From an uncultured Planctomycetales bacterium (GTDB lineage: Bacteria; Omnitrophota; Gorgyraeia; Zapsychrales; CAYRXT01): DNA of 64,000 nucleotides. Below the pieces are notes generated by a model. The model saw nothing but the letters and a program-made list of their open reading frames with translations, had not been told where the DNA came from and did no database searches. Positions 1 to 64,000 of the stretch are shown here, in pieces; the first letter of the stretch is position 1, and the number at the start of each line of letters is the position of its first letter. The translations under genes and the position numbers were made by a program. Where the stretch lies: NCBI GenBank assembly GCA_964428315.1, contig CAYRXT010000012.1, positions 562 to 64,561 on the forward strand, written 5' to 3'.

Positions 1-580
1 CCCGGAGGACGGAGGCCTTGAAATTCAGGAACTCCGATCGCGGACGGTGGAGGGGGAGGGAACGAACGCTTCTTGAGATCTCCGGAAACCAGTTGGCCAA
101 AAGGGGGTAAGTGCCGTAAGTGTCGACCAGGCTTTTTGCGCTGTACTTGTCCCCGGTGCCGAAGTCACCGATGGCGATGTCAGGCCCCTGGAGTTCGATA
201 AAGGTCCCGAGGTTGTCGTAAAATTCTACGTCCTCATTGACGTAATCCAGGTCGCCGGGAAGCTGGACGATCCTCCCGACATCGGGGTAATTGTCGAGAA
301 CGTGGCCCCAGCCGGCCAGCCAGGTCTGACAGGTGTCGACGGACCATGTCTGCACGACCTCGAGCGAGGGGTACCGTTCATCCTTCAGGAAAGAAACGGC
401 CCCTCCGCGTATGATCGTGTCCCGGGGCACCACGACAACGGGACGGGGGTCGATCTGTTTGCACCGGTCTACCGTCCACCAGAAATACCATTCGCACTGC
501 TCGTTGTTCTCATAGCCGCGGTAGGGAAAGATGATGACCGGTTTCGACTTGCTGTTGTCAGGGGCGTGTCCTTTTGACAT
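1..580 (-). CDS. Hypothetical protein, 3' end truncated by the window edge. It lies directly downstream of the GPH transporter on the same strand and may be a glycoside-hydrolase-like partner. Function is not recognised.
   Basis: The reverse-strand ATG at 578-580 opens a frame (MSKGHAPDNSKSKPVIIFPYRGYENNEQCEWYFWW...) that runs off the window start with no stop. It begins 20 nt downstream of the transporter stop, so is likely co-operonic. It is absent from the ORF track only because no stop falls within the window. Confidence 0.4.
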   Translation of the reverse strand, partial: MSKGHAPDNSKSKPVIIFPYRGYENNEQCEWYFWWTVDRCKQIDPRPVVVVPRDTIIRGGAVSFLKDERYPSLEVVQTWSVDTCQTWLAGWGHVLDNYPDVGRIVQLPGDLDYVNEDVEFYDNLGTFIELQGPDIAIGDFGTGDKYSAKSLVDTYGTYPLLANWFPEISRSVRSLPLHRPRSEFLNFKASVLR

Positions 581-599
581 GATGACTCTCAGTTCCCGG

Positions 600-2078
600 T
601 TACGCTTTTCCCCGTCGTTCCTCGAGCTGGCGGCGGATATCGTAGGCCTTGTCTTCCGTGAGGGTGATGGTCATGACGATGAAAAGCGCGGCGATGGACG
701 TCACGATGGGGATGCAGACATCGAAGATCCTCATCCACAGGAGCGTTTCGTTGGCCTGTCCCAGTCCGATTTCCTGCCTGAACCCGGTCCCGGTCAGGAG
801 CGCGCCCCCGATGAAGGAGGCGAGCGCCAGCCCCAGCTTGACCATCCACCAGTAGACCGCGCTGAACACCCCTTCGCGTCGCTCTCCGGTTTGAAGCTCG
901 TCGAGGTCGCAGACGTCGGCGACCATGGACAGACAGAGCGTAAAAAGAGATCCGAGTCCGAAGACAATGAAAGGCGCGCACATCAGCAGCAGGTAGGGCG
1001 TTTCCTGGTTGTAGCCGATCCATTTCATGGCGTAGCCGACGACCGAAATGGGTATCGTGATAAAAAAGGTGTTCCTCTTGCCGAGCTTTCCGGATATCCA
1101 CGGGATCAGGGCTATGACACCCACGGTGCAGACCGCGCTGAAGGTCCCGTACCATCCCAGGAGCTGGCCGCCCTGGGAATACGCCGAATCGAGGGTGGGG
1201 GCATGCTGGAAGACGTAGAAGAATATGACATACGCGATAAAGGTGGAGCTGAGCATGAAGCCGTTAAAGATGAGGAACGTGATCGCGCAGAGCTTGACGA
1301 ATTCCTTGTTCTTGAAGGTTATGCCGATGCCCCTGAACATATTGGCGATGACGTCCAGGAAGCTTTTCCCTTTCACGGGTTTGGGAAATTTGTCGAAGTG
1401 CTCCTTGTTATAGATGCCGGGGAGGATTCCCCCCAGGAGGACAACGGCCCCGATAATGACGGCCAGCACGCGCCCTCCCAGCACGATATCCGGCCCCCCG
1501 GTCTCGGGGTCGGGGAACCAGTTTTTGTTGTGCATGATCGCCCAGCACCAGGGCGCGACCAGCCAGGGGATCTGGGCGAATATCTTGCTGACGCTCTGCA
1601 GGCGGGTCCGTTCATGGTAGTCGGGGGTGAGCTCATACCCCAGCGCGATCCAGGGGATGGAATAACACGTGAACGCGGCGAAAAAGAGGATCTGGAAGAT
1701 CAGGAAATACCAGAAATAATACACCTCGCTGTGCCCCCGGTACAGCTGAAACATCAACGCGTAGCAGATGCCCGCCGCGATCGCGCCGAAGAATATGAAC
1801 GGCCTGCGGCGACCGTATCTCGTGCGCGCGTTATCCGAACTGTAACCGATTATGGGATCCAGGACAGCGTCGAAGATGCGCGGGATGCATCCGATAACCC
1901 CGACGAGAAATGGATTCACCCCCAGGCCGAGGTTCAGGACGATGATCATCTGTCCGATAAAAGCGGCCTGGCTGTCGTTGGCCAGGGAACCCATCCCGTA
2001 TATGAACTTCTGAAAGAGGGGGATGCGGTCCTCCGGTGCGGTAACGTGGCGGGTTGACGGGGTTTGAGACTGAGCCAT
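600..2078 (-). CDS. MFS transporter of the GPH (glycoside-pentoside-hexuronide) cation symporter family, MelB/YihO-like
   Basis: 492 aa with 12 predicted TM helices. The N-terminal segment (PLFQKFIYGMGSLANDSQAAFIGQM..DPIIGYSSDNARTRYGRRRPFIFFGAI) is typical of GPH symporters. Antisense ORFs 531-2057 and 589-1155 are judged spurious. Confidence 0.85.
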   Translation of the reverse strand: MAQSQTPSTRHVTAPEDRIPLFQKFIYGMGSLANDSQAAFIGQMIIVLNLGLGVNPFLVGVIGCIPRIFDAVLDPIIGYSSDNARTRYGRRRPFIFFGAIAAGICYALMFQLYRGHSEVYYFWYFLIFQILFFAAFTCYSIPWIALGYELTPDYHERTRLQSVSKIFAQIPWLVAPWCWAIMHNKNWFPDPETGGPDIVLGGRVLAVIIGAVVLLGGILPGIYNKEHFDKFPKPVKGKSFLDVIANMFRGIGITFKNKEFVKLCAITFLIFNGFMLSSTFIAYVIFFYVFQHAPTLDSAYSQGGQLLGWYGTFSAVCTVGVIALIPWISGKLGKRNTFFITIPISVVGYAMKWIGYNQETPYLLLMCAPFIVFGLGSLFTLCLSMVADVCDLDELQTGERREGVFSAVYWWMVKLGLALASFIGGALLTGTGFRQEIGLGQANETLLWMRIFDVCIPIVTSIAALFIVMTITLTEDKAYDIRRQLEERRGKA

Positions 2079-2334
2079 TGAGACCTCCGTTTAAATGAGT
2101 TCAAGAAACATAAAATTAAAGCGGCGCAATAAGTTGCAGCGGAATCGGGACCCGGTGCGCTGTCCCGATCAGAATGAGGATGGCAGGTGCCGGCAACGCC
2201 CGATTTTTTCCAGCAGCGCCGCATTATAACAAAAAAATAAGTCATAAACAATATTATTTCGAAAACAACTCACGTATAATTATAGAATAATTCGGAGAAA
2301 CCTTATTAATTATGCAACTTTCTGCCCCCCGCAA

Positions 2335-2943
2335 ATGTCTAATATAAATGAAGACGCCATCAAAGACGATATGCGCCGCGTGAACAGGGACATCCCCGAA
2401 GACATCATCCGCCGGGCGCAGGCCGGCGATGTTCGCGCCTTCGAGGAGGTTTACCGCCGTTACGGCAGGGACGTTTACGCGATCAGCCTGAGGATCCTGG
2501 CGAACACCTCCGACGCGCAGGACGTGACACAAGACGTGTTCGTGACGCTTTTTCGCAAATTGAAGGATTTCCGGTTCAAGGCGGCGCTTAGGACATGGAT
2601 CTACCGCGTCGCAATCAATGCCGCGCTTAATTGCCGGAAAAAGCGGGCGAGGACCGCCGGCCGCCAGGTCAACCTGGAAGATTACCCCGCGGCGGGCGCG
2701 GGCGCGCCCGAGGCGCAAAACCAGGCGGACAATGAGGCTCGCATGCGCCTTGCCGCCGCGCTCATGGACAGGCTTAACCCCGGACAAAAGGCCTGCCTTG
2801 TCCTGCGCAGTATTGAAGGGATGAGTTACCGGGAAATCGCCCAGACGCTCAATATCGGCATCAACACGGTGCGCTCCCGGATCCGGCGGGCGCGCCTGAC
2901 CCTGCTGGCCTTAAGACATGAGGAGACGGAAGGTGAACTGTAG
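2335..2943 (+). CDS. ECF (extracytoplasmic function) sigma-70 family RNA polymerase sigma factor
   Basis: 202 aa. Region 2 (FEEVYRRYGRDVYAISLRIL..AQDVTQDVFV) and region 4 HTH (EGMSYREIAQTLNIGINTVRSRIRRAR) are both present. The cognate anti-sigma gene overlaps its end. Confidence 0.9.
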   Translation: MSNINEDAIKDDMRRVNRDIPEDIIRRAQAGDVRAFEEVYRRYGRDVYAISLRILANTSDAQDVTQDVFVTLFRKLKDFRFKAALRTWIYRVAINAALNCRKKRARTAGRQVNLEDYPAAGAGAPEAQNQADNEARMRLAAALMDRLNPGQKACLVLRSIEGMSYREIAQTLNIGINTVRSRIRRARLTLLALRHEETEGEL

Positions 2944-3424
2944 AAAGGCACGGAATATAATATTGACAGATTATATCGACGGCGCGCTCTCCAAAAAAGA
3001 CGATGATGCCCTTGAGTCGCATCTGTCCGCGTGCGAAAAATGCCGTGTCCTGGCCGCGGAAGCCCGGCGGACGCTCCGAGATCCGTTTCCGGAAGCGTAT
3101 AACCCCGTACCGCCGGAGGCCATCTGGCGGAACATCGAAAGACAGATCATCGCGGAGCCGCGTGCCGCCTTCCGGCGCCAAGGTATACCGGTATGGGACC
3201 GGCTGGCCGGTCTTCGTCTGCCGTCCGTGTACCGTTGGGCACTGGCATCCGCCCTGGCGTTTTTGGTTGCCTTGACCGTTTTTCACCGGCCGGCACCGCG
3301 GCAGACGGCAGACGTAGAAGAGATGGACAAGGAGATTTCATACATCGCCTATATGCTGGATGAGGCCGCGCCGGAAGAATCCACCGAGGGTTACGGGACG
3401 GTCATTGAAGAATATTTCCTTTAG
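2918..3424 (+). CDS. Membrane-anchored anti-sigma factor with N-terminal zinc-binding ZAS motif
   Basis: Overlaps the sigma factor stop. The HLSACEKC (H-x3-C-x2-C) zinc-binding anti-sigma signature is followed by a single TM helix (WALASALAFLVALTVF) and a periplasmic tail. Start could be the GTG at ~2930 instead of the ATG at 2918. Confidence 0.7.
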   Translation: MRRRKVNCRKARNIILTDYIDGALSKKDDDALESHLSACEKCRVLAAEARRTLRDPFPEAYNPVPPEAIWRNIERQIIAEPRAAFRRQGIPVWDRLAGLRLPSVYRWALASALAFLVALTVFHRPAPRQTADVEEMDKEISYIAYMLDEAAPEESTEGYGTVIEEYFL

Positions 3425-3485
3425 GGGCGGACGCGGCCCTGGGAGAAACGGCCTGAATCAAGTGACGAAACAAAAGGAGGCCCTC

Positions 3486-3962
3486 ATGAAAAGAAAAATC
3501 GTGATTCTGTGTGTTCTGTCTGGATTCGCGGGACTGACCCTATTGACGGCCCCGGCCGGCGCCGGTGAATGGATGACCCGGGACCGGAAGGCCCGGTGGG
3601 AAAAGAAGAGGAGCGCCCTCTACGCCGAAATCGGTCTTAGCCCGGAACAGGAGTCCGCGCTTAAGGAGAACCGCAGGACCTATCTAGCCGAGATGAAGAA
3701 GATCTACGCCGGGATAAAGGACAAAAGAGAAGCCGTGCGACGTGAATTGCGTAAACCCGAACTGGACCTGCAGCGCGTCAGGCAGCTGCACGGTGAGTTC
3801 AAGGAGCTCAAGGCGCAGAAGGATGACCGCCGCCTGGAAGGGATCCTGGAGGTCCGCGGCATCCTGACGGCCGAACAGTTTTCCCGTTTTCTGGACATGA
3901 AGGACAGGGCCAAAGAGGGGAGACAACAGAAACGATACGACCGAAAAGGAGGCGTACAATGA
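3486..3962 (+). CDS. Periplasmic LTXXQ-motif protein (Spy/CpxP/CnrX Metal_resist family)
   Basis: Strong RBS AAGGAGG 5 nt before ATG 3486. The ORF-track start at 3360 is an N-terminal over-extension. Has a signal peptide (MKRKIVILCVLSGFAGLTLLTAPAGA). Helical, K/E-rich body with LSPEQESALKE and LTAEQFSRFLD (LTXXQ-like) motifs. Confidence 0.65.
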   Translation: MKRKIVILCVLSGFAGLTLLTAPAGAGEWMTRDRKARWEKKRSALYAEIGLSPEQESALKENRRTYLAEMKKIYAGIKDKREAVRRELRKPELDLQRVRQLHGEFKELKAQKDDRRLEGILEVRGILTAEQFSRFLDMKDRAKEGRQQKRYDRKGGVQ

Positions 3963-4450
3963 GGAGATTCTCGCTTATTCTTTTTTTGTCGGCCGCGATA
4001 TGCGCGCTGACGGTGAACACGGCCTCGGCCAGGGATTGGGGAAGACAAGGCAAAGCACACGGCCTATCACTCGAGCACAAGGTCTACAAGAAAGTCATGA
4101 TGATCAAGCATAGACAGGACGAACTGAAATTTTCCGATGAGGACGTCCAGAAGGCGTATGACCTGAAGACCGCGCTTAAGAAGGACCTCATCAAACTCGA
4201 GACCGATCTGGACATTGTGGCGCTGGACATCGACAAGGCCATGAGGGCCAAGACCCCTGACGCGCAGGCCATCAGCAAATTGATCGACGAAAAGTATGAG
4301 ATCAAGAAAAAGAAGGCCAAGCGCGCCCTGGAGGCCTACATTGCCGTGAAGGCCATGTTCAGCGAAGAGCAGAGGGCGAAGCTCAGGAGCCTCTACAAGC
4401 AAAAGAAGTTCGGGAATAAAGCCCCGGGCCGGCGTTCATCAGGAAAATGA
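3959..4450 (+). CDS. Second periplasmic LTXXQ-like protein, a paralogue of the upstream gene
   Basis: ATGA start/stop overlap with the upstream gene, and an RBS AAAAGGAGG. Signal peptide, helical K/E-rich body, and motifs FSDEDVQKA and FSEEQRAKL. Confidence 0.55.
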   Translation: MRRFSLILFLSAAICALTVNTASARDWGRQGKAHGLSLEHKVYKKVMMIKHRQDELKFSDEDVQKAYDLKTALKKDLIKLETDLDIVALDIDKAMRAKTPDAQAISKLIDEKYEIKKKKAKRALEAYIAVKAMFSEEQRAKLRSLYKQKKFGNKAPGRRSSGK

Positions 4451-4459
4451 CAGTATTAA

Positions 4460-4519
4460 GGGGCAGACGTTTTTATGCTGATAATTTCACGCAAAATACA
4501 TGTAAAAGACGTCTGCCCC
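4460..4519 (+). terminator. Stem-loop between the chaperone-like genes and the RND gene: 11-bp perfect stem (GGGGCAGACGT/ACGTCTGCCCC) with a 38-nt AT-rich loop. Candidate attenuator or partial terminator.
   Basis: Perfect inverted repeat read directly in the sequence. No U-tract follows, so a regulatory or processing role is as likely as termination. Confidence 0.4.
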
Positions 4520-4536
4520 TGATATTATAAAGAATT

Positions 4537-7500
4537 ATGCTCACGAAGATCATCGCCTATTTTGTCGACAGGCACCTGTTGACCAACCTCATCTTCATCG
4601 CCGTCATCGTCGGGGGGATCGTCAGCTGGCGGCACATTAAAAAAGAAGAGATGCCCGACGTCACCTTCGACCGGGTGCGCATCTCCGCCGCCTATCCCGG
4701 GGCCACGGCCGAAGAGGTCGAGCACTTTGTGACGAAGGAGATCGAAGAGTCCGTCGAGGGCCTCGACGGGGTTTACCGGGTGACCAGCAGCGCGAGCCAG
4801 GGGGCGACCTCCGTTACCGTCGAGCTGGAACAGGGGTACCCCAGGAGAGACGAGGCCATCACCGAGATCCGCAACGCCGTTCTGGACGTGGCCCTGCCCG
4901 AAGACGTCCGTGATGACCCCTCGGTGCGGGTCTTCGAGACCTCCAAAAAGGCCATCCTTGATGTGGTCCTGCTGTACAAAGACGCCCACCTGATGTCCAC
5001 CGAGCAACGCCAGGTCCTTCAGACTTACGCGGCCGCCCTGGAAAACCATCTCCTGAACCTGCCGCAGGTCAACAGCGTCAACCGCTCCGGTTATTTTCAG
5101 GAAGAGATCCAGATCAAGGTGGATCCCCAGAAGCTGATCCGCTACGACATCCCCCTAAGCCAGGTCAGAAACGAGGTCACCGCCAACCATGCCCGCCAGC
5201 CCGCCGGGCACATCGAGGTCAAAGACGAACCGAAGGTCACCATCAGCGCACAGCTGGATACGCCGGAGAAGCTTGAAGGGCTCTTCATCCAGGCCGGTTT
5301 CGAGGGCAAGGCGGTCCCCTTGAAGGAGATCGCCGAGGTGCGTTACGGTTTCAACAAGGAGAAAGAGATCATCAAGGTCAACGGCCACGAGGCGGTGATC
5401 TTTAACGTGGTCAAGAACACCTCCTACGGGATCCTTGAGTCGCTCGAGGCGGTCAAGAAAGTCACGCGGCGTTTCCGGGAGACCCATCTGAAGGACGCTC
5501 CCGTCGATCTCGCGCTTCTGGACGATGAATCCATCGACGTGCGTAACCGCCTTAACATTATTTCTCAGAACGGTCTTATCGGTTTTTTTCTGATCCTGGC
5601 CCTGCTGTTCCTGTTTCTGAACAGACGTTCGGGTTTTTGGGTGGCGATGGGGATCCCGTTCACTGTCTGTTTTACGCTGATCATGGCCGTGATCCTTGGA
5701 TACACCATCAACAACACGACGCTGGCGGCGGTGATCATCGTTATGGGGATGGTCGTGGACGACGCCATTGTGGTCGCCGAAAACATCGCGCGTCTGCGCG
5801 CCGGGGGCATGCCGTCGCGCGAGGCCGCGATCGAGGGCACGGCCAAGGTCTTCCTGCCGGTTGTGGCCAGCATCGTCACGACCTGCGTCGCGTTTATCCC
5901 GCTGTTTTATTTTTCCGGACGTTTCGGGCAGATCAACAGCTTTATCCCGCCCATCATCTTCATGATGCTCGGCGCGAGCCTTTTCGAATCTCTGATCATC
6001 CTTCCCGGGCACCTTCATTTTGAGGGCTTTAGTTTCAAAAAACGGAATACCCCGGCCGGCATGGCCAACCCCGCGGTCAAACACTGGTTTGATGCCGTCG
6101 AGGACAGGTACGGACGGATTTTACAAAAAGTTCTGCCTTTGAAACATTTTGTGTTTTTGGGTTTTATTTTTCTGCTGGCCCTGTCTTTCTGGATCATGAC
6201 TGCGAGGATGAAGTTCGTCATGTTCCCCCATGAGGAGACAAGGGACATCGTGATCTCCGGCAAGGCCGGACCTCAGGCCGACCGGTTTGAAACCGCGGCT
6301 ATGACTCAACAGATTGAAGAGATGCTCAGGCCGTATTTGGGCAAAGAGGTCGTGGGCTACCGCACACAAATCGCGCGCAGCCGCCGGGGCGGGGCCGTCG
6401 AGGAGAACAAGTTCCGCATGCTCGTCGAGATCGTGCCCAGGGAAAAACGGCAAAAGAGCGCGGACCAGCTGGTCAGGCGGTGGGAGCCGCAGGCGCAGGC
6501 GATCGAAGGCATGACGGAGCTTGTCGTGCAGAAAAGCCGGTGGGGCCATTCCAGCGGCAGTCCGATCGAGGTCCTGATCCAGGAGAACAATGACGCCCTG
6601 CGCGCGAGGGCCGCCGATAGTCTTTCCGAGGCGATGAAGAGGCATCCCGCCCTGGAGAACGTGGAGATCGAGGCCCCGATCCGGATCCCGGAATACAAGA
6701 TCGATTTCAGGCGCGAGAAGATCAAGCGGCTTTCCATCAGCCCGTCGACCCTGACATCGACCTTCCGCAGCGCGCTGGAAGGCTCGATCCTTTACGAATT
6801 CCCCAGGGGCGATGAGGAGGTGGACGTGCGGCTTTCGGCGAAAGATGAATCCAAGACGGACATCGGGACCATCCTTCAGATCCCGGTCGAGAATAACCGC
6901 GGATACCTTGTGCCGCTGGGGGATCTCGTCAATGTTCAGGAAACCACGACGCCCAACTCGATTTCACGGCGGGACGGCAAACGGACGACCACCGTTTACG
7001 CCGACATCAGACCGAAGGCGGGGATGACGCCGCTTGAAGTGGCCGAAGACCTGGAGCAAACAGCCTTTGTCGAAATGGCCAACGAACAGCCGACCTCGAC
7101 GCTGTCCTTCGCCGGCGAGATTTACGATACGCGGGAGTCCCAGGGAGATTTCAGCAACGCGGTTATCCTTGTCCTCCTTTTGATCTTCGCGATCCTGGCG
7201 GTCCTGTACAATTCCCTGACCCGGCCGCTGATCATCATGCTGGCGATCCCCTTCGGCGTGGTAGGCGTGATACTGGCCTTTTTACTTCACGGAAAGATCC
7301 TTTACGGGTTCTTCGCCGCGGTCGGCGCCCTTGGTCTGGCGGGGGTGGTCATCAACGATTCGATCATCATGCTCGCCAAACTCGACGAAGAGGTGTATGC
7401 CAAAAACAGGGAGGAGGCCCGCGGGCAGATCCCGGACGTCGCCAAGACGCGTCTTCGCGCCGTGGTCCTGACCACAGTGACCACTGTCGCCGGCGTTTTT

Positions 7501-7665
7501 CCGACGGCGTACGGCCTGGCGGGCTATGACGCCATGCTGGCGGAGATGATGCTGGCCCTGGGATGGGGACTCATATTCGGAACGCTCATCACCCTGGTCC
7601 TGGTCCCGTGCATGTACAGCGCGATCCTGGACATGCGTTTTAAAATGGAGAAGGCATTGACATGA
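4537..7665 (+). CDS. RND efflux transporter permease subunit, HAE1 (AcrB/AcrD/AcrF) type
   Basis: 1042 aa with 12 TM helices and two large periplasmic loops. The TM4 motif MGMVVDDAIVVAENI matches the AcrB-type DDAIVV proton-relay motif, not the HME DFG-D-E motif. The N-terminus is AcrB-like. Confidence 0.9.
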   Translation: MLTKIIAYFVDRHLLTNLIFIAVIVGGIVSWRHIKKEEMPDVTFDRVRISAAYPGATAEEVEHFVTKEIEESVEGLDGVYRVTSSASQGATSVTVELEQGYPRRDEAITEIRNAVLDVALPEDVRDDPSVRVFETSKKAILDVVLLYKDAHLMSTEQRQVLQTYAAALENHLLNLPQVNSVNRSGYFQEEIQIKVDPQKLIRYDIPLSQVRNEVTANHARQPAGHIEVKDEPKVTISAQLDTPEKLEGLFIQAGFEGKAVPLKEIAEVRYGFNKEKEIIKVNGHEAVIFNVVKNTSYGILESLEAVKKVTRRFRETHLKDAPVDLALLDDESIDVRNRLNIISQNGLIGFFLILALLFLFLNRRSGFWVAMGIPFTVCFTLIMAVILGYTINNTTLAAVIIVMGMVVDDAIVVAENIARLRAGGMPSREAAIEGTAKVFLPVVASIVTTCVAFIPLFYFSGRFGQINSFIPPIIFMMLGASLFESLIILPGHLHFEGFSFKKRNTPAGMANPAVKHWFDAVEDRYGRILQKVLPLKHFVFLGFIFLLALSFWIMTARMKFVMFPHEETRDIVISGKAGPQADRFETAAMTQQIEEMLRPYLGKEVVGYRTQIARSRRGGAVEENKFRMLVEIVPREKRQKSADQLVRRWEPQAQAIEGMTELVVQKSRWGHSSGSPIEVLIQENNDALRARAADSLSEAMKRHPALENVEIEAPIRIPEYKIDFRREKIKRLSISPSTLTSTFRSALEGSILYEFPRGDEEVDVRLSAKDESKTDIGTILQIPVENNRGYLVPLGDLVNVQETTTPNSISRRDGKRTTTVYADIRPKAGMTPLEVAEDLEQTAFVEMANEQPTSTLSFAGEIYDTRESQGDFSNAVILVLLLIFAILAVLYNSLTRPLIIMLAIPFGVVGVILAFLLHGKILYGFFAAVGALGLAGVVINDSIIMLAKLDEEVYAKNREEARGQIPDVAKTRLRAVVLTTVTTVAGVFPTAYGLAGYDAMLAEMMLALGWGLIFGTLITLVLVPCMYSAILDMRFKMEKALT

Positions 7666-9116
7666 AAAGGCTCCGATTGAGAATCCGACCGCTTGTTCTT
7701 TTGCTGACACTGGGACTGCTGGCGGGAGGCGGCGGTCAGGCCGCCGACGGCCCGCTTCCGGGACAGGAAGGCACGCCTGCGGTTAAACCTGAACCCGCAG
7801 AAGATCAGGACAACGTCCTGGGGCTTGACGAATTTATTGTGCTGGCCACGGGCAGGGACACGGAGTTTGAGGAGATCCTGATCGACGAGCTGACCCTGCA
7901 GTACCAAAAGGCCCTGCTCCTCCCGGCCGGGGATATCGTGCTTTCGGTCAAACACCAGCATGAATTTTTTCTCAGCCAGGACCGTGATTCGCCCGACACG
8001 ACAGTCTCGTTAAGCAAACTCTTTCCCTTTACGGGCACGGAGATCGGCGTGGACTATGAGGCCGGGGCCGGTGTCTCATCGGCGTCGATTTCATCGAGCG
8101 CCGGCTTTTCCATCAGCCAGCCGGTCGCCCGGAACGCCTTCGGCCGCTCCACGCGCCTGCTCGACAAGATCATCGGGCTGGAGGTGGAGGTCGCGCGCCA
8201 CCAGGTCATCGAGGCCTATGAGGATTACATGGCCGTGATCCTGACGGCCTACTATAACTGGTATGAAGACTACGAGAGCCTCAAGGTCGGCAGGTCCGCC
8301 TACCGGTCGAATGTTCAGCTTTTGGACAACATGTTCGAGCGACAGAGGCAGAAGATCGCCCTGCCCGTCGACGTCAACAAAGTCAGACTGCAGGTCCTTG
8401 CCAAGCAAGAGCGGCTCATCGAACTTGAGGAACAATATCAGAACAGCCTCAATGTCATCGAACGCATCATCCGCTACGAGGGAGATCCTCCTCTGGCGCC
8501 CGCCGTCCCCCGGGCGATGGGTTCACGGGAAGAGGGCTTCGGACCGGCGTTCGAGGCCTTCCGCGAAGAGAGCCGCACGTTCGACATCCTGGGCCGGCTG
8601 GAGGAGCGGTCTTCTCTCCAGGTCGAACGGGACGCCGACGCGCTCCTGCCCTCCATCAATCTGCTGGCCGGTTACGAACTCAGCGGGGAGGAATACGGCG
8701 TCACCGGTGAAGAAGACTTTGTTTACGCCGGGGTGGAGGTGGACTGGCCGCTTCCCGACCGGGTCGACCGCGCCCGGTTCGAGACTTCAAAGATACTAGA
8801 GCGCCGCACGCGGCTTTCCACGGTCAATACGTACCACCGTCTTTACACGCAGCTGCGCAACCTCTACCTCCAGATGGAGCGCGAGGAAAAGCTTATCCGG
8901 ATCGCCGATGAACGCATCGCGCTGGCGGAATCGGTGCTCGAAGACGAGGCGGAAAATTATTCCTTCGGCAAGATCACGTTGAACGACTACATCCAGGCCG
9001 TCAACGCGCTGGATACCAACCGGTTCAACAAGATCACCCACGAATCCCTCCACAAAAAGCTCCTCGTCGAATGGCTGAGGCTCACCGACCGGCTGGTCCG
9101 TGACGCGGATAGATAG
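7662..9116 (+). CDS. Outer membrane efflux protein (TolC/OprM-like OMF)
   Basis: ATGA-coupled to the RND gene. Has a signal peptide and repeated coiled-coil OEP-like halves (LSKLFPFTGTEIGVDYEAG...; LLAGYELSGEE..VYAGVEVDWPL). 484 aa. Confidence 0.8.
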   Translation: MKRLRLRIRPLVLLLTLGLLAGGGGQAADGPLPGQEGTPAVKPEPAEDQDNVLGLDEFIVLATGRDTEFEEILIDELTLQYQKALLLPAGDIVLSVKHQHEFFLSQDRDSPDTTVSLSKLFPFTGTEIGVDYEAGAGVSSASISSSAGFSISQPVARNAFGRSTRLLDKIIGLEVEVARHQVIEAYEDYMAVILTAYYNWYEDYESLKVGRSAYRSNVQLLDNMFERQRQKIALPVDVNKVRLQVLAKQERLIELEEQYQNSLNVIERIIRYEGDPPLAPAVPRAMGSREEGFGPAFEAFREESRTFDILGRLEERSSLQVERDADALLPSINLLAGYELSGEEYGVTGEEDFVYAGVEVDWPLPDRVDRARFETSKILERRTRLSTVNTYHRLYTQLRNLYLQMEREEKLIRIADERIALAESVLEDEAENYSFGKITLNDYIQAVNALDTNRFNKITHESLHKKLLVEWLRLTDRLVRDADR

Positions 9117-9130
9117 AAACAGGGCCAGCC

Positions 9131-9610
9131 CTATTTATTAAACCGCCGCCGGATCTCCCGCGCCCGGCGGCGGTTTTTGTTCCAGTCCCAAAACCCTATC
9201 CCGGCCGAGGCGGAGGAGGAATAATGGATGGTCTTGGTCTCCTCGTCAAACAGGAATTCCACGTCGTCGGACCACCCCAGCGAATCGGAAACCTCGAACT
9301 CCGCGTGGATATAGTCCGGCTCCCGCACGATGATCTTGGCGTTGCCCATGTCCCGCAGGACGTCAATGACCCGTCCGTAAGCCTCCTCTTTTGAGCCCGT
9401 ATAGTTCAAGGGCTCGATGTGGTGTATGCCTTCCTTATAATAGGACGAAACGCATTTAGGCGCCGGAGGGCACGGGCGCAGTTTGCCGTCTTTCAATCCC
9501 GTCTCTTTCGGAAGGAACGCGGAGCATCCCCCCAGGAGGATGGCCACAAGCCATAGGAGGACCGCGGCTTTTCGTGTTTTGTCGATGCGGTCATTCATAA
9601 CGAAAGACAT
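9131..9610 (-). CDS. Small lipoprotein, DUF1499-like
   Basis: Lipobox LLGGC after an N-terminal hydrophobic segment. The RPCPPAPKCVSS motif is reminiscent of the DUF1499 family. 159 aa. Confidence 0.55.
   Translation of the reverse strand: MSFVMNDRIDKTRKAAVLLWLVAILLGGCSAFLPKETGLKDGKLRPCPPAPKCVSSYYKEGIHHIEPLNYTGSKEEAYGRVIDVLRDMGNAKIIVREPDYIHAEFEVSDSLGWSDDVEFLFDEETKTIHYSSSASAGIGFWDWNKNRRRAREIRRRFNK
9142..9181. terminator. GC-rich hairpin (ACCGCCGCCGG...CCGGCGGCGGT) followed by TTTTGTT. Candidate bidirectional terminator.
   Basis: Inverted repeat plus T-run immediately after the OMF stop. It overlaps the last codons of the convergent minus-strand gene. Confidence 0.4.
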
Positions 9611-9861
9611 TATAGGACATCAAAGCCCCTAAAGGCCAGACTTTCTTGTCCGGCGAGCCGGCGGCCCGGCGGGCGGGGTTTTCCCTTCGGGCATGGACTG
9701 CGTCATACAGGATCCATACCGGGTTTAAGCGGGTTGACGGCCGGACGGTGCGGTTTAAACTTGGTTGAAAGGCGGCGGTTCGTCCGCGCGTCGCGGTCGG
9801 GACGTGCCAATACAAAATCCTTGTCAACCGGCAGGAAGCCGCTTACAATGGAGATGCTTTT

Positions 9862-10716
9862 GTGACCTTTCAGACGGAAGATTTTATCCCTATGGATAAA
9901 TACAACCAAAGACTGCAGGTCGACGAAAGAATCCTTTCGGCGGCCGTGCATTTTTCCCAGGATTCGGTGGTCATTACCACTAAAGACCTCGACCTCCCCG
10001 GACCGCATATCATTTACGTCAATCCCAAGTTCACGAAGATGACGGGCTATGAACCCGAAGATGTCCTGGGCAAGACGCCCCGGATCCTCCAGGGGCCCAA
10101 GACGGACCGTTCGGTTTTACAGAGACTCCGGAGCACTCTCGAGGCCGGGGGAGTCTTTTTCGGCCAGGCCGTCAATTACAGGAAAGACGGGACGGAGTTC
10201 TGGAACGAGTGGCACATCGAGCCCATCCGCGACGGACAGGGCAACGTGACCCATTACTTGTCCATCCAGCATGACGTGACCGACCGCAAAAAGGCCGAAG
10301 AGATTATCGCTCAAAAAAATAGCGCCTTAAAGGAGATTATCGAACAAATCGAAATCGAAAAAAGGACCATCAAAGAAGACGTACGTTTGAACGTCGAAAA
10401 AGTCCTCCTGCCGGCCCTCAGCAGGCTGTACCGGAAGGGGACCCGCCTGGACAAAAAATATATCGGCATTCTTGAAAACAGCTTGAAAGACCTGGCTTCG
10501 TCTTTCGGGAGCAGTGTGTCGGCCGACAAGAGCGCGCTTTCTCCCCGTGAAGTGGAAATCGCCAACCTCATTAAAAACGGCGTAAGCAGTAAAGAAATCA
10601 GCGGCCTACTTAATATCTCATTCAAGACCGTAGAGACTCACCGCAATAAAATCCGCAGAAAATTTGGGCTTCTCAATAAAGAGGTCAACCTAACTACTTA
10701 TTTGAGAAGTCTTTAA
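9862..10716 (+). CDS. PAS-domain transcriptional regulator with C-terminal LuxR-type HTH
   Basis: N-terminal PAS/PAC (IIYVNPKFTKMTGYEPEDVLGKTPRILQGPKTD...FWNEWHIEPIRDGQGNVTHYLSIQHDVTDRKKAE). C-terminal LuxR/GerE HTH (LSPREVEIANLIKNGVSSKEISGLLNISFKTVETHRNKIRRKFG). There is no receiver domain. Start is uncertain: GTG 9862 or ATG 9892. Confidence 0.75.
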   Translation: MTFQTEDFIPMDKYNQRLQVDERILSAAVHFSQDSVVITTKDLDLPGPHIIYVNPKFTKMTGYEPEDVLGKTPRILQGPKTDRSVLQRLRSTLEAGGVFFGQAVNYRKDGTEFWNEWHIEPIRDGQGNVTHYLSIQHDVTDRKKAEEIIAQKNSALKEIIEQIEIEKRTIKEDVRLNVEKVLLPALSRLYRKGTRLDKKYIGILENSLKDLASSFGSSVSADKSALSPREVEIANLIKNGVSSKEISGLLNISFKTVETHRNKIRRKFGLLNKEVNLTTYLRSL

Positions 10717-10843
10717 GATTCATTGGCACAAGTTTTGTGCCATCTATATATGCATACATGATGTCTAAGCTATTAAGAGGCGTTGACCGTCTTCTCCTTT
10801 CTGGTAATCTTAGAGTGCGTCACAGGAAAGAAAGGAGAAAGAA

Positions 10844-11443
10844 ATGCTTAAGGCCGTAAACACAACAGGGAAAAGAATGGGAACTGCATTGATCTGCCTG
10901 AGCCTCTGGGCCGCCACGGCCCGGACGGCAGCCGCGCAAGAGACCTCCGCGGCCCCCTTCGAGCCAAGCCACCGGGAGGGGAGCTTTGAAATGGCGCTTC
11001 AGGGCACCGGCGTCAAGACCATGGTCTTCTTCAAGGCCTTTGCCGCGGCCTTTTACATGAATCCGGAAGACGGCCGCAATCCGCTCGATGAGGTCGCCAA
11101 ACGCATAGAAGTGGAATACTTTGTCCGGATACCGGCAAAGAAGCTCAGCGATTACACGGTGGAACGCATGAAGGTCAATGTCCTCGAAGACGAGCTTGCC
11201 CAGATCCGGGATGAGATCGAGATGATGCGGCAGTACTTCGTCGATCTGAAACCCGGAGACAGGTTCGCGTTGACCTTTATACCGGGCGAGGGCACCAAGT
11301 TCGCCTACAACGGCCGGCTGACGGGGGTCATCGAGGGGGACCTGTTCGCCAGGGCCCTGTTCTCCGTGTGGATCGGAGAGAGGCCTTTTGATGAAAGATT
11401 AAAGAGGCAGATCCTCGGGCGGGACAGGAAAGAGCCATCGTAA
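10844..11443 (+). CDS. Chalcone-isomerase-like (CHI-fold, fatty-acid-binding type) secreted protein
   Basis: Signal peptide. The VKTMVFFKAFAAAFYM motif is characteristic of bacterial Chalcone_3/CHI-like proteins. It is the first gene of the lipid-modification operon. Confidence 0.65.
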   Translation: MLKAVNTTGKRMGTALICLSLWAATARTAAAQETSAAPFEPSHREGSFEMALQGTGVKTMVFFKAFAAAFYMNPEDGRNPLDEVAKRIEVEYFVRIPAKKLSDYTVERMKVNVLEDELAQIRDEIEMMRQYFVDLKPGDRFALTFIPGEGTKFAYNGRLTGVIEGDLFARALFSVWIGERPFDERLKRQILGRDRKEPS

Positions 11444-11482
11444 GACCGCTGGTTTCATCACGATAAAAAAGGAGAAGGAGAC

Positions 11483-11938
11483 ATGCCGCACAAACCCCTT
11501 AACGCGATAGAGTTTTTTGAGAACCTCCGTAAAGATTCGATGCACCTTGTCGAGGAGTTTTATGACGAGAACGTCCGGTTCAGCGATCCCATCGTCAATT
11601 TGACCAACCGCCGGCAGGTCAAAGATTACTATGTCAACCTGTACGCCAACGTCGAGTCGATTTCCTGGACATTCCCCGATGTGGTCTCGGAGAAAGACCG
11701 CTGCGCGCTCGCCTGGACCATGACCCTGAGGGCAAAAAACTTCAACGGCAACAGGCCGGTTATCGTCGACGGTGTTTCCGTCATCAAGTTCGGGGGCCGG
11801 GACGGAAAGGCCGTTTATCACCGCGATTATTTCGACATGGGCGCCTTCGTTTACGAGGGCCTGCCGGTTTTGGGCGGCCTGGTGCGTTTCGCCAAACGAA
11901 AGATGGCCGATTACCACAAGGCAGGGCGGCATGGGTGA
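11483..11938 (+). CDS. SnoaL-like / NTF2-fold protein
   Basis: 151 aa with an RBS AAGGAGAAGGAG. Size and pattern fit the NTF2-like superfamily. The end overlaps the next gene. Confidence 0.55.
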   Translation: MPHKPLNAIEFFENLRKDSMHLVEEFYDENVRFSDPIVNLTNRRQVKDYYVNLYANVESISWTFPDVVSEKDRCALAWTMTLRAKNFNGNRPVIVDGVSVIKFGGRDGKAVYHRDYFDMGAFVYEGLPVLGGLVRFAKRKMADYHKAGRHG

Positions 11939-12740
11939 ATATCTGAACATTATCCTGACGGGTTATCTGATCCTGGCGGCCGTCCAGACGGTGCTGTGGA
12001 TTATTCAGAATTTCACCAAAGACGCCTCAACGACCGATGTCGGCTGGTGCCTGGGGATGCCGGTCCTGGCGGGCTGGTATTTTATCAACCTCGAAGGGTT
12101 CGCGCTCAGGAAACTGCTGATCTTTGTCCCGCTTGTCATCTGGTCGCTGCGTTTGTCCTTCCATCTGGTCCGCCGCATGCGCCACGCCGGGAAGGAGGAC
12201 AGCCGCTACGCCCAGCTCAGGGATGAATGGGGCGGGCACGCCGGCCGGAATTTCTTTTTCATCTACCAGATCCAGCCGGTCTTTGACCTTATTTTGTCGG
12301 TACCTTTTTTTATCGTCTTTATGAACCCGGACCCGGCCATCAAGGGCGTTGAGATCGCCGCGTTGTTTTTGTGGGCCGGCGGACTCGCCGGAGAGACGCT
12401 GGCCGATGAACAGTTACGGCGTTTCACGGCAAATCCGGCCAACAAGGGGAGAGTATGCCAAAACGGCTTGTGGCGGTATTCGCGCCATCCCAACTTCTTT
12501 TTTGAATGGGTCATGTGGGTGGCCTACTTTGTCTTTGCCCTGGGTAGCCCTTACGGTCTGTACGGAGCCGTCGCACCAGCGCTGATGCTTGTTCTGCTCC
12601 TCAAGGTCACGGGGATCCCGATCATGGAAGAGCGGGCCCTGAAAAAAAAGGGTGAGGCCTTCAGGGAATATCAGGGGGCCACCAGCTTTTTCTTCCCGAT
12701 GCCGCCCCGAAAAAAAGCGAGGGAGTCCGATGAGAATTAA
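11931..12740 (+). CDS. DUF1295 family membrane protein (steroid 5-alpha-reductase / ICMT-like fold)
   Basis: The true start is ATG 11931, overlapping the previous stop. The ORF-track start at 11772 is an over-extension. Multi-TM. The conserved C-terminal block (GLWRYSRHPNFFFEWVMWVAYFV) is typical of the DUF1295 methyltransferase/reductase-like membrane family. Confidence 0.8.
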   Translation: MGEYLNIILTGYLILAAVQTVLWIIQNFTKDASTTDVGWCLGMPVLAGWYFINLEGFALRKLLIFVPLVIWSLRLSFHLVRRMRHAGKEDSRYAQLRDEWGGHAGRNFFFIYQIQPVFDLILSVPFFIVFMNPDPAIKGVEIAALFLWAGGLAGETLADEQLRRFTANPANKGRVCQNGLWRYSRHPNFFFEWVMWVAYFVFALGSPYGLYGAVAPALMLVLLLKVTGIPIMEERALKKKGEAFREYQGATSFFFPMPPRKKARESDEN

Positions 12741-13344
12741 GCGGTTGACAAAGTCCAGACGATTTGTCCGGTCCGCATTAGCCGGCGTCTTGTTTGTCCT
12801 GGTTGCGGCCGGACCGGGTTTCGCATCCGGGGTGGTCGAATTCGGCCCCGGGGAGACAACGATCGAGGGTTCGATCCGGTACACCGTGATCGGTCATTAC
12901 GAATTCGAATTCGACAGGTTCAAGGGGGAGATCGCGGTGGATGAAGACTCACGGGAGATCCTGGATGTCTATCTGGAGATCGAGGCGGAGAGCATAGGTT
13001 CAGAGTGTTTGTGGTGCGACAAGATCGTGCGTTCCGAACAGCTTCTGCACACGGAAAAACACCCCCTCATCGTCTTCAAGAGTCAAAAGATCTTCCGGGA
13101 CGAAGAAGGGTATCAGGTGACAGGCATTCTGGATATGCACGGAAAGACGAAGGAGATGACCTTTCCTTTCTCGGCGGAGTTCATCACGGACGAGCAGACC
13201 GGGGAAAACGGGATTGCCGTGAACGGCCGGTGGGTCATCAACCGGAAAGACTTCGATATCATATGGAACAGGCTGCTCGACGTCGGCGGGGTCCTTGTGG
13301 GCAACCATATTACGGTGGAATGGGGGATCCGGTCCGCAATCTAG
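12730..13344 (+). CDS. YceI-like (polyisoprenoid/lipid-binding) periplasmic protein
   Basis: Start ATG 12730 (MRIKRLTKSRR.., signal peptide) overlaps the DUF1295 stop. The beta-barrel YceI pattern (EGSIRYTVIGHYEFEFDRFKGEIAVDED...ITVEWGI) is present. Confidence 0.65.
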   Translation: MRIKRLTKSRRFVRSALAGVLFVLVAAGPGFASGVVEFGPGETTIEGSIRYTVIGHYEFEFDRFKGEIAVDEDSREILDVYLEIEAESIGSECLWCDKIVRSEQLLHTEKHPLIVFKSQKIFRDEEGYQVTGILDMHGKTKEMTFPFSAEFITDEQTGENGIAVNGRWVINRKDFDIIWNRLLDVGGVLVGNHITVEWGIRSAI

Positions 13345-13358
13345 AAAGACAGGAGATC

Positions 13359-13730
13359 ATGATGAACAAGATGTTTACGATGTCAGTGGCGGTGATGATT
13401 TTGTCCCTGCTGATTGTTCCCGGCGCGCAGGCCGAAGACGGCCCCGTCAAGAAGCTTGCCAGAGGCGTGGTCAACGTCGTGACGGCCCCGATCGAGATCC
13501 CCAAGCAGGCCAGGGCCTACTGGGTCGAGGGGGCGCGGGAGACCGACCATATCCTGGTCTGGATCGCCTCGGGAACGGTGTGGGGCATCATTCAGACAGT
13601 CAAAAGGGCGGGCTCGGGGGTGTGGGATATCGTGACCTTCCCGGTTGAAAAGCCCGCGGATTATGCCCCCCTGCTTGAACCGGATTACGTGTTCGAACAA
13701 TGGCCCCGGAACCCGGACAGCGGGAGATAA
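13359..13730 (+). CDS. Small secreted protein. Low-confidence resemblance to TIGR04073-type exosortase-system-associated small proteins.
   Basis: RBS AGGAG. Signal peptide (MMNKMFTMSVAVMILSLLIVPGAQA). The KLARGVVNVVTAPIEIP motif resembles the KLxRGxxNxxTxxxEIP signature of that family. The ORF-track 13005 start is an artefact. Confidence 0.5.
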   Translation: MMNKMFTMSVAVMILSLLIVPGAQAEDGPVKKLARGVVNVVTAPIEIPKQARAYWVEGARETDHILVWIASGTVWGIIQTVKRAGSGVWDIVTFPVEKPADYAPLLEPDYVFEQWPRNPDSGR

Positions 13731-13733
13731 GGC

Positions 13734-14429
13734 ATGAAATATTCCGTCATCATCCCGACGTACAACGCCCAGCGTCACCTTGAAGGATGTATCCGGTCCG
13801 TGTGTGCGGCCCTGCCGGAGAGCGAGATCATTGTGTCCGACGGCGGCAGTCTGGATAAGACGCGGGACATAGGCGTTAGGGAGAAAGCGAGGGTGATCGA
13901 TTCCCCCAAAGGAAGAGGAGTACAGCTGAACCGGGGCGCGGCCCGCGCGGCCGGAAAGATATTCCTCTTTTTGCACTGCGATTCCCGGCTGGATCCGGAG
14001 GCCGGCCGGGTTCTGGAGACATGGTTTGCCCGCGGAGACGTTCAGTCCGGAAAGTTTACCTTGAAATTCGACCGGGATTCGCGTCTGTTGGGGCTTTACG
14101 CGGCCCTGGCAAGGTTTGATTCTTTCCTGACGAGTTTTGGGGACCAGGGCATTGTGGTGAGAAAAGAATTATTTTGGAGGTTGGACGGATTTCCGGAATG
14201 GCCTCTTTTGGAAGACGTGAGATTTCTTCAAAAGGCCAGGAGGATAACCAAGATCCATACCCTTCCGGCGGTCGTGACGACATCGGCGGAACGCTTCCTT
14301 CAAAACGGCGTTATCAGACAGCAATGGCTTAATGCAGGTATTCTGATGAAGTACCGGCTCGGGCATTCGCCGGCGCGCCTCGCTTCGCAATACGAAAAAG
14401 GAGGGACGAGGGATGAAGGCATTCTTTAG
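13734..14429 (+). CDS. Family 2 glycosyltransferase (TIGR04283-like small GT2)
   Basis: MKYSVIIPTYNAQRHLEGCIRSV...SDGGSLDKT is a GT-A N-terminal nucleotide-binding region. Starts 3 nt after the previous stop. 231 aa. Confidence 0.75.
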   Translation: MKYSVIIPTYNAQRHLEGCIRSVCAALPESEIIVSDGGSLDKTRDIGVREKARVIDSPKGRGVQLNRGAARAAGKIFLFLHCDSRLDPEAGRVLETWFARGDVQSGKFTLKFDRDSRLLGLYAALARFDSFLTSFGDQGIVVRKELFWRLDGFPEWPLLEDVRFLQKARRITKIHTLPAVVTTSAERFLQNGVIRQQWLNAGILMKYRLGHSPARLASQYEKGGTRDEGIL

Positions 14430-15201
14430 AGCGGCAATCATAGGAACAGGTCTTTTTATTTTCGGAGGGTTGAACGCCATGAGTTACGCCCAGGAAATGA
14501 ACCATGAGCTCTTCAGCGGGGTGCTCGGTGATCACGTGGAAAAGGGTCTGGTCGATTACCCGGGCTTATGCGGCGACAAGCGCCTGGAGGCCTACCTGGG
14601 GCAACTGGAAGGCACCGATCCAAGCGCTCTTTCGCGAGATGAAGCCATGGCCTTCTGGATCAACGCCTACAACGCCTTCACCCTGGAACTGATCTGCGGG
14701 AATTATCCTCTGAAGAGTATCAACGAACTGCATACGGGGGGACTGATTCTCGGCTCCATCTTGAAGAAGACCGCGTGGGACAGGGGTTTTATCGAGATCA
14801 ACGGGCGGGACTACAGCCTGGGGCAGATAGAGCACAAGATATTGCGGCCGCGGTTTGACGATCCAAGGATCCACTTCGCCATTGTGTGCGCTGCGCGCAG
14901 TTGTCCGCCTCTGCGTTCCGAGGCTTATGAGGCCGGGGCGCTTGACCGGCAGCTGGATGACCAGGGCAGGCTATTCCTGGCTGAACGAAGCGATCTGAAC
15001 GATTACGATCTGGACAAGAAGATCGCGTATCTCTCGCCGATATTTTCCTGGTTTAAGAAAGACTTCGGGGAAGACAGGACGGACCGGCTTCTCTTTCTGG
15101 CGGACTACATGCCACCGGAGGCGGCGCGGTCCGTCAGGGCGGCCCCGGAGGAGTGGACGATACGATACAAGACTTATGATTGGAGCCTGAATGAACAGTA
15201 G
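14413..15201 (+). CDS. DUF547 domain protein
   Basis: Classic DUF547 block (EAMAFWINAYNAFTLELI...HFAIVCAARSCPPLR). Has a signal peptide. Overlaps the GT2 end. Confidence 0.8.
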   Translation: MKAFFRAAIIGTGLFIFGGLNAMSYAQEMNHELFSGVLGDHVEKGLVDYPGLCGDKRLEAYLGQLEGTDPSALSRDEAMAFWINAYNAFTLELICGNYPLKSINELHTGGLILGSILKKTAWDRGFIEINGRDYSLGQIEHKILRPRFDDPRIHFAIVCAARSCPPLRSEAYEAGALDRQLDDQGRLFLAERSDLNDYDLDKKIAYLSPIFSWFKKDFGEDRTDRLLFLADYMPPEAARSVRAAPEEWTIRYKTYDWSLNEQ

Positions 15202-15985
15202 ATGCGTTATTACGGTCTTTGTCTTTCTGATCGCGGCTCTTCCCTTGTCCGGCCCGGCCGCGGAGTCCTTCAGCGGCGAAACCCGGGAGAGGGTGGTGAC
15301 GGTAGACGAGGAGACCGGCGAGGCCCGTTCGGTTTCCCAGGTCCGAATCAAGGGCGTTCCGGATGCGCCGGATTCTTACATCCTCCGCGTCCGGGGCCGG
15401 GGCCGGCACAAGACGCTGGAAGAGGCCCGGTGGATGAGCGAAGCATTGTTAACCAAAGAGGACGGCCGCGTGCGTGTTCAAAACAGCGTCAAGACGGTTT
15501 ATTCCGGCGGGGAGATCGTTTTCCGGGCGAGTAAACGTTACGACTATGAGAACAAGACAGTATCCCTGGAGATAGAGGACAAGGGGAAGGGCCCGACGCT
15601 TACAAAGGAATTTCCCATCCGGGGGGCTATCTGCGACGACGTGACGCTTGTCCACGTCCTGGACGCGGTTGTCCCCGCGTCGCCGGAAGGCGGTCCCGGC
15701 CGGTTTTATCTGTTGACCAATGAACCCAGGCTTTACCATGTCATGGTCAAAAACAGGGGCAAAGACACCCTGAACCTGCCCCAGGGCAAAAAGGAGGCGG
15801 ACAAGATCCAGCTTATGGCCGACCTGGGGCCTTTGACGGAGATGGCCGCGAAATGGGTGCCGGCGACGTATGTCTGGATGGACCGGGGCCATTCCGAACG
15901 CTGGCTGCAGTATCAGGGGATGGAGGCCGGATACGGCTCGGCCTATATCAAGGCTTTTGTTACTGAAAGGGAGAAACAGCCATGA
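15191..15985 (+). CDS. Secreted hypothetical protein
   Basis: Signal peptide (VFVFLIAALPLSGPAAE). Translationally coupled to flanking genes. No motif recognised. Confidence 0.5.
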   Translation: MNSRCVITVFVFLIAALPLSGPAAESFSGETRERVVTVDEETGEARSVSQVRIKGVPDAPDSYILRVRGRGRHKTLEEARWMSEALLTKEDGRVRVQNSVKTVYSGGEIVFRASKRYDYENKTVSLEIEDKGKGPTLTKEFPIRGAICDDVTLVHVLDAVVPASPEGGPGRFYLLTNEPRLYHVMVKNRGKDTLNLPQGKKEADKIQLMADLGPLTEMAAKWVPATYVWMDRGHSERWLQYQGMEAGYGSAYIKAFVTEREKQP

Positions 15986-16905
15986 GAAAGATCCTTGTCA
16001 TGGGAGCCACCGGTTTTGTGGGCTCAAGACTCGTGGCCCGATTGATGGAAAAAGGCTTTTCGGTCAGGGCCGCCGGACGCTCCCGGCATAAACTCGAAAA
16101 ACGTTTGGGGAGCGGACGAAACAACCTGGAGTTGGTTGAGGCCGATGTACTTGACGCCGTCTCCCTCGGGAAGGCGTTGCAGGGAGTGGATACCGCTTTT
16201 TATCTTGTTCACTCCATGAATCCCCAGAACCCGGACTTCGCCGGGGCGGACAGGAAAGCGGCCGGGAACATGGCCCGTTTGAGCGGGGAGTGCGGAGTCA
16301 AAAAGATCATTTATCTGAGCGGACTGGGGGAAGAAGGAGAAGGTCTCAGCAAACACCTCCGGTCCCGGCATGAAGTCGAAGAGATCCTGCGCTCGGGCAC
16401 AGTCCCGGTGACCGTTCTGCGGGCGGCGATGATCATTGGCGCGGGCAGCGCCTCTTTCGAGATCATGAGGCATCTGGTCAACCGTCTTCCGGTCATGATC
16501 ACCCCCCGCTGGGTCAGTACGCCTTCCCAGCCCATTGCCGTCGATAACGTTATCCATTATCTATGCGGGTGCATCGACCGGGAGCAGACCTGGGGACAGA
16601 CTTATGATATCGGAGGAGATGATATCGTCTCTTACCGCGATCTCATGCGTGTTTATGCCGAGGAGGCCGGTCTTCGGAAAAGGTTCGTAATCCCCGTCCC
16701 GGTCCTGACGCCCTGGCTGAGCGCCTTATGGATCCATCTGGTCACGCCGATGCCCTCTTATATCGCAAGGCCGCTGGCCGAGGGGCTAAGGAATCCCGTT
16801 ATCTGTCAGGACCGGCGCATCACAGAGGTTATCCGCCAGGACCTCCTGGACTGCCGGGAGGCGATCCGCAGGGCGTTAAACGATATTCATAATAAGGAAA
16901 GGTGA
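15982..16905 (+). CDS. NAD(P)H-binding NmrA/SDR-family oxidoreductase (atypical SDR with C-terminal DUF2867-like region)
   Basis: MRKILVMGATGFVGSRLVARL is a Rossmann GxxGxxG motif. About 300 aa. RBS AAAGGGAGA. Confidence 0.8.
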   Translation: MRKILVMGATGFVGSRLVARLMEKGFSVRAAGRSRHKLEKRLGSGRNNLELVEADVLDAVSLGKALQGVDTAFYLVHSMNPQNPDFAGADRKAAGNMARLSGECGVKKIIYLSGLGEEGEGLSKHLRSRHEVEEILRSGTVPVTVLRAAMIIGAGSASFEIMRHLVNRLPVMITPRWVSTPSQPIAVDNVIHYLCGCIDREQTWGQTYDIGGDDIVSYRDLMRVYAEEAGLRKRFVIPVPVLTPWLSALWIHLVTPMPSYIARPLAEGLRNPVICQDRRITEVIRQDLLDCREAIRRALNDIHNKER

Positions 16906-16911
16906 GCTTCC

Positions 16912-17961
16912 ATGAGAAGATTTATGAGTGCCGGTCAGTTTTTACTGGAGAAGGGATGCGTGCCCGACGGACTGGTCCGGATCGGCATCCGCGGACTCTT
17001 GAAGGACAAACTCAAAGAGGAAAGACGGCTCGAGAAGACGGCGGGGGCGAGGCGTAAGAGCGACCTGGTCGGTTTTTTGCGTTCATCCCCTATCGCCGTG
17101 AACACTCAGGACGCCAATGCCCAGCATTATGAGCTTCCCACGGAGTTTTTCCGTCTGGTTATGGGAAGACACATGAAATACAGCTGCGGTATCTGGAATG
17201 AAGGGACCGCTGATCTGGACACCGCGGAACGCGATATGCTGGAACTCACCGTCCGCAGGGCGGAGGTGGCGGACGGACAGAGGATACTTGAACTGGGATG
17301 CGGATGGGGTTCCTTGACCCTTTATTTGGCGGAAAAGTTTCCCGCCAGCCGTATCACCGGTGTCTCCAACTCTTCAACGCAGAAAGAATACATCCTGAGG
17401 GAGGCCCGTTCCAGGGGGCTGGACAATGTCCGCATCATCACGGCGGACATGAATGATTTCACGATCGATGAACAATTCGACCGGGTCGTCTCGGTCGAGA
17501 TGTTTGAGCATATGCGCAATTACGGCCGGCTTTTCGAAAAGATCGCCGGTTTCCTGGATGACGGCGGCAAGCTGTTTGTCCACATCTTTGCCCACCGGAA
17601 ATTCGCCTACCTGTATGAGGAACGCGACCCCCATGACTGGATAGGCCGGTATTTTTTCACCGGCGGTCTCATGCCCAGCGAAGACCTGTTCACGTTCTTT
17701 CAGGAGTATTTCTCCATCGAGAGGCAGTGGCGTGTCCCGGGGCATCATTATCAGAAGACAGCGGAGGCCTGGCTGAAGAACACGGACAGGAACAAGGCCA
17801 GGATCCTGCCTATTTTGCGGGAGACGTACGGCCCTGATCAGTTCAAGACGTGGTGGATATACTGGCGCGTGTTTTTCATGTCCTGCGCCGAGCTCTGGGG
17901 CTACCAAAAAGGGACCGAATGGGTTGTCTGTCATTACCTGTTCACAAAAAGGGGGGCATAA
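16912..17961 (+). CDS. SAM-dependent methyltransferase of the cyclopropane-fatty-acyl-phospholipid synthase (CMAS) family, copy 1
   Basis: SAM-binding motif I (ILELGCGWGSLTLYLA) and motif (RVVSVEMFEHM) are typical of the CFA/mycolic-acid cyclopropane synthase family. 349 aa, shorter than canonical Cfa. Confidence 0.85.
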   Translation: MRRFMSAGQFLLEKGCVPDGLVRIGIRGLLKDKLKEERRLEKTAGARRKSDLVGFLRSSPIAVNTQDANAQHYELPTEFFRLVMGRHMKYSCGIWNEGTADLDTAERDMLELTVRRAEVADGQRILELGCGWGSLTLYLAEKFPASRITGVSNSSTQKEYILREARSRGLDNVRIITADMNDFTIDEQFDRVVSVEMFEHMRNYGRLFEKIAGFLDDGGKLFVHIFAHRKFAYLYEERDPHDWIGRYFFTGGLMPSEDLFTFFQEYFSIERQWRVPGHHYQKTAEAWLKNTDRNKARILPILRETYGPDQFKTWWIYWRVFFMSCAELWGYQKGTEWVVCHYLFTKRGA

Positions 17962-19245
17962 ATGGAAAGAATAGCCGTCATCGGCACCGGGATCGCGGGG
18001 ATGGGCGCCGCCTATTTTTTAAGGGACCGCTATGACGTCACGTTTTACGAGAAGAACGATTATCCCGGCGGGCATACCAACACGGTATCGGTGAATGAGG
18101 GCGGACGTGAGGTCCGCATGGACACGGGTTTCATGGTCTATAACGAGGTGACCTACCCCAACCTTACGAGGCTTCTGGGGGAACTGGACGTCAGGACGAA
18201 GCCGACCACGATGTCCTTCAGCGTCCAGCATATCCCCACGGGTCTGGAATACCGCGGGACGGGTCTGAACAATCTTTTTTGTCAGCGTAAAAATATGTTC
18301 AAGGCGTCTTTCATCAGGATGCTCTGGGAAGTGCACCGTTTCAGGATGGAAGCGGACGAGGTCCTAACCGGGGAGCGGTATCACGACTATACGCTGGCAC
18401 GGTATGTCCGGGAGAAGGGTTACAGTGAGGACTTCCTGACGAAGTTCCTGGTCCCGATGAGCTCGGCGGTCTGGTCCACACCTCCCGGGATGATGCTGGA
18501 GTTTCCCGCCATGGCACTGGTCATGTTTTTCAAAAATCACGGTTTTCTGGGTTTGAAGACCCAGCACCAGTGGTTTACCGTCGATGGGGGGAGCCGGCAT
18601 TACCGCGATAAAATCATGGACCTTTTCCCCGGGAAGGTGAGGCTCAACACCCCGGCAAAAAAAGTCGCCTTACGCGACGGGAGAGTCTTTGTGGAAGACG
18701 GCAAAGGGGAAAGCGGGGCTTACGACAAGGTCATCATCGCCTCGCACGCGGACGAGGCCCTGGCCCTGCTCGAGAAGCCGACCTCCGCCCAGAAAGACCT
18801 GCTGGGGCGATTTGCGTACCAGGCCAATCCCACGGTCTTGCATACCGATACGGCCCTCATGCCGCGCATTAAACGCGCCTGGTCGTCGTGGAATTACCGT
18901 ATAGGTCCCGACAGGACGGGACAAATGCAAACCACGACCATCTACGACATGAACAGCCTTCAGAAGGTGTCGGAGCGGGAGAATTATTTTGTCTCGATCA
19001 ACGACCCCGGCTGGATCGATCCCGGAAAGATACTCTGGAAGACCGAGTATACCCATCCCGTCTATACTGTCGGGGCGCTTGAGGCGCAGAAGGGACTCGG
19101 CCGGCTGAACGACGCGGGGCCCGTCTATTTTTGCGGGAGTTACTTCCGTTACGGTTTCCACGAAGACGCCCTGACCTCGGCTGTCGAGGCCGTCCGGGCG
19201 CTCACGGGACGTTATCCGGATGGCTACGGGGGGTTTGCGCCATGA
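17962..19245 (+). CDS. NAD(P)/FAD-dependent oxidoreductase (amine-oxidase/phytoene-desaturase-like), homologous to the UfaD-type fatty-acyl desaturase of the DUF1365-Cfa locus
   Basis: N-terminal dinucleotide-binding motif (IAVIGTGIAGMGAAYFL). 427 aa. Sits immediately before DUF1365 with ATGA coupling. Confidence 0.85.
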   Translation: MERIAVIGTGIAGMGAAYFLRDRYDVTFYEKNDYPGGHTNTVSVNEGGREVRMDTGFMVYNEVTYPNLTRLLGELDVRTKPTTMSFSVQHIPTGLEYRGTGLNNLFCQRKNMFKASFIRMLWEVHRFRMEADEVLTGERYHDYTLARYVREKGYSEDFLTKFLVPMSSAVWSTPPGMMLEFPAMALVMFFKNHGFLGLKTQHQWFTVDGGSRHYRDKIMDLFPGKVRLNTPAKKVALRDGRVFVEDGKGESGAYDKVIIASHADEALALLEKPTSAQKDLLGRFAYQANPTVLHTDTALMPRIKRAWSSWNYRIGPDRTGQMQTTTIYDMNSLQKVSERENYFVSINDPGWIDPGKILWKTEYTHPVYTVGALEAQKGLGRLNDAGPVYFCGSYFRYGFHEDALTSAVEAVRALTGRYPDGYGGFAP

Positions 19246-20033
19246 ATTCGTGCCTTTACGAAACCCGGATCATGCATTCACGTCTCGAGCCGAAGAAACA
19301 CCGTTTCGCGTACGGATTCTTTTCCTTTTATCTGGACCTGGACGAGATCGATGAACTGGCGAGGAAAATACCGGGATTCAGCCGAAACCGCTGGGACCTG
19401 TATTCCTTCCACGACCGGGATCATGTCGACATGGGACGGGGCAGCGTCAAGCATAATATCCTCGCCTTTCTCGGCGAACACGGGATCGGTCTTGACGGCG
19501 GCCGGATTATGCTGTTGACCTATCTCCGGACATTCGGTTATCTTTTCAATCCCGTATCCTTCTTTTTCTGTTTCGATGCCGAGGAGAGGCCGGTCTGCGT
19601 CGTGGCCGAAGTGGGCAATACCTTTGGAGAAATGAAGCTGTTCCTGATCCGGGACGGCGCCTTTAAGGACGGCCGTTTCCGCGACAGGCATGACAAATAC
19701 TATTATGTTTCTCCTTTCACAAAGCTGGACGACCAGCTGGATTTCCGGATCGCCGTCCCGGAGGAGAAGATGACCGTCGGGGTGGACACATCCCGAAACG
19801 GGAAGAAGGTCCTGGTGGCGTCGATGACCGGCGAAAGACGCGAGTTGACCGGGGGCAATCTTTTGCGCCTGAGCCTGAAATTCCCCTGGATCACCCTTAA
19901 GGTCATTGTCCTGATACACTGGCATGCCCTCTTACTCTGGATCAAGAAGATACCTTATGAACTGAAGACAAGCAATCCCCATTTGCAGAAGGAGGTCCAC
20001 CGTGTCCGGCGTAAACACTCTCGCTCTGCCTGA
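19242..20033 (+). CDS. DUF1365 family protein (UfaO-like)
   Basis: The true start is ATG 19242 (MNSCLYETRIMHSRLEPKKHRFAY..), which shares ATGA with the upstream stop. The ORF-track start at 19131 is an over-extension. The motif and size fit DUF1365, which is always found between amine oxidase and Cfa. Confidence 0.85.
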   Translation: MNSCLYETRIMHSRLEPKKHRFAYGFFSFYLDLDEIDELARKIPGFSRNRWDLYSFHDRDHVDMGRGSVKHNILAFLGEHGIGLDGGRIMLLTYLRTFGYLFNPVSFFFCFDAEERPVCVVAEVGNTFGEMKLFLIRDGAFKDGRFRDRHDKYYYVSPFTKLDDQLDFRIAVPEEKMTVGVDTSRNGKKVLVASMTGERRELTGGNLLRLSLKFPWITLKVIVLIHWHALLLWIKKIPYELKTSNPHLQKEVHRVRRKHSRSA

Positions 20034-21264
20034 TACGCGGCGAAATGAAGCCAAGGGCGGTCTCTATGAGAACATCGTTGATCACCTCATGCGCCCTATG
20101 CGTCTGGGACGGCTCGAGGTGCGCCTGCCCGGCGGCCGTGTTGTGGCCTACGGCGGAGGAGTCCAAGGCGTGCACGCGCGCATGACGGTTCATCGTCGCG
20201 ATTTTTTCCGGAAATGCGTCCTTTTCGGCGACGTCGGCTTCGGGGAATCGTACGTGGACGGGGACTGGGACACGGACAGCGTCACGAAGGTCATCGAATG
20301 GATGATCCTCAACGTGGAAAGTCATCCGACGCTGATGTCGGACAGAGAGAAGCGTTCTCCGGTCAATCTTTTGAAATTTCTCAACAATCTCCTCATCCCG
20401 CTCAGAACAAACACGCTGTCCGGCAGCCGGCGGAATATCCACAGCCATTATGATCTGGGCAACGAATTTTTCCGTCTGTTCCTTGATCCGTCCATGACGT
20501 ATTCTTCCGCCTTTTTCAGGACGGAGGAAGACACCCTGGAGGAGGCCCAGTATCAGAAGTATGAAACGTTGTGCCGCAAGATAAGGCTGAACAAGGACGA
20601 TCACGTCCTGGAGATCGGGAGCGGGTGGGGCGGTTTCGCACTCTATGCCGCCAGACGATACGGGTGCCGCGTCACCACGATCACGGTCTCGCGGCAGCAG
20701 TACGATTTTGTCCGCGACCGGATAGAGCGGGAAGGGCTGGAGGAAAGAGCCCGGGTCGCCATGAAAGATTACCGGGAAATTGACGGCCGGTTCGACAAGA
20801 TCGTATCCATCGAAATGCTGGAGGCGGTCGGCCACGCGTATTACGAAGCCTATTTCCGGCAGTGCCACCGTCTGCTCAAGAAGGACGGCATACTTGGTCT
20901 GCAGGTTATCCTCTCGCCGGACAACCGTTACGATTCATTCCGCAGGAATGTGGACTGGATTCAGAAACACGTCTTCCCGGGAAGCCTTCTGCCTTCTTTC
21001 GCCGTGCTCCAGCGGGCCGTTAACAGGACCGGGGATCTGTGCCTGCACGATTTCGAGGACATGACGCAGTCCTACGCCCGGACTCTGCGCCAGTGGTTTG
21101 ATAATTTCAACGGCCGGCTGGACGAGGCGCGTTCTCTGGGGCTGTCAGAGGCCTTTATCAGGAAATGGAATTATTATTTGTGTTATTGCGAGGCGGCGTT
21201 CAGGATGAGGAACATCGCGGCGGCCCAGATCGTGTTCAGCCGTCCGAACAACGCCATGTTATGA
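20002..21264 (+). CDS. cfa: Cyclopropane-fatty-acyl-phospholipid synthase-like SAM-dependent methyltransferase (UfaM/Cfa-like), copy 2
   Basis: 420 aa. HVLEIGSGWGGFALYAARRYG is SAM motif I. FDKIVSIEMLEAVG and the C-terminal YYLCYCEAAFR are hallmark Cfa blocks. Confidence 0.9.
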   Translation: MSGVNTLALPDTRRNEAKGGLYENIVDHLMRPMRLGRLEVRLPGGRVVAYGGGVQGVHARMTVHRRDFFRKCVLFGDVGFGESYVDGDWDTDSVTKVIEWMILNVESHPTLMSDREKRSPVNLLKFLNNLLIPLRTNTLSGSRRNIHSHYDLGNEFFRLFLDPSMTYSSAFFRTEEDTLEEAQYQKYETLCRKIRLNKDDHVLEIGSGWGGFALYAARRYGCRVTTITVSRQQYDFVRDRIEREGLEERARVAMKDYREIDGRFDKIVSIEMLEAVGHAYYEAYFRQCHRLLKKDGILGLQVILSPDNRYDSFRRNVDWIQKHVFPGSLLPSFAVLQRAVNRTGDLCLHDFEDMTQSYARTLRQWFDNFNGRLDEARSLGLSEAFIRKWNYYLCYCEAAFRMRNIAAAQIVFSRPNNAML

Positions 21265-21274
21265 GGACCGAAAT

Positions 21275-21784
21275 GTGAAGGCCAGGACGGTCGTCGTCAA
21301 CGATAAGATGCAGAAGAATTACCGTTATTGTCGGACGGAGCCGGCCGGGAGACATTTCGCCGCGGAATTCCGGCCCGATCTCACGCCGAGAGAGATGCTC
21401 GCGCTCGGGGTGTTCGGGGGCAAATACATGACCGACTGCGGTGCGGAATTTCCCTCAAGCTGGTTCCGCGGGGCGAAATTATGCGCCGAACGCCATGATC
21501 CAAGGCTCAATCATTTCGGTGTCAGTGCCAGCCAGCCGCTCAGGGTGTGGGAGAGGAAGGGCTGGATCCATCCGGCGGACCCCCGGGGCTGGTTCCAGTG
21601 GTACTGTCGCTATTATATGGGCCGGCGCATGCCCGAGGAAGATCGGCGTCAGATCAAACGGTGGAAGGCCATGAAGCGCCATGCGGCCCAGATCAGAAAG
21701 CACTGCCCCCCGGGAGACGGCGGCTGCCGGCCGAGACAGCGCCAGGCCCTGCTGCACTGGGCCTACGACAGCCGGGCCATCTGA
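21275..21784 (+). CDS. Conserved hypothetical Cys/Trp/Arg-rich protein, last gene of the operon
   Basis: 169 aa, 10 nt after the Cfa stop. No family recognised. Confidence 0.45.
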   Translation: MKARTVVVNDKMQKNYRYCRTEPAGRHFAAEFRPDLTPREMLALGVFGGKYMTDCGAEFPSSWFRGAKLCAERHDPRLNHFGVSASQPLRVWERKGWIHPADPRGWFQWYCRYYMGRRMPEEDRRQIKRWKAMKRHAAQIRKHCPPGDGGCRPRQRQALLHWAYDSRAI

Positions 21785-21930
21785 GTACAGCGTAAGGCTC
21801 TTTATCCTTTTGTCCGAGTTTCTTTGACACGGACACAAGGGCATAGTAATATGATATCCACTAAGTGAAAGACAAGCTTGTGTCGGCATAACGGTTCATC
21901 ATGGAAGACCATAAAAAGGAGGTTGGACCA

Positions 21931-22356
21931 ATGGATAAAGCGACATTGATCAAAAACCTGAACGAGGACCTGGCTCACGAGTACAGCGCCATCGTCCAGT
22001 ACATCACCTACGCGGCCAAGGTGACGGGGCCCTACAGGCCTCAGCTGACGCAGTTTTTTCTCGCCGAGGTGGCGGACGAGCAGGGGCACGCGCAGTTCCT
22101 GGCGAACAAGATCGTGGCCCTTGGCGGAGAGCCCACCACGACGCCCGCCCCGGTCAAGGCCGCGAACACGGACCGCGAAATGGTGGGGGCCGTCCTGGAG
22201 GCCGAGCGCCTGGCCGTGAAGAATTACACGAAGAGGGCCAAAGAGGCGGATGAATTCGGCGACAAGGGACTGGTCGTCCAGATAGAGGACATGATCCGCG
22301 ATGAGAGCGGTCACTCGGAAGAGAGCGAGAGGATTTTAAAAGACTGGCCGATTTAA
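21931..22356 (+). CDS. Ferritin-like domain protein (bacterioferritin/Dps-like four-helix bundle)
   Basis: RBS AAGGAGG 7 nt before ATG 21931. Ferritin-like di-iron ligand pattern (LNEDLAHEYSAIVQYI....EQGHAQFLANKI...EAERLAVKNY). Confidence 0.7.
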   Translation: MDKATLIKNLNEDLAHEYSAIVQYITYAAKVTGPYRPQLTQFFLAEVADEQGHAQFLANKIVALGGEPTTTPAPVKAANTDREMVGAVLEAERLAVKNYTKRAKEADEFGDKGLVVQIEDMIRDESGHSEESERILKDWPI

Positions 22357-22399
22357 TCAGGGGTAAGGGGTAAGGGATTCGTGGCAGGAGATAAGAAAA

Positions 22400-22454
22400 G
22401 GGGGGACAGGCTGCTTTGAAGATAAGACAGAAGCAGCCTGTCCCCCCTTTTTTG
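22400..22454 (+). terminator. Rho-independent terminator
   Basis: GGGGGGACAGGCTGCTT..AAGCAGCCTGTCCCCCC is a 16-17 bp stem, followed by TTTTTTG. Confidence 0.75.
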
Positions 22455-22473
22455 ATTATCCATACCTCAGGGC

Positions 22474-24342
22474 ATGAGCAAGCGCAAAAAGAAAAAAAGA
22501 GAAAGATCCGGGAAACGGCCGGTACAGGAAAAGGGTGCCGGTGACGCCGCGTTGCGCGCGCCTTCCGGTACGGCGCGCTGGATCTTTCCCGTCCTCCTGG
22601 TCCTGGTCACCGCGGTCTGTTTCTCTCCCTCTCTACGGGGCGACATAAACACATGGGATGACCAGGTCCATCTTTCCCGCCACAAGACCGTGCGCTCCCT
22701 TGAGCCGGAGAATATCCGGCGCATGTTTACCGAAACCGTCAACCGCACGTACATCCCCCTCACGACCCTGTCCTTCGCACTGGAATATCATTTCTTCGGC
22801 TACGATCCGTTCATCTATCACCTGGACAATATCCTGCTGCATATCGGTGTGGTCCTCTTGCTTTACGGGCTCGGGATCAGGCTCGGACTCGCGCCTCCAG
22901 CGGCCTTCGCGGGGTCGCTGATCTTCGCCGTCCATCCCATGCACGTCGAGTCTGTGGCCTGGGCCACGGAACGCAAGGATGTTCTGTATGCCTTCTTTTA
23001 TATTTTGTCCCTCCGGCTTTACACGGAATACGCGATAAGCGGAAGGAGGCGTCCTTATATTTTGAGCGTGCTCTGCGCGCTCTTGAGCATCCTGGCCAAG
23101 GCCATGGCCTTAAGCCTGCCACTGGTTTTGTTTGTGATTGACTGGTTTCTCAAGCGGCGGCGCGGCATCCGGCTGTTTCTTGAAAAGGTCCCCCACATGG
23201 CCGCGGTTTTCCCGATCGCATGGATCACGTATTCCCTCCATGCCCGGCCGGTAGGGGAGACCGGAGGCCAGGCCTTTTTGATCTGGGTATGGACGGCGGT
23301 TTTTTATCCCTGGAAATTTTTCTTTCCGGCCACCCTGGTCCCCCTATACGAAATGCCCCGGCCGGTCACGGTGACGAATCCCGTCTTCGGGGGAGCCCTG
23401 GCGCTCTTTGTCCTTCTTTTGGCGGCGGTTGTGCGCTTGCGCCGGCACCGGTTGTTTCTTTTCGCCGTGTTTTATTATTTTTGCTCGATATTTTTCCTTT
23501 TGCGTTACGATGATACCGTCGATCTGAATATCGTCGCCGACCGTTTTATGTATCTTCCCAGCGCCGGGATTTGTCTGTGGCTGGGCCATCTGGTTATCCG
23601 GGGCTTCAAGGAGATCAAGGCCCGACGGCCGGCCTTTTTCCCCGTGGTCCTCGCGCTTTGCGCGGCCGCGGCGGCCTGGCTTGGTCTCAAGACGTACCGG
23701 CTGACGTCCGTCTGGGAAAACAACAAGGCTTTATGGACGTATGTCAGCCGGCATTATCCCGAAAACCCGCATGCCCTGTTCGGGCTGGGGCAGGTCAGTC
23801 TCCGCGAAGGCGACCGGGAGGGCGCTTTGCGCTATTACCAGCGGGCTTACCGGAACAATTACCGTTCACCGAAAATTTTTAATAACCTCGGTGAGCTCTA
23901 TTACACGGAAGGAAAAAAAGAAAGGGCCTTCCGCCATTTCCAGACCGCCCTGAGGTATAATCCCGACTACATCCCCGCATTGAACAACCTCGGCGCTATG
24001 CTTATGGAAAAAGGCCGGTGGGCCGAAGCTTACGCCCTGATCAATCAGGGTCTGTCGATCGAGCCGGACTCCCTGGTCCTTCACCTGACCCTGGGCGACT
24101 GGTATTTGTACCGCGGAAGGGTACAGGAAGCGGTAGAGACCTTCCGCAGGGGGGCCGAAGGCACGAGGGATGTTGATCCTGAAAACGTCGCCAAACTTTA
24201 CAATCACTTGGGCGCGGCCCTTCTCAAAGAGGGGGAATCCGGAGAAGCGAAGGAGGCGTTTGAAAAGGCGCTCGAGATCCGGCCGGACTTTGAGAACGCC
24301 AGGCATAACCTGAAACAGATGGAGGCGTCCGGGAACCCTTGA
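22474..24342 (+). CDS. GT-C-fold membrane glycosyltransferase with C-terminal TPR repeats (TMTC/PMT-like, DUF1736-type)
   Basis: N-terminal polytopic domain with an acidic first-loop motif (INTWDDQVH) and a YIPLTTLSFALEYHFFG block. C-terminal ~230 aa of TPR repeats (ALFGLGQVSLREGDREGALRYYQRAY..NNLGELYY..ALNNLGAMLMEKG). 622 aa. Confidence 0.7.
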   Translation: MSKRKKKKRERSGKRPVQEKGAGDAALRAPSGTARWIFPVLLVLVTAVCFSPSLRGDINTWDDQVHLSRHKTVRSLEPENIRRMFTETVNRTYIPLTTLSFALEYHFFGYDPFIYHLDNILLHIGVVLLLYGLGIRLGLAPPAAFAGSLIFAVHPMHVESVAWATERKDVLYAFFYILSLRLYTEYAISGRRRPYILSVLCALLSILAKAMALSLPLVLFVIDWFLKRRRGIRLFLEKVPHMAAVFPIAWITYSLHARPVGETGGQAFLIWVWTAVFYPWKFFFPATLVPLYEMPRPVTVTNPVFGGALALFVLLLAAVVRLRRHRLFLFAVFYYFCSIFFLLRYDDTVDLNIVADRFMYLPSAGICLWLGHLVIRGFKEIKARRPAFFPVVLALCAAAAAWLGLKTYRLTSVWENNKALWTYVSRHYPENPHALFGLGQVSLREGDREGALRYYQRAYRNNYRSPKIFNNLGELYYTEGKKERAFRHFQTALRYNPDYIPALNNLGAMLMEKGRWAEAYALINQGLSIEPDSLVLHLTLGDWYLYRGRVQEAVETFRRGAEGTRDVDPENVAKLYNHLGAALLKEGESGEAKEAFEKALEIRPDFENARHNLKQMEASGNP

Positions 24343-24504
24343 AAAACCGGCGGAGGGTTCCCGTTGTTCATAAAAAATTTTGTCACGGCGCCGGCAGTAT
24401 GGTATACTCAATCCATACAACCTGAAACCGCGCGGCGTTGCAGCCGCGACGATCACCCATCCAACTGAATATCCAAAACAGGGGGATGGGATTTTTTTTG
24501 CCTT

Positions 24505-25950
24505 ATGGAGACAAAAACAAAGATCGCCTTTCTCTTGGTTCTCGCTCTGGCTGTCTGGGCGCGGACCGCTTCTCTGCCGGGAGAGGCCCTGTGCACCGAC
24601 GAGCTTTTTACCCGGCAGGCGGGGCTGGAGTTTTTCGGTTCGGGTCTGGACGCCGTGCGGTCGGACCTGGTCCACCCGCCGGTTTATTACGTCCTCGTCC
24701 ATTTGTTTTTGAGGGTTTTCGGCGATCATGCCTTAGGCCTGCGGCTGGTGTCTTTGCTCAGCGGCGTGGCATGCGTCGCCGTTACAATGTTCTGGACGGA
24801 GCGGAAAACGGGAAGGCCGTCGGCCGGCATGCTTGCCGGCGCGCTCCTGGCGGTTTCTTCTCCCATGATCTTCTACAGCCAGCAGGCGCGCAGTTACGCC
24901 CTGTACGCGCTGTTGTTCTTTCTTGTCATGGCGGCGGCGGATTGGGCATTGAGTTTCCCCGGACAAAGAGGACGCTGGTTAACGCTCTCTTTGCTTATCG
25001 CGCTGTTCGTGTTCACCCACTATATCGCGGTCCTGTATCTCGCGGCTCTGGGTCTGGGGATCCTGCTCAACGGCAGGACAAGGATCCGGCTTATCCTAAA
25101 ATATTTTCTGTCATGTCTCCCCGCGGCAGTACTGATCGGGGCCTGGATGTGTTTTCTCTGGCCGTCTTTCCAGGAAAGGGGAGGACTGGAAGGAAACCTT
25201 TCCTGGATCGAAACACCCTTGATTCATTCTCTCGCTTATGTGTTCGGGACGTTCAACGGCGCGCCGCCGGTCAATCACGGAACAGTGTTTTCTCTATTGG
25301 TCCTTTTTGGCCTGACGGCTGCTGTGGTCTGCCAAATGTTCATTCTAAGGACGGATGACCGGGCGGGGATCGACCGGCCGATCAAATTCTGCCTGGCGGC
25401 CGCCTTTTTTCCGCCGGCCGCGTTGTTTCTCCTGGCCCGGCCGCCGTTTTCCCTCCCGATCTGGGGGTTGAGGCATCTCCTTCCTTCCCAGGCCGCCCTG
25501 GTCGTTTTTCTTGTCCTGGGCCTTTGGCGTTTTTTCGGGGAAAGGAAAAAGATCCTGGTGCCGGCATGCGCGCTCCTTATCGGGCTTCAGGCGGGGGGCA
25601 GCGCGATGTGGCTTAATCCTCCCGTAAGAATGCCTTATGATAAGGTAGCCCGGGTCCTGGAGGACGGATATCCCCGGAGTTTCGAGGTTTTGGCCGCGTG
25701 GGACGGCATCGCCGGACCGGTCAATTATTATTTGAAGGAAAGGCCGTCCGTACAATTGATCCCCGAAAACGCGGACGGCCTGCCGGCAAGTTTCATCTTG
25801 CTGTACCGTCCGGCGATCGAGCGGGAGATGGCGTTTTATGAAAGGGCGCGCGACGCAGGATGGGAGGATATGGAAACGAAAGAATTCGACGCTTCTTACG
25901 GCCGCAAGGTCCTGCTGAAATTGATGAGCAACCCCCGGAGTGGACGATGA
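24505..25950 (+). CDS. GT-C-fold membrane glycosyltransferase, ArnT/PMT (GT39/GT83)-like
   Basis: About 13 TM helices. An early loop DE motif (CTDELF). Hydrophobic periodicity typical of undecaprenyl-phosphate-sugar-dependent transferases. 481 aa. Confidence 0.7.
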   Translation: METKTKIAFLLVLALAVWARTASLPGEALCTDELFTRQAGLEFFGSGLDAVRSDLVHPPVYYVLVHLFLRVFGDHALGLRLVSLLSGVACVAVTMFWTERKTGRPSAGMLAGALLAVSSPMIFYSQQARSYALYALLFFLVMAAADWALSFPGQRGRWLTLSLLIALFVFTHYIAVLYLAALGLGILLNGRTRIRLILKYFLSCLPAAVLIGAWMCFLWPSFQERGGLEGNLSWIETPLIHSLAYVFGTFNGAPPVNHGTVFSLLVLFGLTAAVVCQMFILRTDDRAGIDRPIKFCLAAAFFPPAALFLLARPPFSLPIWGLRHLLPSQAALVVFLVLGLWRFFGERKKILVPACALLIGLQAGGSAMWLNPPVRMPYDKVARVLEDGYPRSFEVLAAWDGIAGPVNYYLKERPSVQLIPENADGLPASFILLYRPAIEREMAFYERARDAGWEDMETKEFDASYGRKVLLKLMSNPRSGR

Positions 25951-26696
25951 CAAGACAGAAGGCCGTGATTGTCGTGCCATGTTTTAACGAGGCCAAACGC
26001 CTTCCGGTTGCAACATTCCGCAGATTCATGGGCATGAACAGGCATATCCGGTTTATATTCGTGGATGACGGGAGCACGGATGGAACGCTTTCGGTCCTCA
26101 GGGAACTCGCCGCGGACTCCCCGGACCGGGCCCTTGCGCTGCATCTCAAGCGGAATGCCGGCAAGGCCGAGGCGGTGCGGCAGGGGATGCTCAGGGCCGT
26201 GGAATACGGTCCGGATATTGTCGGATTCTGGGACGCGGACCTGGCCACGCCCCTGGAGGCTGTCCCTGAGCTGTTGGCTGTTTTCGCAAAACGGCCCATG
26301 GTCGAATGGATATTCGGCGCGAGGGTCCAGCTTCTCGGACGCAATATCCGGCGCCGGTCAATGAGGCATTACTCGGGACGAATTTTCGCCACCCTGGCCT
26401 CGCTGACGCTGGGGCTTGCCGTCTACGATACCCAGTGCGGCGCCAAGCTTTTCCGCTGCGACAATCTTTTGAAAGCCGTCATCCGCGAAAAATTCCGCAC
26501 GCGTTGGATCTTCGACGTGGAGCTGATCGCCCGCATGCGCAAGACATTCCGCGACGTCTTTGCGCCCCAGGAGGTCATCTTTGAGTATCCCTTGACGGAA
26601 TGGATCGATATCGAAGGTTCGAAAGTGAAGGCGCTGGATTTTCTCAGGGCCTTCGGCGATTTGCTGAAGATATGGATTTATCTTTTGAAGCGGTAA
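25947..26696 (+). CDS. GT2 polyprenyl-phosphate glycosyltransferase (Dpm1/ArnC-like)
   Basis: ATGA overlap with the GT-C gene. AVIVVPCFNEAKRL....FIFVDDGSTDGT...DADLATP...YDTQCGAKLF are the canonical DXD/ED motifs of dolichol-/undecaprenyl-phosphate sugar synthases. The ORF-track 25860 start is an over-extension. Confidence 0.8.
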   Translation: MTRQKAVIVVPCFNEAKRLPVATFRRFMGMNRHIRFIFVDDGSTDGTLSVLRELAADSPDRALALHLKRNAGKAEAVRQGMLRAVEYGPDIVGFWDADLATPLEAVPELLAVFAKRPMVEWIFGARVQLLGRNIRRRSMRHYSGRIFATLASLTLGLAVYDTQCGAKLFRCDNLLKAVIREKFRTRWIFDVELIARMRKTFRDVFAPQEVIFEYPLTEWIDIEGSKVKALDFLRAFGDLLKIWIYLLKR

Positions 26697-27900
26697 GCTC
26701 ACTGAGCAGTGATCTGTACAAGGCGTGCGTCTCCCTGGCGACGTGGGCCCAGCTGAAGGACTTGAGGACGCGCCGGCGGCCGGCCTTGCCCATCCGGCGG
26801 CGCAGGGCCTTATCGTCGACGAGCTGGTTGATGGCCCGGGCCAGGTCCTTTTCAAAGGCCTTCGCGGATTCGGCCTTCATCTGGGCTGAGTCGCCGTTTT
26901 TCACCGGCACCAGAATGCCGGTCTCCCCGTCCGCCACGGCCTCTTTGATGCCTCCCACCGCGCTGGCCACCACGGGCGTTTCGCAAGCCATGGCCTCGAG
27001 GTTGATGATCCCGAAAGGCTCGTAGACAGACGGACAGCAGAAGACCGCGGCGTGGGAATACAGCGCGACCTTAGCCTGCAGGTCGATGATATTTTTGATC
27101 CAGATGATGCCGCCTCGGGCCTTTTCGACCGCCGCCACATGCTCTTCCATCTCGAGCAGGATCTGGGGGGTGTCGGCGGCGGAGGCGCAAAAGACGACCT
27201 GTATCTCCTCCTTAAGATAAGGGATCGCGTTCAAAAGATGGAAGATGCCTTTTTGCCGGGTGATCCGACCGACAAAGAGAACATAGGGGCGCGAAAGGTC
27301 AATGCCGAGGGATTCGATTGCCCGGGGCGACCGGGTCGGCGTATATTCTTTCGGGTCGATGCCGTTGTGAATGATATGGATTTTTTCCGGCGAGACTTGG
27401 AAATGGCCCAGGATGTCTTGACGGGTTTCCTCTGATACGGCCACGACGGCGTCGGCCATCTCAAGGGCGGTCTTTTCAACCCAGCAGCTGAAATCGTATC
27501 CTCCGCCGAGCTGTTCCCGTTTCCACGGCCGAAGCGGTTCCAGGGAATGCGTGGTGACGACCAGGGGAATAGAATAATTGAGTTTGGCCAGGATGCCGGC
27601 GAAATGGGTGTACCAGGTGTGGACGTGCACGATATCGGCGTCGATCCGGCTCATGTTGAATGCGTTATTTCTCTGGACGGCGTCGAACACGCTCTTCAAG
27701 GGTTTGGGAGCCGAGCCCTTGCGTCTGGAGGGCGGAAATCCCCTCACCTTAAGGGTTTTTTCGTGAACCTTCTGTTTGCCGAAACAGCGGACCTCGACCC
27801 TGCAGAGCTTGGCCAGCTCGCGGCTGAGATAAGACACGTGAATGCCAGCCCCGCCGTAGATATGGGGCGGATACTCGTTGGATAAAAGAAGGACTTTCAT
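26644..27900 (-). CDS. GT4 family glycosyltransferase (glycogen-synthase/MshA-like retaining GT-B)
   Basis: MKVLLLSNEYPPHIYGGAGIHV is the GT4 N-terminal signature. The EX7E-type C-terminal region (PSVYEPFGIINLEAMACETPVVASAVGG) is present. The 3' end overlaps the convergent GT2 by ~50 nt. Confidence 0.85.
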   Translation of the reverse strand: MKVLLLSNEYPPHIYGGAGIHVSYLSRELAKLCRVEVRCFGKQKVHEKTLKVRGFPPSRRKGSAPKPLKSVFDAVQRNNAFNMSRIDADIVHVHTWYTHFAGILAKLNYSIPLVVTTHSLEPLRPWKREQLGGGYDFSCWVEKTALEMADAVVAVSEETRQDILGHFQVSPEKIHIIHNGIDPKEYTPTRSPRAIESLGIDLSRPYVLFVGRITRQKGIFHLLNAIPYLKEEIQVVFCASAADTPQILLEMEEHVAAVEKARGGIIWIKNIIDLQAKVALYSHAAVFCCPSVYEPFGIINLEAMACETPVVASAVGGIKEAVADGETGILVPVKNGDSAQMKAESAKAFEKDLARAINQLVDDKALRRRMGKAGRRRVLKSFSWAHVARETHALYRSLLSELTASKDKSISSANRRRP

Positions 27901-28103
27901 ATTCGGGGTCCCGCAGCTTGAATGCTATTTTATAATAAAATATTCCGGCTGTCCCAAAGTATTTTGTCAAACTTCCGGAAAATGAGAGAATAATGCGAGT
28001 AAGGGGAGGGGCTTATGTGAACGAAGAAATCCCTTGTTGTTCAATAAAGGAAGACCTAAAATAAACACAACATTCGACGAAGCCATTAGGACGGGAGGTG
28101 AGC

Positions 28104-28307
28104 ATGGCGTTCCTGCAATGGGTCAACACAAAGATCAGCAAAATGACGTATTGGGATATCGGCATTCTCAAGCTGTGCCTGGTCGCCTTTACGCTCATGA
28201 TCGCGAGTCTTTTTCCACGTCTGACGCAGGTGTCCTGGCCCTGGTACGGCGCGGTGTTTTTCGTGAGTTATCTCTATTTGATGTATAAATTATTCATTAA
28301 GAATTGA
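28104..28307 (+). CDS. Small two-TM membrane protein
   Basis: RBS GGGAGG 5 nt before ATG 28104. 67 aa with two hydrophobic helices. Confidence 0.35.
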   Translation: MAFLQWVNTKISKMTYWDIGILKLCLVAFTLMIASLFPRLTQVSWPWYGAVFFVSYLYLMYKLFIKN

Positions 28308-28322
28308 CCGGGACAAAAGGCC

Positions 28323-28835
28323 ATGCACGTGTCCGCGCACTTTACCTGCAATTTGACCATTCTGGTCCTCGGCGTTTCTCTTGTCCTGGCTTTGGTCTGG
28401 GTGATGCTTCTGCGCAGATCCCTGCGACGGGAGAGGCGCCGGCAGTTTTTCCCCTTTCTTGGCATGTATTTTGACGACGGTCTTATGGGTTTCTATCTCG
28501 TTAATGAAAGTCAGCATCCGGCCCGGTCTGTCGTGATCGAGGATATCCCCGTGACTGTGGATTACGGGTTCAAGAAGCACCTGCTTCTGAAGTTCGAGGC
28601 CATCGATCTGCTCAAACCGGGTGAGACGATGAAACTGGATTACCGGGTCTGGGAAGGCGACGCCCCTTTTGCGGAGGGCGTCTCGGAGGATCTGGCCGGC
28701 CAGCTGACGGCCTCACTCCAGGAGGTGAGGATTCATTACCGCAATTTGAGCCGCGCCGGTTTTCGCGCCGTCCTTTCCAAACAGGGAAAACGTCTGGTCA
28801 TCGACCGTATCATTCCCGATAAACAAGACAATTGA
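28323..28835 (+). CDS. Hypothetical membrane-anchored protein
   Basis: N-terminal TM (LTILVLGVSLVLALVWVMLL) followed by a soluble domain. No family recognised. Confidence 0.4.
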   Translation: MHVSAHFTCNLTILVLGVSLVLALVWVMLLRRSLRRERRRQFFPFLGMYFDDGLMGFYLVNESQHPARSVVIEDIPVTVDYGFKKHLLLKFEAIDLLKPGETMKLDYRVWEGDAPFAEGVSEDLAGQLTASLQEVRIHYRNLSRAGFRAVLSKQGKRLVIDRIIPDKQDN

Positions 28836-28916
28836 CAACAGGAGTGTGTCCCGTGACGGACATGGTCTGTCTGCGCGGATACCCAAGTATGGGGGGCTTT
28901 ATCAGCAGCCGTTATC

Positions 28917-30761
28917 TTGAGAAAACAGACACTTGAAAGAACCGTTATCCTTTGCTTAAGCCTCCTTGTCTCCTATCTGGTCGGTGTGGCGTGGCGCATG
29001 GAGGTGAACTATTTCGACAGTTACAGCATTCTCATCAACGCACGCATTTTGGCCCACGGGACGAACCTGCCGTATGCCTGGATCCGCCCGCCGCTTCTGC
29101 CGGCCTTGCTGATACCTTTCTTTCTGATTGAGAACATGACGGGCCTGCCGGAATTTGGCTATACGGCCGCGCATCTTTTCATGGCGGGGATATTCGCGGT
29201 TTTTGTCTATATGGCCAAGGAGTTCTTTGTTCTCTTCCTGGAGAGGCCCTGGCCGTGGATCACCGCGGGGTTGTTGTCGCTCAATCCTGTCCTCGTTCAC
29301 CAGGCTCCCTTTATTAAAGAAGATCTGCTGGCGGCGTTTCTGGCAGCGGCGGCCTTGTTCTCTTTCCTGCGCTGGAAACAAAAAGGGGGGGGCGTCCGTC
29401 TTTGCGCGACCAGCTCCTTGATCGCGTTTTCTCTCTTGGCCCGTTATAACATCGCGCCGGTCCTTTTTTTCCTGGTCGTTGTCTTTACACTTATCCCGCG
29501 GCAGAGGCCTCTGCCCTGGAGAGAGCTCTGGCAGGTTCTCGTCTTTCTCATCATTATCCCGGCGGGGATTTTCGCCGGGACGCAGGTTTTCATTTATGCG
29601 GCACTGGATATCGCGCCGCTTCACCGGGCGCCGGCGCAGGCCTGGACCGACCTCAGGCATTTTTTCATGACGACGCGGACGTCCGAATCCCCCCTTGAGA
29701 ATTTCGGGTTTCTTTTCTATTCGGTTTCCTGGCCGCTGTGCCTCAGCGCGTTATACGGGGCCGTTGTGGCCCTGCGGCACAAGGCGCGCGGGGCGGTCTT
29801 CTGCGGGTTGTGGTTCCTCGCCGTTTTCTTGCTTCAAACATATTTTTTCGGCCATAAGGAGGCCAGGTACCTGATGCCCGGGCTCATACCGTTGTATTTT
29901 TTTGCGGTATTGGGTTTGAAATCCTTCATGGAGATAATGGGGCAAAAGAATGTCCGCGGCTGTTTTCGCGCGGTGTTCTTTATCGCGCTGTTGATGATTC
30001 CCCTTAACAATGCCCTGCGCGAGTGCGCGAAATTCCTCGACCCATTCTACGCGAAACCGGCCGCGGAAAATGTCAGCCTCATGGCCCGGCAGGTCGCCGG
30101 GCCCGGGAAAGCTGTCTACTGGGTGGGGGAAGGGTATCCTCTTGTCCCCGCTGATTATGCTTTCCTGCCTGCCGACGATTACGGTTACATTTATCATCTG
30201 GATACCAATGCCCTCATGTATTATCTCGGAGAGAAGGTCCAGGGGTTCAGGGGGGCGTTCTTTTTTCCGTCATCCCTGGAGGCGCAGGCGCGGCCAAGGG
30301 TGTCAGGACAGAGCCTGAAACGGCACGGGATATTTGTACGGGGCGTCAAAAATTACGTGGACGATGGCGATGTCCTGGTGGTGAACATCGAGCCGCGGCC
30401 CTACACGGCGGCAACCCGGCCCAAGACCCTCGATCCGCTTTATATCCAGAAGGTCCGCCGTCTTTCATTCAGTCTGTCGAAAGGGCCGGTTGGCCGGTCT
30501 CTGGTATTTGCCTCTGATGCCGGCGGAGGGGCGGTCTTTCTGTCAAAAAAAAGAAACGGTTTCCAGCTTCGGGTCGAAGGACTGCCGGAAGGCTATTATG
30601 AGCCTTATCTGCGTGTGCCCGGAAGTAAGAATGATCCGAGCTTCCGTCCGTTTTCCGTTAAAGACGGCGTGGGACAGGCCTTTTTCGCGCATCCACTTCC
30701 CGGGGACGTGGGACGCGTCATCCTCCTCACGTACGATCTCGTCCGGGCGTATTTTCCTTAA
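28917..30761 (+). CDS. Large polytopic membrane protein, probable GT-C-fold glycosyltransferase (PMT_2/ArnT-like)
   Basis: 614 aa with more than 10 TM helices in the N-terminal two-thirds and a C-terminal soluble domain. Early loop motif NYFDSY. Architecture as for the 24505 gene. Confidence 0.55.
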   Translation: MRKQTLERTVILCLSLLVSYLVGVAWRMEVNYFDSYSILINARILAHGTNLPYAWIRPPLLPALLIPFFLIENMTGLPEFGYTAAHLFMAGIFAVFVYMAKEFFVLFLERPWPWITAGLLSLNPVLVHQAPFIKEDLLAAFLAAAALFSFLRWKQKGGGVRLCATSSLIAFSLLARYNIAPVLFFLVVVFTLIPRQRPLPWRELWQVLVFLIIIPAGIFAGTQVFIYAALDIAPLHRAPAQAWTDLRHFFMTTRTSESPLENFGFLFYSVSWPLCLSALYGAVVALRHKARGAVFCGLWFLAVFLLQTYFFGHKEARYLMPGLIPLYFFAVLGLKSFMEIMGQKNVRGCFRAVFFIALLMIPLNNALRECAKFLDPFYAKPAAENVSLMARQVAGPGKAVYWVGEGYPLVPADYAFLPADDYGYIYHLDTNALMYYLGEKVQGFRGAFFFPSSLEAQARPRVSGQSLKRHGIFVRGVKNYVDDGDVLVVNIEPRPYTAATRPKTLDPLYIQKVRRLSFSLSKGPVGRSLVFASDAGGGAVFLSKKRNGFQLRVEGLPEGYYEPYLRVPGSKNDPSFRPFSVKDGVGQAFFAHPLPGDVGRVILLTYDLVRAYFP

Positions 30762-31086
30762 GCCTCGTTAATAGAATCTGTGGGTGCCTAAATAGCCAAA
30801 CATGGCTTAAGTCATTGATAATAAACAACTTGCCAATAAATAAACCTCTGAATTTTTTGAGTTCAGATTCAAGAATAGCCGTAGGGGCCGTGGGATCTGT
30901 GGGAAACCTTCGAGAGTTTCGGTTTTCCACAGATTCCATGGCCCATTTTAGTCGATTATTACCCACAGATTCTGAGAAAGAGCCTTCCTTAAATATGTTT
31001 CGCACCGGCTCTTTTCCGTTTAACGCATTCCGGATCCCGCCGACGATTCCGGCAACGGTATCTTTGCGGGGTATGAGGGAACCTTA

Positions 31087-32646
31087 TTACGGCACGGGTG
31101 GTTTTTTTACGGGGGGATTCTTTACTTTGGGCAGGACACAGAAGATCCCGTAAAGGATAAAGGGAATCAAATAGAGGACTGCCATCTTGACCGCCACTAC
31201 GGGATCGAAGGATTTGTATTTTTGCAGGACTTGCGCGGGAAGGGCCTGCGCCGTGTGTGTGGCCCGGGTCAGGAGGTAGATGACATAAAGCGGTCCCGCC
31301 TTGAAAACCGCCTTGGCCATTTCCGCGGGATGGAAGAGAAGGGTTTTCCAGATCTCGGCCTGATAGGTGTTGTTCGACCAGTCATGAACGCCGAAGTACT
31401 GTTCGGTCAGGGTCATGGTCAGGTTAGTGGCGTTGCCTTCGAAAGCGAGCATTGACATCATCGGCAGGATCGCCAGCGTAATCATCACCCGCCGCAGCAC
31501 AGGTTTACTTTCCACGGATTGAAGAAGGGCGCAGAAAGGATAGACCACAAGGGGGATGGCGGCCGCGAGGATATACCGGTAACCGTACCATCCGCCCTGA
31601 GTCCGGTACATAATAATGCCGTAAAGATTGAATACAAGCGGAATAAGAAGGACCAAAAGATATCTTTTAAGGGGAGAGCGCGGTATAAAGAAAAGATAGC
31701 CAAGCCCGATAAGAAGGAAAGGCGCCGTGAAGACAAGCCCCCAGTCTATGCCGATGAGGATGTGCGCAAGACGCCGGATATAGAACAGGGGTTCTTTGAT
31801 CATGTAAAACTGGGAGATCAGTCTGGAAGCGTATCCTTCGGTATAAGTATACATTGAAGGCCAGATTTTGAAGACCAAGATTAGGGTGAAGGCCACTGCG
31901 AAGACGGCGCCCAGACCCTGTAGGACCATGCCGCGGTTCCGCCCGCGGTTTTTCTGGATCAGGAGGACCACGGGCCAGAAGACGGCAAGGGCGATGTTAT
32001 TGAGCCTCACCAGGACCGTCAGGCCGCTGAGGATGCCCACAAGGACCGCGTAGCCTGATCCGATTCCGGAAGACACCCGGTTTTTCTTGATCTCGGCGAA
32101 GTTTTTAAGAAGAAGGAACACGAAAACGCATTGTATGAAGAATTCATAAATATGGGAGAACAGCGGACGCCTGAAAGCAAAAAGCGGCAGGCCCTGTGCA
32201 AGGACCATCAGGATGACGCACAGCGCGGCATGCTTTCGGGAGAAGTGGAAACCGAGGCCTTCAAAGAGCAGGAAACACCCCAGCCAGAAATAGACCACGG
32301 AGGATACGATGAACCCGAATTCGGTGAAACTGAGCATGGTATTTTTTTTCGTCCGCTCTTCAAAGATGCCGGGATTCCCGATCCGGTCGAACTGGGAAAA
32401 AGCCAGGACAAAGGGCGAGGCCATGAGGCCGGCCCCGATGGAGCATTCCGGACCGTCGGCGCGGTAGCCTTTCTCGGCGAAGGCCATCTCTTTGTCGTAT
32501 GAAGGAAATTCCCCGAAGACCAGGGCCGTGGAATGCGCCAGATAATCGTAATCGTCGTGGGTGTACATCAGGCCGTTGTACTGAAGCTTGTACGGCCGAA
32601 GGAGGAGGAAGAGACAAAGAAAAAAGAAGAGGGTGATTCTTTTCAC
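31087..32646 (-). CDS. Polytopic membrane protein, possible GT-C-fold glycosyltransferase
   Basis: 519 aa and multi-TM. The first-loop acidic motif YTHDDYDY is GT-C like. The start codon is uncertain: GTG 32646 or an internal ATG. Confidence 0.5.
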   Translation of the reverse strand: MKRITLFFFLCLFLLLRPYKLQYNGLMYTHDDYDYLAHSTALVFGEFPSYDKEMAFAEKGYRADGPECSIGAGLMASPFVLAFSQFDRIGNPGIFEERTKKNTMLSFTEFGFIVSSVVYFWLGCFLLFEGLGFHFSRKHAALCVILMVLAQGLPLFAFRRPLFSHIYEFFIQCVFVFLLLKNFAEIKKNRVSSGIGSGYAVLVGILSGLTVLVRLNNIALAVFWPVVLLIQKNRGRNRGMVLQGLGAVFAVAFTLILVFKIWPSMYTYTEGYASRLISQFYMIKEPLFYIRRLAHILIGIDWGLVFTAPFLLIGLGYLFFIPRSPLKRYLLVLLIPLVFNLYGIIMYRTQGGWYGYRYILAAAIPLVVYPFCALLQSVESKPVLRRVMITLAILPMMSMLAFEGNATNLTMTLTEQYFGVHDWSNNTYQAEIWKTLLFHPAEMAKAVFKAGPLYVIYLLTRATHTAQALPAQVLQKYKSFDPVVAVKMAVLYLIPFILYGIFCVLPKVKNPPVKKPPVP

Positions 32647-32995
32647 TTAAACCGTCATGATCCTGTTTGTCCGGTGTTTGGTGACCATCATAACATAAAT
32701 TAAGCTTGAGTTGGGCGAAAATATTTAGGTCTGTGATTTGAGTCTGTCTTTGAGTCTGTCATTTAAGCCCTATATTTCCGTGATGGTTCAAAGAGCGCTC
32801 CCGTACTTCCCGTCCTGGATGTCCAGGCATCCCGGCGGAGTGGGCAGGTCCCGAAAACGTAATGGGTTCCTTGTTATACAATAAACGCCCCTTCAATCTT
32901 CACATGCAATTTTCTCTTCTCCCTCAATTTTCCCTTGCCTTTCTTTGACTAAAGAGATAACATACATTCTCGTTTTGGATTATGAATCAAGGAGG

Positions 32996-35494
32996 ATGAA
33001 AATGCCTGACCTCGATAGATTATTTCGTATCCGTCCCCGCATTGTGCTTGTCATGTGGTTCCTCTCGTTATGCGCTGTTTGTTTGAAGGCGGAAGCCTTT
33101 GAAAACATTGAATATATCGGCCAGTTTTCGCCGTCATTATCCAGTCCCGTTGATATCGCCCTCCTGGATAACCAGGAGATTATCATCCTTGATGAACAAG
33201 ACGCGAGGATCATCTTCCTGGATCCCCAGGGGCAGACAATGCGCATTATCGGGGCCCGGGGATCCCGAACGGGGCAGTTCCGCAGGCCCCGCTCATTAGC
33301 CGTTTCACCGCGGGGCACGATCATTGTGGCCGATACCGGCAACGACAGGATCCAGGTCTTCGATACCAAGGGTGATTTCCTTTTCGCTTTCGGGAACAGC
33401 GGTTCCCGCAGCGGTGAATTCAGCGGGCCTGCGGGAGTGGCCGTGGACCCGGACGGCTACATCTATGTTGCGGATTATGGCAACAAGAGGATTCAAAGTT
33501 TCACGCCCCGCGGGGTCTTTATCAGCGCCTTGGCGACCGATGAGCGGCCGCTTGATATTGAACTGGACTTGCAGAAAAATATTTATGTCCTGCAGCCGGA
33601 AACCGGCGTCATCGCGGTCTATTCTCCCGACGGGGAAAAGAAGGAGGCCGTATCTTTTAAGACGAAAGGCCGTAATTTCGTCAAAAGGGGCAGGGCCATC
33701 GCCGTCGACCGGCGCGGGGATCTTTACATGACCGAGAGGGGCGAGCATAGCGTCAAAAAGACGGACGGGCAGAACCTTCTTCTGTCTTTCGGCTCACAGG
33801 GAGAAGGCCGGGGGCAGTTCGAAGATCCCGCCGGCCTGGCCGTGGACAAGACGGACAGGATTTTTGTGGCCGACGCCGCCAACCAACGCATTCAGGTGTT
33901 CAAGGTCAGCGGGACGCAAAAGAAGCCCTTAGAGACCGGAGCCGCGCTGGAAATGCCCGTCATTGAATTCGCTTCGGTCATTCCTTCGGGTGAGGGGATT
34001 GCCGACCTCTTCTATCAACCGGGAAAAGGTCTCTTTGCCTTGTCGGATGAGCGCGACGCCGTCTTAAGCTTTGATGCCGACCGCAAGGTCTTCGGCCGGG
34101 AGGGCCGTGAATCGGGAGAATTCCGCGGTCCGGAGGCCTTATTTGTGGATCACGAGGGAAGACTATTTGTCGCGGACAGCCAAAACCAGCGTGTCCAGAT
34201 TTTGTCTCCGGAAGGCCGTCCTCTTCATGCGTTCGGGACGGGCGGAGACCTGAATGGCCAGTTCCGCTATCCCAGAGGGATAGCGGTCAATTCGAGAGAA
34301 AGGATTTATGTCGCGGACACCTTAAACGACAGGATCCAGATTTTCAGCAAAGACGGTATTTTTCTTAAAGCCTTCGGCGATGAACTGCTACCCGGTGGAG
34401 AAAAGACCCTTCAGTCGCCCGAAGCCCTGGCCGTCGATTCGCGTGACCGGATTTATGCCGTGGATACCGAACATCACCAAATATCGGTGTTTGACGAGCT
34501 CGGTACGAGGCTGATGGTCTTGGGCAAACGCGGGGGAGGCCCGGGAGAATTCAATCAGCCGGTGGACGTGGCGGTGGACGAAAAGGACTTCCTTTATGTC
34601 GCCGACCGGGGGAACAACCGGGTCCAGGTTTTTGACCCGCGGGGACGCTGGCTGTTCGCTTTCGGTGCCTATGGCCAGGGGCCGAGCTTTTTCCCGTCCC
34701 TGTCGGGGGTTGAAGCCGCTTCTGGCAAGATCTATGTAGCCAATGAAGGAATGGAACAGATCAAGGTCTTTGATTTTGAACGGGAAAAGTTCGGATTAAC
34801 CGGTTCGACGGATCAAGAGGTTGTGCCCCTGGGGAAAAAGACGGAAGGGGATGCGAACGAGACAACGGCTGCAGTTCACGAGAAGAAAGTCCCCGAAAAG
34901 GATGTCCCCAGTACAGAGGATCCAGTTCAGGAAGAGAAAGCATCCGTAGCCGTAGAGCCCGAGGTTAAAGAAAAGGCCCGGCGGCAATCCGTTCAGTCAG
35001 AAAATGAAACGGAAAAAGCAACGGAAAAAGTGTCAGAAAAGAAAGCGGAAAAAGTAATGGAAGAAGAAGCGGCAAACGAAGCGGAAAAAGAAACGGACGC
35101 GTCTCTGGCCGCGGAAGACGATATCCGAAGAGTGCTGGATGAAACCCGTGTTTATGTCACCAAGACTTTTTACCTCCCGCCAAGCGGTTCCCCTCCCGCG
35201 GATGCCATAATGCAGAAAGTCCGGCTCCTTACGACGAACGAAGCCCTGAAGACCCTGGCCGAGAAGACGGGCATGCCCATAGAGAAAGTGAAAAACTACG
35301 CTAAGGTCGAACATGAGGAAATGGACGATGGCGGCACGTTCAAGCTGACCTTGAGCGTTCCCAAGGATCTGAGGGAGAAAGAGCACAGATCTTCCGGACC
35401 CGAGAAGAGAAGGAAGGCCGGGAATTCGCCGCAGGAAGACGATGTCCTGTCCCAAGACGGTCCGCCGTCCGTCGGAACGCGGCTGACCCCTTAG
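32996..35494 (+). CDS. NHL-repeat beta-propeller protein with a C-terminal Glu/Lys-rich low-complexity region
   Basis: RBS AGGAGG. Start is ATG 32996 or 33002. Signal peptide. Multiple NHL repeats (GQFRRPRSLAVSPRGTIIVADTGNDRIQVFD, GEFSGPAGVAVDPDGYIYVADYGNKRIQSF, and so on, at least 10 copies). Followed by an E/K/A-rich segment and a C-terminal domain. Confidence 0.8.
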   Translation: MKMPDLDRLFRIRPRIVLVMWFLSLCAVCLKAEAFENIEYIGQFSPSLSSPVDIALLDNQEIIILDEQDARIIFLDPQGQTMRIIGARGSRTGQFRRPRSLAVSPRGTIIVADTGNDRIQVFDTKGDFLFAFGNSGSRSGEFSGPAGVAVDPDGYIYVADYGNKRIQSFTPRGVFISALATDERPLDIELDLQKNIYVLQPETGVIAVYSPDGEKKEAVSFKTKGRNFVKRGRAIAVDRRGDLYMTERGEHSVKKTDGQNLLLSFGSQGEGRGQFEDPAGLAVDKTDRIFVADAANQRIQVFKVSGTQKKPLETGAALEMPVIEFASVIPSGEGIADLFYQPGKGLFALSDERDAVLSFDADRKVFGREGRESGEFRGPEALFVDHEGRLFVADSQNQRVQILSPEGRPLHAFGTGGDLNGQFRYPRGIAVNSRERIYVADTLNDRIQIFSKDGIFLKAFGDELLPGGEKTLQSPEALAVDSRDRIYAVDTEHHQISVFDELGTRLMVLGKRGGGPGEFNQPVDVAVDEKDFLYVADRGNNRVQVFDPRGRWLFAFGAYGQGPSFFPSLSGVEAASGKIYVANEGMEQIKVFDFEREKFGLTGSTDQEVVPLGKKTEGDANETTAAVHEKKVPEKDVPSTEDPVQEEKASVAVEPEVKEKARRQSVQSENETEKATEKVSEKKAEKVMEEEAANEAEKETDASLAAEDDIRRVLDETRVYVTKTFYLPPSGSPPADAIMQKVRLLTTNEALKTLAEKTGMPIEKVKNYAKVEHEEMDDGGTFKLTLSVPKDLREKEHRSSGPEKRRKAGNSPQEDDVLSQDGPPSVGTRLTP

Positions 35495-35676
35495 TTTTGC
35501 GTCTTAAGAATCCATTACACCGTGGAAACCCGTAAAAGCCATATGTCCGCTGGCGGGTGGTGCGGGCTGCTTTGATGTCCGGCCCGTGAAGCCGCGTGAA
35601 CATAGTCCTGTTGACGATCGGCCGTCCTATTCCGTATCCCGGATTGCCGGCAGGAGAACATTGTCGGAATAAAACC

Positions 35677-36765
35677 ATGAAACCTCAGACGACACAACTT
35701 CGGGACAAAACCGCGATTCTTGCCATCGGCGATAAAAGCGATTTTGACTCCTTCCAGAAGCTGCAATTCAATAAGCGGGATTTCCGCCGGTGCGGATTTA
35801 TTTATCATTCCACTGATTACGAACGCGTCATGAACGGAGTCCTGCCTTCAATCGGGCCGGAAAGGATCGTCATCTTCCTGTTTTTTCCCTTCACTTACTG
35901 GAATGATCATATCGAACACAAGAACTATCGCGGCGTGTACGGGAACCGCACGTTCCACCGGAAATTTGTCCGGTTCTGGAAAGCGGTCGAGGATAAGATC
36001 CGCAGACAATATGCCCACAAGCGGATCTTTTTCATAAACCGCCCCCATTTGTGTGCGGCCTACCGTGACAAACTTAACGTCATCAACACCCTCAGAGAGG
36101 AGAAGATCCCTCAGCCCACCGTTTATGACTATACGTATCACGATATCCGCCGGAATCTGACCAACGGCCAGCGCTATTATCTGAAGCCGCGTTTCGGCTC
36201 CATGGGCAAGGGCATTACGTTTCTCAGCCGGAAGATATGGAAAACGAATTTTATTTATCAGAAGAACCGCATCGTCAGCCTGAAGTCCGATTACGGGTGG
36301 CGTTTTGAGGACATCACCGGAAATGATAATTTCCTGAAGGCCCTCTTGGGCAAAGATATTATCGTCGAGCGCGGCATGAACCACTTCCGGTTCAACGGAG
36401 ACATCGTGGATTTGAGGGTCTATGTATTTCTCAATGAAGTGATCTTTATTTATCCCCGCCGTAACAGGGCCGACCGGGTGACCACGAATATTTCCCAGGG
36501 CGGACGCGGGGCGCCGCGTCTGGTGCGCAAGCTCCCCAGGGATCTTCTCGAAAAGACGCGCCGCGAAGCGCGCAGGACGACCACCTCACTGGACATCGGT
36601 TTCGTGGGCATGGACATTATCCCTGACCCGGTTACGCGCACCGCCTATGTGATTGACGTCAATCTCTTTGCCGGTTTTCCACGCCGGCAGACCTTCAACA
36701 TGGCCCGCCACCTGGCCGAATCCCTGCGCCGGGAAATCAAATCCGGCCGCCTGCGCTTTACCTGA
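35677..36765 (+). CDS. ATP-grasp family protein (RimK / YheC-YheD-like ligase)
   Basis: ATP-grasp core (YYLKPRFGSMGKGITFL ... DIVDLRVYVF ... GFVGMDIIPDPVTRTAYVIDVN). Start is uncertain: ATG 35677 or GTG 35596. Confidence 0.6.
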   Translation: MKPQTTQLRDKTAILAIGDKSDFDSFQKLQFNKRDFRRCGFIYHSTDYERVMNGVLPSIGPERIVIFLFFPFTYWNDHIEHKNYRGVYGNRTFHRKFVRFWKAVEDKIRRQYAHKRIFFINRPHLCAAYRDKLNVINTLREEKIPQPTVYDYTYHDIRRNLTNGQRYYLKPRFGSMGKGITFLSRKIWKTNFIYQKNRIVSLKSDYGWRFEDITGNDNFLKALLGKDIIVERGMNHFRFNGDIVDLRVYVFLNEVIFIYPRRNRADRVTTNISQGGRGAPRLVRKLPRDLLEKTRREARRTTTSLDIGFVGMDIIPDPVTRTAYVIDVNLFAGFPRRQTFNMARHLAESLRREIKSGRLRFT

Positions 36766-37423
36766 TGCCTTTTTTGAGCGGACTGGATTGCATAAGACGA
36801 CGGCAGAGCTCGATATTTTTCCGCGGGCGGACGGCCTGTGGATCCAGAAAGGATGCCCTCTCGAAACAGCGGAGGGCCTTTTCGTAACGGCCTTCTTCCA
36901 TGAATACCACGCCCAGGTCATTAAGGACCGACATGCCGGCAGGATTAAGGGCAAGACTCAGGCGGTACATCTTTTCTGCTTCACGGTTGTTCCGGCGCAT
37001 GCGGAAGTTTTTCCCGATGGCGTAATAGGTCTCCGCCCTCCCCGGGTCCCGGAGCCCGAGAGGAATGAACGAAGCGAGCAGGGACGTGAGGCCGATGAGA
37101 CACAGAGCCAGCCCCACGGTTTTCCAGTTTTTCCGGCGGATGTCAGCGCAGAGGGTGAGCAGGCAGAAGGCGGAGAAGATCATCACGAACGGCATGGCCG
37201 GCATAAGATAGTGCGTTTTCATCTGGAAGAAAAAGATGAACGATTCTCCGAAGAGAAAGGCGTAAGCCAGAAGGAACCGCCGCGGCGTCCGCAGAGACAG
37301 GATCAGGCCTGGCAGGGAAAGGGTGAAGACGAGCGCTGAGGACAAGAGGGCAAAAGGTGTCATGCGGATATAGCGCTCAAAGGCATAAACGTCTTCGGTC
37401 CGCAGGAACTCGCGTCCGGTCAC
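36758..37423 (-). CDS. Membrane protein with C-terminal TPR repeats
   Basis: Four TM helices, then TPR (AETYYAIGKNFRMRRNNREAEKMYRLSLALNPAGMSVLNDLGVVFMEEGRYEKALRCFERA). The ORF-track N-terminus (to 37621) overlaps the PP2C gene and is probably an artefact. Start is set at GTG 37423 (RBS AGAGGA) or ATG 37363. Confidence 0.5.
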   Translation of the reverse strand: MTGREFLRTEDVYAFERYIRMTPFALLSSALVFTLSLPGLILSLRTPRRFLLAYAFLFGESFIFFFQMKTHYLMPAMPFVMIFSAFCLLTLCADIRRKNWKTVGLALCLIGLTSLLASFIPLGLRDPGRAETYYAIGKNFRMRRNNREAEKMYRLSLALNPAGMSVLNDLGVVFMEEGRYEKALRCFERASFLDPQAVRPRKNIELCRRLMQSSPLKKGIR

Positions 37424-37446
37424 GACGGTCAGGATTTTTCCTCTGC

Positions 37447-38226
37447 TTAATTTATAAAACGTAAGACAACGGCGGTGACGTTGTCGGCGGCGAAGTTTGC
37501 CAGCCGCCAGTCCACGAGGGTCCGCGCGTCGGCGCCCTGTTCCAGCAGGCGGATGATGTTTTCGGTCTCCCGGGCGGACCCGAAGTGTCCGGGGTCGGAT
37601 AACCCGTCGGTGGCCACGCAAATGAAACTGTTTCCGTTTAAAGGGATCTCGGCTGTTGCGGGAGAACGCGTGAGGATCTCATCGAGATGCCGGTCGCCGA
37701 GGGCCCGGCTCAACTGAAGGCCGTGGCTGCCGCGGATGGTTTGCACGAAGATATAGCTTCCGTCATAAACAGCGCCGCGTGAGACGGCGATCTTCCGTTC
37801 TTCTTCGTTGGTGCGGACGTTGTGGTCAGGGCCGGTATAGATCCGGCCGGAGGCGTCTTTGATGATAATCGGGGAATCGCCCAGCACGGCCGTATAGGCC
37901 TGCCGGCCGTTTCCGGGTACAAAGACCATGCTGAGCGATGATCCGGATCTTTCTTCTTTTGTCAGGTGGTGGAGTTCGGCCGTTGTGCGGATCATGACCT
38001 TGTCCATATCTTCGCCGATGATTGGGGCAAGGCGGTTATCAAAACAGGAAGGCAGGTGTTTTTGGATGAGCTCGGCAGTTTCGTATCCTCCGTGCCCGTC
38101 CATGACAGCCAGCAGCCACCCGCCCTCCGGGGCGCTTGGAGCGGGGGACACATGGTGCACCGCCAATCGGTCTTCCTGGCAGGGGCGTGGCCCCTGTTCG
38201 CTGGCGTGGGTGATCTGAAATACCAT
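37447..38226 (-). CDS. PP2C-family Ser/Thr protein phosphatase
   Basis: PP2C metal-binding motifs (LLAVMDGHGG; ICVATDGLSD) and size (259 aa). Confidence 0.85.
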   Translation of the reverse strand: MVFQITHASEQGPRPCQEDRLAVHHVSPAPSAPEGGWLLAVMDGHGGYETAELIQKHLPSCFDNRLAPIIGEDMDKVMIRTTAELHHLTKEERSGSSLSMVFVPGNGRQAYTAVLGDSPIIIKDASGRIYTGPDHNVRTNEEERKIAVSRGAVYDGSYIFVQTIRGSHGLQLSRALGDRHLDEILTRSPATAEIPLNGNSFICVATDGLSDPGHFGSARETENIIRLLEQGADARTLVDWRLANFAADNVTAVVLRFIN

Positions 38227-38381
38227 GGCGTCTCTCCGTGCCCATTGTACTACAAAAGCGGGTATTTGAAAGCCCTATAAAAGCCCTATAATAGAGAAGC
38301 TTTGTGCTGGAGAATTTGCGTTTGCAAAATGCGCACACGGTTTTAGAATAGGGCGTAATGTTGAAAAAGGAGGAGAAGGAT

Positions 38382-38528
38382 ATGGCCGAGGAACGATCAC
38401 AGGATACAGTCGAGCTTCTTCATGCGGTGAAGGCCGTGCACCGTAAGGTACGGTTTATTTATATTTCCAATCTTGTGTTATGGGTGCTGGTCATTCTTAT
38501 CGGGCTGTGCTTTATATTCAAACGCTGA
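38382..38528 (+). CDS. Small tail-anchored membrane protein (48 aa)
   Basis: Strong RBS AAAAAGGAGGAG 6 nt before ATG. Hydrophilic N-terminus and a single C-terminal TM helix (FIYISNLVLWVLVILIGLCFIF). It is below the ORF-track size cutoff. Confidence 0.35.
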   Translation: MAEERSQDTVELLHAVKAVHRKVRFIYISNLVLWVLVILIGLCFIFKR

Positions 38529-38548
38529 GGCAAAACGCTGGGGCCGTA

Positions 38549-38576
38549 TTGCGGATTTCGGAATTCGCGGTATAAT
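38549..38576 (+). promoter_or_regulatory. Candidate sigma-70 promoter, TTGCGG-N16-TATAAT
   Basis: The hexamers were read directly. It lies about 55 nt upstream of the dehydrogenase start. Confidence 0.4.
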
Positions 38577-38629
38577 AAACACCTGTCTTCCGCCTTATAA
38601 CCGTTAAAAGAAAGACTAAAGGAGCTGTT

Positions 38630-39838
38630 ATGCATGACGCATTGATTGAACAGGCGAAAGAGAAATTCGGGAATCTCGTCCGGGAACAACTTGAACGCGT
38701 TGAACACATGAAGGCCCACCGGGAGAAGACGGATTTTGCCACGCTGAAGCCCCTTTTTATCGGGGTCTGTTTTGGGGACGGGATCGGCGAGTTCATATCC
38801 AAACAGGCCGAACGCCTGCTCGCGCATGTCCTTCAAAAAGAGGTGGCCGCCGGCAAGGTGCAGTTCCGGGATATCAGAGGTCTGACCATCGAAAACCGCG
38901 CCCGGCACAAGAAGGCGATTCCCGACGGCGTTCTGGAGGAGATCAAGGCCTGCCATGTGATTCTCAAGGGGCCGACGACGACGCCCCAGGCGGGAGACGA
39001 ATGGCCGAACATCGAGAGCGCGAATGTGGCCATGCGCCGGCATCTGGACCTGTTCGCCAATGTCCGGCCTGTCAAGATCTCTAAAGAAGGGGTCGACTGG
39101 ACCTTTTTCCGGGAAAACACCGAAGGCGCCTATGTCCTGGGCTCGAGGGGATTCGACGTCTCGGAGGATTTGAGTTTTGATTTTAAGGTCATCACCGAAC
39201 AGGGGGCGGAGCGCATCATCCGGATGGCCTTTGAATACGCCAGGGCGAACGGCAAACAACGTGTCACGGCGGTCACCAAGAGCAACGTGGTCAAGACAAC
39301 AGACGGTCGGTTTTCGCGGGCGGCCAAACGGATCGCCGGTGAATACAAGGACATTGTACTCGATGAGTGGTACATCGACATCATGACGGCCAAGCTGATT
39401 GATCCGGCGCGGCGCCGGGAATTTCAGGTGATGGTCATGCCGAACCTTTACGGGGACATCCTTACCGACGAGGCCGCCCAGCTTCAGGGCGGGGTCGGGA
39501 CCGCCGGCAGCGCCAACATCGGCTGGCGGTGGGCGATGTTCGAGGCCATCCACGGCAGCGCGCCGCGCATGGTCAAAGAAGGCCGCGCCCGCTATGCCGA
39601 CCCCTCCTCCATGATCCGGGCGGCGGCCATGCTTTTGCGCCATATCGGTCATTCCGAGCAGGCCCGGAAAGTGGAGATGGCCCTGGAGGTGTGCGGGCAG
39701 TTCGAAAAAAAGGTGCAGATCACCGGGCGCGATAACGGCGCGGCCGGAGACGAATATACGGACTATCTTATTTCCTGGGTTGACAATCCCGGATTGCAAG
39801 ACCGCTGGAGCGAAGGCGCCGGACAGTCGCAATCATGA
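38630..39838 (+). CDS. Isocitrate/isopropylmalate dehydrogenase family protein (NAD-dependent IDH-like) with a ~40 aa N-terminal extension
   Basis: Conserved blocks are present: substrate-binding R/Y region, the metal-binding LYGDILTDEAAQLQGGVGTAGSANIG, and IHGSAP. Confidence 0.85.
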   Translation: MHDALIEQAKEKFGNLVREQLERVEHMKAHREKTDFATLKPLFIGVCFGDGIGEFISKQAERLLAHVLQKEVAAGKVQFRDIRGLTIENRARHKKAIPDGVLEEIKACHVILKGPTTTPQAGDEWPNIESANVAMRRHLDLFANVRPVKISKEGVDWTFFRENTEGAYVLGSRGFDVSEDLSFDFKVITEQGAERIIRMAFEYARANGKQRVTAVTKSNVVKTTDGRFSRAAKRIAGEYKDIVLDEWYIDIMTAKLIDPARRREFQVMVMPNLYGDILTDEAAQLQGGVGTAGSANIGWRWAMFEAIHGSAPRMVKEGRARYADPSSMIRAAAMLLRHIGHSEQARKVEMALEVCGQFEKKVQITGRDNGAAGDEYTDYLISWVDNPGLQDRWSEGAGQSQS

Positions 39839-39942
39839 GCGGACGTTGTCCCGTCGGGTCCGCGGGGACATCCGTCGGGAATTTTGTCCAATTAAAGAAG
39901 AACTTTTGATACGCCCGGCCGTTTCGTGATTTTTCTGCCTGC

Positions 39943-39970
39943 TTTACATCGAAAACCGTTATGGTAAAAT
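39943..39970 (+). promoter_or_regulatory. Candidate sigma-70 promoter, TTTACA-N16-TAAAAT
   Basis: Read directly. It lies about 57 nt upstream of the Na/Pi cotransporter start. Confidence 0.4.
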
Positions 39971-40026
39971 GGAATCAATCAAATCCCTGCCAAAATAATG
40001 TAGTGAATTAAGGAGAATCACGCGCA

Positions 40027-41709
40027 ATGAAAGAGATTGTGTTCGGACTCGCGGGCGGGCTCGGGCTGTTTGTTTTCGGTATGAAGTATCTGTCGGACGG
40101 CATGCAGAAGGTCGCCGGCACGAAGCTCCGCCGCATTTTGAGATCCTTGACGCAGAACCGTTTACGCGGCGCAGCCCTGGGGACGATGGTCACAAGCGTA
40201 ATCCAGAGCAGCAGCGTGACAACCGTCATCCTAGTCGGCTTGATCAATGCCGGAGTTATCAGCCTCATGCAGTCGGCCAGCGTCATTATCGGAGCCAATA
40301 TCGGGACGACCATTACGGCGCAGATCATTGCCTTTAAGATTTCCCAGTACGCCCTGCCCGCCATCGGGGTCGGCGTGGCCATGATGCTGATGTCTCGGAA
40401 GAAAAAGACGCAGTTCTGGGGGCAGGTCATCCTGTCTCTCGGCATGGTCTTTTTGGGCCTGTCGACGATGTCGGGCGTTATGAAACCGATGAAAGATTAT
40501 CCTGCTGTCCTGGATTTCTTTGTTTCTCTCAGCGACAAACCGGTCCTGGCCATACTCCTGGGAGTCGTCTTTACGGTGATGGTCCAGTCCAGCAGCGCGT
40601 CCATCGGGCTGGTCCTGGCACTGGCCAGCGCGGGACTGATCGATTTCCAGGCCTCGCTCTTTCTGATCCTCGGCGACAACATAGGAACGACGGTGACGGC
40701 CTGGCTGGCGAGCATCGGGGGGAGCACTTCGGCCAAACGCATGGCATGTTTTCACAGCATCTTCAATATCGTCGGTGTGGCCTATTTTGCTTTCCTTGTC
40801 TATTCTGGTGTTTATCCCAAATTCATTGATTTGATCACACCGGGCGCGGTGACGAGCGAGACGATCGCGCGGCATATCGCCAACGCGCATACCTGCTTCA
40901 ATGTCTTTAACGGCATGGTGTTTATTTTTGTTATGGGGCCGATCGTGCGTTTTATCGAGCGGATTATTCCCGGCCGAGATATGTATGTCTCGACGGAATT
41001 CAAATATCTCCAGGACAAGCTGTTGTCGAGCCCGGAAATCGCCATCGACAGCGCCAAAAAGGAGCTGGCTGTTATGGGACAGCTGGTTCAGAAGACGGTG
41101 AAGACGGGGGTGGAGGGATTTTTCTCGCGGGATAACAAGTCCATACCGCATGTCCATACCCAGGAAAGCGCGACGGATCATCTCCAGCATGACATAACTT
41201 TCTATCTGGCGAAGCTGGCTACCCAAGAGCTGACGAGCGAGCTGGGCGGACAGCTGCCCGCGTTGCTGCATTCAATCAATGACATGGAACGGATTGGCGA
41301 TCATGCCATGAACATCGCCGAGTTAACCGAACGCGTCTATTCCGACAACCTGGTCTTTTCCAATAAGGCCATGGCGGAGATGCGCACCTTTTACGGCAAG
41401 ATCGAAGACATGTTCGATGACGCGCTGAGGACACTCGAGAAGGGTGACAGAAATGCGGCCGACAGGGTGATGCATTACGAAGGCCAGGTGAACATGATGC
41501 AGCGAGAATTCCTTGACAACCATTCACAGCGCCTCTGTCAGGGTAAATGCGATCCGCACAGCGCGCTGGTCTTTGTCGATTTTGTCAACAACTTGGAGAA
41601 GATCGGGGATCATCTGACCAATGTCGTCCAGGCCTCACGCGGCGGGTTCGCGATGGAGGGTATGGGAGACGAGGACGAGCAATACACGCCGGTAGGCTCT
41701 TCCGGCTGA
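40027..41709 (+). CDS. Na+/phosphate cotransporter family protein (NptA-like) with C-terminal PhoU-like domains
   Basis: Duplicated Na_Pi_cotrans repeat (QSSSVTTVILVGL...; QSSSASIGLVLAL...). The cytoplasmic C-terminus has PhoU-like helical repeats (INDMERIGDHAMNIAEL; VNNLEKIGDHLTNV). Confidence 0.85.
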   Translation: MKEIVFGLAGGLGLFVFGMKYLSDGMQKVAGTKLRRILRSLTQNRLRGAALGTMVTSVIQSSSVTTVILVGLINAGVISLMQSASVIIGANIGTTITAQIIAFKISQYALPAIGVGVAMMLMSRKKKTQFWGQVILSLGMVFLGLSTMSGVMKPMKDYPAVLDFFVSLSDKPVLAILLGVVFTVMVQSSSASIGLVLALASAGLIDFQASLFLILGDNIGTTVTAWLASIGGSTSAKRMACFHSIFNIVGVAYFAFLVYSGVYPKFIDLITPGAVTSETIARHIANAHTCFNVFNGMVFIFVMGPIVRFIERIIPGRDMYVSTEFKYLQDKLLSSPEIAIDSAKKELAVMGQLVQKTVKTGVEGFFSRDNKSIPHVHTQESATDHLQHDITFYLAKLATQELTSELGGQLPALLHSINDMERIGDHAMNIAELTERVYSDNLVFSNKAMAEMRTFYGKIEDMFDDALRTLEKGDRNAADRVMHYEGQVNMMQREFLDNHSQRLCQGKCDPHSALVFVDFVNNLEKIGDHLTNVVQASRGGFAMEGMGDEDEQYTPVGSSG

Positions 41710-41728
41710 GGGGATTAAAGTAATAAAC

Positions 41729-41777
41729 GGCCCCCTTCCCCTCCGCTTAAAGCGGAGGGGTAGGGGGCCGTTTTTTT
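41729..41777. terminator. Bidirectional rho-independent terminator
   Basis: GGCCCCCTTCCCCTCCGC-TTAA-GCGGAGGGGTAGGGGGCC followed by TTTTTTT. It sits between convergent genes. Confidence 0.75.
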
Positions 41778-41787
41778 AACAGCCAGC

Positions 41788-44133
41788 TTAGTAATGTCTC
41801 CGGGGCCTTCGGGTCAAGAGGGCCGTCAGTGCCAGGAGGCTCAGGAACGAAACAGCTATCCCCCAATAAAACGCGACGGGAACGAACCGGAAACGGATGA
41901 CATGCGTCCCGGACGGGACGAAGACGGCCCGCAGGAGATGATTGGCGGGGAAAACCCGCGTCTCCTTGCCGTCGAGGGCGGCCCGCCAGTCGGGATGGTA
42001 GGTGTCCGCCAAGACGACAAACCCGGAATTCTCCATATCCGCGGCGAGAACGACTTCATTGGGCGAATACTGGACTAAGGTGACTTTCGAGTTGTCTTTG
42101 AGCGGCGCGCGGAGTGTGTCCCGAATGATGGCGGGGACGGGAGGATGCGTGACCACGATGCCTTTGGAAAAATTCCCGAACAATCTTTTCATATGGTTGA
42201 ATGCCGATGTCTTTGATTCGACGAAGACGGCCCGGTGGACAATAAATGCCCGGGGAAAACTGGAGTTGTGGCGGTAGATATTGACTTCCCGCGAGTAAAT
42301 GGGAGTGTCCTGAAGCGGCGGCATTTTTTCCATGATCTCTCTTGCCGAAGGGGAAGGCGAGACGGTGTATTTAAGATTCAGGATGTCCAGAAAGGCATGT
42401 TTGTCCGATGGGCGACTGAGCGGGACAACAAAAAAGGCGCTGCGTTCGGTATCTTTATCGAAATAATCGGGAAAGATAAATTCGTTGACGTATTCGACGA
42501 ATCTTTTCATTAAAAGCCCTTGGTTGATGCTGAGATCATCGATACGGTATCCGGTGGCCGTATTGGGATAGAGCGTCCAGAGGATCCCGTAGACCCGCTC
42601 GCGTTCGGCTAGCGTCTTGAGGCGCTCGATATACGGAACCCGGGGAAATGAATCGTAGCGCTTCACCCGTCCGCCCGGAATATAGAGGAAGATTTCCGCG
42701 AGGAGCAGGAAAACGATGATCCAGGAAGCCGAACCCGCGACTCTTCCGCGAAAAACGACGGCGGCGTTAAAGGCGGCCAGAATGATCAATCCCGTCACGG
42801 TAGCTTTGACCGAAAGCATAAAGTGTCCGGCTCCCCGGTAATGAACAAGTCCCTCAAGGGCGAGGGCGAGGAGGATCGCGCTGAAAACGGCCGCCGCCGG
42901 CCAAAGACGGAATCGTTTCGCCATCCATACGCGTATCCCCATGCCGGCCAGGATAGAGAATGAAAAGGCAAAGAGGTGTGGGGTGTGAAAATAAAAACGC
43001 AGTATCCGCAGGACAGGAAGATGTCCGACCCAGTTGGTCAACGGGAAGTCAAGATAATTCTTGGCGAAGAGAAGAAAAACAGCTGCGGCAAAAAAATAGT
43101 TCAGCCCCTGGCGCTGGCGTCTGACCAGGCTGATGGCTGCCAGCCCCGATGGAAATATCCCGATATACCCCCACCAGTTCGGCCGGGAGAAATCAAGCGT
43201 CACCGGCACGTCCTGGACGAAATGGGGGAAAAAGAATCCCAGGACGGATTCCCGTATAATGGGCTGGCCCTCCACCTCTGCCCCCATAAAGGGCTGATGG
43301 GCGTGCCAGAACGCAACCAGCCAATCCCGCAGAAAAGGGAAAAAGACCGCCGCGCCCAGGCCGATACCCAGGGCGTAAGCGCCTCCCAGACGAAGAACGG
43401 CCTTGGCGCGCCGCGGCCTCGGGCGGACGGTTAACGACCGGAACCAGAAGTAAAGAAAGCCCATGCCGTTGACCAGAAGGACATGCTCGGGATGTCCCGC
43501 ATAAAATGTCATGGCCACGCCTGCGGCGGCCAGCCCCATACGGCGGTTGTCGGGCGAGCGGATAAGCCGTTCAATAAAGAGAAGAAGGAGGGGAGTGAGG
43601 ATCTCCACGTTGGCAAAACCGTACTGGAGAACCACCATCGGACCGCTGAGCATATAACAGACGCCTGCGCCGAAAGAAGGGATGCGGCCGAAACGGAGCC
43701 CCCGCATGAAAAGATAAGTGAAAAGACCGGCCAGGAGGAACCGGCAGAGGATCAGGGCGTCCCACCCGTAGGCCGACGGCAGAAAATAAAGCAGGAAATT
43801 CAGCGGCCAGAAAAAACCCAGGTGCATCATGCTGATGAAAGGATACCCGCAGCCCTGATGGGGATTCCATAACGGAAAGAAGCCTTCCCGGAGGCAACCC
43901 TTGATAAAGGCGTACATCGGCTCTTCCATGAAAGAGGTCGTTGTGCTCTGGACGGGGAAAAAGGCGGGCTTGTTGTCCTCCTGGCCCAAGGGACCTGAAT
44001 AGAGCGCCTGCGGATTGCCGGTTCCGATCTTAAAGGTGTGTCCCGAAAAGACAACGTCCGAGAAACAAAGGGCCAGAACAAAAGCGAAAAGGAGGACTAT
44101 GAGGCTGTATTCTTTGAAAAGGGAACGTTTCAT
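41788..44133 (-). CDS. YfhO-family GT-C-fold membrane glycosyltransferase
   Basis: 781 aa. About 14 TM helices, then a periplasmic C-terminal domain and a final TM. The C-terminal block LADTYHPDWRAALDGKETRV resembles the YfhO YyPGWkA motif. Architecture matches YfhO. Confidence 0.65.
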   Translation of the reverse strand: MKRSLFKEYSLIVLLFAFVLALCFSDVVFSGHTFKIGTGNPQALYSGPLGQEDNKPAFFPVQSTTTSFMEEPMYAFIKGCLREGFFPLWNPHQGCGYPFISMMHLGFFWPLNFLLYFLPSAYGWDALILCRFLLAGLFTYLFMRGLRFGRIPSFGAGVCYMLSGPMVVLQYGFANVEILTPLLLLFIERLIRSPDNRRMGLAAAGVAMTFYAGHPEHVLLVNGMGFLYFWFRSLTVRPRPRRAKAVLRLGGAYALGIGLGAAVFFPFLRDWLVAFWHAHQPFMGAEVEGQPIIRESVLGFFFPHFVQDVPVTLDFSRPNWWGYIGIFPSGLAAISLVRRQRQGLNYFFAAAVFLLFAKNYLDFPLTNWVGHLPVLRILRFYFHTPHLFAFSFSILAGMGIRVWMAKRFRLWPAAAVFSAILLALALEGLVHYRGAGHFMLSVKATVTGLIILAAFNAAVVFRGRVAGSASWIIVFLLLAEIFLYIPGGRVKRYDSFPRVPYIERLKTLAERERVYGILWTLYPNTATGYRIDDLSINQGLLMKRFVEYVNEFIFPDYFDKDTERSAFFVVPLSRPSDKHAFLDILNLKYTVSPSPSAREIMEKMPPLQDTPIYSREVNIYRHNSSFPRAFIVHRAVFVESKTSAFNHMKRLFGNFSKGIVVTHPPVPAIIRDTLRAPLKDNSKVTLVQYSPNEVVLAADMENSGFVVLADTYHPDWRAALDGKETRVFPANHLLRAVFVPSGTHVIRFRFVPVAFYWGIAVSFLSLLALTALLTRRPRRHY

Positions 44134-44290
44134 AGGATCAAAGTGAAGAGCATGATTTTGAATGACTTTATATTACAAGGCGAAGAGTTGTCTTTCAAGC
44201 CGATTCTTCGGGACGAAAAGAACATATTTTTTATGCAATTTTTCCCGAAATGTTTTACAATGAGCAATAGGTCATATCGCTTACGGCTCA

Positions 44291-45532
44291 ATGGGATGTT
44301 GCGGCGTAACACTTGACGCCCTCCCGCTGAGATTTTCGGGCAATCCCAAAAAACATTCTGTCGTGAACCAAAAAGACGCAAGACCCGCAAATTACAATTA
44401 TCTGAAAATCCTGAAAGACTTTCTGGGCGGCAGTCTGGATAGGGTCTTCAACGGTGAGATCGTCTATCCCCGTCAGCTCGAGATCCATCTGCCCTCTAAC
44501 AAGAAGGTCGCCTGCGATTTCCACTGTTACTGGTGCCAGGGCGGCAAACTCGACCAGACCCTGGCGATGGATGAAGAGAAGGCCCTGCGGTTGGTCGATG
44601 AGATCGGTCCGGGGAAATGCGAGTATTACATTTACGGGGGTGCCTATACCGAGCCGCTGTTGAATCCGTACATGATGGATTTCCTGCGTGTCACCAAAAA
44701 GCATAAGGTGCTTTTCGGCATCCATACCAACGGCTCTCAGCTTAAACCCCTGGAGGAAAAGAGCGGTTTTCTCAGCGAGGCCTTTGCGATGATGGAGCAT
44801 AAGGACTATATCTCTGTGAGCCTGGACGCCGGCCGGCCCGAGAGCCACATGAAGACCAAAAATCTCAAACACAACGTCTTTGACCAGATCATTGAGGGCA
44901 TCCGTATGATGACCGAACGCCGTGACCGCAATCCCGAGCGGCCGGCGGTGCGCGTATGTTATTTGCTGAACAAGTTCAATTCATCAGCAGGGGAGCTGGA
45001 GGGCATGGTGCGGCTCGCCCGTGAACTGCGGGTGGACTCCCTGCGGTTCTCCATCCCCTACGACCATTACGGGAAGAATTTCGGGAAGGTCCGTGACTAC
45101 AAAAAAAACGTGGAGATCCCGCAGAACGAAATCTACGAAGAACGTCTGCGGCCCATTGTCTCCCGGAGCCCTTCGGAACGTCCGTATGTTTTTTATTTCC
45201 CCCCGGAGAACCAGGACGTCGACCGGATGAATTTCAGGCAGTGCGTGTACACGTATTACCAGATCACCCTGGCCGCCGACGGCAATGTCTACCGGTGTTC
45301 CAGCATCGCGTCACCGACTTTTTCTCACGGCATCGTCGGCCCTATCCCGGATTCCAAACGTGAATTCGAGGAAATGATCATACGCGCCCAGGATGCCCGG
45401 TTCGACTGTAATACATGCTGGAAGGCCGGCGCCCGCTGCAACCGTATGGCCCTGGAGATCAACAGCGCCTTCAATGCCGGGAGGGAGGAGCAGGAACCCG
45501 AACCCCTATCGCAAGATCCCGCTTATCGATGA
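44291..45532 (+). CDS. Radical SAM enzyme (sugar/cofactor-modifying type, with additional C-terminal Cys cluster)
   Basis: CDFHCYWC is a CxxxCxxC 4Fe-4S/SAM motif. A GGE-like SAM motif (YIYGGAYTEPLL) is present. C-terminal CNTCWKAGARCN suggests an auxiliary (twitch/SPASM-like) cluster. Confidence 0.75.
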   Translation: MGCCGVTLDALPLRFSGNPKKHSVVNQKDARPANYNYLKILKDFLGGSLDRVFNGEIVYPRQLEIHLPSNKKVACDFHCYWCQGGKLDQTLAMDEEKALRLVDEIGPGKCEYYIYGGAYTEPLLNPYMMDFLRVTKKHKVLFGIHTNGSQLKPLEEKSGFLSEAFAMMEHKDYISVSLDAGRPESHMKTKNLKHNVFDQIIEGIRMMTERRDRNPERPAVRVCYLLNKFNSSAGELEGMVRLARELRVDSLRFSIPYDHYGKNFGKVRDYKKNVEIPQNEIYEERLRPIVSRSPSERPYVFYFPPENQDVDRMNFRQCVYTYYQITLAADGNVYRCSSIASPTFSHGIVGPIPDSKREFEEMIIRAQDARFDCNTCWKAGARCNRMALEINSAFNAGREEQEPEPLSQDPAYR

Positions 45533-46503
45533 CAAAACATCGCGTCGCCCTGATCGGGTACGGTTATTGGGGAAAAAAACTCTTCGGTTATCTTAAAGAA
45601 AACCAGGCGTCCCGCCCCGTCTTCGTGCATTTCCGGTCTCTCAAAAAAATGCCGCCGCGACAGATCGCCGCCGAGTACGGCCCGGAGTTCATCCCTTCAT
45701 GCGGACAGATCTGGGAAGACACGGCGGTCGACAGCGTCATTCTCGCCACCCCCATCGATTCTCATTACCGTTTGGTCAAGGAGGCCTTGTCCCGCGGCAA
45801 GCACGTGCTTTGCGAAAAACCTCTCGCCTTAAGGCGGACCGAGGCTGAGGAACTGCGGTCCCTGGCCCGCCGGAAAGGTCTCGTCCTTATGACGGATTAC
45901 ACGTACACCTTTTCCCGGGCCGTGCACAAGGCATTGGCGGTTATCCGGGATAACGGCATTGGCACGATGGAAAAAATCGCCGTACGCCTGCTTCAGCCGG
46001 GACGGTTTACGGGATTCGACGTCTTCGCCCTGCTTGGTGTCCACGCCCTTTCGGTCATAGGCATGACTGTGGACCTGGACGCGTGTGTTTTTAAAGACGT
46101 TAAACCATCCAGGTATCAGGACGGACTGGTTTCGGAGGCGGCGGTGCATTTCGAGAAAGACCATAAGCGAAGCCGAAGCCGGGTGTCCGGCGAGATCCGG
46201 CTCAGCCTCCATCATCCGCAGAAAGAAAAAACGTTTATCTTTACCGGATCTGAAGGAGAGATCCGGTATTCTCCTCTGCAAAAAAATCCATTGATGTTCC
46301 GACGGACAGCAGGGGTTGGCCGGTCTCCGGAAACCGGTGCCGCCGAAAACTCTGCATTTGACGAAGGACACAATCTCCGTTTCGCACTGGAAGAATTCTT
46401 CGCGGCGGTCAATGGGGAAAGGGCCGACAACCTGGATTTTTCAGTCGCCGTGACTGGCGCAATGGAGCGCATAGTCAAAAAGGCTTCACGTGGCAAGTGT
46501 TAG
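45529..46503 (+). CDS. Gfo/Idh/MocA family NAD(P)-dependent oxidoreductase
   Basis: ATGA overlap with the rSAM gene. HRVALIGYGYWGKK is a Rossmann motif. The EKPLA consensus block (VLCEKPLALR) is present. Confidence 0.8.
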   Translation: MTKHRVALIGYGYWGKKLFGYLKENQASRPVFVHFRSLKKMPPRQIAAEYGPEFIPSCGQIWEDTAVDSVILATPIDSHYRLVKEALSRGKHVLCEKPLALRRTEAEELRSLARRKGLVLMTDYTYTFSRAVHKALAVIRDNGIGTMEKIAVRLLQPGRFTGFDVFALLGVHALSVIGMTVDLDACVFKDVKPSRYQDGLVSEAAVHFEKDHKRSRSRVSGEIRLSLHHPQKEKTFIFTGSEGEIRYSPLQKNPLMFRRTAGVGRSPETGAAENSAFDEGHNLRFALEEFFAAVNGERADNLDFSVAVTGAMERIVKKASRGKC

Positions 46504-46570
46504 GTACATGCTTAAGCGGCAGGCCTTATGGAACCATGTCTCTTGAAATCGGACGCCTTCTGGTTATATT

Positions 46571-47563
46571 ATGCGGAAGAAGATAAAACATTGGTACTAT
46601 TTTGCCGGTCTTGCGGCGTTTCTCCTGCTTGTCGCCCGGTCGGATCCTTCAAAGATCAACGAGGCCCTTGCGGCGTCCGATACCGGCCTTCTGCTGGCAG
46701 CCGCGTTACTTTCCTTGGGTGTGCAGTTCGTCAAGACGCTTCGCTGGATGGCCTTGCTTCGGCTTTACGGCATCCTCCTGCCGCTGGGATCGGCCTTTTC
46801 CATTTATCTGACCGGCACCTTCCTGGGGACGGTTACGCCGGGACGCCTTGGCGATGCCAGCCGGATATTTTATCTGAAAAAAAGGCCGGGTGGCGATCTC
46901 CCGGCCGGACAGCTGTTGGCTAACATCGTGGCGGACCGGATAACGGACATCGTGACGGTGTTCCTGGTAGCCTTTACAGGGGTGGTTTACTACCTGAAGG
47001 ACCACCGGCTTTGGGTTATCCCGGCGGGGCTATTCACCGCGTGTTTAGTTCCCGCGCTCTATATTTTTCGGCACCGGGCACTGGATGTGATTGGCAGTTT
47101 GCTGAGACTCGCAGGGAAATCAATCCCGGGCATACACTGGGAGAACCACCTGGATGAATTTGTTGAAGGCCTGCGAAGGCTGCGCACAGCCGGGATCGCG
47201 TCCGCCGCGGGCTGGAACGCCGCGGCCTACGGTGTCTTCTACGCCGCCGTTGTGCTGATCGCCCGGTCGATTGGGATAACAACCCCCGTATTGTATTTGA
47301 TAACAGCCTTGTCCGCGGCGATGCTGGTGTCGGTCCTGCCGGTTTCTGTGGCCGGTATCGGCGTGAGGGACGCGGTCCTTTTGTTTTTCCTTTTCCTGCC
47401 GGGCGGTGTAAAATATGAAATGGTTTTGGTTTTTTCGATGATGTACCTGTTTCTTTTGCTTATCCTGCCGGCACTTTTGGGGGGCGTGCTGTATTTCGGT
47501 TGTTTTCCCGGAACCGAGGAGATTCGACACGGCTATAAACCATTGAAGGGAAAAGGGGGTTAA
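46571..47563 (+). CDS. Flippase-like domain membrane protein (lysylphosphatidylglycerol-synthase TM-region / UPF0104 family)
   Basis: 330 aa with 8 TM helices. Contains RWMALLRLYGI and GTFLGTVTPGRLGDASR motifs typical of the LPG_synthase_TM family. This family is frequently paired with GT2 polyprenyl-phosphate sugar synthases. Confidence 0.7.
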   Translation: MRKKIKHWYYFAGLAAFLLLVARSDPSKINEALAASDTGLLLAAALLSLGVQFVKTLRWMALLRLYGILLPLGSAFSIYLTGTFLGTVTPGRLGDASRIFYLKKRPGGDLPAGQLLANIVADRITDIVTVFLVAFTGVVYYLKDHRLWVIPAGLFTACLVPALYIFRHRALDVIGSLLRLAGKSIPGIHWENHLDEFVEGLRRLRTAGIASAAGWNAAAYGVFYAAVVLIARSIGITTPVLYLITALSAAMLVSVLPVSVAGIGVRDAVLLFFLFLPGGVKYEMVLVFSMMYLFLLLILPALLGGVLYFGCFPGTEEIRHGYKPLKGKGG

Positions 47564-47565
47564 AT

Positions 47566-48483
47566 ATGGATGTCCCGATGGTCTCAGTCGTGGTCCCACT
47601 GTATAACGAGGCAAAGAATCTGGAAGAGCTGGCAGAACGCTGCCGTGCTTCTCTGCAGAGGGAGGGCATGGCGTTCGAGCTGATTTTCGTCAATGACGGT
47701 TCCACGGATGAGAGCGAAGATGTCCTCGCCGGTCTGCACGGGGATCATGCTTGCGTATCGGTCGTTCATCTCAGGACGAGGACAGGCAAGGCCGGGGCCC
47801 TGGAGGCGGGGTTCCGTCTTGTCGGCGGCAAATACGTTGTCGTGATCGACAGCGACCTGCAGCACGCCCCCGAAGATATCCCCGTCATCATAAAAAAACT
47901 CGAAGATGGTTACGACGTGATCTCCGGAAAAAGACGCGACCGCCAGGACGCCTCCGGGAAACTCATGAGTTCCAGGCTGTTCAACGGGCTGATCCGCGTC
48001 ATGACGGGTTCCCGGCTGGAAGACCTCTTTTCCGGATTGAAGGGTTTTCGCATGGATGTGGTCAACGGACTGCGCCTGTACGGAGATCTTTACCGTTTTG
48101 TCCCGGTACTGGCGGCGCGGTACGGTTATCGCGTGAGGGAGATCCCCGTCGGACATTTTCCGCGCAAACACGGGGAGTCCCGTTATTCCTCCGGCGCGCG
48201 CTGGCGCAGGGCGCTGGGCGATCTGGCCATGGTGATGTTTACGGTGAATCTCAATCCGGAGAGATTGACGCATCTTTTTTTCTTCGGCGTCTTGTGCCTT
48301 GTGACGGCCTCGGCCCTGTATCTTGCCGGCGGATCGGGTGTTTCGTGCCAGGGTTTTGCAGGGCCTTTGGCCTGGCTTGGAGGAATCCTGGTTGTCCTGC
48401 GCGCGGCAGGTTATGCATTCCATAAAGTCCAGAGGAAGATGAAGGCCGTCCGTTCGGCCAATGTAAGGTGCGTTCTCCGATGA
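47566..48483 (+). CDS. GT2 polyprenyl-phosphate glycosyltransferase (GtrB/CsbB/ArnC-like) with C-terminal TM helices
   Basis: VSVVVPLYNEAKNL..IFVNDGSTDES..VVIDSDLQHAPEDI are canonical GtrB motifs. Two C-terminal TM helices. Starts 2 nt after the flippase-like stop. Confidence 0.85.
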   Translation: MDVPMVSVVVPLYNEAKNLEELAERCRASLQREGMAFELIFVNDGSTDESEDVLAGLHGDHACVSVVHLRTRTGKAGALEAGFRLVGGKYVVVIDSDLQHAPEDIPVIIKKLEDGYDVISGKRRDRQDASGKLMSSRLFNGLIRVMTGSRLEDLFSGLKGFRMDVVNGLRLYGDLYRFVPVLAARYGYRVREIPVGHFPRKHGESRYSSGARWRRALGDLAMVMFTVNLNPERLTHLFFFGVLCLVTASALYLAGGSGVSCQGFAGPLAWLGGILVVLRAAGYAFHKVQRKMKAVRSANVRCVLR

Positions 48484-49280
48484 AGACAATAAAGATCGGT
48501 ATTTCCAATATCACGCTGCAGGGTTGTCTTTTCCCCGACGTGTTTGACCAGTTGACGCGGCGCGGTATCTCCGGTCTTGAGATTGCGCCGACTCTCGTCT
48601 GGGATAAGCCTTTGGATGTCCCGCACAAGACGCGCAGGGCCTTCAGGCACCGTATCGAGGATTACGGCATGCGGGTCATCGGTCTGCAGTCCTTGTATTA
48701 CAACCGTCCGGATCTGCAGGTGTTCGGACCGCCCGCTGTCCGAAAGAAGTGTCTGGAGCACCTGGCCGGCATGATACGGCTCTGCCGCGACATCGGCGGA
48801 CGGATCGTGACCTTCGGGGCCTATAAAAACAGAAAAAGGGGAAAAAAGACCAGAAAGGAAGCCCGGATGATCGCCGCGGCATTTTTCGCTCAGGCGGCCG
48901 GCATCGCCCAAGACAACAATGTGGTCATCTGTTTCGAACCCATCGCGGCCGCGTACGGATGCGACTTCGCCACGACCCTGCACGAGGGCCGCCGTCTCGT
49001 CGAGACAGTCGGGCATCCGTATTTCCGTCTTCATCTGGACACGGGGAGCGTGATCCTTAACCGTAAAGACCCGGTGGCCGTTTTCGAAGACTGCGTTTGC
49101 GCCCTGGAGCATATCCATATTAACGATCCCCGACTTTACCCGCCTTTGAAGAAGATCGACCTGCCGCGATTTATGCGCGCCCTGAAAAGGAGCCCATACG
49201 AGAAGTGGGTCGCGCTGGAATTCCTGACACAGCCGGATATGCTGGGAAATATCCTCAATGACATCGCGAAACACTTTTAA
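48480..49280 (+). CDS. Sugar phosphate isomerase/epimerase (xylose-isomerase-like TIM barrel)
   Basis: ATGA overlap with the GT2. Size and pattern (GLEIAP...HLDTGSV...HIHINDP...WVALEF) fit the AP_endonuc_2/TIM-barrel family. Confidence 0.65.
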   Translation: MKTIKIGISNITLQGCLFPDVFDQLTRRGISGLEIAPTLVWDKPLDVPHKTRRAFRHRIEDYGMRVIGLQSLYYNRPDLQVFGPPAVRKKCLEHLAGMIRLCRDIGGRIVTFGAYKNRKRGKKTRKEARMIAAAFFAQAAGIAQDNNVVICFEPIAAAYGCDFATTLHEGRRLVETVGHPYFRLHLDTGSVILNRKDPVAVFEDCVCALEHIHINDPRLYPPLKKIDLPRFMRALKRSPYEKWVALEFLTQPDMLGNILNDIAKHF

Positions 49281-50697
49281 GACGAGGCAGAGAACGAAAA
49301 CACGATGTCTGCTTTTTTTGGCGGCAGGGATTCTTGTTTTTGCGCTGCTGTCGGGCGGGAGGGCGGCGCTCCCGGTCTTCGCGCAGTTGCTTAAAGAGGA
49401 CTTCCCCCTCCTGGAAGACCGGATCGTAGAAAAGATAAACCGCACCCGCGCAAAGAAGGCGGATGCGCTGAGCACGCAGGCCATGCGCCATATGCGCGAG
49501 GGGAACCCGAAAGCCGCCGCACGTTTGCTCCGGCAGGCCCTGGAGGTCTCCCCCAATTATTCCAAGGCTTATACCCTGCTGGCGCAGATCCATCTCATCC
49601 GCGGCGAGGACGATGAGGCGTGGAAGGTCCTGGAACAGTCGGGGCGTTATCCGACCAAATCGGATTTCATTTACGCGTTTCTCGAAGGCTACACATCCAG
49701 AACATCCCGCCGGAAAGAACACACCCGGATTTATCTGGCGCCCTTCAAGGATGACAAGGAGTGCGCTGTATCTTTAAGCTTTGATGACGGCTTCTCGACG
49801 ATTTTCACGGAGATCCTTCCGGTTTTCGACAAATACGGTTTCAAGGCAAGCTTGTTTATCAATCCCGGCGTTATCCCCGATGAACCGGTTGCCGGACAGG
49901 TGTGGAGGGGGAGCTGGGCGTACTGGCGGGATGCAAGGAAACGGGGGTTTGAGATCGGCAGTCATTCTTTGACCCACCGGGACCTTACAAAGGTCCCTCC
50001 TGGCGTGCTGGAGGAGGAGATCAGGGAAAGCCGCCGGCTCATTGAAGAGAAGGTTGGAGGACCGGCGGTATCCTTCGCCTTTCCCTTCGACCGTGCCAAC
50101 AGCCGGGTGATCAAAAAGGTTCGGCAATACTATGAGGCCGTCCGCGATCACGACGTGTTGAAAGAGACATATCCGCGTGTCTTCCTTCCGGTTTTCGGCG
50201 GAGAGCATTTTTCACTGAAGACCGCTGTGGACATAACCCGGCTGGCGATACAAAAGAACCTCTGGCTGATCCCTGAGCTGCACGCTTTGAAAATGGAGGA
50301 TATGCCGGCCTTTAAACCCGTCACCGTGCAGTTTATCGAGGATTATCTGGCGTTTTTGAGGGAGCGGGAGTCTTCCGTATGGGTGGACACGTTTATCAAC
50401 GTGTTCCGCTACTTGAGGACAAAAAAGGATGTGTCGCTGGATGTTATCGAGGAAACGGAGGATTCGGTTGTCTTTGCTCTTTGGGGTCCTCCAGAAGGCG
50501 GGTGGGCTGGCGAGCCCCTGACCGTGGTGATCCAAGAGCGTATACCATCTTTCAAGAATATCCGTGCCGTGTACGGAGACGGAACGCCCCTTGCGTCGCC
50601 CGATGTAAGGGGCTCCAAAGTCCTGCTGTCCGTGATTCCCGACGGCAGGAGGGTCAAAGTTAGCTGGAAAAAAGAAAAGAGGGAAGACCGGCAGTAG
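49258..50697 (+). CDS. Polysaccharide deacetylase (CE4, NodB-homology) with N-terminal TM anchor and TPR-like segment
   Basis: NodB motifs LSFDDG and HSLTH are present, followed by a C-terminal extra domain. N-terminal TM, then TPR-like helices (AARLLRQALEVSPNYSKAYTLLAQIHLIRGEDDEA). Confidence 0.75.
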   Translation: MTSRNTFKTRQRTKTRCLLFLAAGILVFALLSGGRAALPVFAQLLKEDFPLLEDRIVEKINRTRAKKADALSTQAMRHMREGNPKAAARLLRQALEVSPNYSKAYTLLAQIHLIRGEDDEAWKVLEQSGRYPTKSDFIYAFLEGYTSRTSRRKEHTRIYLAPFKDDKECAVSLSFDDGFSTIFTEILPVFDKYGFKASLFINPGVIPDEPVAGQVWRGSWAYWRDARKRGFEIGSHSLTHRDLTKVPPGVLEEEIRESRRLIEEKVGGPAVSFAFPFDRANSRVIKKVRQYYEAVRDHDVLKETYPRVFLPVFGGEHFSLKTAVDITRLAIQKNLWLIPELHALKMEDMPAFKPVTVQFIEDYLAFLRERESSVWVDTFINVFRYLRTKKDVSLDVIEETEDSVVFALWGPPEGGWAGEPLTVVIQERIPSFKNIRAVYGDGTPLASPDVRGSKVLLSVIPDGRRVKVSWKKEKREDRQ

Positions 50698-50862
50698 ACC
50701 GTCTTCCGGGGCTCCTCGCCTCTGTCCCGCCATTTCCATCGGGAGAGAGATCTGTTCTCAGACGGGGATGTCAAAAAACGCAACTATGACTTGTTTAGTG
50801 GACATTCACTCTTATAATGAAGGCAGGACACTTTTTATGCATCTAGTCTCCCAAATCCTGCG

Positions 50863-52140
50863 ATGAAAAAAGGCATAACGAGAACGGGTATCGTGTTTTT
50901 AAGTGCGGCCTTTTTTATGCTTTTCCGGTGTCCCGTCGCCCTCAGCCGGCCCCGGCCTTCTTTTGAATCCGATAATCAAAGGCAGATCCATATCGTCCAG
51001 CGCGAACTGGATTGCGTCGAAGCCTCCCGAATGAAAAATGTTCCTTGTTCATGGGAGGACATTTGTTATACGGGAACGGTGTATCACGGCGCGTCCCGCC
51101 AGCGAGCCGTCGAGGAGGCCCTGGATAAACAGGAATCCCGTCGCAGGACGTCCGTCAAGATACCCGGGGATCCCATATACGTCGAAAGCCCGGTAACCGA
51201 CATGCCGGTGACGCGTTTTGTGGGACGTTATGACTTTGCACGAGAAGACCTGCCCGCCCTGCCCCTGGATGAAGATTACGGCTACCTTGATTCCCCTTCG
51301 GGAGGGAACAAAAAGCCTTTCAGGATCGGGCCTTATATCTCGATGATTCAATACAAAGAGCCCGGCGTGATGAAAGAGACAGGCATGATGTGCGGTCTCC
51401 AGGGAGCCTACACACACCGCTTTCACGAGAACCCGGTTATCCGTTCTTTCAGGGATATCTTCACCTCCCAGAACAAGATTAACCTGGTGCGCGTCGACGG
51501 TCTTTTCAGCTGGGGGTATGTGGATTATGAGGGAAGTCACAACGAAGACGATATCCGGGACTATATGGTCGAGACCCGCGGCGTCTTCGGCTATGACATC
51601 AACATGCCGAAAGGTTTGCGCGTGACGCCTTATGTCGGATTCGGATACCGCTATCTCAACGATGGTTTCGACAAGACGCCCGCGAAGACGGTGAACGGGG
51701 TGAATTATTACAGCGGTTACGAGCGCGAGAGCCGGTATTATTATGTCCCATTCGGCTTCGAGGGGGAAAAGAAGATGAGGAACGACTGGGCCCTTGAGTT
51801 CATGTTTGAGTACGATTTCTTTTCCCAGGGCGAACAGAAAAGCCATCTCGAGGACCAGCAGTTCGGTGGAGTGAATCCGGGATATGACACGCTGACCAAT
51901 GACCAGTCCGAAGGCTATGGATTAAAAAGCAGTGTCGGGATGAAAAAGGAATCGGGAGATTATGATTTCTTTTTTGAGACCTTTCTGCGGTATTGGTGGA
52001 TCAATGATTCGAATGTGGAATTTCTGCGCAAAAACGGGGCCTTGGTGCCGGTGCCGGGTCAGCCGGGCTATTATGAGGCCGGTTATGAACCGGAAAACAA
52101 CTCGACCGAATTCGGCATACGTGTCGGGGCTAATTTTTAG
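50863..52140 (+). CDS. Probable outer-membrane beta-barrel protein of unknown function
   Basis: Signal peptide. Tyr/Gly-rich alternating strands. The C-terminal residue is Phe (..GIRVGANF), as in OM barrel proteins. Confidence 0.55.
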   Translation: MKKGITRTGIVFLSAAFFMLFRCPVALSRPRPSFESDNQRQIHIVQRELDCVEASRMKNVPCSWEDICYTGTVYHGASRQRAVEEALDKQESRRRTSVKIPGDPIYVESPVTDMPVTRFVGRYDFAREDLPALPLDEDYGYLDSPSGGNKKPFRIGPYISMIQYKEPGVMKETGMMCGLQGAYTHRFHENPVIRSFRDIFTSQNKINLVRVDGLFSWGYVDYEGSHNEDDIRDYMVETRGVFGYDINMPKGLRVTPYVGFGYRYLNDGFDKTPAKTVNGVNYYSGYERESRYYYVPFGFEGEKKMRNDWALEFMFEYDFFSQGEQKSHLEDQQFGGVNPGYDTLTNDQSEGYGLKSSVGMKKESGDYDFFFETFLRYWWINDSNVEFLRKNGALVPVPGQPGYYEAGYEPENNSTEFGIRVGANF

Positions 52141-52164
52141 GGATCAAGGGGAGGAAGGCGGGCC

Positions 52165-52323
52165 ATGAGAATCGGCAACAAGAAGGTGACGGTCTTTAAG
52201 ATCAAAAACCGGCGCGGGTTCGCGGCGGTGTGCGAGAGGCACCTGACGGAAGGCAAGGACCGCGGTGAGGCCGTGGAACGGTTGAAGAAGGCCCTGAAGC
52301 GGACGAAGAAACGGACAACATAG
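52165..52323 (+). CDS. Small basic protein (52 aa), hypothetical
   Basis: RBS GGGGAGGAAGG before ATG 52165. It is followed by a perfect terminator hairpin. It is antisense to a probably spurious 76-aa ORF. It is below the ORF-track size cutoff. Confidence 0.35.
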   Translation: MRIGNKKVTVFKIKNRRGFAAVCERHLTEGKDRGEAVERLKKALKRTKKRTT

Positions 52324-52340
52324 AAGGCGGAAGAAAAAAA

Positions 52341-52378
52341 GGGCCCTGCACCGTACGGTGCAGGGCCCTTTCACTTTT
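52341..52378 (+). terminator. Rho-independent terminator
   Basis: GGGCCCTGCACCG-TA-CGGTGCAGGGCCC is a perfect 13-bp stem, followed by TTTCACTTTT. Confidence 0.65.
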
Positions 52379-52442
52379 CATCAGCGCCCGATGTTGCTAT
52401 AATGGGAACCCGGTACGAACCGTCTGACACAAGGAGAAACGA

Positions 52443-53648
52443 ATGCGTCGAACGCGTGTCCTTATAACCCTGGCCGTCCTTTTGCTTTTTGCCGGATGCG
52501 CTCCCTCTGGTGAAAAGACCCTGCATGTCGCCATGAGCCTCACCGAACAGGAGTGGAAGGTGATGCGCGAAGACGTCTTCCCGAGGTTCGAGGAGGAAAC
52601 CGGATGGACCGTCCGCTCCTACCAGATCCAGTCCGGTCAGCTCGAGATGAAACTGGAGGCCCTGGCCAGGGCCGGAAAGGCCAAGATCGACGTCTTCGCA
52701 CAGGACAACATGAGCCTGGCGTCCCTGGTCAACAAGGGGCTGGTGGAAGACCTTTCGGCGTATGAAGAGGACATCGACGATCATGTGATGCCCAACATCA
52801 TCCTCGCCGGAAAGTTTGAGAAAAGACTGTTGTTCATGCCGTTCAGGCCCAATGTGCAGGTCGCATATTATAACGAGAATGCGTTTTCGAAGTACGGCCT
52901 GAATCCTCCGCGGAACTGGGAGGAACTTATTGAGACGGCCAGGACGTTTAAGGAAAAGGAAGGTGTCGGACGATTCGTGTTCAAGGCCTACGGCGGCAAT
53001 CCCACCGCGACCCAGGTTTACGAATTCATCCTCCAGGCCGGAGGGGACCCTTACAGCTTTGACGATGAGGGATGTGTCAGGGCCTTTGCCTTCCTTCAGT
53101 CGCTGAGGCCTTATTTTTCGCCGGACTCAAACCGGGCCAAGTGGGACACGGTCAACGATATCCTGGCCAAACAAAACGGTTATCTGGCGCAGAACTGGCC
53201 TTTCGGCGTCCTGATCCTCATCGATGAATACAAGCTGGATTTTATCAGGACATACAGCGGATGGAGCGGGCCGGCAGGAGAATATCATGTGATCGGGGGG
53301 GATGTCTTCGGGATCCCCAGGAAATCACGGCACAAACAGCAGGCCCTGGAGTTTATCCGGTTCATGCAGTCGAAAGACGTGCAGGAGGTCCTCGTCGCCG
53401 CACTCGGATGGCCGTCCATACGTGACGACGTTTACGCGCGGGTCGCGGACTGGCAGAAACCGTATTTCGACTCCGTCCAGAAGGCGCTTGCCAAAGGACA
53501 ATTCCGCAAGAACGTCACGTGGTGGCCCGCCTACACAAAGTATATCTCGCGCGCCTTTCAGAAAATCGTCTTGGAGGGCGCCGATGTGAGAACGACATTG
53601 GCTGATTATAAAGAGAAGCTTCAAAAAGAGAAAAGGACTCTCAGGTGA
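52443..53648 (+). CDS. ABC transporter substrate-binding lipoprotein (family 1, carbohydrate-type)
   Basis: Lipobox LLLFAGC. Size and pattern fit SBP_bac_1. First gene of a four-gene ABC operon. Confidence 0.85.
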   Translation: MRRTRVLITLAVLLLFAGCAPSGEKTLHVAMSLTEQEWKVMREDVFPRFEEETGWTVRSYQIQSGQLEMKLEALARAGKAKIDVFAQDNMSLASLVNKGLVEDLSAYEEDIDDHVMPNIILAGKFEKRLLFMPFRPNVQVAYYNENAFSKYGLNPPRNWEELIETARTFKEKEGVGRFVFKAYGGNPTATQVYEFILQAGGDPYSFDDEGCVRAFAFLQSLRPYFSPDSNRAKWDTVNDILAKQNGYLAQNWPFGVLILIDEYKLDFIRTYSGWSGPAGEYHVIGGDVFGIPRKSRHKQQALEFIRFMQSKDVQEVLVAALGWPSIRDDVYARVADWQKPYFDSVQKALAKGQFRKNVTWWPAYTKYISRAFQKIVLEGADVRTTLADYKEKLQKEKRTLR

Positions 53649-54511
53649 GCTTTCCCCCGCGATGGTTGTTTCGATACCGATTCGAGCTTTTCTGTTTGAC
53701 GCCCCTTGTCGTCTACCTGGCGGTATTTACGCTGGGGCCAGTCATCCGTGTTGTTCAGATCAGCTTCACGGATTCCCTCGCCGGGGGCTGGACGCTCAGC
53801 CATTACCAGGACCTCTTATCCAATGAGGAATTCCGCGGCGCGTTCCGGAATACCCTCGTCGTGGCGCTGGGATCCCTGACGCTGGAAATCACCGCCGGGC
53901 TCATCCTGGCGATGATCCTTTCCGCCCGTCCCGCCGGGATGGGACTCCTGCGTTCTCTGTTTATGCTGCCTCTGGCAATCCCGACGGTAGTGGCCGCGGT
54001 CATGATGAGCTACATGTTTTCCACGTCCGGATGGGTGAACCGGATTCTTACGGACACGGGCCTGATCTCCTCGTCTGTTAACTGGATGGAAGGCGGCGGC
54101 AAGAGCCTGTTCACCGTCATCGTGGCGGACAGCTGGAAGGTGACGCCCCTGGTGATGCTGATCCTCCTGGCCGGCCTGCAGTCCATTAACCGCGAACTCT
54201 ACCGCGCGGCCCGTATCGACGGCGCCGGTCCCCTGACGGTTTTCCGGAAGGTGACCCTGCCGCTTTTGATGCCGTCTTTAAGCGCGGCGATGATCGTGCG
54301 GGGGATCGACGCCTTCCGGATATTTTCCCTGGCCCTGGTCCTGATGGGGGAAAACCTCAAGGTGATCGGAACCTACGCCTATCTGGAGTACGCTGAATAC
54401 GACAACACGCATCTTTCGGCCGCCAGTTCGGTGATTCTTTTTGTCATCATCTTTGCGGCGGTGATGCTCTATATCCGCATCGTCGGCAAAAGAGGAGTTC
54501 AGGCGACATGA
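53645..54511 (+). CDS. ABC transporter permease (MalF/UgpA-type)
   Basis: Six TM helices and the EAA-like loop (ELYRAARIDGAGPLTVFRKVTLPL). Confidence 0.85.
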   Translation: MSFPPRWLFRYRFELFCLTPLVVYLAVFTLGPVIRVVQISFTDSLAGGWTLSHYQDLLSNEEFRGAFRNTLVVALGSLTLEITAGLILAMILSARPAGMGLLRSLFMLPLAIPTVVAAVMMSYMFSTSGWVNRILTDTGLISSSVNWMEGGGKSLFTVIVADSWKVTPLVMLILLAGLQSINRELYRAARIDGAGPLTVFRKVTLPLLMPSLSAAMIVRGIDAFRIFSLALVLMGENLKVIGTYAYLEYAEYDNTHLSAASSVILFVIIFAAVMLYIRIVGKRGVQAT

Positions 54512-55326
54512 GAGAAGGCCCCCGCACGTTAGCGATATGGTTGATCGCCCTTGTCTTCATCGCGTTTTCCCTTTTTCCTTTATACATCATGCTGAAGACG
54601 GCGCTCAGCGCGCCGGCGGATGTCTTCACGCAGAGGCCCCCGTATCTTATTGAGCACTTCACCTGGGACCATTTCCGTGATGTCCTGACATCCGGTGAAT
54701 CTTTTTACGGCCCTTTGAGAAAAAGTCTGTTGACGGCGTTTTGGGCCACGGTCCTCAGCCTGCTTATCGCGACGCCCGCGGCCTACGCCATCGCCCGGTT
54801 TCATTACCGCGCGCGATACGCCATCGTACTGGTCATCTTCATGAGCCGCATGATCCCGGAGGTCAGCATCGCGCTGCCCGTTTCCATAAGGTTCATCGAA
54901 CTGGGGCTGTTCGACACGACCCTAGGACTGGTGCTGGCTCATCTCATCCGGATCCTGCCGGTGAGCTGTTTCATTCTGGTCGGGGTTTTCAGCGAATTCC
55001 CGCGCGATATCGAGAACCAGGCGCGCATCGACGGCTATTCGCGCGTAAAGGCCGTGACGAAGGTGGTCCTGCCTTTGTCTTTGACCGGGATCAGTGTGGC
55101 GGGGATATTCTCGTTTCTTCTCTCCTGGGACGAGTTCATCTACGCGTCGTACCTGACGCTGGCCGAGCCGACGATGCCGATCAAGGTGTATTATTATGTC
55201 ACCCGGGGAAATCTCTTCCACTCGGCGACGTATGCGGTGATCATCACCCTCCCGGTCCTGGTCATGACGTTCGCCCTGCAGAGATATATACGTCCGGAAT
55301 ATCTATCCGGCTCGGTGAAAGGATAG
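54508..55326 (+). CDS. ABC transporter permease (MalG/UgpE-type)
   Basis: Six TM helices and an EAA-like loop (ENQARIDGYSRVKAVTKVVLPL). Confidence 0.85.
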   Translation: MREGPRTLAIWLIALVFIAFSLFPLYIMLKTALSAPADVFTQRPPYLIEHFTWDHFRDVLTSGESFYGPLRKSLLTAFWATVLSLLIATPAAYAIARFHYRARYAIVLVIFMSRMIPEVSIALPVSIRFIELGLFDTTLGLVLAHLIRILPVSCFILVGVFSEFPRDIENQARIDGYSRVKAVTKVVLPLSLTGISVAGIFSFLLSWDEFIYASYLTLAEPTMPIKVYYYVTRGNLFHSATYAVIITLPVLVMTFALQRYIRPEYLSGSVKG

Positions 55327-55329
55327 ACT

Positions 55330-56418
55330 ATGGGGTACCTTCGGCTTGAACATATTGAGAAACGCTTCGGAGGCCACGAGGTCCTTCGGGACATCAACCT
55401 GGATATCCGTCGGGAAGAGTTCTGCGTCATCCTCGGCCCGTCAGGCTGCGGAAAATCGACCCTGCTGAACATCGTGGCCGGGCTGGAAGAGCCCACATCA
55501 GGCCGGCTTATCATCGACGGAAGAGACGTGACGGAACTCCCGCCCCACAAGAGGAACATCGCCATGGTCTTCCAGAATTACGCTCTTTATCCGCACCTTT
55601 CGGTTTACGAAAACATGGCCTTTGGCCTGCGCATCAAGAAGATGCCGGAGCCGGATATCGAAAAAAAGATCAAAGAGGTCAGCCGGATCCTGGATATCGA
55701 AGACAAACTCGAGGCCTTCCCGCGCCAGCTTTCGGGCGGACAGCGTCAGCGGGTGGCCACCGGGCGCGCCATCGTAAGGGATCCAAGCCTGTTTTTGTTC
55801 GACGAGCCCCTGTCCAATCTTGACGCGCGCCTGAGGCTCGAGGTGCGCAAGGAATTCCTGAAGCTGCAGAAAAGACTGAAGACGACGTCTCTTTACGTGA
55901 CCCATGACCAGAGCGAGGCCCTGGCCTTGGGCGACACCGTCGTCGTGATCAAGGACGCCGGGATCCAGCAGGCATCTTCCCCGCAGGCGCTGTTTGACGA
56001 ACCCCGGAACCTTTTCGTCGCCGGCTTTATCGGTTCCATCCCGATGAATATCCTGGCCGGCCGGATCAAAAGGGAGGGAGGGGAGATGAAGGTCGCCGCG
56101 GGCGGCTTCGAACTGGCTGTACCAGCGAGGTTCCACGGCGCGCTTGAATCGCAAACGGGATCCGGGGTGTATTTCGGCATTCGGCCCGCCGCGATAAAAA
56201 TGGGGTGCGGAGGGTACACAGGCCGGGTGTCTTTGGTGGAGACGTTGGGGGAACAGAGCCTGGTTTACGTGCGTCTGGGAGAGGCGTGCGAGATCAAAAT
56301 AGTGGTTGAAGGAAAAGCGGGCGTGCGTCCGGAGGAGGCCACGGCCCTCTCTTTTCATGAGGACAGTATCTACCTGTTCGCGGAAGACGGCGAAAGGATC
56401 AGGCCGCATGGAGAGTAG
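55330..56418 (+). CDS. ABC transporter ATP-binding protein (MalK/UgpC-type with C-terminal TOBE domain)
   Basis: Walker A (GPSGCGKST), signature (LSGGQRQRV) and Walker B (LFLFDEP) are present, followed by a C-terminal regulatory domain. Confidence 0.9.
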   Translation: MGYLRLEHIEKRFGGHEVLRDINLDIRREEFCVILGPSGCGKSTLLNIVAGLEEPTSGRLIIDGRDVTELPPHKRNIAMVFQNYALYPHLSVYENMAFGLRIKKMPEPDIEKKIKEVSRILDIEDKLEAFPRQLSGGQRQRVATGRAIVRDPSLFLFDEPLSNLDARLRLEVRKEFLKLQKRLKTTSLYVTHDQSEALALGDTVVVIKDAGIQQASSPQALFDEPRNLFVAGFIGSIPMNILAGRIKREGGEMKVAAGGFELAVPARFHGALESQTGSGVYFGIRPAAIKMGCGGYTGRVSLVETLGEQSLVYVRLGEACEIKIVVEGKAGVRPEEATALSFHEDSIYLFAEDGERIRPHGE

Positions 56419-56806
56419 CCGGTACGCTCCGAAAAAGCCCCCGCGGCCCGTCATGATCTTCGACGGGGATTGTCCTTTCTGTCAAAGATGGATCGATATC
56501 TGGCGGTCTGTCACCGGCGATAAAATTGTTTATGTTCCTTATCAGGAAAAAGCCAGTGAATTCCCCCAGGTGTCGATAGAGGACTGCCGGAAGGCCGTTC
56601 AGCTGCTGATGCCCGACGGTGAAATGTTTGAGGCGGCGGAGGCCGTCTTCCGGTCACTGGCTGTTTCGGGCCGGCAGAGCGGTTGGCTGTGGTGTTACCG
56701 GCACTGCCCGGGCTTTCGTCAGGGTTCCGAAGCCCTCTACAGGTTTGTGGCCGGCCACCGGCCGTTTTTCTCTCGTTTGACAAACAGGTTTTTCGGCGCA
56801 CAATGA
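56408..56806 (+). CDS. DCC-family thiol-disulfide oxidoreductase (DUF393)
   Basis: VMIFDGDCPFCQRWI is the DUF393 CxxC signature. Start ATG 56408 overlaps the ATPase stop. The ORF-track 56306 start is an over-extension. Confidence 0.75.
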   Translation: MESSRYAPKKPPRPVMIFDGDCPFCQRWIDIWRSVTGDKIVYVPYQEKASEFPQVSIEDCRKAVQLLMPDGEMFEAAEAVFRSLAVSGRQSGWLWCYRHCPGFRQGSEALYRFVAGHRPFFSRLTNRFFGAQ

Positions 56807-56807
56807 A

Positions 56808-58088
56808 ATGAATCTGCACTGGGATAAAAAGGGCATCCGGGAATCGTTTCTAATTGTCTGCTGGGCGTTCTATGATCTGGCCAACCAGTTCTTCGCGCTC
56901 AATGTGATTTCGGTATATTTTCCCCGCTGGCTGACTTCGCAAAAACAGGCCCCGGCCGTGTTGTACAGCCTGGCGTTTGGGGCCTCCATGGTCATCGTCG
57001 CCGTGCTGGCCCCCGTTTTGGGCACGATCTCCGATCTTCAGAAGAAAAAGAAGAGCTATCTGACGGTCCTGACTCTTCTTTCGGTGGTGTTCACGATCCT
57101 ATTGAGCCGGACCGAGGACCTGCCTGTGGCCTTGTTCTGTTTTGTGGTCGCGAATATAGGATGCCAGTTGGCGATCGTATTTTATAACGCCCTCCTGGTC
57201 CGGGTCGCCGAAGCCAGGCGACTGGGTTTTGTCTCCGGTGTGGGACGGATGTTCGCCTATATGGGCGCGATCCTGGCGATGCTGCTGAGCAAACCGCTTA
57301 TCGCGCGCTATGGTTATTCGTCGACATTCCTTATGACAGGCGTTGCCTTTTTTATTTTTGCGCTTCCGGCGCTGATATTTATCAGGGAACCCAGACCCTC
57401 CCGCGCGGAGCCTTTCATCTCATTTTTGAACGCGGAAAACCTTATCCCGATCTGGGAAAAACTGAAGAGTGTCTTTCGGAAGAGCACGGAGTTCGCGGAA
57501 ATCCGCCGTTTCCTCATCGCCTTTTTTTACGGCCTGTGCGCCCTGCAGACCGTCATGCTTTTCATGTCCGTTTACGCCGGGGAGGCCTTCGGGTTAACCG
57601 AGACGGCCATTGTGGATCTTGTTATTTTCTCAACGCTGTTCGCGGTCGCCGGGAGCATCCTTTCAGGTGTTATCAGCGACCGCGTCGGCACCAAAAGGGC
57701 CATGGTTGGCGTGTTCGTTTTGTGGTTTGTGAGTTTTTTGGCGGGGGCCTTTCTTAAAGCGCCTTTCCACTGGCTGATCGGGGCTCTGGTGGGATTTGCG
57801 TTAAGTTCGACGTGGGTCGTGGCCCGGGCATGGGTCGTCCGCCTTGTGCCGGAAGACAATATCGGCGAGATTTTCGGATTTTTTAACCTCGTTGCCTATG
57901 TGGCGGGTGTTGTCGGTCCGTTATACTGGGGCGGGATGTTGCTTGTATTGTCTCCTTTCGGCCCCTGGCGTTACCGTCTGGCCTTACTGAGCCTGGTCGT
58001 ATTCATCATCCTGGCATTTTATCATTTAATCAAAATACCGAAGGAAAGGCAAAAGGAGGGATCACATGGATTGGATGAGCAGTCTTGA
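56808..58088 (+). CDS. MFS transporter, Atg22-like (UMF1) family
   Basis: N-terminal WAFYDLANQFFALNVISVYFP block is characteristic of the Atg22-like MFS family. 12 TM helices. Confidence 0.75.
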   Translation: MNLHWDKKGIRESFLIVCWAFYDLANQFFALNVISVYFPRWLTSQKQAPAVLYSLAFGASMVIVAVLAPVLGTISDLQKKKKSYLTVLTLLSVVFTILLSRTEDLPVALFCFVVANIGCQLAIVFYNALLVRVAEARRLGFVSGVGRMFAYMGAILAMLLSKPLIARYGYSSTFLMTGVAFFIFALPALIFIREPRPSRAEPFISFLNAENLIPIWEKLKSVFRKSTEFAEIRRFLIAFFYGLCALQTVMLFMSVYAGEAFGLTETAIVDLVIFSTLFAVAGSILSGVISDRVGTKRAMVGVFVLWFVSFLAGAFLKAPFHWLIGALVGFALSSTWVVARAWVVRLVPEDNIGEIFGFFNLVAYVAGVVGPLYWGGMLLVLSPFGPWRYRLALLSLVVFIILAFYHLIKIPKERQKEGSHGLDEQS

Positions 58089-58485
58089 TGCCGCCTTCCG
58101 TATCGCGGCGGCTTTTGTTTTGGGATCGATCATCGGTTACGAGCGGGAGGTCAAAGGACGGGCCGCCGGCCTGCGCACGCATGTTTTGGTATGTATCGGC
58201 TCGGCGGCATCAATGCTGATTTCTCTGCATCTGCAGCAGACCTATGCCTCGGGTCCCGCGCTGGACCCTTCCCGGATCGCCGCCGGTGTTCTGACCGGGA
58301 TCGGTTTTCTGGGTGCCGGGACAATCATCAAGACCCAGGAGAGGGCCATGGGGCTGACCACGGCGGCCACCATATGGGTGTCCGCCATCATCGGACTGGC
58401 GGTGGGCAGCGGCTATTACCTCGGCGGAGTATTGGCCTCGGTGCTGGCGCTGGCGGCCTTGCGCGGACTGAAGGTCTTTGAATAG
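58066..58485 (+). CDS. MgtC/SapB family membrane protein
   Basis: RBS AAAAGGAGGG. MgtC core (AFVLGSIIGYEREVKGRAAGLRTHVLVCIGSA...GIGFLGAGTIIK). Confidence 0.8.
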   Translation: MDWMSSLDAAFRIAAAFVLGSIIGYEREVKGRAAGLRTHVLVCIGSAASMLISLHLQQTYASGPALDPSRIAAGVLTGIGFLGAGTIIKTQERAMGLTTAATIWVSAIIGLAVGSGYYLGGVLASVLALAALRGLKVFE

Positions 58486-58612
58486 AATATTCCCAGAAAC
58501 CAGGGCCATTGAGGCGGGCATGATTCAGCAGTCAAATGATGAACACAAGGACCGGGGAGCCGCTTACGTCATGGCGGCATCCGGCTAGAACCGTGATGAT
58601 GAGGAGGGCTTA

Positions 58613-60235
58613 GTGAAAATCTCAAAAAAGATTTCTCTTCTTATACTATTCCTTTTGGCGGCGCTGGCGTCCAATACGCTGATCGGCCTTCATCAGCTGA
58701 ACCGGATCGCCCAGGAATTGAGGGATGTGGCACGGAAGGATATCGCCTTGAGAGAGTATGCCTCCGCCATCATGCAGCATCAGCTTGAGAGGGCCATCCT
58801 CTTTGAAAGGATGATCAGCATCGCGGAAGAGCTTGGTTTCGAAGATCCGGCTGAAACCCGGCGGGTTTACCTTTTGGATCAGCTTCAGTTGACCAAGGAG
58901 GGGTTTGGGAAAATCGCCGAACTCGGGGCCGTCAATATCCTCAAAGCGAGAGAGGTTATCGAACAAGGATTGTCGGCGGCCCGGAAAGATCCAAGGCGCG
59001 AAGAACTGGAAAAGCTCGGTGATTTCCTGGATGAGATCGAGCGGGCCCATATCGCGTATGACGCCACGGTTAGCAGGATTTTTAAGTTGATCAGTGCGGG
59101 CGACTATCAACTGAGCCTGGCGGACCTCAATGCCATTGAACGCAAACAACAGCTCTTGTCGGCTGAATTGAAGGGCCTCGTCGGAGAAGTACGCCGGCGC
59201 ACCGCGCGTTCACTCCGCCATGCCGAACAGGTGGAATCTCTCGCCAGAAACATCCTTCTTCTGGGACTGGCCATCAGCCTGGTCGTCGGGGCGGTCATAG
59301 CCGGTCTTATTGTCCGCGGCATAGTCCTTCCCCTGAGGGATCTCGAGAGGGCTGCAGGACAAATCGCCGAGGGGGATTTCGCGGTCCATCTGCCGGTGGT
59401 GTCCCGGGATGAGACCGGAGAGGTCAGCCGCGCCTTTAACACAATGTCGGACAAACTCGTGGAATTCCGCTCTCAGATCGAGCAGAAAAACCGGATGCTG
59501 GCCGCCAACCTGGAACTGACCGATTCCCAGAAAAAAGACCTGGAGCGGATTAACACGGAGCTGGACAGCTTTGTTTACACGGTCAGCCATGATATCGCCG
59601 CGCCGTTAACGGGCATCGCCGGCTACGGATCATATCTGGAAAAGAATTACCGGGATGTCCTGGATGAGAAAGGCATGCGTTCGGTCAAGGGCATCAGGCG
59701 CAGTGCCGAGCGGCTCAACGCCCTTATCAAGGATCTCCTGACATTGAGCCGCATATCCCGTATCAAGAACCCGTATGAGAACGCGAATATCCAGAGAGTG
59801 GCGGAGTCCGTGCTGGAGCGGCTGGAATTCAACATCCGTGAGGCTGACGTCGATGTGCATGTTCCGGAAAATCTTCCGGTGGTGCGCTGTGACCGTATCA
59901 AGATCACGGAGGTCTTTTTTAACCTGATCAACAACGCCGTCAAATTTTCCTCAAGAGACAACAAGACACGCCCGCGCGTGGAGATTGGCTATGCCGACCG
60001 CCACCATTATCATGAATTTTATGTCCGGGACAACGGAATCGGCATCGATCCCAAGGATCATAAGGAGGTCTTCGGAATGTTCAGGCGGCTGAACCCTTCC
60101 AGAGAGTATGAAGGGACGGGGGCGGGGCTGAGCATTGTCAAGAAGATCGTTGAAGACCACGGCGGCAAGATCTGGATAGATTCGCGGGTAGGTGAAGGGT
60201 CCGCTTTCTTTTTTACCATCCCCAAACACCTCTGA
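58613..60235 (+). CDS. Sensor histidine kinase (TM-periplasmic sensor-TM-HAMP-coiled coil-HisKA-HATPase)
   Basis: GTG start with RBS GAGGAGGG. HAMP region. H-box (VYTVSHDIAAPLTGIAGY). N, G1 and G2 boxes (FFNLINNAVKFS; RDNGIGID; GTGAGLSIVKKI). No adjacent response regulator. Confidence 0.85.
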   Translation: MKISKKISLLILFLLAALASNTLIGLHQLNRIAQELRDVARKDIALREYASAIMQHQLERAILFERMISIAEELGFEDPAETRRVYLLDQLQLTKEGFGKIAELGAVNILKAREVIEQGLSAARKDPRREELEKLGDFLDEIERAHIAYDATVSRIFKLISAGDYQLSLADLNAIERKQQLLSAELKGLVGEVRRRTARSLRHAEQVESLARNILLLGLAISLVVGAVIAGLIVRGIVLPLRDLERAAGQIAEGDFAVHLPVVSRDETGEVSRAFNTMSDKLVEFRSQIEQKNRMLAANLELTDSQKKDLERINTELDSFVYTVSHDIAAPLTGIAGYGSYLEKNYRDVLDEKGMRSVKGIRRSAERLNALIKDLLTLSRISRIKNPYENANIQRVAESVLERLEFNIREADVDVHVPENLPVVRCDRIKITEVFFNLINNAVKFSSRDNKTRPRVEIGYADRHHYHEFYVRDNGIGIDPKDHKEVFGMFRRLNPSREYEGTGAGLSIVKKIVEDHGGKIWIDSRVGEGSAFFFTIPKHL

Positions 60236-60422
60236 TTTCTATCCGTTTTTGTCTTCGGTTCATCACTCCGGCATTTTATAACTGAAGAACGCACTGTTTG
60301 TCGGACAAACAAACCGGCAAACCAGAAAAAAGTCAATAATTGGCAGAACCGGCCAATTGGTATTTTTGCGAAAGGTCTATATAAATAGGCAAGAAAGGAA
60401 AAGGGGGGTGCCGGTCGAGCAG

Positions 60423-61019
60423 ATGACCCAGCACAAGGCCGTTATTGTCCGCAAAAAACAGCAGGCCCGGGAAGCCCGGCCGGCGGGATGGGACTACAAT
60501 CCTTACCGGTGGAATTGCCGTGGACCAATCATTGTTATGGCCGTACTGGATGTCCTGGTCGCCGGATATCTGGCCCTTTACCAGTACCGCGTCATTCCGA
60601 CGGTATGGGAGCCGTTTTTCGGAGGAGGAAGCCGGACGGTGCTCAATTCCTGGCTGTCGCACGTCCTGCAGGTTTCCGATGCCGCGCTGGGGGCGTTGGC
60701 GTACACGGCCGATGCCGTCACGGGGTTGATCGGCGGGGAAGGCCGCTGGCGGACAAAACCGTGGGCGGTGATCGCCTTCGCGATTCTTGTCGGACCGGTG
60801 GGCGCGGTCAGTATCCTCTTGGTAATCGCCCAGCCGGCGGTGTTTAACGCCTGGTGCACGTCGTGCATCGTCTCGGCGATTTTGTCGATAGCGATGATCG
60901 GACCGGCCATGGAGGAGGCCCTGGCCTGTTTGCAGTTTTTAAGGAAGATAAAACGCGACCAAAAAGCCAACTTCTGGAATGTGTTTTGGGGGAGGGCTTA
61001 TGTGGGCGCAGATCGTTAA
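60423..61019 (+). CDS. Vitamin K epoxide reductase (VKOR)-like membrane thiol oxidoreductase
   Basis: Four or five TM helices with a membrane-embedded CxxC (NAWCTSCIVS) and a loop Cys. The ORF-track 60357 start is probably too early. Low-moderate confidence. Confidence 0.45.
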   Translation: MTQHKAVIVRKKQQAREARPAGWDYNPYRWNCRGPIIVMAVLDVLVAGYLALYQYRVIPTVWEPFFGGGSRTVLNSWLSHVLQVSDAALGALAYTADAVTGLIGGEGRWRTKPWAVIAFAILVGPVGAVSILLVIAQPAVFNAWCTSCIVSAILSIAMIGPAMEEALACLQFLRKIKRDQKANFWNVFWGRAYVGADR

Positions 61020-61335
61020 TATCTTTTTTGGCATCGCGGTCACGGCCGCGCCGGCCGTGACCCGTTACGGTCCGGCAGGGGCGACGAACAACTTCATCGC
61101 GGGCCCCCTGATTGCCTCCGCGGCCTGCATCGCGGTCTGGGAGGCCAACAGGGGTTTTCGGAAGGTCAACATTGCGCTTGGAGCCTGGCTGCTCGTCTCG
61201 GCTTTGCTGTTTGAGATGTCAGCCGCGGCAACGATCCTCAACGTTGATTCCGGACTAGTCATCGCGCTTTTGTCGTTCGTGGAAGGGAAGAAACGCCATT
61301 CGTATGCGGGCGGGTGGACAGCCGTTTGGAAATAG
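61000..61335 (+). CDS. Small multi-TM membrane protein, hypothetical
   Basis: RBS GGGAGG before ATG 61000. Three predicted TM helices. It overlaps the VKOR-like end by 20 nt, suggesting coupling. Confidence 0.4.
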   Translation: MWAQIVNIFFGIAVTAAPAVTRYGPAGATNNFIAGPLIASAACIAVWEANRGFRKVNIALGAWLLVSALLFEMSAAATILNVDSGLVIALLSFVEGKKRHSYAGGWTAVWK

Positions 61336-61352
61336 AAGAAGGAGGTGAAAAC

Positions 61353-62445
61353 ATGCCGCGCAAACAGGGAAACCGTCCAGTTATTGTCATCACGGGTTGC
61401 TGTGGATTTATCGGTCAGGCGGTCATGAAGGCCCTGCCGGATTCTTATGATATCTTCGGCGTTGACCTCGCCGAACCTAAAACCCCTTTTCCTGATAACG
61501 CCGAATACCATCAGATCGATCTGACCGATGATGACAGCGTGGAGGAGGTGCTGGATGTCCTTCACAAAAGAAAGGCCGCGGTGGCCTCGGTCATTCACCT
61601 GGCGGCCTATTACGATTTTTCGGGCGAGTCGAGCCCGATGTATGAGAAGCTCTCGGTCGCTGGCTCCGGGAGGATGGTCAGAAAGATGAGGGAATTCCCG
61701 GAGGAGCAGTTCCTTTTTACCAGCACGATGCTGGTCCATGAACCCTGCGCAAAGAACGAACACATAACCGAAGATTGGCTCCGCGAAGGCAAATGGCCTT
61801 ATCCGCAGTCCAAAATAAAAACCGAGGACCTTCTGATTCGGGAGCACGGGGCGACACCGCTTGTCATTATGCGGATTGCCGGCGTCTACGATAATTATTG
61901 CGATACCCCTCTCGCATCAGATCCAGCGTATTTACGAAAAGAGGCTGACCAGCCATGTCTACCCGGCGGACGCTTCATGCGGACAGTATTTCATGCATCT
62001 GGAGGATCTGGTGGACGTGATTGTCCGCGCTGTCGAACGACGGAAAAAGCTGGACAAAGAAACAGCCCTTCTCATCGGAGAGCCCGACACTTACAGCTAT
62101 GAGCGTATTCAGAACGAACTGGGACGATTAATCCACGATGTCCGCAGTTGGGAAACCTTCACAGTGCCCAAGACCATGGCCAGGGCCGGGACGTGGGTAG
62201 AGCAGAAGATCCCGGGCATTGAGGACCCTTTCATCAAGCCCTGGATGGTGGAAGTGGCGGACGACCATTATGTCCTGGATATCGCGAAGGCCAGGAGCCT
62301 TCTGGACTGGGAGCCAAGGCACAGGTTGATCGAGACCCTTCCCAGCATGATCAAGGCGCTGAAATCGGATCCGGAAGGATGGTACCGTCGTCATAAAATC
62401 CACATGCCCGGCAAAGTCAAAGAGGAGGTGCGCGCGGGCGAATAA
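61353..62445 (+). pseudogene. NAD-dependent epimerase/dehydratase family gene interrupted by a -1/+1 frameshift in a C4 run (61906-61909)
   Basis: RBS AAGGAGGTG before ATG 61353. The N-terminus (VIVITGCCGFIGQAV) is a Rossmann motif. Frame A carries ..RIAGVYDNYCD and then nonsense. Frame B continues the family-typical IPLSHQIQRIYEKRLTSHVYPADASCGQYFMHLEDLVD to 62445. Confidence 0.6.
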
Positions 62446-62502
62446 ATTTTGTTAAGGATAAAACCGGACAGGAAAACACAAAACGGAGGCTAAAATCGGA
62501 CC

Positions 62503-62970
62503 ATGAAATATTCTATTGAAGAAAAGATGACCAGCTTTGCCCAGGCTTACGGTCTTCATGCGCTGCGCTGGAGTCTTGGCGTCATTTACGTGTGGTTTGG
62601 ATGGCTCAAAATCATCGGGCAGAGTCCCGTCGAGGAGCTCTTAAGCCGTCTGCTTTTTTGGTTCCCGCCGCAGGCGAGCCTGATCTCGCTCGGCGTCGCC
62701 GAGGTGATCATCGGATTGGGCCTGTTGTGCCGTTACTTTTTGCGCGTCACATTGCTTGTCTTTTTTCTCCATATGATCGGGACATTTTTCGTCTTTCCCT
62801 TTGTGCCGGAACTTGCCTTTCAGAACGGCAATCCTTTACTGCTCACGGCCGAAGGCGAATTTGTCCTTAAGAACCTGGTCTTCCTTTCGGCGGGGCTTGT
62901 GCTGTGGGGCGGCCTGCCTGTCCTGAAGCGAAGACAAGGCCGGAATCAAAAGCAGGGCGGCGGTGAATAA
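62503..62970 (+). CDS. DUF417 (YkgB-like) / DoxX-like small membrane protein
   Basis: Four TM helices. The WSLGVIYVWFGWLKIIG motif resembles DUF417. Confidence 0.55.
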   Translation: MKYSIEEKMTSFAQAYGLHALRWSLGVIYVWFGWLKIIGQSPVEELLSRLLFWFPPQASLISLGVAEVIIGLGLLCRYFLRVTLLVFFLHMIGTFFVFPFVPELAFQNGNPLLLTAEGEFVLKNLVFLSAGLVLWGGLPVLKRRQGRNQKQGGGE

Positions 62971-63019
62971 GGCGGTTGGTTGCCGGAGGAGAATCTTGCA
63001 TAGATCGGGGGCATGAATA

Positions 63020-63418
63020 ATGAAAGACAACGTTCTTAAAAAGGCCGTCGAACTTTCGCAGAAGGGGTGTCTGTGCGTGGCCTCGCCTGAAGAAAAGGAA
63101 GCCCCGATGGTGGCCATCATCGGACGGCTGGATTTTCTTTCAAAACAGAGTGTGGCGATTTCCGGATCGTTTAACGATGAAGTCAGAGACATATTGAAAA
63201 AAACACGAAAGGTCCTCATCGAGATATGGGACGGCAATGAAATATTCGCCATTCAGATGGGCGGCGCCATAAAGGACATCAAGGATAAAGGGGTTCGCCG
63301 CCCTCGGGCGTCCGGAAGGACGGCCGTTTTTCCGAAGGAAGGGAAAAGGCGCATAATCGTGGAGATCCGCAGGATTTCCGAATTCCGTCACGTGAGTTGC
63401 CGGGAATTTGATCGTTAA
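63020..63418 (+). CDS. Hypothetical protein
   Basis: 132 aa, K/R-rich. No confident family assignment. Confidence 0.4.
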   Translation: MKDNVLKKAVELSQKGCLCVASPEEKEAPMVAIIGRLDFLSKQSVAISGSFNDEVRDILKKTRKVLIEIWDGNEIFAIQMGGAIKDIKDKGVRRPRASGRTAVFPKEGKRRIIVEIRRISEFRHVSCREFDR

Positions 63419-63830
63419 GGGAGACCGGAGGGATTGAAGGCGGACGTGTTGGGGGCCGACGGGAAACGTTTTGGAGATCCTATCCGGCAGAAGAAGGCGC
63501 GTATGGGAAACCCGGCCCGCCTGGAAAGTCTCGCGCGGCCGTCTGTTCTTTATCCCCGGGATGTCGGCGGGCGGTTGCGGAACTCGCCGGGCGGGGTTCC
63601 CCATGCGCGCGGGCTAATGTGAAAGTTGGAGAAATTTTACGGGTGTCCCGATTGCCTGCGGAGGCCGCACATGTTAGAATAGAACTGGATTCCCGCGGGC
63701 ATGCCCGCGGACTTCATCTTCCGAGCAAGGCAATCTTTCGACTCGCTTCTCACTGGCGTTCGGCGCTCGCTCAGGGTGGTTTGATGCGAGACGAACGATA
63801 AACGGAACCTGACAGACATGGACTATGAGA

Positions 63831-64000
63831 ATGACAAGCCTGATCATAACGCTTTGCCTATTGGGATTGCTTCAGATCCGCGGAGAGGCGGCTGAGATGA
63901 ACACGGGAAGGGAGACGCAAAAGGCCACTTTTGCCGGCGGGTGTTTCTGGTGCATGGAGCCTCCCTTCGAGAAACTGGAAGGCGTGAAGGAGGTCGTTTC
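63831..64000 (+). CDS. msrA: Peptide methionine sulfoxide reductase MsrA (secreted form), 3' end truncated by the window
   Basis: Signal peptide, then [22 protein letters not shown], the hallmark MsrA GCFWC active-site motif. Confidence 0.8.

Follow-up and report, generated by a model that had tools for sequence, protein, structure and literature searches.

The window analyzed here, meaning the whole 64-kb stretch of DNA, contains a short structured feature between two converging open reading frames (ORFs), one at 28917-30761 on the + strand and the other at 31087-32646 on the - strand. The upstream gene encodes a 614-aa protein and the downstream gene a large protein of 519 aa; both are multi-pass and membrane-like and fall in no Pfam family, and the 614-aa protein is an orphan, with no homologue except itself among 5.8 billion proteins. 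These flanking genes neighbor a GT4 glycosyltransferase gene (26644-27900) and a gene for an NHL-repeat protein (32945-35494). GC content was 0.395 across 30800-30999 versus ~0.55 in the surroundings; with the converging ORFs confirmed, this bears out the preliminary description of an AT-rich convergent intergenic region. No tRNA or tmRNA was found.

The same description had reported four copies of a short motif in this region, and all four were recovered with the positions and sequences it had given: GAATCTGTGGGTG (30774-30786), GGGATCTGTGGGAAA (30893-30907), TTTTCCACAGATTCC (30922-30936), and ACCCACAGATTCTG (30961-30974). The 8-mer CCACAGAT that they share occurs four times in the 64-kb window, every time within 30776-30970, where ~1.5 occurrences would be expected per window; the clustering is therefore far beyond chance. 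A search of the window for the 11-mer CCCACAGATTC with up to 2 mismatches returned nothing comparable outside the feature. Chance copies in an AT-rich background, named beforehand as a possible refutation, are thus excluded by the clustering together with the external homologues described below. The left two CCACAGAT copies lie on the - strand and the right two on the + strand, forming two nested inverted repeats. These had been noted as such, with shorter arms than those found here: the outer arms (30760-30785 and 30961-30986) extend over 26 nt with 81% complementarity, and the inner arms (30885-30908 and 30921-30944) over 24 nt with 88% complementarity around a 12-nt loop. The parts of the feature, as delimited by the comparisons that follow, are these:

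30754-30761, no strand: left target-site duplication TTCCTTAA, 8/8 identical to 30985-30992, directly outside the homology border
30762-30984, - strand: whole element, 223 bp, probably a MITE; sharp homology borders against the L005, L008, L130, and L131 copies
30762-30786, + strand: terminal inverted repeat of IRR type, GCCTCGTTAATAGAATCTGTGGGTG; matches the IRR of L057, a full-length ISL3 element, at 24/24 positions; contains motif copy 1
30787-30884, no strand: AT-rich interior (GC 0.33), with low conservation and no relation to IS interiors
30885-30944, + strand: inner hairpin (arms 30885-30908 and 30921-30944, 12-nt loop); contains motif copies 2 and 3
30960-30984, - strand: IRL-type terminal inverted repeat GGCTCTTTCTCAGAATCTGTGGGTA (- strand reading), 26/26 identical to the IRL of L036, L060, L063, and L099; contains motif copy 4
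30985-30992, no strand: right target-site duplication TTCCTTAA, 8/8 identical to 30754-30761

The element was assigned to the - strand from its IRL-type end, which lies on the right, in agreement with how the transposase gene is oriented in full-length relatives.

Borders, target duplication, and related copies

Relatives were found through a protein query: the translation of a spurious - strand ORF, 30727-31005, was compared with protein databases. It retrieved P0002, P0003, and P0004, a profile of which then retrieved P0006, P0007, and P0008; the ORF worked as a query because gene callers had mis-called the same ORF in other copies. Read as DNA, the public contigs placed related copies in at least four other genomic contexts:

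L005: adjoins an ISAzo13 transposase, an integrase fragment, AbiEii, and ArdA; target duplication 7/8
L008: adjoins an IS1595 transposase fragment; target duplication 7/8
L129/L130: downstream of a DUF676 gene, L129 belonging to a Candidatus Omnitrophica MAG
L131/L132: in a polysaccharide gene cluster; target duplication of L131 TAAAATTA, 8/8

When the window was aligned with copies on other contigs at the DNA level, homology started at 30762 and stopped at 30984, sharply on both sides. The preliminary description of a discrete element of ~200 bp holds as to discreteness, its true size being slightly larger at 223 bp. Full copies in the window, L005, and L008 are each exactly 223 bp long and 78-81% identical, the AT-rich part being 66-72% identical among copies versus 84-100% for the ends. 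Directly outside the borders, a perfect 8-bp TTCCTTAA stands on both flanks, which answers the proposal that target-site duplications be sought. The TAA stop codon of the 614-aa gene (30759-30761) falls within the left duplication. The element was inserted at this stop codon, and since the left copy of the duplication contains the upstream TAA, the protein was left unchanged; the insertion lengthened the convergent intergenic spacer by ~231 bp, and 102 bp separate the element from the stop of the 519-aa gene on the other side (31087-32646, - strand).

The suggestion that the element might exist in multiple copies is likewise borne out, with homologous copies in unrelated contexts and across genomes; the 64-kb window itself holds one, and no second copy was found there. 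A 104-bp derivative occupies L131 4962-5065 (GCA_030638955.1) and also occurs in L132. Here the inner core runs straight into the tip of the IRR, an AT-rich part of ~119 bp being gone between two CCCACAGAT repeats, and the duplication TAAAATTA flanking the L131 copy is perfect; judged by its sequence, this shorter form is what a deletion from one 9-bp CCCACAGAT repeat to the other would produce. Two database proteins, P0002 (53 aa) and P0009 (387 aa), are 100% identical to the - strand translation of the element over 50 and 38 residues, respectively, and then diverge. P0009 is a normal-looking protein of 340 aa whose final ~38 residues are the - strand translation of the element, and its gene appears to read into a copy of it; P0002 represents a partial copy lacking the IRR end. 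The identities suggest that both represent additional partial copies, located in the window's own assembly or in a very close one.

Public data seem to contain few members of the element family, with ~7 sites and 8 matches in a protein library. In this library of 1.84 billion proteins, the profile of the mis-called ORF gave 8 matches at E ≤ 0.001, of which 4 reached E ≤ 1e-10; two weak profile matches, P0010 and P0011, look to be repetitive proteins that have no relation to the element. Plasmid and phage collections contained no meaningful BLASTN match to the element, viral contigs scanned with terminal-repeat and inner-hairpin patterns gave none, and literature matching of the sequence string returned irrelevant primers only.

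The ORFs called over the element are spurious; they include 30727-31005 on the - strand and 30815-31153 on the + strand, along with database entries like P0002-P0008. ORFs across the element matched no Pfam family, and tblastx between copies gave 59-69% identity that was similar in several frames. These data are consistent with the earlier remark that ORF 30815-31153 has no coding character. A real small protein on the - strand was considered and rejected: what it matches are further copies of the element, and several frames are conserved to the same degree.

ISL3-type ends and their transposase partner

To characterize the ends, metagenomes were scanned with the degenerate end pattern GSCTCKTTNNNARAATCTRTGGGT, which gave at least 120 loci. 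An ISL3 transposase adjoins the terminal repeat in 55/120 among the matches listed, and many matches are located at the ends of contigs, as repeats would be. Four loci (L036, L057, L099, and L112) carry both ends, inverted and 1356-1414 bp apart, around an ORF of 413-431 aa that matches PF01610 (DDE_Tnp_ISL3) at 1e-68 to 1e-70 (1.3e-68 quoted); against the NCBIfam model NF033550 (ISL3 family transposase), this ORF scored 273 bits, the cut-off being 180. The full insertion sequence (IS) in L112 is flanked by a target duplication of 7/8. The right end of the window element is identical over 26/26 positions to the IRL of L036 and others and its left end over 24/24 to the IRR of L057; its IRL-type end begins GGCTCTT, an ISL3 hallmark (PMC11448079). 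Outside these ends the likeness stops: in BLAST comparisons with the 120 listed IS-bearing loci, similarity ended after ~25-27 nt, the interior being unrelated, and no part of the interior, the inner hairpin included, was derived from any retrieved IS. No ISL3 transposase was found by tblastn in the 64-kb window.

We read 30762-30984 as a non-autonomous transposable element (MITE) derived from an ISL3-family insertion sequence, with a probability of roughly 0.93. At 223 bp it is short (MITEs being taken as smaller than about 600 bp) and carries terminal inverted repeats at its exact ends, and such features of MITEs and of ISL3 elements as could be checked in the sequence are all present. The preliminary description had left the choice between a MITE-like element and a structured small RNA; the duplication, the copies, and the ISL3 ends uphold the first, and the second found no support.

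Four oriented motif copies beside an AT-rich segment could also be pictured as a fixed chromosomal cluster of protein-binding sites, such as an origin or iteron array, a set of DnaA-box-like sites, or an operator, in DNA that does not move; in our own comparison, TTTTCCACA and TTACCCACA are each one base off the DnaA box TTATCCACA. Yet there is no GC-skew switch anywhere in the window and no replication or partition gene adjacent, and the same 223 bp stand with duplications at unrelated loci and end in matching ISL3 repeats, so that we consider the probability of a fixed cluster close to negligible. A cluster of oriC/DnaA-box type, with its TTATCCACA-like motif, was rejected on the same grounds, the GC skew having no switch and the element being mobile. 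Two other kinds of mobile DNA were also set aside. Tn7-like ends (TGTGGG...CCCACA with a 5-bp duplication) were rejected since GAATC and GATTC are reverse complements within the repeat and not a direct repeat, and a REP/RAYT or IS200/IS605-type palindromic element was rejected on the true terminal repeats, the 8-bp duplication, and the ISL3 partner.

Comparison with the full-length elements also bears on the motif itself. In these, the transposase ORF stops inside the IRR, reading ..ACC CAC AGA TTT TAT TAA (THRFY*), and the IRR of the MITE reads ..ACC CAC AGA TTC TAT TAA on the - strand (again THRFY*). On this evidence CCCACAGATTC forms the inner portion of the terminal repeat of ISL3 elements and, in the IRR, the last transposase codons as well; the outer motif pair therefore marks the true ends of the element. 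The conserved end motif thus doubles as C-terminal codons of the transposase. In L036 the overlap lies at 826-849, where the transposase stop is within the IRR and the repeat core CCCAYAGATTYTAYTRA encodes the C-terminal HRFY*; the same HRFY* overlap occurs at L133 1609-1627, in an annotated ISL3 element of the Caballeronia plasmid pSBC1_4. Since the overlap is kept at ~50% identity between the transposases, end sequence and C-terminus constrain each other.

At least seven other short elements have the same ISL3-type ends and unrelated interiors. They measure 202-413 bp (L022, L025, L040/L053/L109, L105, L110, L111, and L119), with a 1014-bp deletion derivative (L079) in addition, and the duplications of L022, L105, L119, and L079 are 8/8. 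From these sequences, the ISL3 group with such ends appears to have spawned MITEs repeatedly, several of them mutually unrelated and ranging over 104-413 bp. ISL3 elements ending GGCTCTTT...AGAATCTGTGGGT are abundant in environmental metagenomes. Past the right end of the MITE, at a distance of 22 bp, the window has the sequence GGCTCTTTTCC (31007-31017), identical to the first 11 nt of GGCTCTTTTCCAGAATCTGTGGGT, an ISL3 terminal-repeat variant present in L040 and L053; this may be either coincidental or what is left of an older ISL3 end.

By analogy with established ISL3/DDE-transposase biology and PMC11448079, the MITE would have been mobilized in trans. A DDE transposase supplied by a full-length ISL3 copy would bind the inner part of each repeat and cleave at the GGCTC.../...GAGCC termini, and insertion into an AT-rich target through an 8-bp staggered cut, followed by repair of that cut, would leave the 8-bp duplication. 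At this locus the element landed in TTCCTTAA, a site overlapping the stop codon of the 614-aa gene.

The inner hairpin

The arms of the inner hairpin share with the terminal repeats just the core (G)ATCTGTGG(G/A)AAACC; the GGCTCTT tip is missing. Among copies the hairpin is 87-93% identical, set against the 84-100% of the ends and the 66-72% of the AT-rich part. Across five sequences, pairing holds in 95.8% of its cells, with compensatory double changes at two pairs, and RNAalifold recovers both the outer and the inner helix. In the window copy, every mismatch of the inner stem is a G.U on the + strand; among copies, 5/6 independent mismatch events are G.U on the window's + strand, a bias that is suggestive and not significant.

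Such folding would be expected of a dedicated gene for a structured small RNA, transcribed from the + strand with the nested stems as its helices. The predicted fold is indeed very stable, at -88.1 kcal/mol on the + strand (z = -7.2) and -81.1 kcal/mol on the - strand (z = -6.2) relative to shuffles, and the inner helix is present in all copies with the two compensatory pairs and with mismatches that are almost only G.U on the + strand. Good RNA folding is, however, expected of any inverted-repeat transposon, and this element carries a target duplication and transposon ends and lies in unrelated contexts, in both orientations relative to the neighboring genes. The covariation is thin, coming from 3-5 distinct sequences; several reading frames are equally conserved, and the conservation tracks the pattern of the terminal repeats. 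Nor did the window yield an Rfam match at gathering level, the hits at E < 10 being local noise (E = 0.08-4), and one weak promoter-like match stands against 0.7 expected from shuffles. The folding and covariance analysis that had been proposed thus returned a stable fold and two compensatory pairs and lends no support to a dedicated RNA, which we regard as very unlikely.

A bidirectional intrinsic terminator serving the two converging genes, with the inner hairpin as its stem, would suit the location, and AUUUUAG follows the GC-rich 24-bp hairpin on the + strand. The terminator scan nevertheless called none in the element; the U tract is short and missing from other copies, and the hairpin travels with a mobile element, so that termination would be a by-product effect at most. 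The window's real terminators are different, with A and T runs around a tight hairpin (41722-41776 and 22391-22456). We judge this reading extremely unlikely, in keeping with the preliminary view that the region is not a simple terminator. The palindromes at 41722-41776 and 22391-22456 have GC-rich arms of 26-27 nt that are 92-93% complementary and flanked by A/T runs, and they look like ordinary bidirectional intrinsic terminators.

Returning to the hairpin as a part of the MITE, its conservation is about like that of the ends, which suggests that it most likely helps the element propagate, whether as extra transposase-binding sites or as a single-stranded nucleic-acid hairpin. By the same comparison of repeats, the core is a putative transposase-binding module, and its inner copies may be auxiliary sites or a selected hairpin. 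That the hairpin is a functional module of the MITE family, and not filler, is offered tentatively, as a possibility about which we are doubtful. It could supply auxiliary or alternative ends for transposase binding, into which the 104-bp form in L131 would fit, or it could be a strand-specific structure of RNA or single-stranded DNA that is brought to the 3' ends of host genes. A different ISL3-type MITE, L111, has internal TGTGGAAAA and TTTTCCACAG motifs similar to the inner core. The nesting of a putative binding core within the element is a small oddity relevant to how ISL3 transposase-DNA complexes assemble.

Known systems and side observations

Small intergenic MITEs with inverted repeats, often co-transcribed and forming stable RNA hairpins, include Correia/NEMIS, ERIC, and RUP, whose transposase partners are of other kinds or unknown and whose duplications are mostly 2-bp TA. 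The window element, in contrast, has a clear partner family (ISL3) and an 8-bp duplication. With ISL3-family insertion sequences (PF01610/NF033550) it shares repeats starting GGCTCTT, the 8-bp duplication, AT-rich targets, and ends identical to those of the full-length L036, L057, L099, and L112; it differs from them in being 223 bp long, in lacking a transposase gene, and in having the terminal ~25-27 nt alone in common.

ISL3 elements with GGCTCTTCG repeats and 8-nt direct repeats have been described, as has a 187-nt MITE mobilized by ISL3 in Microcystis aeruginosa PCC 7806 (PMC11448079), and MaeMITE families are listed alongside ISL3 elements (PMC2779907). Like the window element, the Microcystis MITE is short and noncoding, has imperfect terminal repeats that match ISL3 together with 8-nt direct repeats, and combines a predicted stem-loop with spurious ORFs overlapping the repeats. 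The two differ in sequence (GGCTCTTCG... there versus GGCTCTTTCTCAGAATCTGTGGGT here) and in hosts, relatives of the window element being found in Candidatus Omnitrophica MAGs and environmental metagenomes. They differ further in the conserved inner hairpin of the window element, which repeats the core of the terminal repeat, and in abundance: Microcystis families reach hundreds of copies, whereas the window element appears to be low-copy. ISL3-derived MITEs were thus already known, and the window element adds one with a conserved, nested, core-bearing hairpin. Reading it in this way settles the annotation of the AT-rich structured block, as mobile DNA and not as a regulatory RNA, an origin, or a terminator.

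A scan of genome contigs for three spaced copies of the core met unrelated CACAGAT repeat arrays only. Dense, hairpin-forming CACAGAT/ATCTGTG arrays (example unit, ATCTGTGAAATCTGTGGGAG...CTCCCACAGAT) were seen at L003 480-1620 (Oscillibacter MAG), L002 4680-4960, and L004 4820-5260 (Bacteroidota MAG). What they share with the ISL3 ends is just a core of ~9 nt imposed by the search pattern, and a link is unproven. The arrays in L003 stand on both sides of a GxxExxY (TIGR04256) gene and those in L004 between ispH-like and xerD-like genes, while those in L002 lie within a 497-aa ORF resembling an M16 peptidase, where they are translated in frame (PQISQITQISG..., KSVKSVESVG).

What the first reader, a model, noticed from the sequence alone, without database searches (positions are those of the whole stretch)
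41788..50697. Second three-component glycosylation module (YfhO-like GT-C, flippase-like, GtrB-like GT2) linked to a radical-SAM / Gfo-Idh-MocA / sugar-isomerase / CE4-deacetylase sugar-tailoring set
A tightly coupled + strand run spans rSAM (44291), Gfo/Idh/MocA (ATGA at 45529), the flippase-like protein (46571), GtrB-like GT2 (47566), sugar-phosphate isomerase (ATGA at 48480) and CE4 deacetylase (49258). It sits next to a divergent YfhO-like GT-C (41788-44133). GtrA/GtrB/GtrC and CsbB/YfhO systems decorate LPS or teichoic acids using C55-P-sugar made by the GT2, flipped, then transferred by the GT-C. Here the donor sugar is apparently first remodelled by a radical-SAM enzyme with an auxiliary Cys cluster, an NAD oxidoreductase and an isomerase, and a deacetylase would act on an N-acetylated sugar in the periplasm. 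This implies an uncommon modified sugar, for example deoxy, C-methylated, epimerised or de-N-acetylated, being attached to an envelope polymer or protein. The radical-SAM member is the least predictable part.
Basis: partly seen in the sequence, partly recalled or inferred. Interest (0 to 1): 0.7.

Follow-up and report, generated by a model that had tools for sequence, protein, structure and literature searches.

The report
Radical-SAM sugar-tailoring envelope glycosylation operon
This is a real gene cluster, probably from an uncultured Omnitrophota bacterium, that most likely attaches an unusual sugar to the cell envelope, and its core is an unstudied radical-SAM/oxidoreductase enzyme pair found next to sugar-transfer genes in many uncultured bacterial phyla, including ocean SAR11 relatives.

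Summary
The radical-SAM (rSAM) protein is not a cofactor maturase. The GT2 has C-terminal membrane helices and resembles ArnC/GtrB. The linkage is conserved.

It is rSAM, then Gfo/Idh/MocA (GFO), then GT2, then a TIM-barrel epimerase. In 82 related loci with enough downstream DNA, GFO is the next gene in 63. The flippase-like gene recurs in only two other loci. YfhO-type genes recur in a minority. The TPR-CE4 deacetylase has no close homologue anywhere.

The rSAM family is compact, over 50% identical across phyla, unnamed, and carries four invariant extra cysteines (one auxiliary cluster). Its nearest solved folds include the sugar-nucleotide enzymes DesII and BlsE. The TIM barrel keeps the E-D-H-E tetrad and resembles keto-sugar epimerases such as YcjR. 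A sister variant replaces GFO with an aminotransferase plus methyltransferase, as in DesII-DesV-DesVI.

Best reading: keto-sugar tailoring of a common sugar, loading onto polyprenyl phosphate, flipping, and transfer by YfhO. The sugar, the acceptor and the exact chemistry are unknown.

The parts
41729..41777 (.). GC-rich hairpin followed by a T7 run, between the convergent Na/Pi-transporter gene and the YfhO gene. It marks the left boundary of the cluster.
   Evidence: Read directly from the sequence.
41788..44133 (-). YfhO-family GT-C-type membrane glycosyltransferase, 781 aa. It has many N-terminal hydrophobic segments, a soluble region from about 484 to 754, and a terminal hydrophobic segment.
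   Evidence: Pfam PF09586 scores 65 bits against a cut-off of 28.5. The 781-aa orthologue in L031 scores 793 bits. Distant YfhO paralogues directly follow rSAM-GFO in L062/L063.
44134..44290 (.). AT-rich divergent intergenic region of 157 nt. It presumably carries promoters for both directions.
   Evidence: Sequence read. One weak sigma-70-like match on the minus strand lies at 44198-44170, but the count of such matches is no higher than in shuffled sequence.
44291..45532 (+). Radical-SAM enzyme, 413 aa, with a CX3CX2C motif (C75/C79/C82). A twitch-like motif is also present: C318-x13-G-x4-C336 plus C376 and C383. It belongs to an unnamed, compact, highly conserved family.
45529..46503 (+). 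Gfo/Idh/MocA NAD(P) oxidoreductase, 324 aa, translationally coupled to the rSAM gene. The GxG motif, the EKP motif (catalytic Lys) and a His are invariant across 71 partner sequences.
   Evidence: It is the next gene after the rSAM in 63 of 82 loci.
46571..47563 (+). MprF-type 'flippase-like' polytopic membrane protein (PF03706 / TIGR00374), 330 aa.
   Evidence: Pfam scores 130 bits and NCBIfam 59 bits. Orthologues sit at the same position in L031 (219 bits) and L065 (150 bits). The family has been predicted to flip lipid-linked saccharides (PMC5898192).
47566..48483 (+). GT2 of the polyprenyl-phosphate sugar synthase type (ArnC/GtrB/DPMS-like), 305 aa, with two C-terminal hydrophobic helices.
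   Evidence: Orthologues above 200 bits occur in L002, L016, L017, L021, L022 and L031.
48480..49280 (+). Xylose-isomerase-like TIM barrel, 266 aa, with an invariant E153-D187-H211-E247 metal/catalytic tetrad. Probably a keto-sugar epimerase.
   Evidence: AlphaFold2 model has pLDDT 89. Foldseek matches are UlaE, ketose 3-epimerases and YcjR 3-keto-glucoside 4-epimerase (TM 0.80). It follows a TM-type GT2 in 19 of 26 loci and a soluble GT2 in 0 of 8.
49258..50697 (+). Membrane-anchored TPR + CE4 polysaccharide-deacetylase protein, 479 aa. The FDDG and SHSLTH motifs are present. This is a lineage-specific add-on.
   Evidence: No close homologue elsewhere.
50863..52140 (+). Possible co-transcribed outer-membrane beta-barrel protein, 425 aa, with a signal-peptide-like N-terminus and a C-terminal ...GANF. 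Whether it belongs to the cluster is uncertain.
   Evidence: One search gives the sequence. There is a weak Autotransporter beta-domain hit below cut-off. No strong terminator lies between CE4 and this gene. It was not found in related loci.
52337..52372 (.). Strong 15-16-bp GC-rich hairpin. It is the probable right-hand end of the transcription unit.

Best explanation
This is an operon for decorating an envelope molecule outside the cytoplasmic membrane with a tailored sugar, carried on polyprenyl phosphate.

Proposed steps, all inferred from homology and gene context:
1. A DesII/BlsE-like radical-SAM enzyme with one auxiliary [4Fe-4S] cluster abstracts a ring hydrogen from a common activated hexose. 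The hexose is perhaps UDP-HexNAc, since no nucleotidyltransferase or 4,6-dehydratase is in the operon. The product is a keto sugar, formed either by dehydrogenation or by DesII/AprD4-type elimination that gives a deoxy-keto sugar.
2. The TIM-barrel enzyme, a ketose-3-epimerase/YcjR-like protein with the E-D-H-E tetrad, inverts a carbon next to the keto group.
3. The coupled Gfo/Idh/MocA enzyme reduces the keto group. In sister loci a DegT aminotransferase plus a methyltransferase act on it instead.
4. The ArnC/GtrB-like GT2 puts the sugar on undecaprenyl phosphate.
5. The MprF-type flippase-like protein moves it across the membrane.
6. The divergent YfhO GT-C transfers it to an unknown periplasmic acceptor.
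7. In this lineage only, the anchored TPR-CE4 enzyme de-acetylates the product or the acceptor.

What is shown here: gene order, domain families, catalytic motifs, conservation of the rSAM-GFO-GT2-TIM core, and fold similarities.
For: -
- The GT2 scores 134 bits to ArnC, aligns full length to GtrB, and has C-terminal TM helices.
- The nearest solved folds of the rSAM include the sugar-nucleotide enzymes DesII and BlsE. DesII makes TDP-3-keto-4,6-dideoxyglucose (PMC11434129).
- Four invariant extra cysteines sit in a CX13GX4C...CX6C pattern.
- GFO is the next gene in 63 of 82 loci, and lies within five genes in 43 of 47 loci with at least 4 kb downstream.
- Variant loci L002, L032 and L033 have rSAM-DegT-methyltransferase and no GFO within 8-10 kb. 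This parallels DesII-DesV-DesVI and implies that the rSAM product is a ketone.
- The best PDB sequence hit of GFO is the KijD10 sugar 3-ketoreductase. Its EKP Lys and a His are invariant.
- The TIM barrel has an invariant E-D-H-E tetrad and Foldseek matches to keto-sugar epimerases, including YcjR. YcjR works with dehydrogenases on 3-keto-glucosides (PMC11543891).
- A precedent exists for an rSAM plus reductase pair giving sugar deoxygenation: AprD4/AprD3 (PMC7941887).
- The whole set of YfhO, rSAM, GFO, Flip, GT2 and TIM is orthologous in Omnitrophota locus L031.
- PF03706 proteins have been predicted to flip lipid-linked sugars next to GT2 and GT-C genes in archaea (PMC5898192).
Against: - No step has biochemical support for this family. 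Every member is from an uncultured organism.
- DesII has no auxiliary cluster (PMC11434129).
- The KijD10 hit for GFO is barely above dozens of other Gfo/Idh/MocA proteins.
- The TIM gene tracks the membrane-anchored GT2 rather than the rSAM. This could mean that tailoring happens on the lipid-linked sugar.
- L007 has rSAM-GFO-TIM-YfhO-like but no adjacent GT2.
- The flippase-like and CE4 genes are not conserved with the core.
- The acceptor and the sugar are unknown.
Confidence: 0.55

Rival explanations
1. The parts are the same but the order differs. The GT2 first makes an ordinary polyprenyl-P-hexose. The rSAM, TIM barrel and GFO then remodel the sugar while it is lipid-linked, on the cytoplasmic face. 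This would be an oxygen-independent analogue of DprE1/DprE2 epimerisation of decaprenyl-P-ribose, or of ArnD acting on Und-P-Ara4FN. Flipping and YfhO transfer follow.
For: - The TIM gene follows a TM-type GT2 in 19 of 26 loci and a soluble GT2 in 0 of 8.
- The closest relatives of the TIM barrel (YcjR) and several relatives of GFO (glycoside 3-dehydrogenases, DgpA) act on glycosides, not on NDP-sugars.
- SAR11-type cassettes add a FAD_binding_4 oxidase, which is the same Pfam family as DprE1 according to my own knowledge.
Against: - The rSAM-GFO pair also occurs with soluble GT2 or GT4 enzymes and with no membrane GT2, in Parcubacteria, Dehalococcoidia and WOR-3.
- The nearest rSAM folds bind nucleotide-linked sugars.
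- The rSAM and TIM proteins have no predicted membrane segment, and GFO shows only one borderline hydrophobic window at 160-178.
Confidence: 0.25
2. The cluster modifies a membrane-lipid head group rather than an envelope polymer. The GT2 glycosylates a lipid, the rSAM rearranges the sugar (for example ring contraction to a cyclitol, as proposed for HpnJ or calditol synthase), a deacetylase acts on it, and the MprF-type protein flips the finished lipid.
For: - PF03706 is the MprF phospholipid-flippase domain (bioRxiv 10.1101/2022.03.11.483950).
- The hopanoid set HpnI (GT2), HpnJ (rSAM), HpnK (deacetylase) and HpnL (same membrane family) has a similar parts list. This is from my own knowledge and was not retrieved here.
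- GFO and TIM-barrel enzymes are typical of cyclitol chemistry, as shown by the IolG and IolO hits.
Against: - None of the proteins hit the Hpn models in NCBIfam.
- The rSAM has no B12-binding domain.
- The GT2 is closest to ArnC and GtrB.
- A YfhO GT-C, which uses polyprenyl-P-sugar donors, is conserved nearby.
- The flippase-like and CE4 genes are absent from most loci.
Confidence: 0.07
3. The rSAM is a peptide-modifying SPASM/twitch maturase, or has some other non-sugar function, and merely neighbours glycosylation genes.
Against: - All those NCBIfam hits are far below their cut-offs.
- No precursor-peptide gene recurs beside the rSAM.
- The family sits inside sugar-biosynthesis clusters in about 100 loci across many phyla, and GFO is translationally coupled to it.
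Confidence: 0.03

Closest known systems
Polyprenyl-phosphate three-component glycosylation systems: GtrA/GtrB/GtrC, CsbB-GtcA-YfhO, PgfS/PgfM1, and ArnC-ArnD-ArnE/F-ArnT
   Same: - A membrane-anchored GT2 of the ArnC/GtrB family.
- A polytopic putative flippase.
- A YfhO-family GT-C.
- A CE4-family enzyme is also present, as ArnD is in the Arn pathway (ArnD family from my own knowledge).
   Different: - The flippase candidate is MprF-type PF03706, not GtrA, GtcA or ArnE/F.
- The GT2 scores far below the ArnC and PgfS equivalog cut-offs (147 against 529, and 106 against 500).
- YfhO scores about 19 bits to PgfM1 against a cut-off of 1400.
- The CE4 protein is anchored with its bulk predicted outside the membrane, and it carries TPR repeats.
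- None of these known systems contains a radical-SAM, GFO or TIM tailoring set.
DesII (with DesV and DesVI) of TDP-desosamine biosynthesis, and BlsE
   Same: - Best or near-best structural matches to the rSAM.
- They act on nucleotide-linked sugars.
- DesII generates a 3-keto sugar that an aminotransferase and a methyltransferase then process (PMC11434129). This matches the variant loci with rSAM-DegT-MT.
   Different: - Identity is only 16-20%, and there is no significant sequence-level match.
- DesII binds a single cluster, whereas this family has four invariant extra cysteines.
- DesII and BlsE belong to antibiotic pathways, not to envelope glycan loci.
AprD4/AprD3: radical-SAM 1,2-diol dehydratase plus NADPH reductase, giving sugar C3' deoxygenation
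   Same: An rSAM paired with a dedicated nicotinamide-dependent reductase, working through a keto intermediate (PMC7941887).
Twitch radical-SAM sugar/cyclitol enzymes BtrN and SpeY
   Same: A single auxiliary cluster bound by a CX9-15GX4C-type beta-hairpin motif. They oxidise a secondary alcohol to a ketone.
YcjQ/YcjR/YcjS of E. coli, and ketose 3-epimerases
   Same: A TIM-barrel epimerase with the E-D-H-E tetrad working alongside a Gfo/Idh/MocA dehydrogenase on 3-keto-glycosides (PMC11543891).
   Different: Those systems are catabolic and soluble, with no rSAM and no glycosyltransferase. Sequence similarity is weak, about 23 bits to ketose 3-epimerases.
Archaeal AglD-type GT2 fused to, or next to, a PF03706 domain and a PMT/STT3-like GT-C
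   Same: The same trio logic of GT2, PF03706 and GT-C was predicted by comparative genomics. A polysaccharide deacetylase is sometimes adjacent (PMC5898192).
   Different: Those are archaeal, dolichol-based N-glycosylation systems with no rSAM/GFO/TIM set. Flippase activity on lipid-linked sugars has not been demonstrated there either.

Membership tests
Radical SAM superfamily | CX3CX2C cluster motif within a PF04055 core | tested here: met
SPASM/twitch radical SAM subgroup | A C-terminal CX9-15GX4C beta-hairpin plus further cysteines that ligate one or more auxiliary [4Fe-4S] clusters | tested here: inconclusive
   The sequence motif C318-x13-G331-x4-C336 is present, and C376 and C383 are invariant. 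Strands at 324-327 and 332-334 are followed by helices. No Pfam SPASM or Fer4_12 hit was found. Cluster binding cannot be shown in silico.
DesII / BlsE | Sequence-level homology and the same cofactor content | tested here: not met
   Only fold-level similarity was found. Against BlsE the profile E-value is 0.03, and there is no hit to DesII. DesII has a single cluster (PMC11434129).
   The best hit is TIGR04317 at 58 bits against 380. All 14 hits are far below their cut-offs.
Polyprenyl-phosphate glycosyltransferases (ArnC/GtrB/DPMS type GT2) | A GT-A GT2 catalytic domain followed by C-terminal transmembrane helices | tested here: met
   PF00535 scores 114 bits. ArnC scores 134 bits, and GtrB (sll0501) scores 104 bits over residues 6-294. 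Hydrophobic segments lie at 237-255 and 259-277.
ArnC (equivalog) | NCBIfam NF007986 score at or above 529 | tested here: not met
   147 bits.
YfhO family GT-C | PF09586 match, a polytopic N-terminal region, and a large extracytoplasmic C-terminal domain | tested here: met
   65 bits against a cut-off of 28.5. About 9-10 hydrophobic segments lie before residue 483, then a soluble stretch, then a terminal segment at 755-773. Topology was not predicted with a dedicated tool.
Gtr-type three-component system | A GtrA-family (PF04138) small flippase alongside GtrB and a GtrC-type transferase | tested here: not met
   No protein scanned in the cluster matched a GtrA-type family. The candidate flippase is PF03706. 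It may work like a Gtr system but is not a member.
MprF-type flippase domain (PF03706 / TIGR00374) | Full-length match to the family model | tested here: met
   130 bits over profile positions 3-302 of 302. TIGR00374 scores 59 bits against 43.
MprF-type flippase domain (PF03706 / TIGR00374) | Translocation of a polyprenyl-P-sugar | not testable with these tools
   Only comparative-genomic predictions exist (PMC5898192; bioRxiv 10.1101/2022.03.11.483950).
CE4 polysaccharide deacetylases | A NodB domain with an Asp-His-His metal triad and a catalytic Asp | tested here: met
   PF01522 scores 74 bits. FDDG and SHSLTH align with CE4 structures. Motif 3 is AFPF rather than RPPY, as in some Bacillus CE4 proteins.
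Gfo/Idh/MocA oxidoreductases | An N-terminal Rossmann GxGxxG motif and an EKP motif carrying the catalytic Lys | tested here: met
   PF01408 scores 73 bits. The GxG motif, E-K-P and a His are invariant in 71 sequences.
Xylose-isomerase-like TIM barrel keto-sugar epimerases | An E-D-H-E metal/catalytic tetrad on the barrel | tested here: met
   E153, D187, H211 and E247 are invariant. Foldseek TM scores are 0.7-0.8 to UlaE, D-psicose and tagatose 3-epimerases, and YcjR. Epimerase activity itself was not tested.
Hopanoid side-chain set HpnI/J/K/L | Matches to the Hpn NCBIfam models, and a B12-binding domain in the rSAM | tested here: not met
   No HpnI, HpnJ, HpnK or HpnL hits were found, only a 25-bit hit to HpnB. 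No B12-binding domain was found.

The most novel reading that the evidence does not exclude
The rSAM-GFO pair, often with the TIM epimerase, may be a previously unrecognised radical route to a rare hexose that is used for primary cell-envelope glycans rather than antibiotics. The hexose could be deoxygenated or stereo-inverted through a keto intermediate. The pair is widespread in uncultured phyla: Omnitrophota, Parcubacteria, Dehalococcoidia, WOR-3, Elusimicrobia, Dependentiae, Nitrospinaceae and SAR11-type Pelagibacteraceae. It also occurs on contigs classed as viral. In Omnitrophota and SAR11 it feeds a polyprenyl-phosphate pathway, possibly acting on the lipid-linked sugar itself as an oxygen-independent counterpart of DprE1/DprE2.
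Probability: 0.45. Interest if true: 0.72.

Novelty: new variant of a known kind. Interest (0 to 1): 0.55.

Why it matters
As far as I know, the characterised radical-SAM enzymes that tailor sugars (DesII, BtrN, AprD4, BlsE, SpeY, GenK and others) come from antibiotic pathways.

Here a distinct family, over 50% identical across phyla, is fixed next to an oxidoreductase inside envelope-glycan loci. These loci belong to lineages whose surfaces are essentially unknown, including relatives of the most abundant marine bacteria.

Identifying the sugar would add a new nucleotide- or lipid-linked monosaccharide pathway. It would give a function to several hundred unnamed 'radical SAM protein' cluster entries (489 at 90% identity). 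It would also test whether MprF-type proteins flip polyprenyl-P-sugars. The family is small and sharply bounded, so a single biochemical study would annotate all of it.

Tried and rejected
- Sequence searches of the rSAM, alone and as a profile, against PDB gave nothing significant. Only fold comparison was informative.
- Literature searches for this gene combination, for rSAM enzymes in surface-glycan clusters, and for Omnitrophota or SAR11 found no description of the family.
- The look-up for an organism name failed. Omnitrophota is inferred from the best hits.
- The cofactor-maturase reading was rejected on score.
- The Hpn-like and RiPP readings were rejected on missing family hits and on context.
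- Rfam found no RNA element in 40000-53000.
- Promoter-like matches are no more frequent than in shuffled sequence.
- The CE4 homologue search showed it is an orphan, so it says nothing about the conserved system.
- A PHROGs scan of flanks of two IMG/VR loci found no phage structural genes, so the viral status of those contigs is undecided.
- The AprD3 paper (PMC4943880) is not held, so the protein family of AprD3 is not asserted.
- My own gene caller is crude.

Full report
**Observation**

- YfhO-like, 41788-44133, minus strand
- rSAM, 44291-45532
- GFO, from the internal ATG at 45529 to 46503
- flippase-like, 46571-47563
- GT2, 47566-48483
- TIM barrel, 48480-49280
- TPR-CE4, 49258-50697

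Direct reading of the junctions confirms ATGA overlaps at 45529 and 48480. It also shows a 2-nt gap before GT2 and a 23-nt overlap of TIM and CE4. The spacer toward YfhO is 157 nt, AT-rich and divergent.

A GC-rich hairpin with a T-run at 41729-41777 closes the left side. The next strong hairpin on the right is at 52337-52372, after an outer-membrane-like gene at 50863-52140. The flanks are unrelated: a Na/Pi transporter, isocitrate/isopropylmalate dehydrogenase and PP2C on the left, and an ABC sugar transporter on the right.

All seven Pfam assignments pass their gathering scores.

1. Housekeeping maturase? No. The best NCBIfam hit is the tungsten-cofactor maturase at 58 bits against a cut-off of 380, and every other hit is weaker.
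2. Does GT2 lack the C-terminal helices? No.
   - It scores 134 bits to three ArnC structures.
   - It aligns over residues 6-294 with GtrB sll0501 at 104 bits.
   - It has hydrophobic segments at 237-255 and 259-277.
3. Is the linkage conserved? Yes, but with a different centre of gravity, as described below.

**The radical-SAM family**

The rSAM has 489 relatives at 90% clustering. They are mostly 50-70% identical and mostly unnamed or called 'radical SAM protein'. Named sources include Omnitrophota, Pelagibacteraceae, Nealsonbacteria/Parcubacteria and WOR-3.

In a library of 1.84 billion 50%-identity representatives, only 50 entries reach E of 1e-30 or better, and many of those are fragments. 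Scores then fall away towards generic rSAM levels. The family is therefore compact and sharply bounded.

A scan of one genome per species found 19 true relatives, all in MAGs or single-cell genomes. They come from Omnitrophota, Dehalococcoidia/Chloroflexota, Pelagibacteraceae, Elusimicrobia, WOR-3, Nitrospinaceae, Dependentiae and Parcubacteria. No cultured or characterised member was seen.

An alignment of 27 members shows invariant C75/C79/C82 plus C318, C336, C376 and C383. C318-x13-G331-x4-C336 is the twitch/SPASM hairpin signature. Four ligands fit one auxiliary [4Fe-4S] cluster.

The AlphaFold2 model has mean pLDDT 84. Its matches are:

| Method | Hit | Score |
|---|---|---|
| Foldseek | DesII | E 5e-13 |
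| Foldseek | BlsE | next best |

At the sequence level nothing in PDB is significant. DesII has a single cluster and a C-terminal hairpin plus two helices (PMC11434129). This family looks like that architecture with a cluster added.

**Neighbourhoods**

I collected loci from exact-protein look-ups, the genome scan and a metagenome scan. I called ORFs crudely, clustered them and named the clusters with Pfam.

Gene directly after the rSAM, in 82 loci with at least 1 kb downstream:

| Next gene | Loci |
|---|---|
| GFO | 63 |
| Glyco_trans_1_2-like (GFO usually one to three genes further on) | 9 |
| DegT | 3 |

Families within five genes downstream, in 47 loci with at least 4 kb downstream:

| Family | Loci |
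|---|---|
| GFO | 43 |
| GT2 | 29, plus 3 giant GT2 proteins |
| TIM barrel | 18 |
| AsnB-like amidotransferase | 12 |
| B12-rSAM | 8 |
| FAD_binding_4 oxidase | 7 |
| Flippase-like | 2, plus the window |

Other points from the neighbourhoods:
- YfhO-type proteins occur in the window, L031, L062/L063 (two in tandem directly after GFO, E 4e-16 to the window protein) and, as a more distant subfamily with a TPR partner, in L002, L007, L032 and L033.
- The closest relative, L031 (Omnitrophica MAG, rSAM 70% identical), carries orthologues of six window genes. They score 793 bits (YfhO), 244 (GFO), 219 (Flip), 247 (GT2) and 217 (TIM), in the same order. An extra B12-rSAM sits between Flip and GT2.
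- The TPR-CE4 protein has no counterpart. It matched only itself and one 69-bit hit among 5.8 billion clusters.

The conserved core is therefore rSAM-GFO-GT2-TIM. YfhO is a recurrent partner. Flip is a rare partner. CE4 is a private addition.

**Two kinds of GT2**

The GT2 after GFO has C-terminal hydrophobic helices in Omnitrophota, SAR11-type, Nitrospinaceae and Dependentiae loci. It is soluble in Parcubacteria and Dehalococcoidia loci.

The TIM gene follows a TM-type GT2 in 19 of 26 cases and a soluble GT2 in 0 of 8. These counts are not phylogenetically independent.

**The partners**

- *GFO.* It keeps the GxG and EKP (Lys) motifs and a His in all 71 aligned partners. Its best PDB hit is the KijD10 sugar 3-ketoreductase at 46 bits, only marginally ahead of many others. 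NCBIfam also lists glycoside, inositol and UDP-GlcNAc 3-dehydrogenases, all sub-threshold.
- *TIM barrel.* It keeps E153, D187, H211 and E247. This is the metal/catalytic tetrad of ketose 3-epimerases. Its model (pLDDT 89) matches UlaE, D-psicose and tagatose 3-epimerases, and YcjR 3-keto-glucoside 4-epimerase. YcjR gives the highest TM-score, 0.80. YcjR works with sugar dehydrogenases on 3-keto-glucosides (PMC11543891).
- *CE4.* It retains FDDG and SHSLTH. A basic N-terminus followed by a single hydrophobic segment suggests that the bulk of the protein lies outside the membrane.
- *PF03706.* This is the MprF flippase domain. It has been predicted, not shown, to flip lipid-linked saccharides next to GT2 and GT-C genes, sometimes with a deacetylase (PMC5898192; bioRxiv 10.1101/2022.03.11.483950).

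**Mechanistic inference**

The informative variant is L002/L032/L033. There the rSAM is followed by a DegT aminotransferase, a methyltransferase, a B12-rSAM, GT2, TIM, a YfhO-like gene and a TPR gene. No GFO lies within 8-10 kb.

An aminotransferase needs a ketone, so the simplest common denominator is that the rSAM delivers a keto sugar. GFO reduces it in most loci, and DegT aminates it in the variant. This is the DesII-DesV-DesVI logic (PMC11434129). With a reductase partner it is the AprD4/AprD3 logic (PMC7941887).

The TIM epimerase also needs a carbonyl next to the carbon it inverts. All three soluble enzymes therefore point to keto-sugar chemistry.

The following remain open:
- whether the rSAM dehydrogenates (net epimerisation) or eliminates (net deoxygenation);
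- which carbon is attacked;
- which sugar is used;
- whether the substrate is NDP-linked or polyprenyl-P-linked.

The occurrence of rSAM-GFO with soluble transferases, and the DesII/BlsE resemblance, favour the NDP level. The TIM-to-TM-GT2 association and the glycoside-acting relatives favour the lipid-linked level.

**Comparison and novelty**

The export and transfer half works like CsbB/YfhO, Gtr or Arn systems, but it is not a member of any of their orthologous groups. It also uses a different putative flippase family.

The tailoring half works like DesII- or AprD4-type chemistry, but it belongs to a separate, unnamed rSAM family with an auxiliary cluster. I found no paper describing it.

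I class it as a new variant of a known kind. The rSAM-GFO family deserves attention, and I score it 0.55.

Noticed in passing
window 22474-27900: This is the 'first' glycosylation set implied by the finding's title. It has a 622-aa protein with C-terminal TPR repeats (22474-24342), a PMT_2-type GT-C (24505-25950), a GT2 (25860-26696) and a GT4 on the minus strand (26644-27900). The TPR partner proteins of the YfhO-like genes in L031 and L007 hit the 22474-24342 protein weakly.
   Followed up: partly
window 50863-52140 and 52337-52372: A 425-aa protein has a signal-peptide-like N-terminus and ends in ...GANF. Its Autotransporter beta-domain hit is sub-threshold, which suggests an outer-membrane barrel. 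It lies 165 nt after CE4 with no strong terminator between them. A 15-16-bp hairpin follows it. It may belong to the same transcript, but it was not found in related loci.
   Followed up: partly
window 28917-30761 (+) and 31087-32646 (-): Two large ORFs of 614 and 519 aa have no Pfam match at E of 0.001 or better.
   Followed up: no
P0109; L005 10626-11054: One rSAM homologue is 716 aa and carries a LAGLIDADG_3 (PF14528) domain, so it probably contains an intein. The WOR-3 locus L005 has a free-standing ORF with a faint LAGLIDADG_1 hit two genes after the rSAM.
   Followed up: no
L113-L133 (IMG/VR contigs): Twenty-one contigs classed as viral, some 100-230 kb and 28-48% GC, encode rSAM relatives at 39-54% identity, usually with GFO and glycosyltransferases nearby. 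A PHROGs scan of flanks in two loci found only methyltransferase, GtrB-like and enoyl-CoA-hydratase-like hits and no structural genes. Whether these are phages or misclassified small-genome bacteria is open.
   Followed up: partly
L003, L013, L035, L048, L054, L055 (marine, SAR11-type): A recurrent seven-gene cassette reads rSAM, GFO, TM-type GT2, TIM, AsnB-like amidotransferase, FAD_binding_4 oxidase and a 234-aa ORF. A second rSAM and a GT2 often lie divergently upstream.
   Followed up: partly
L031 13080-14435; L002 11050-12405; L032 13014-14366: A B12-binding radical-SAM enzyme, probably a C-methyltransferase, is inserted before the GT2 in several Omnitrophota versions of the cassette. It is absent from the window.
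   Followed up: no
P0170, P0215, P0244: Giant proteins of 5700-6400 aa contain a region matching the rSAM family profile at 75-127 bits. They were not examined.
   Followed up: no
L107 953-1600: On a short metagenome contig, the ORF directly after an rSAM homologue gives a weak CE4-like match to the window's deacetylase at 24.5 bits. This is the only hint of a CE4 association outside the window.
   Followed up: no
window 32945-36765: An 849-aa NHL-repeat beta-propeller protein and a YheC/D-type ATP-grasp protein lie upstream. An ATP-grasp of the same Pfam family also flanks the cluster in L031.
   Followed up: no
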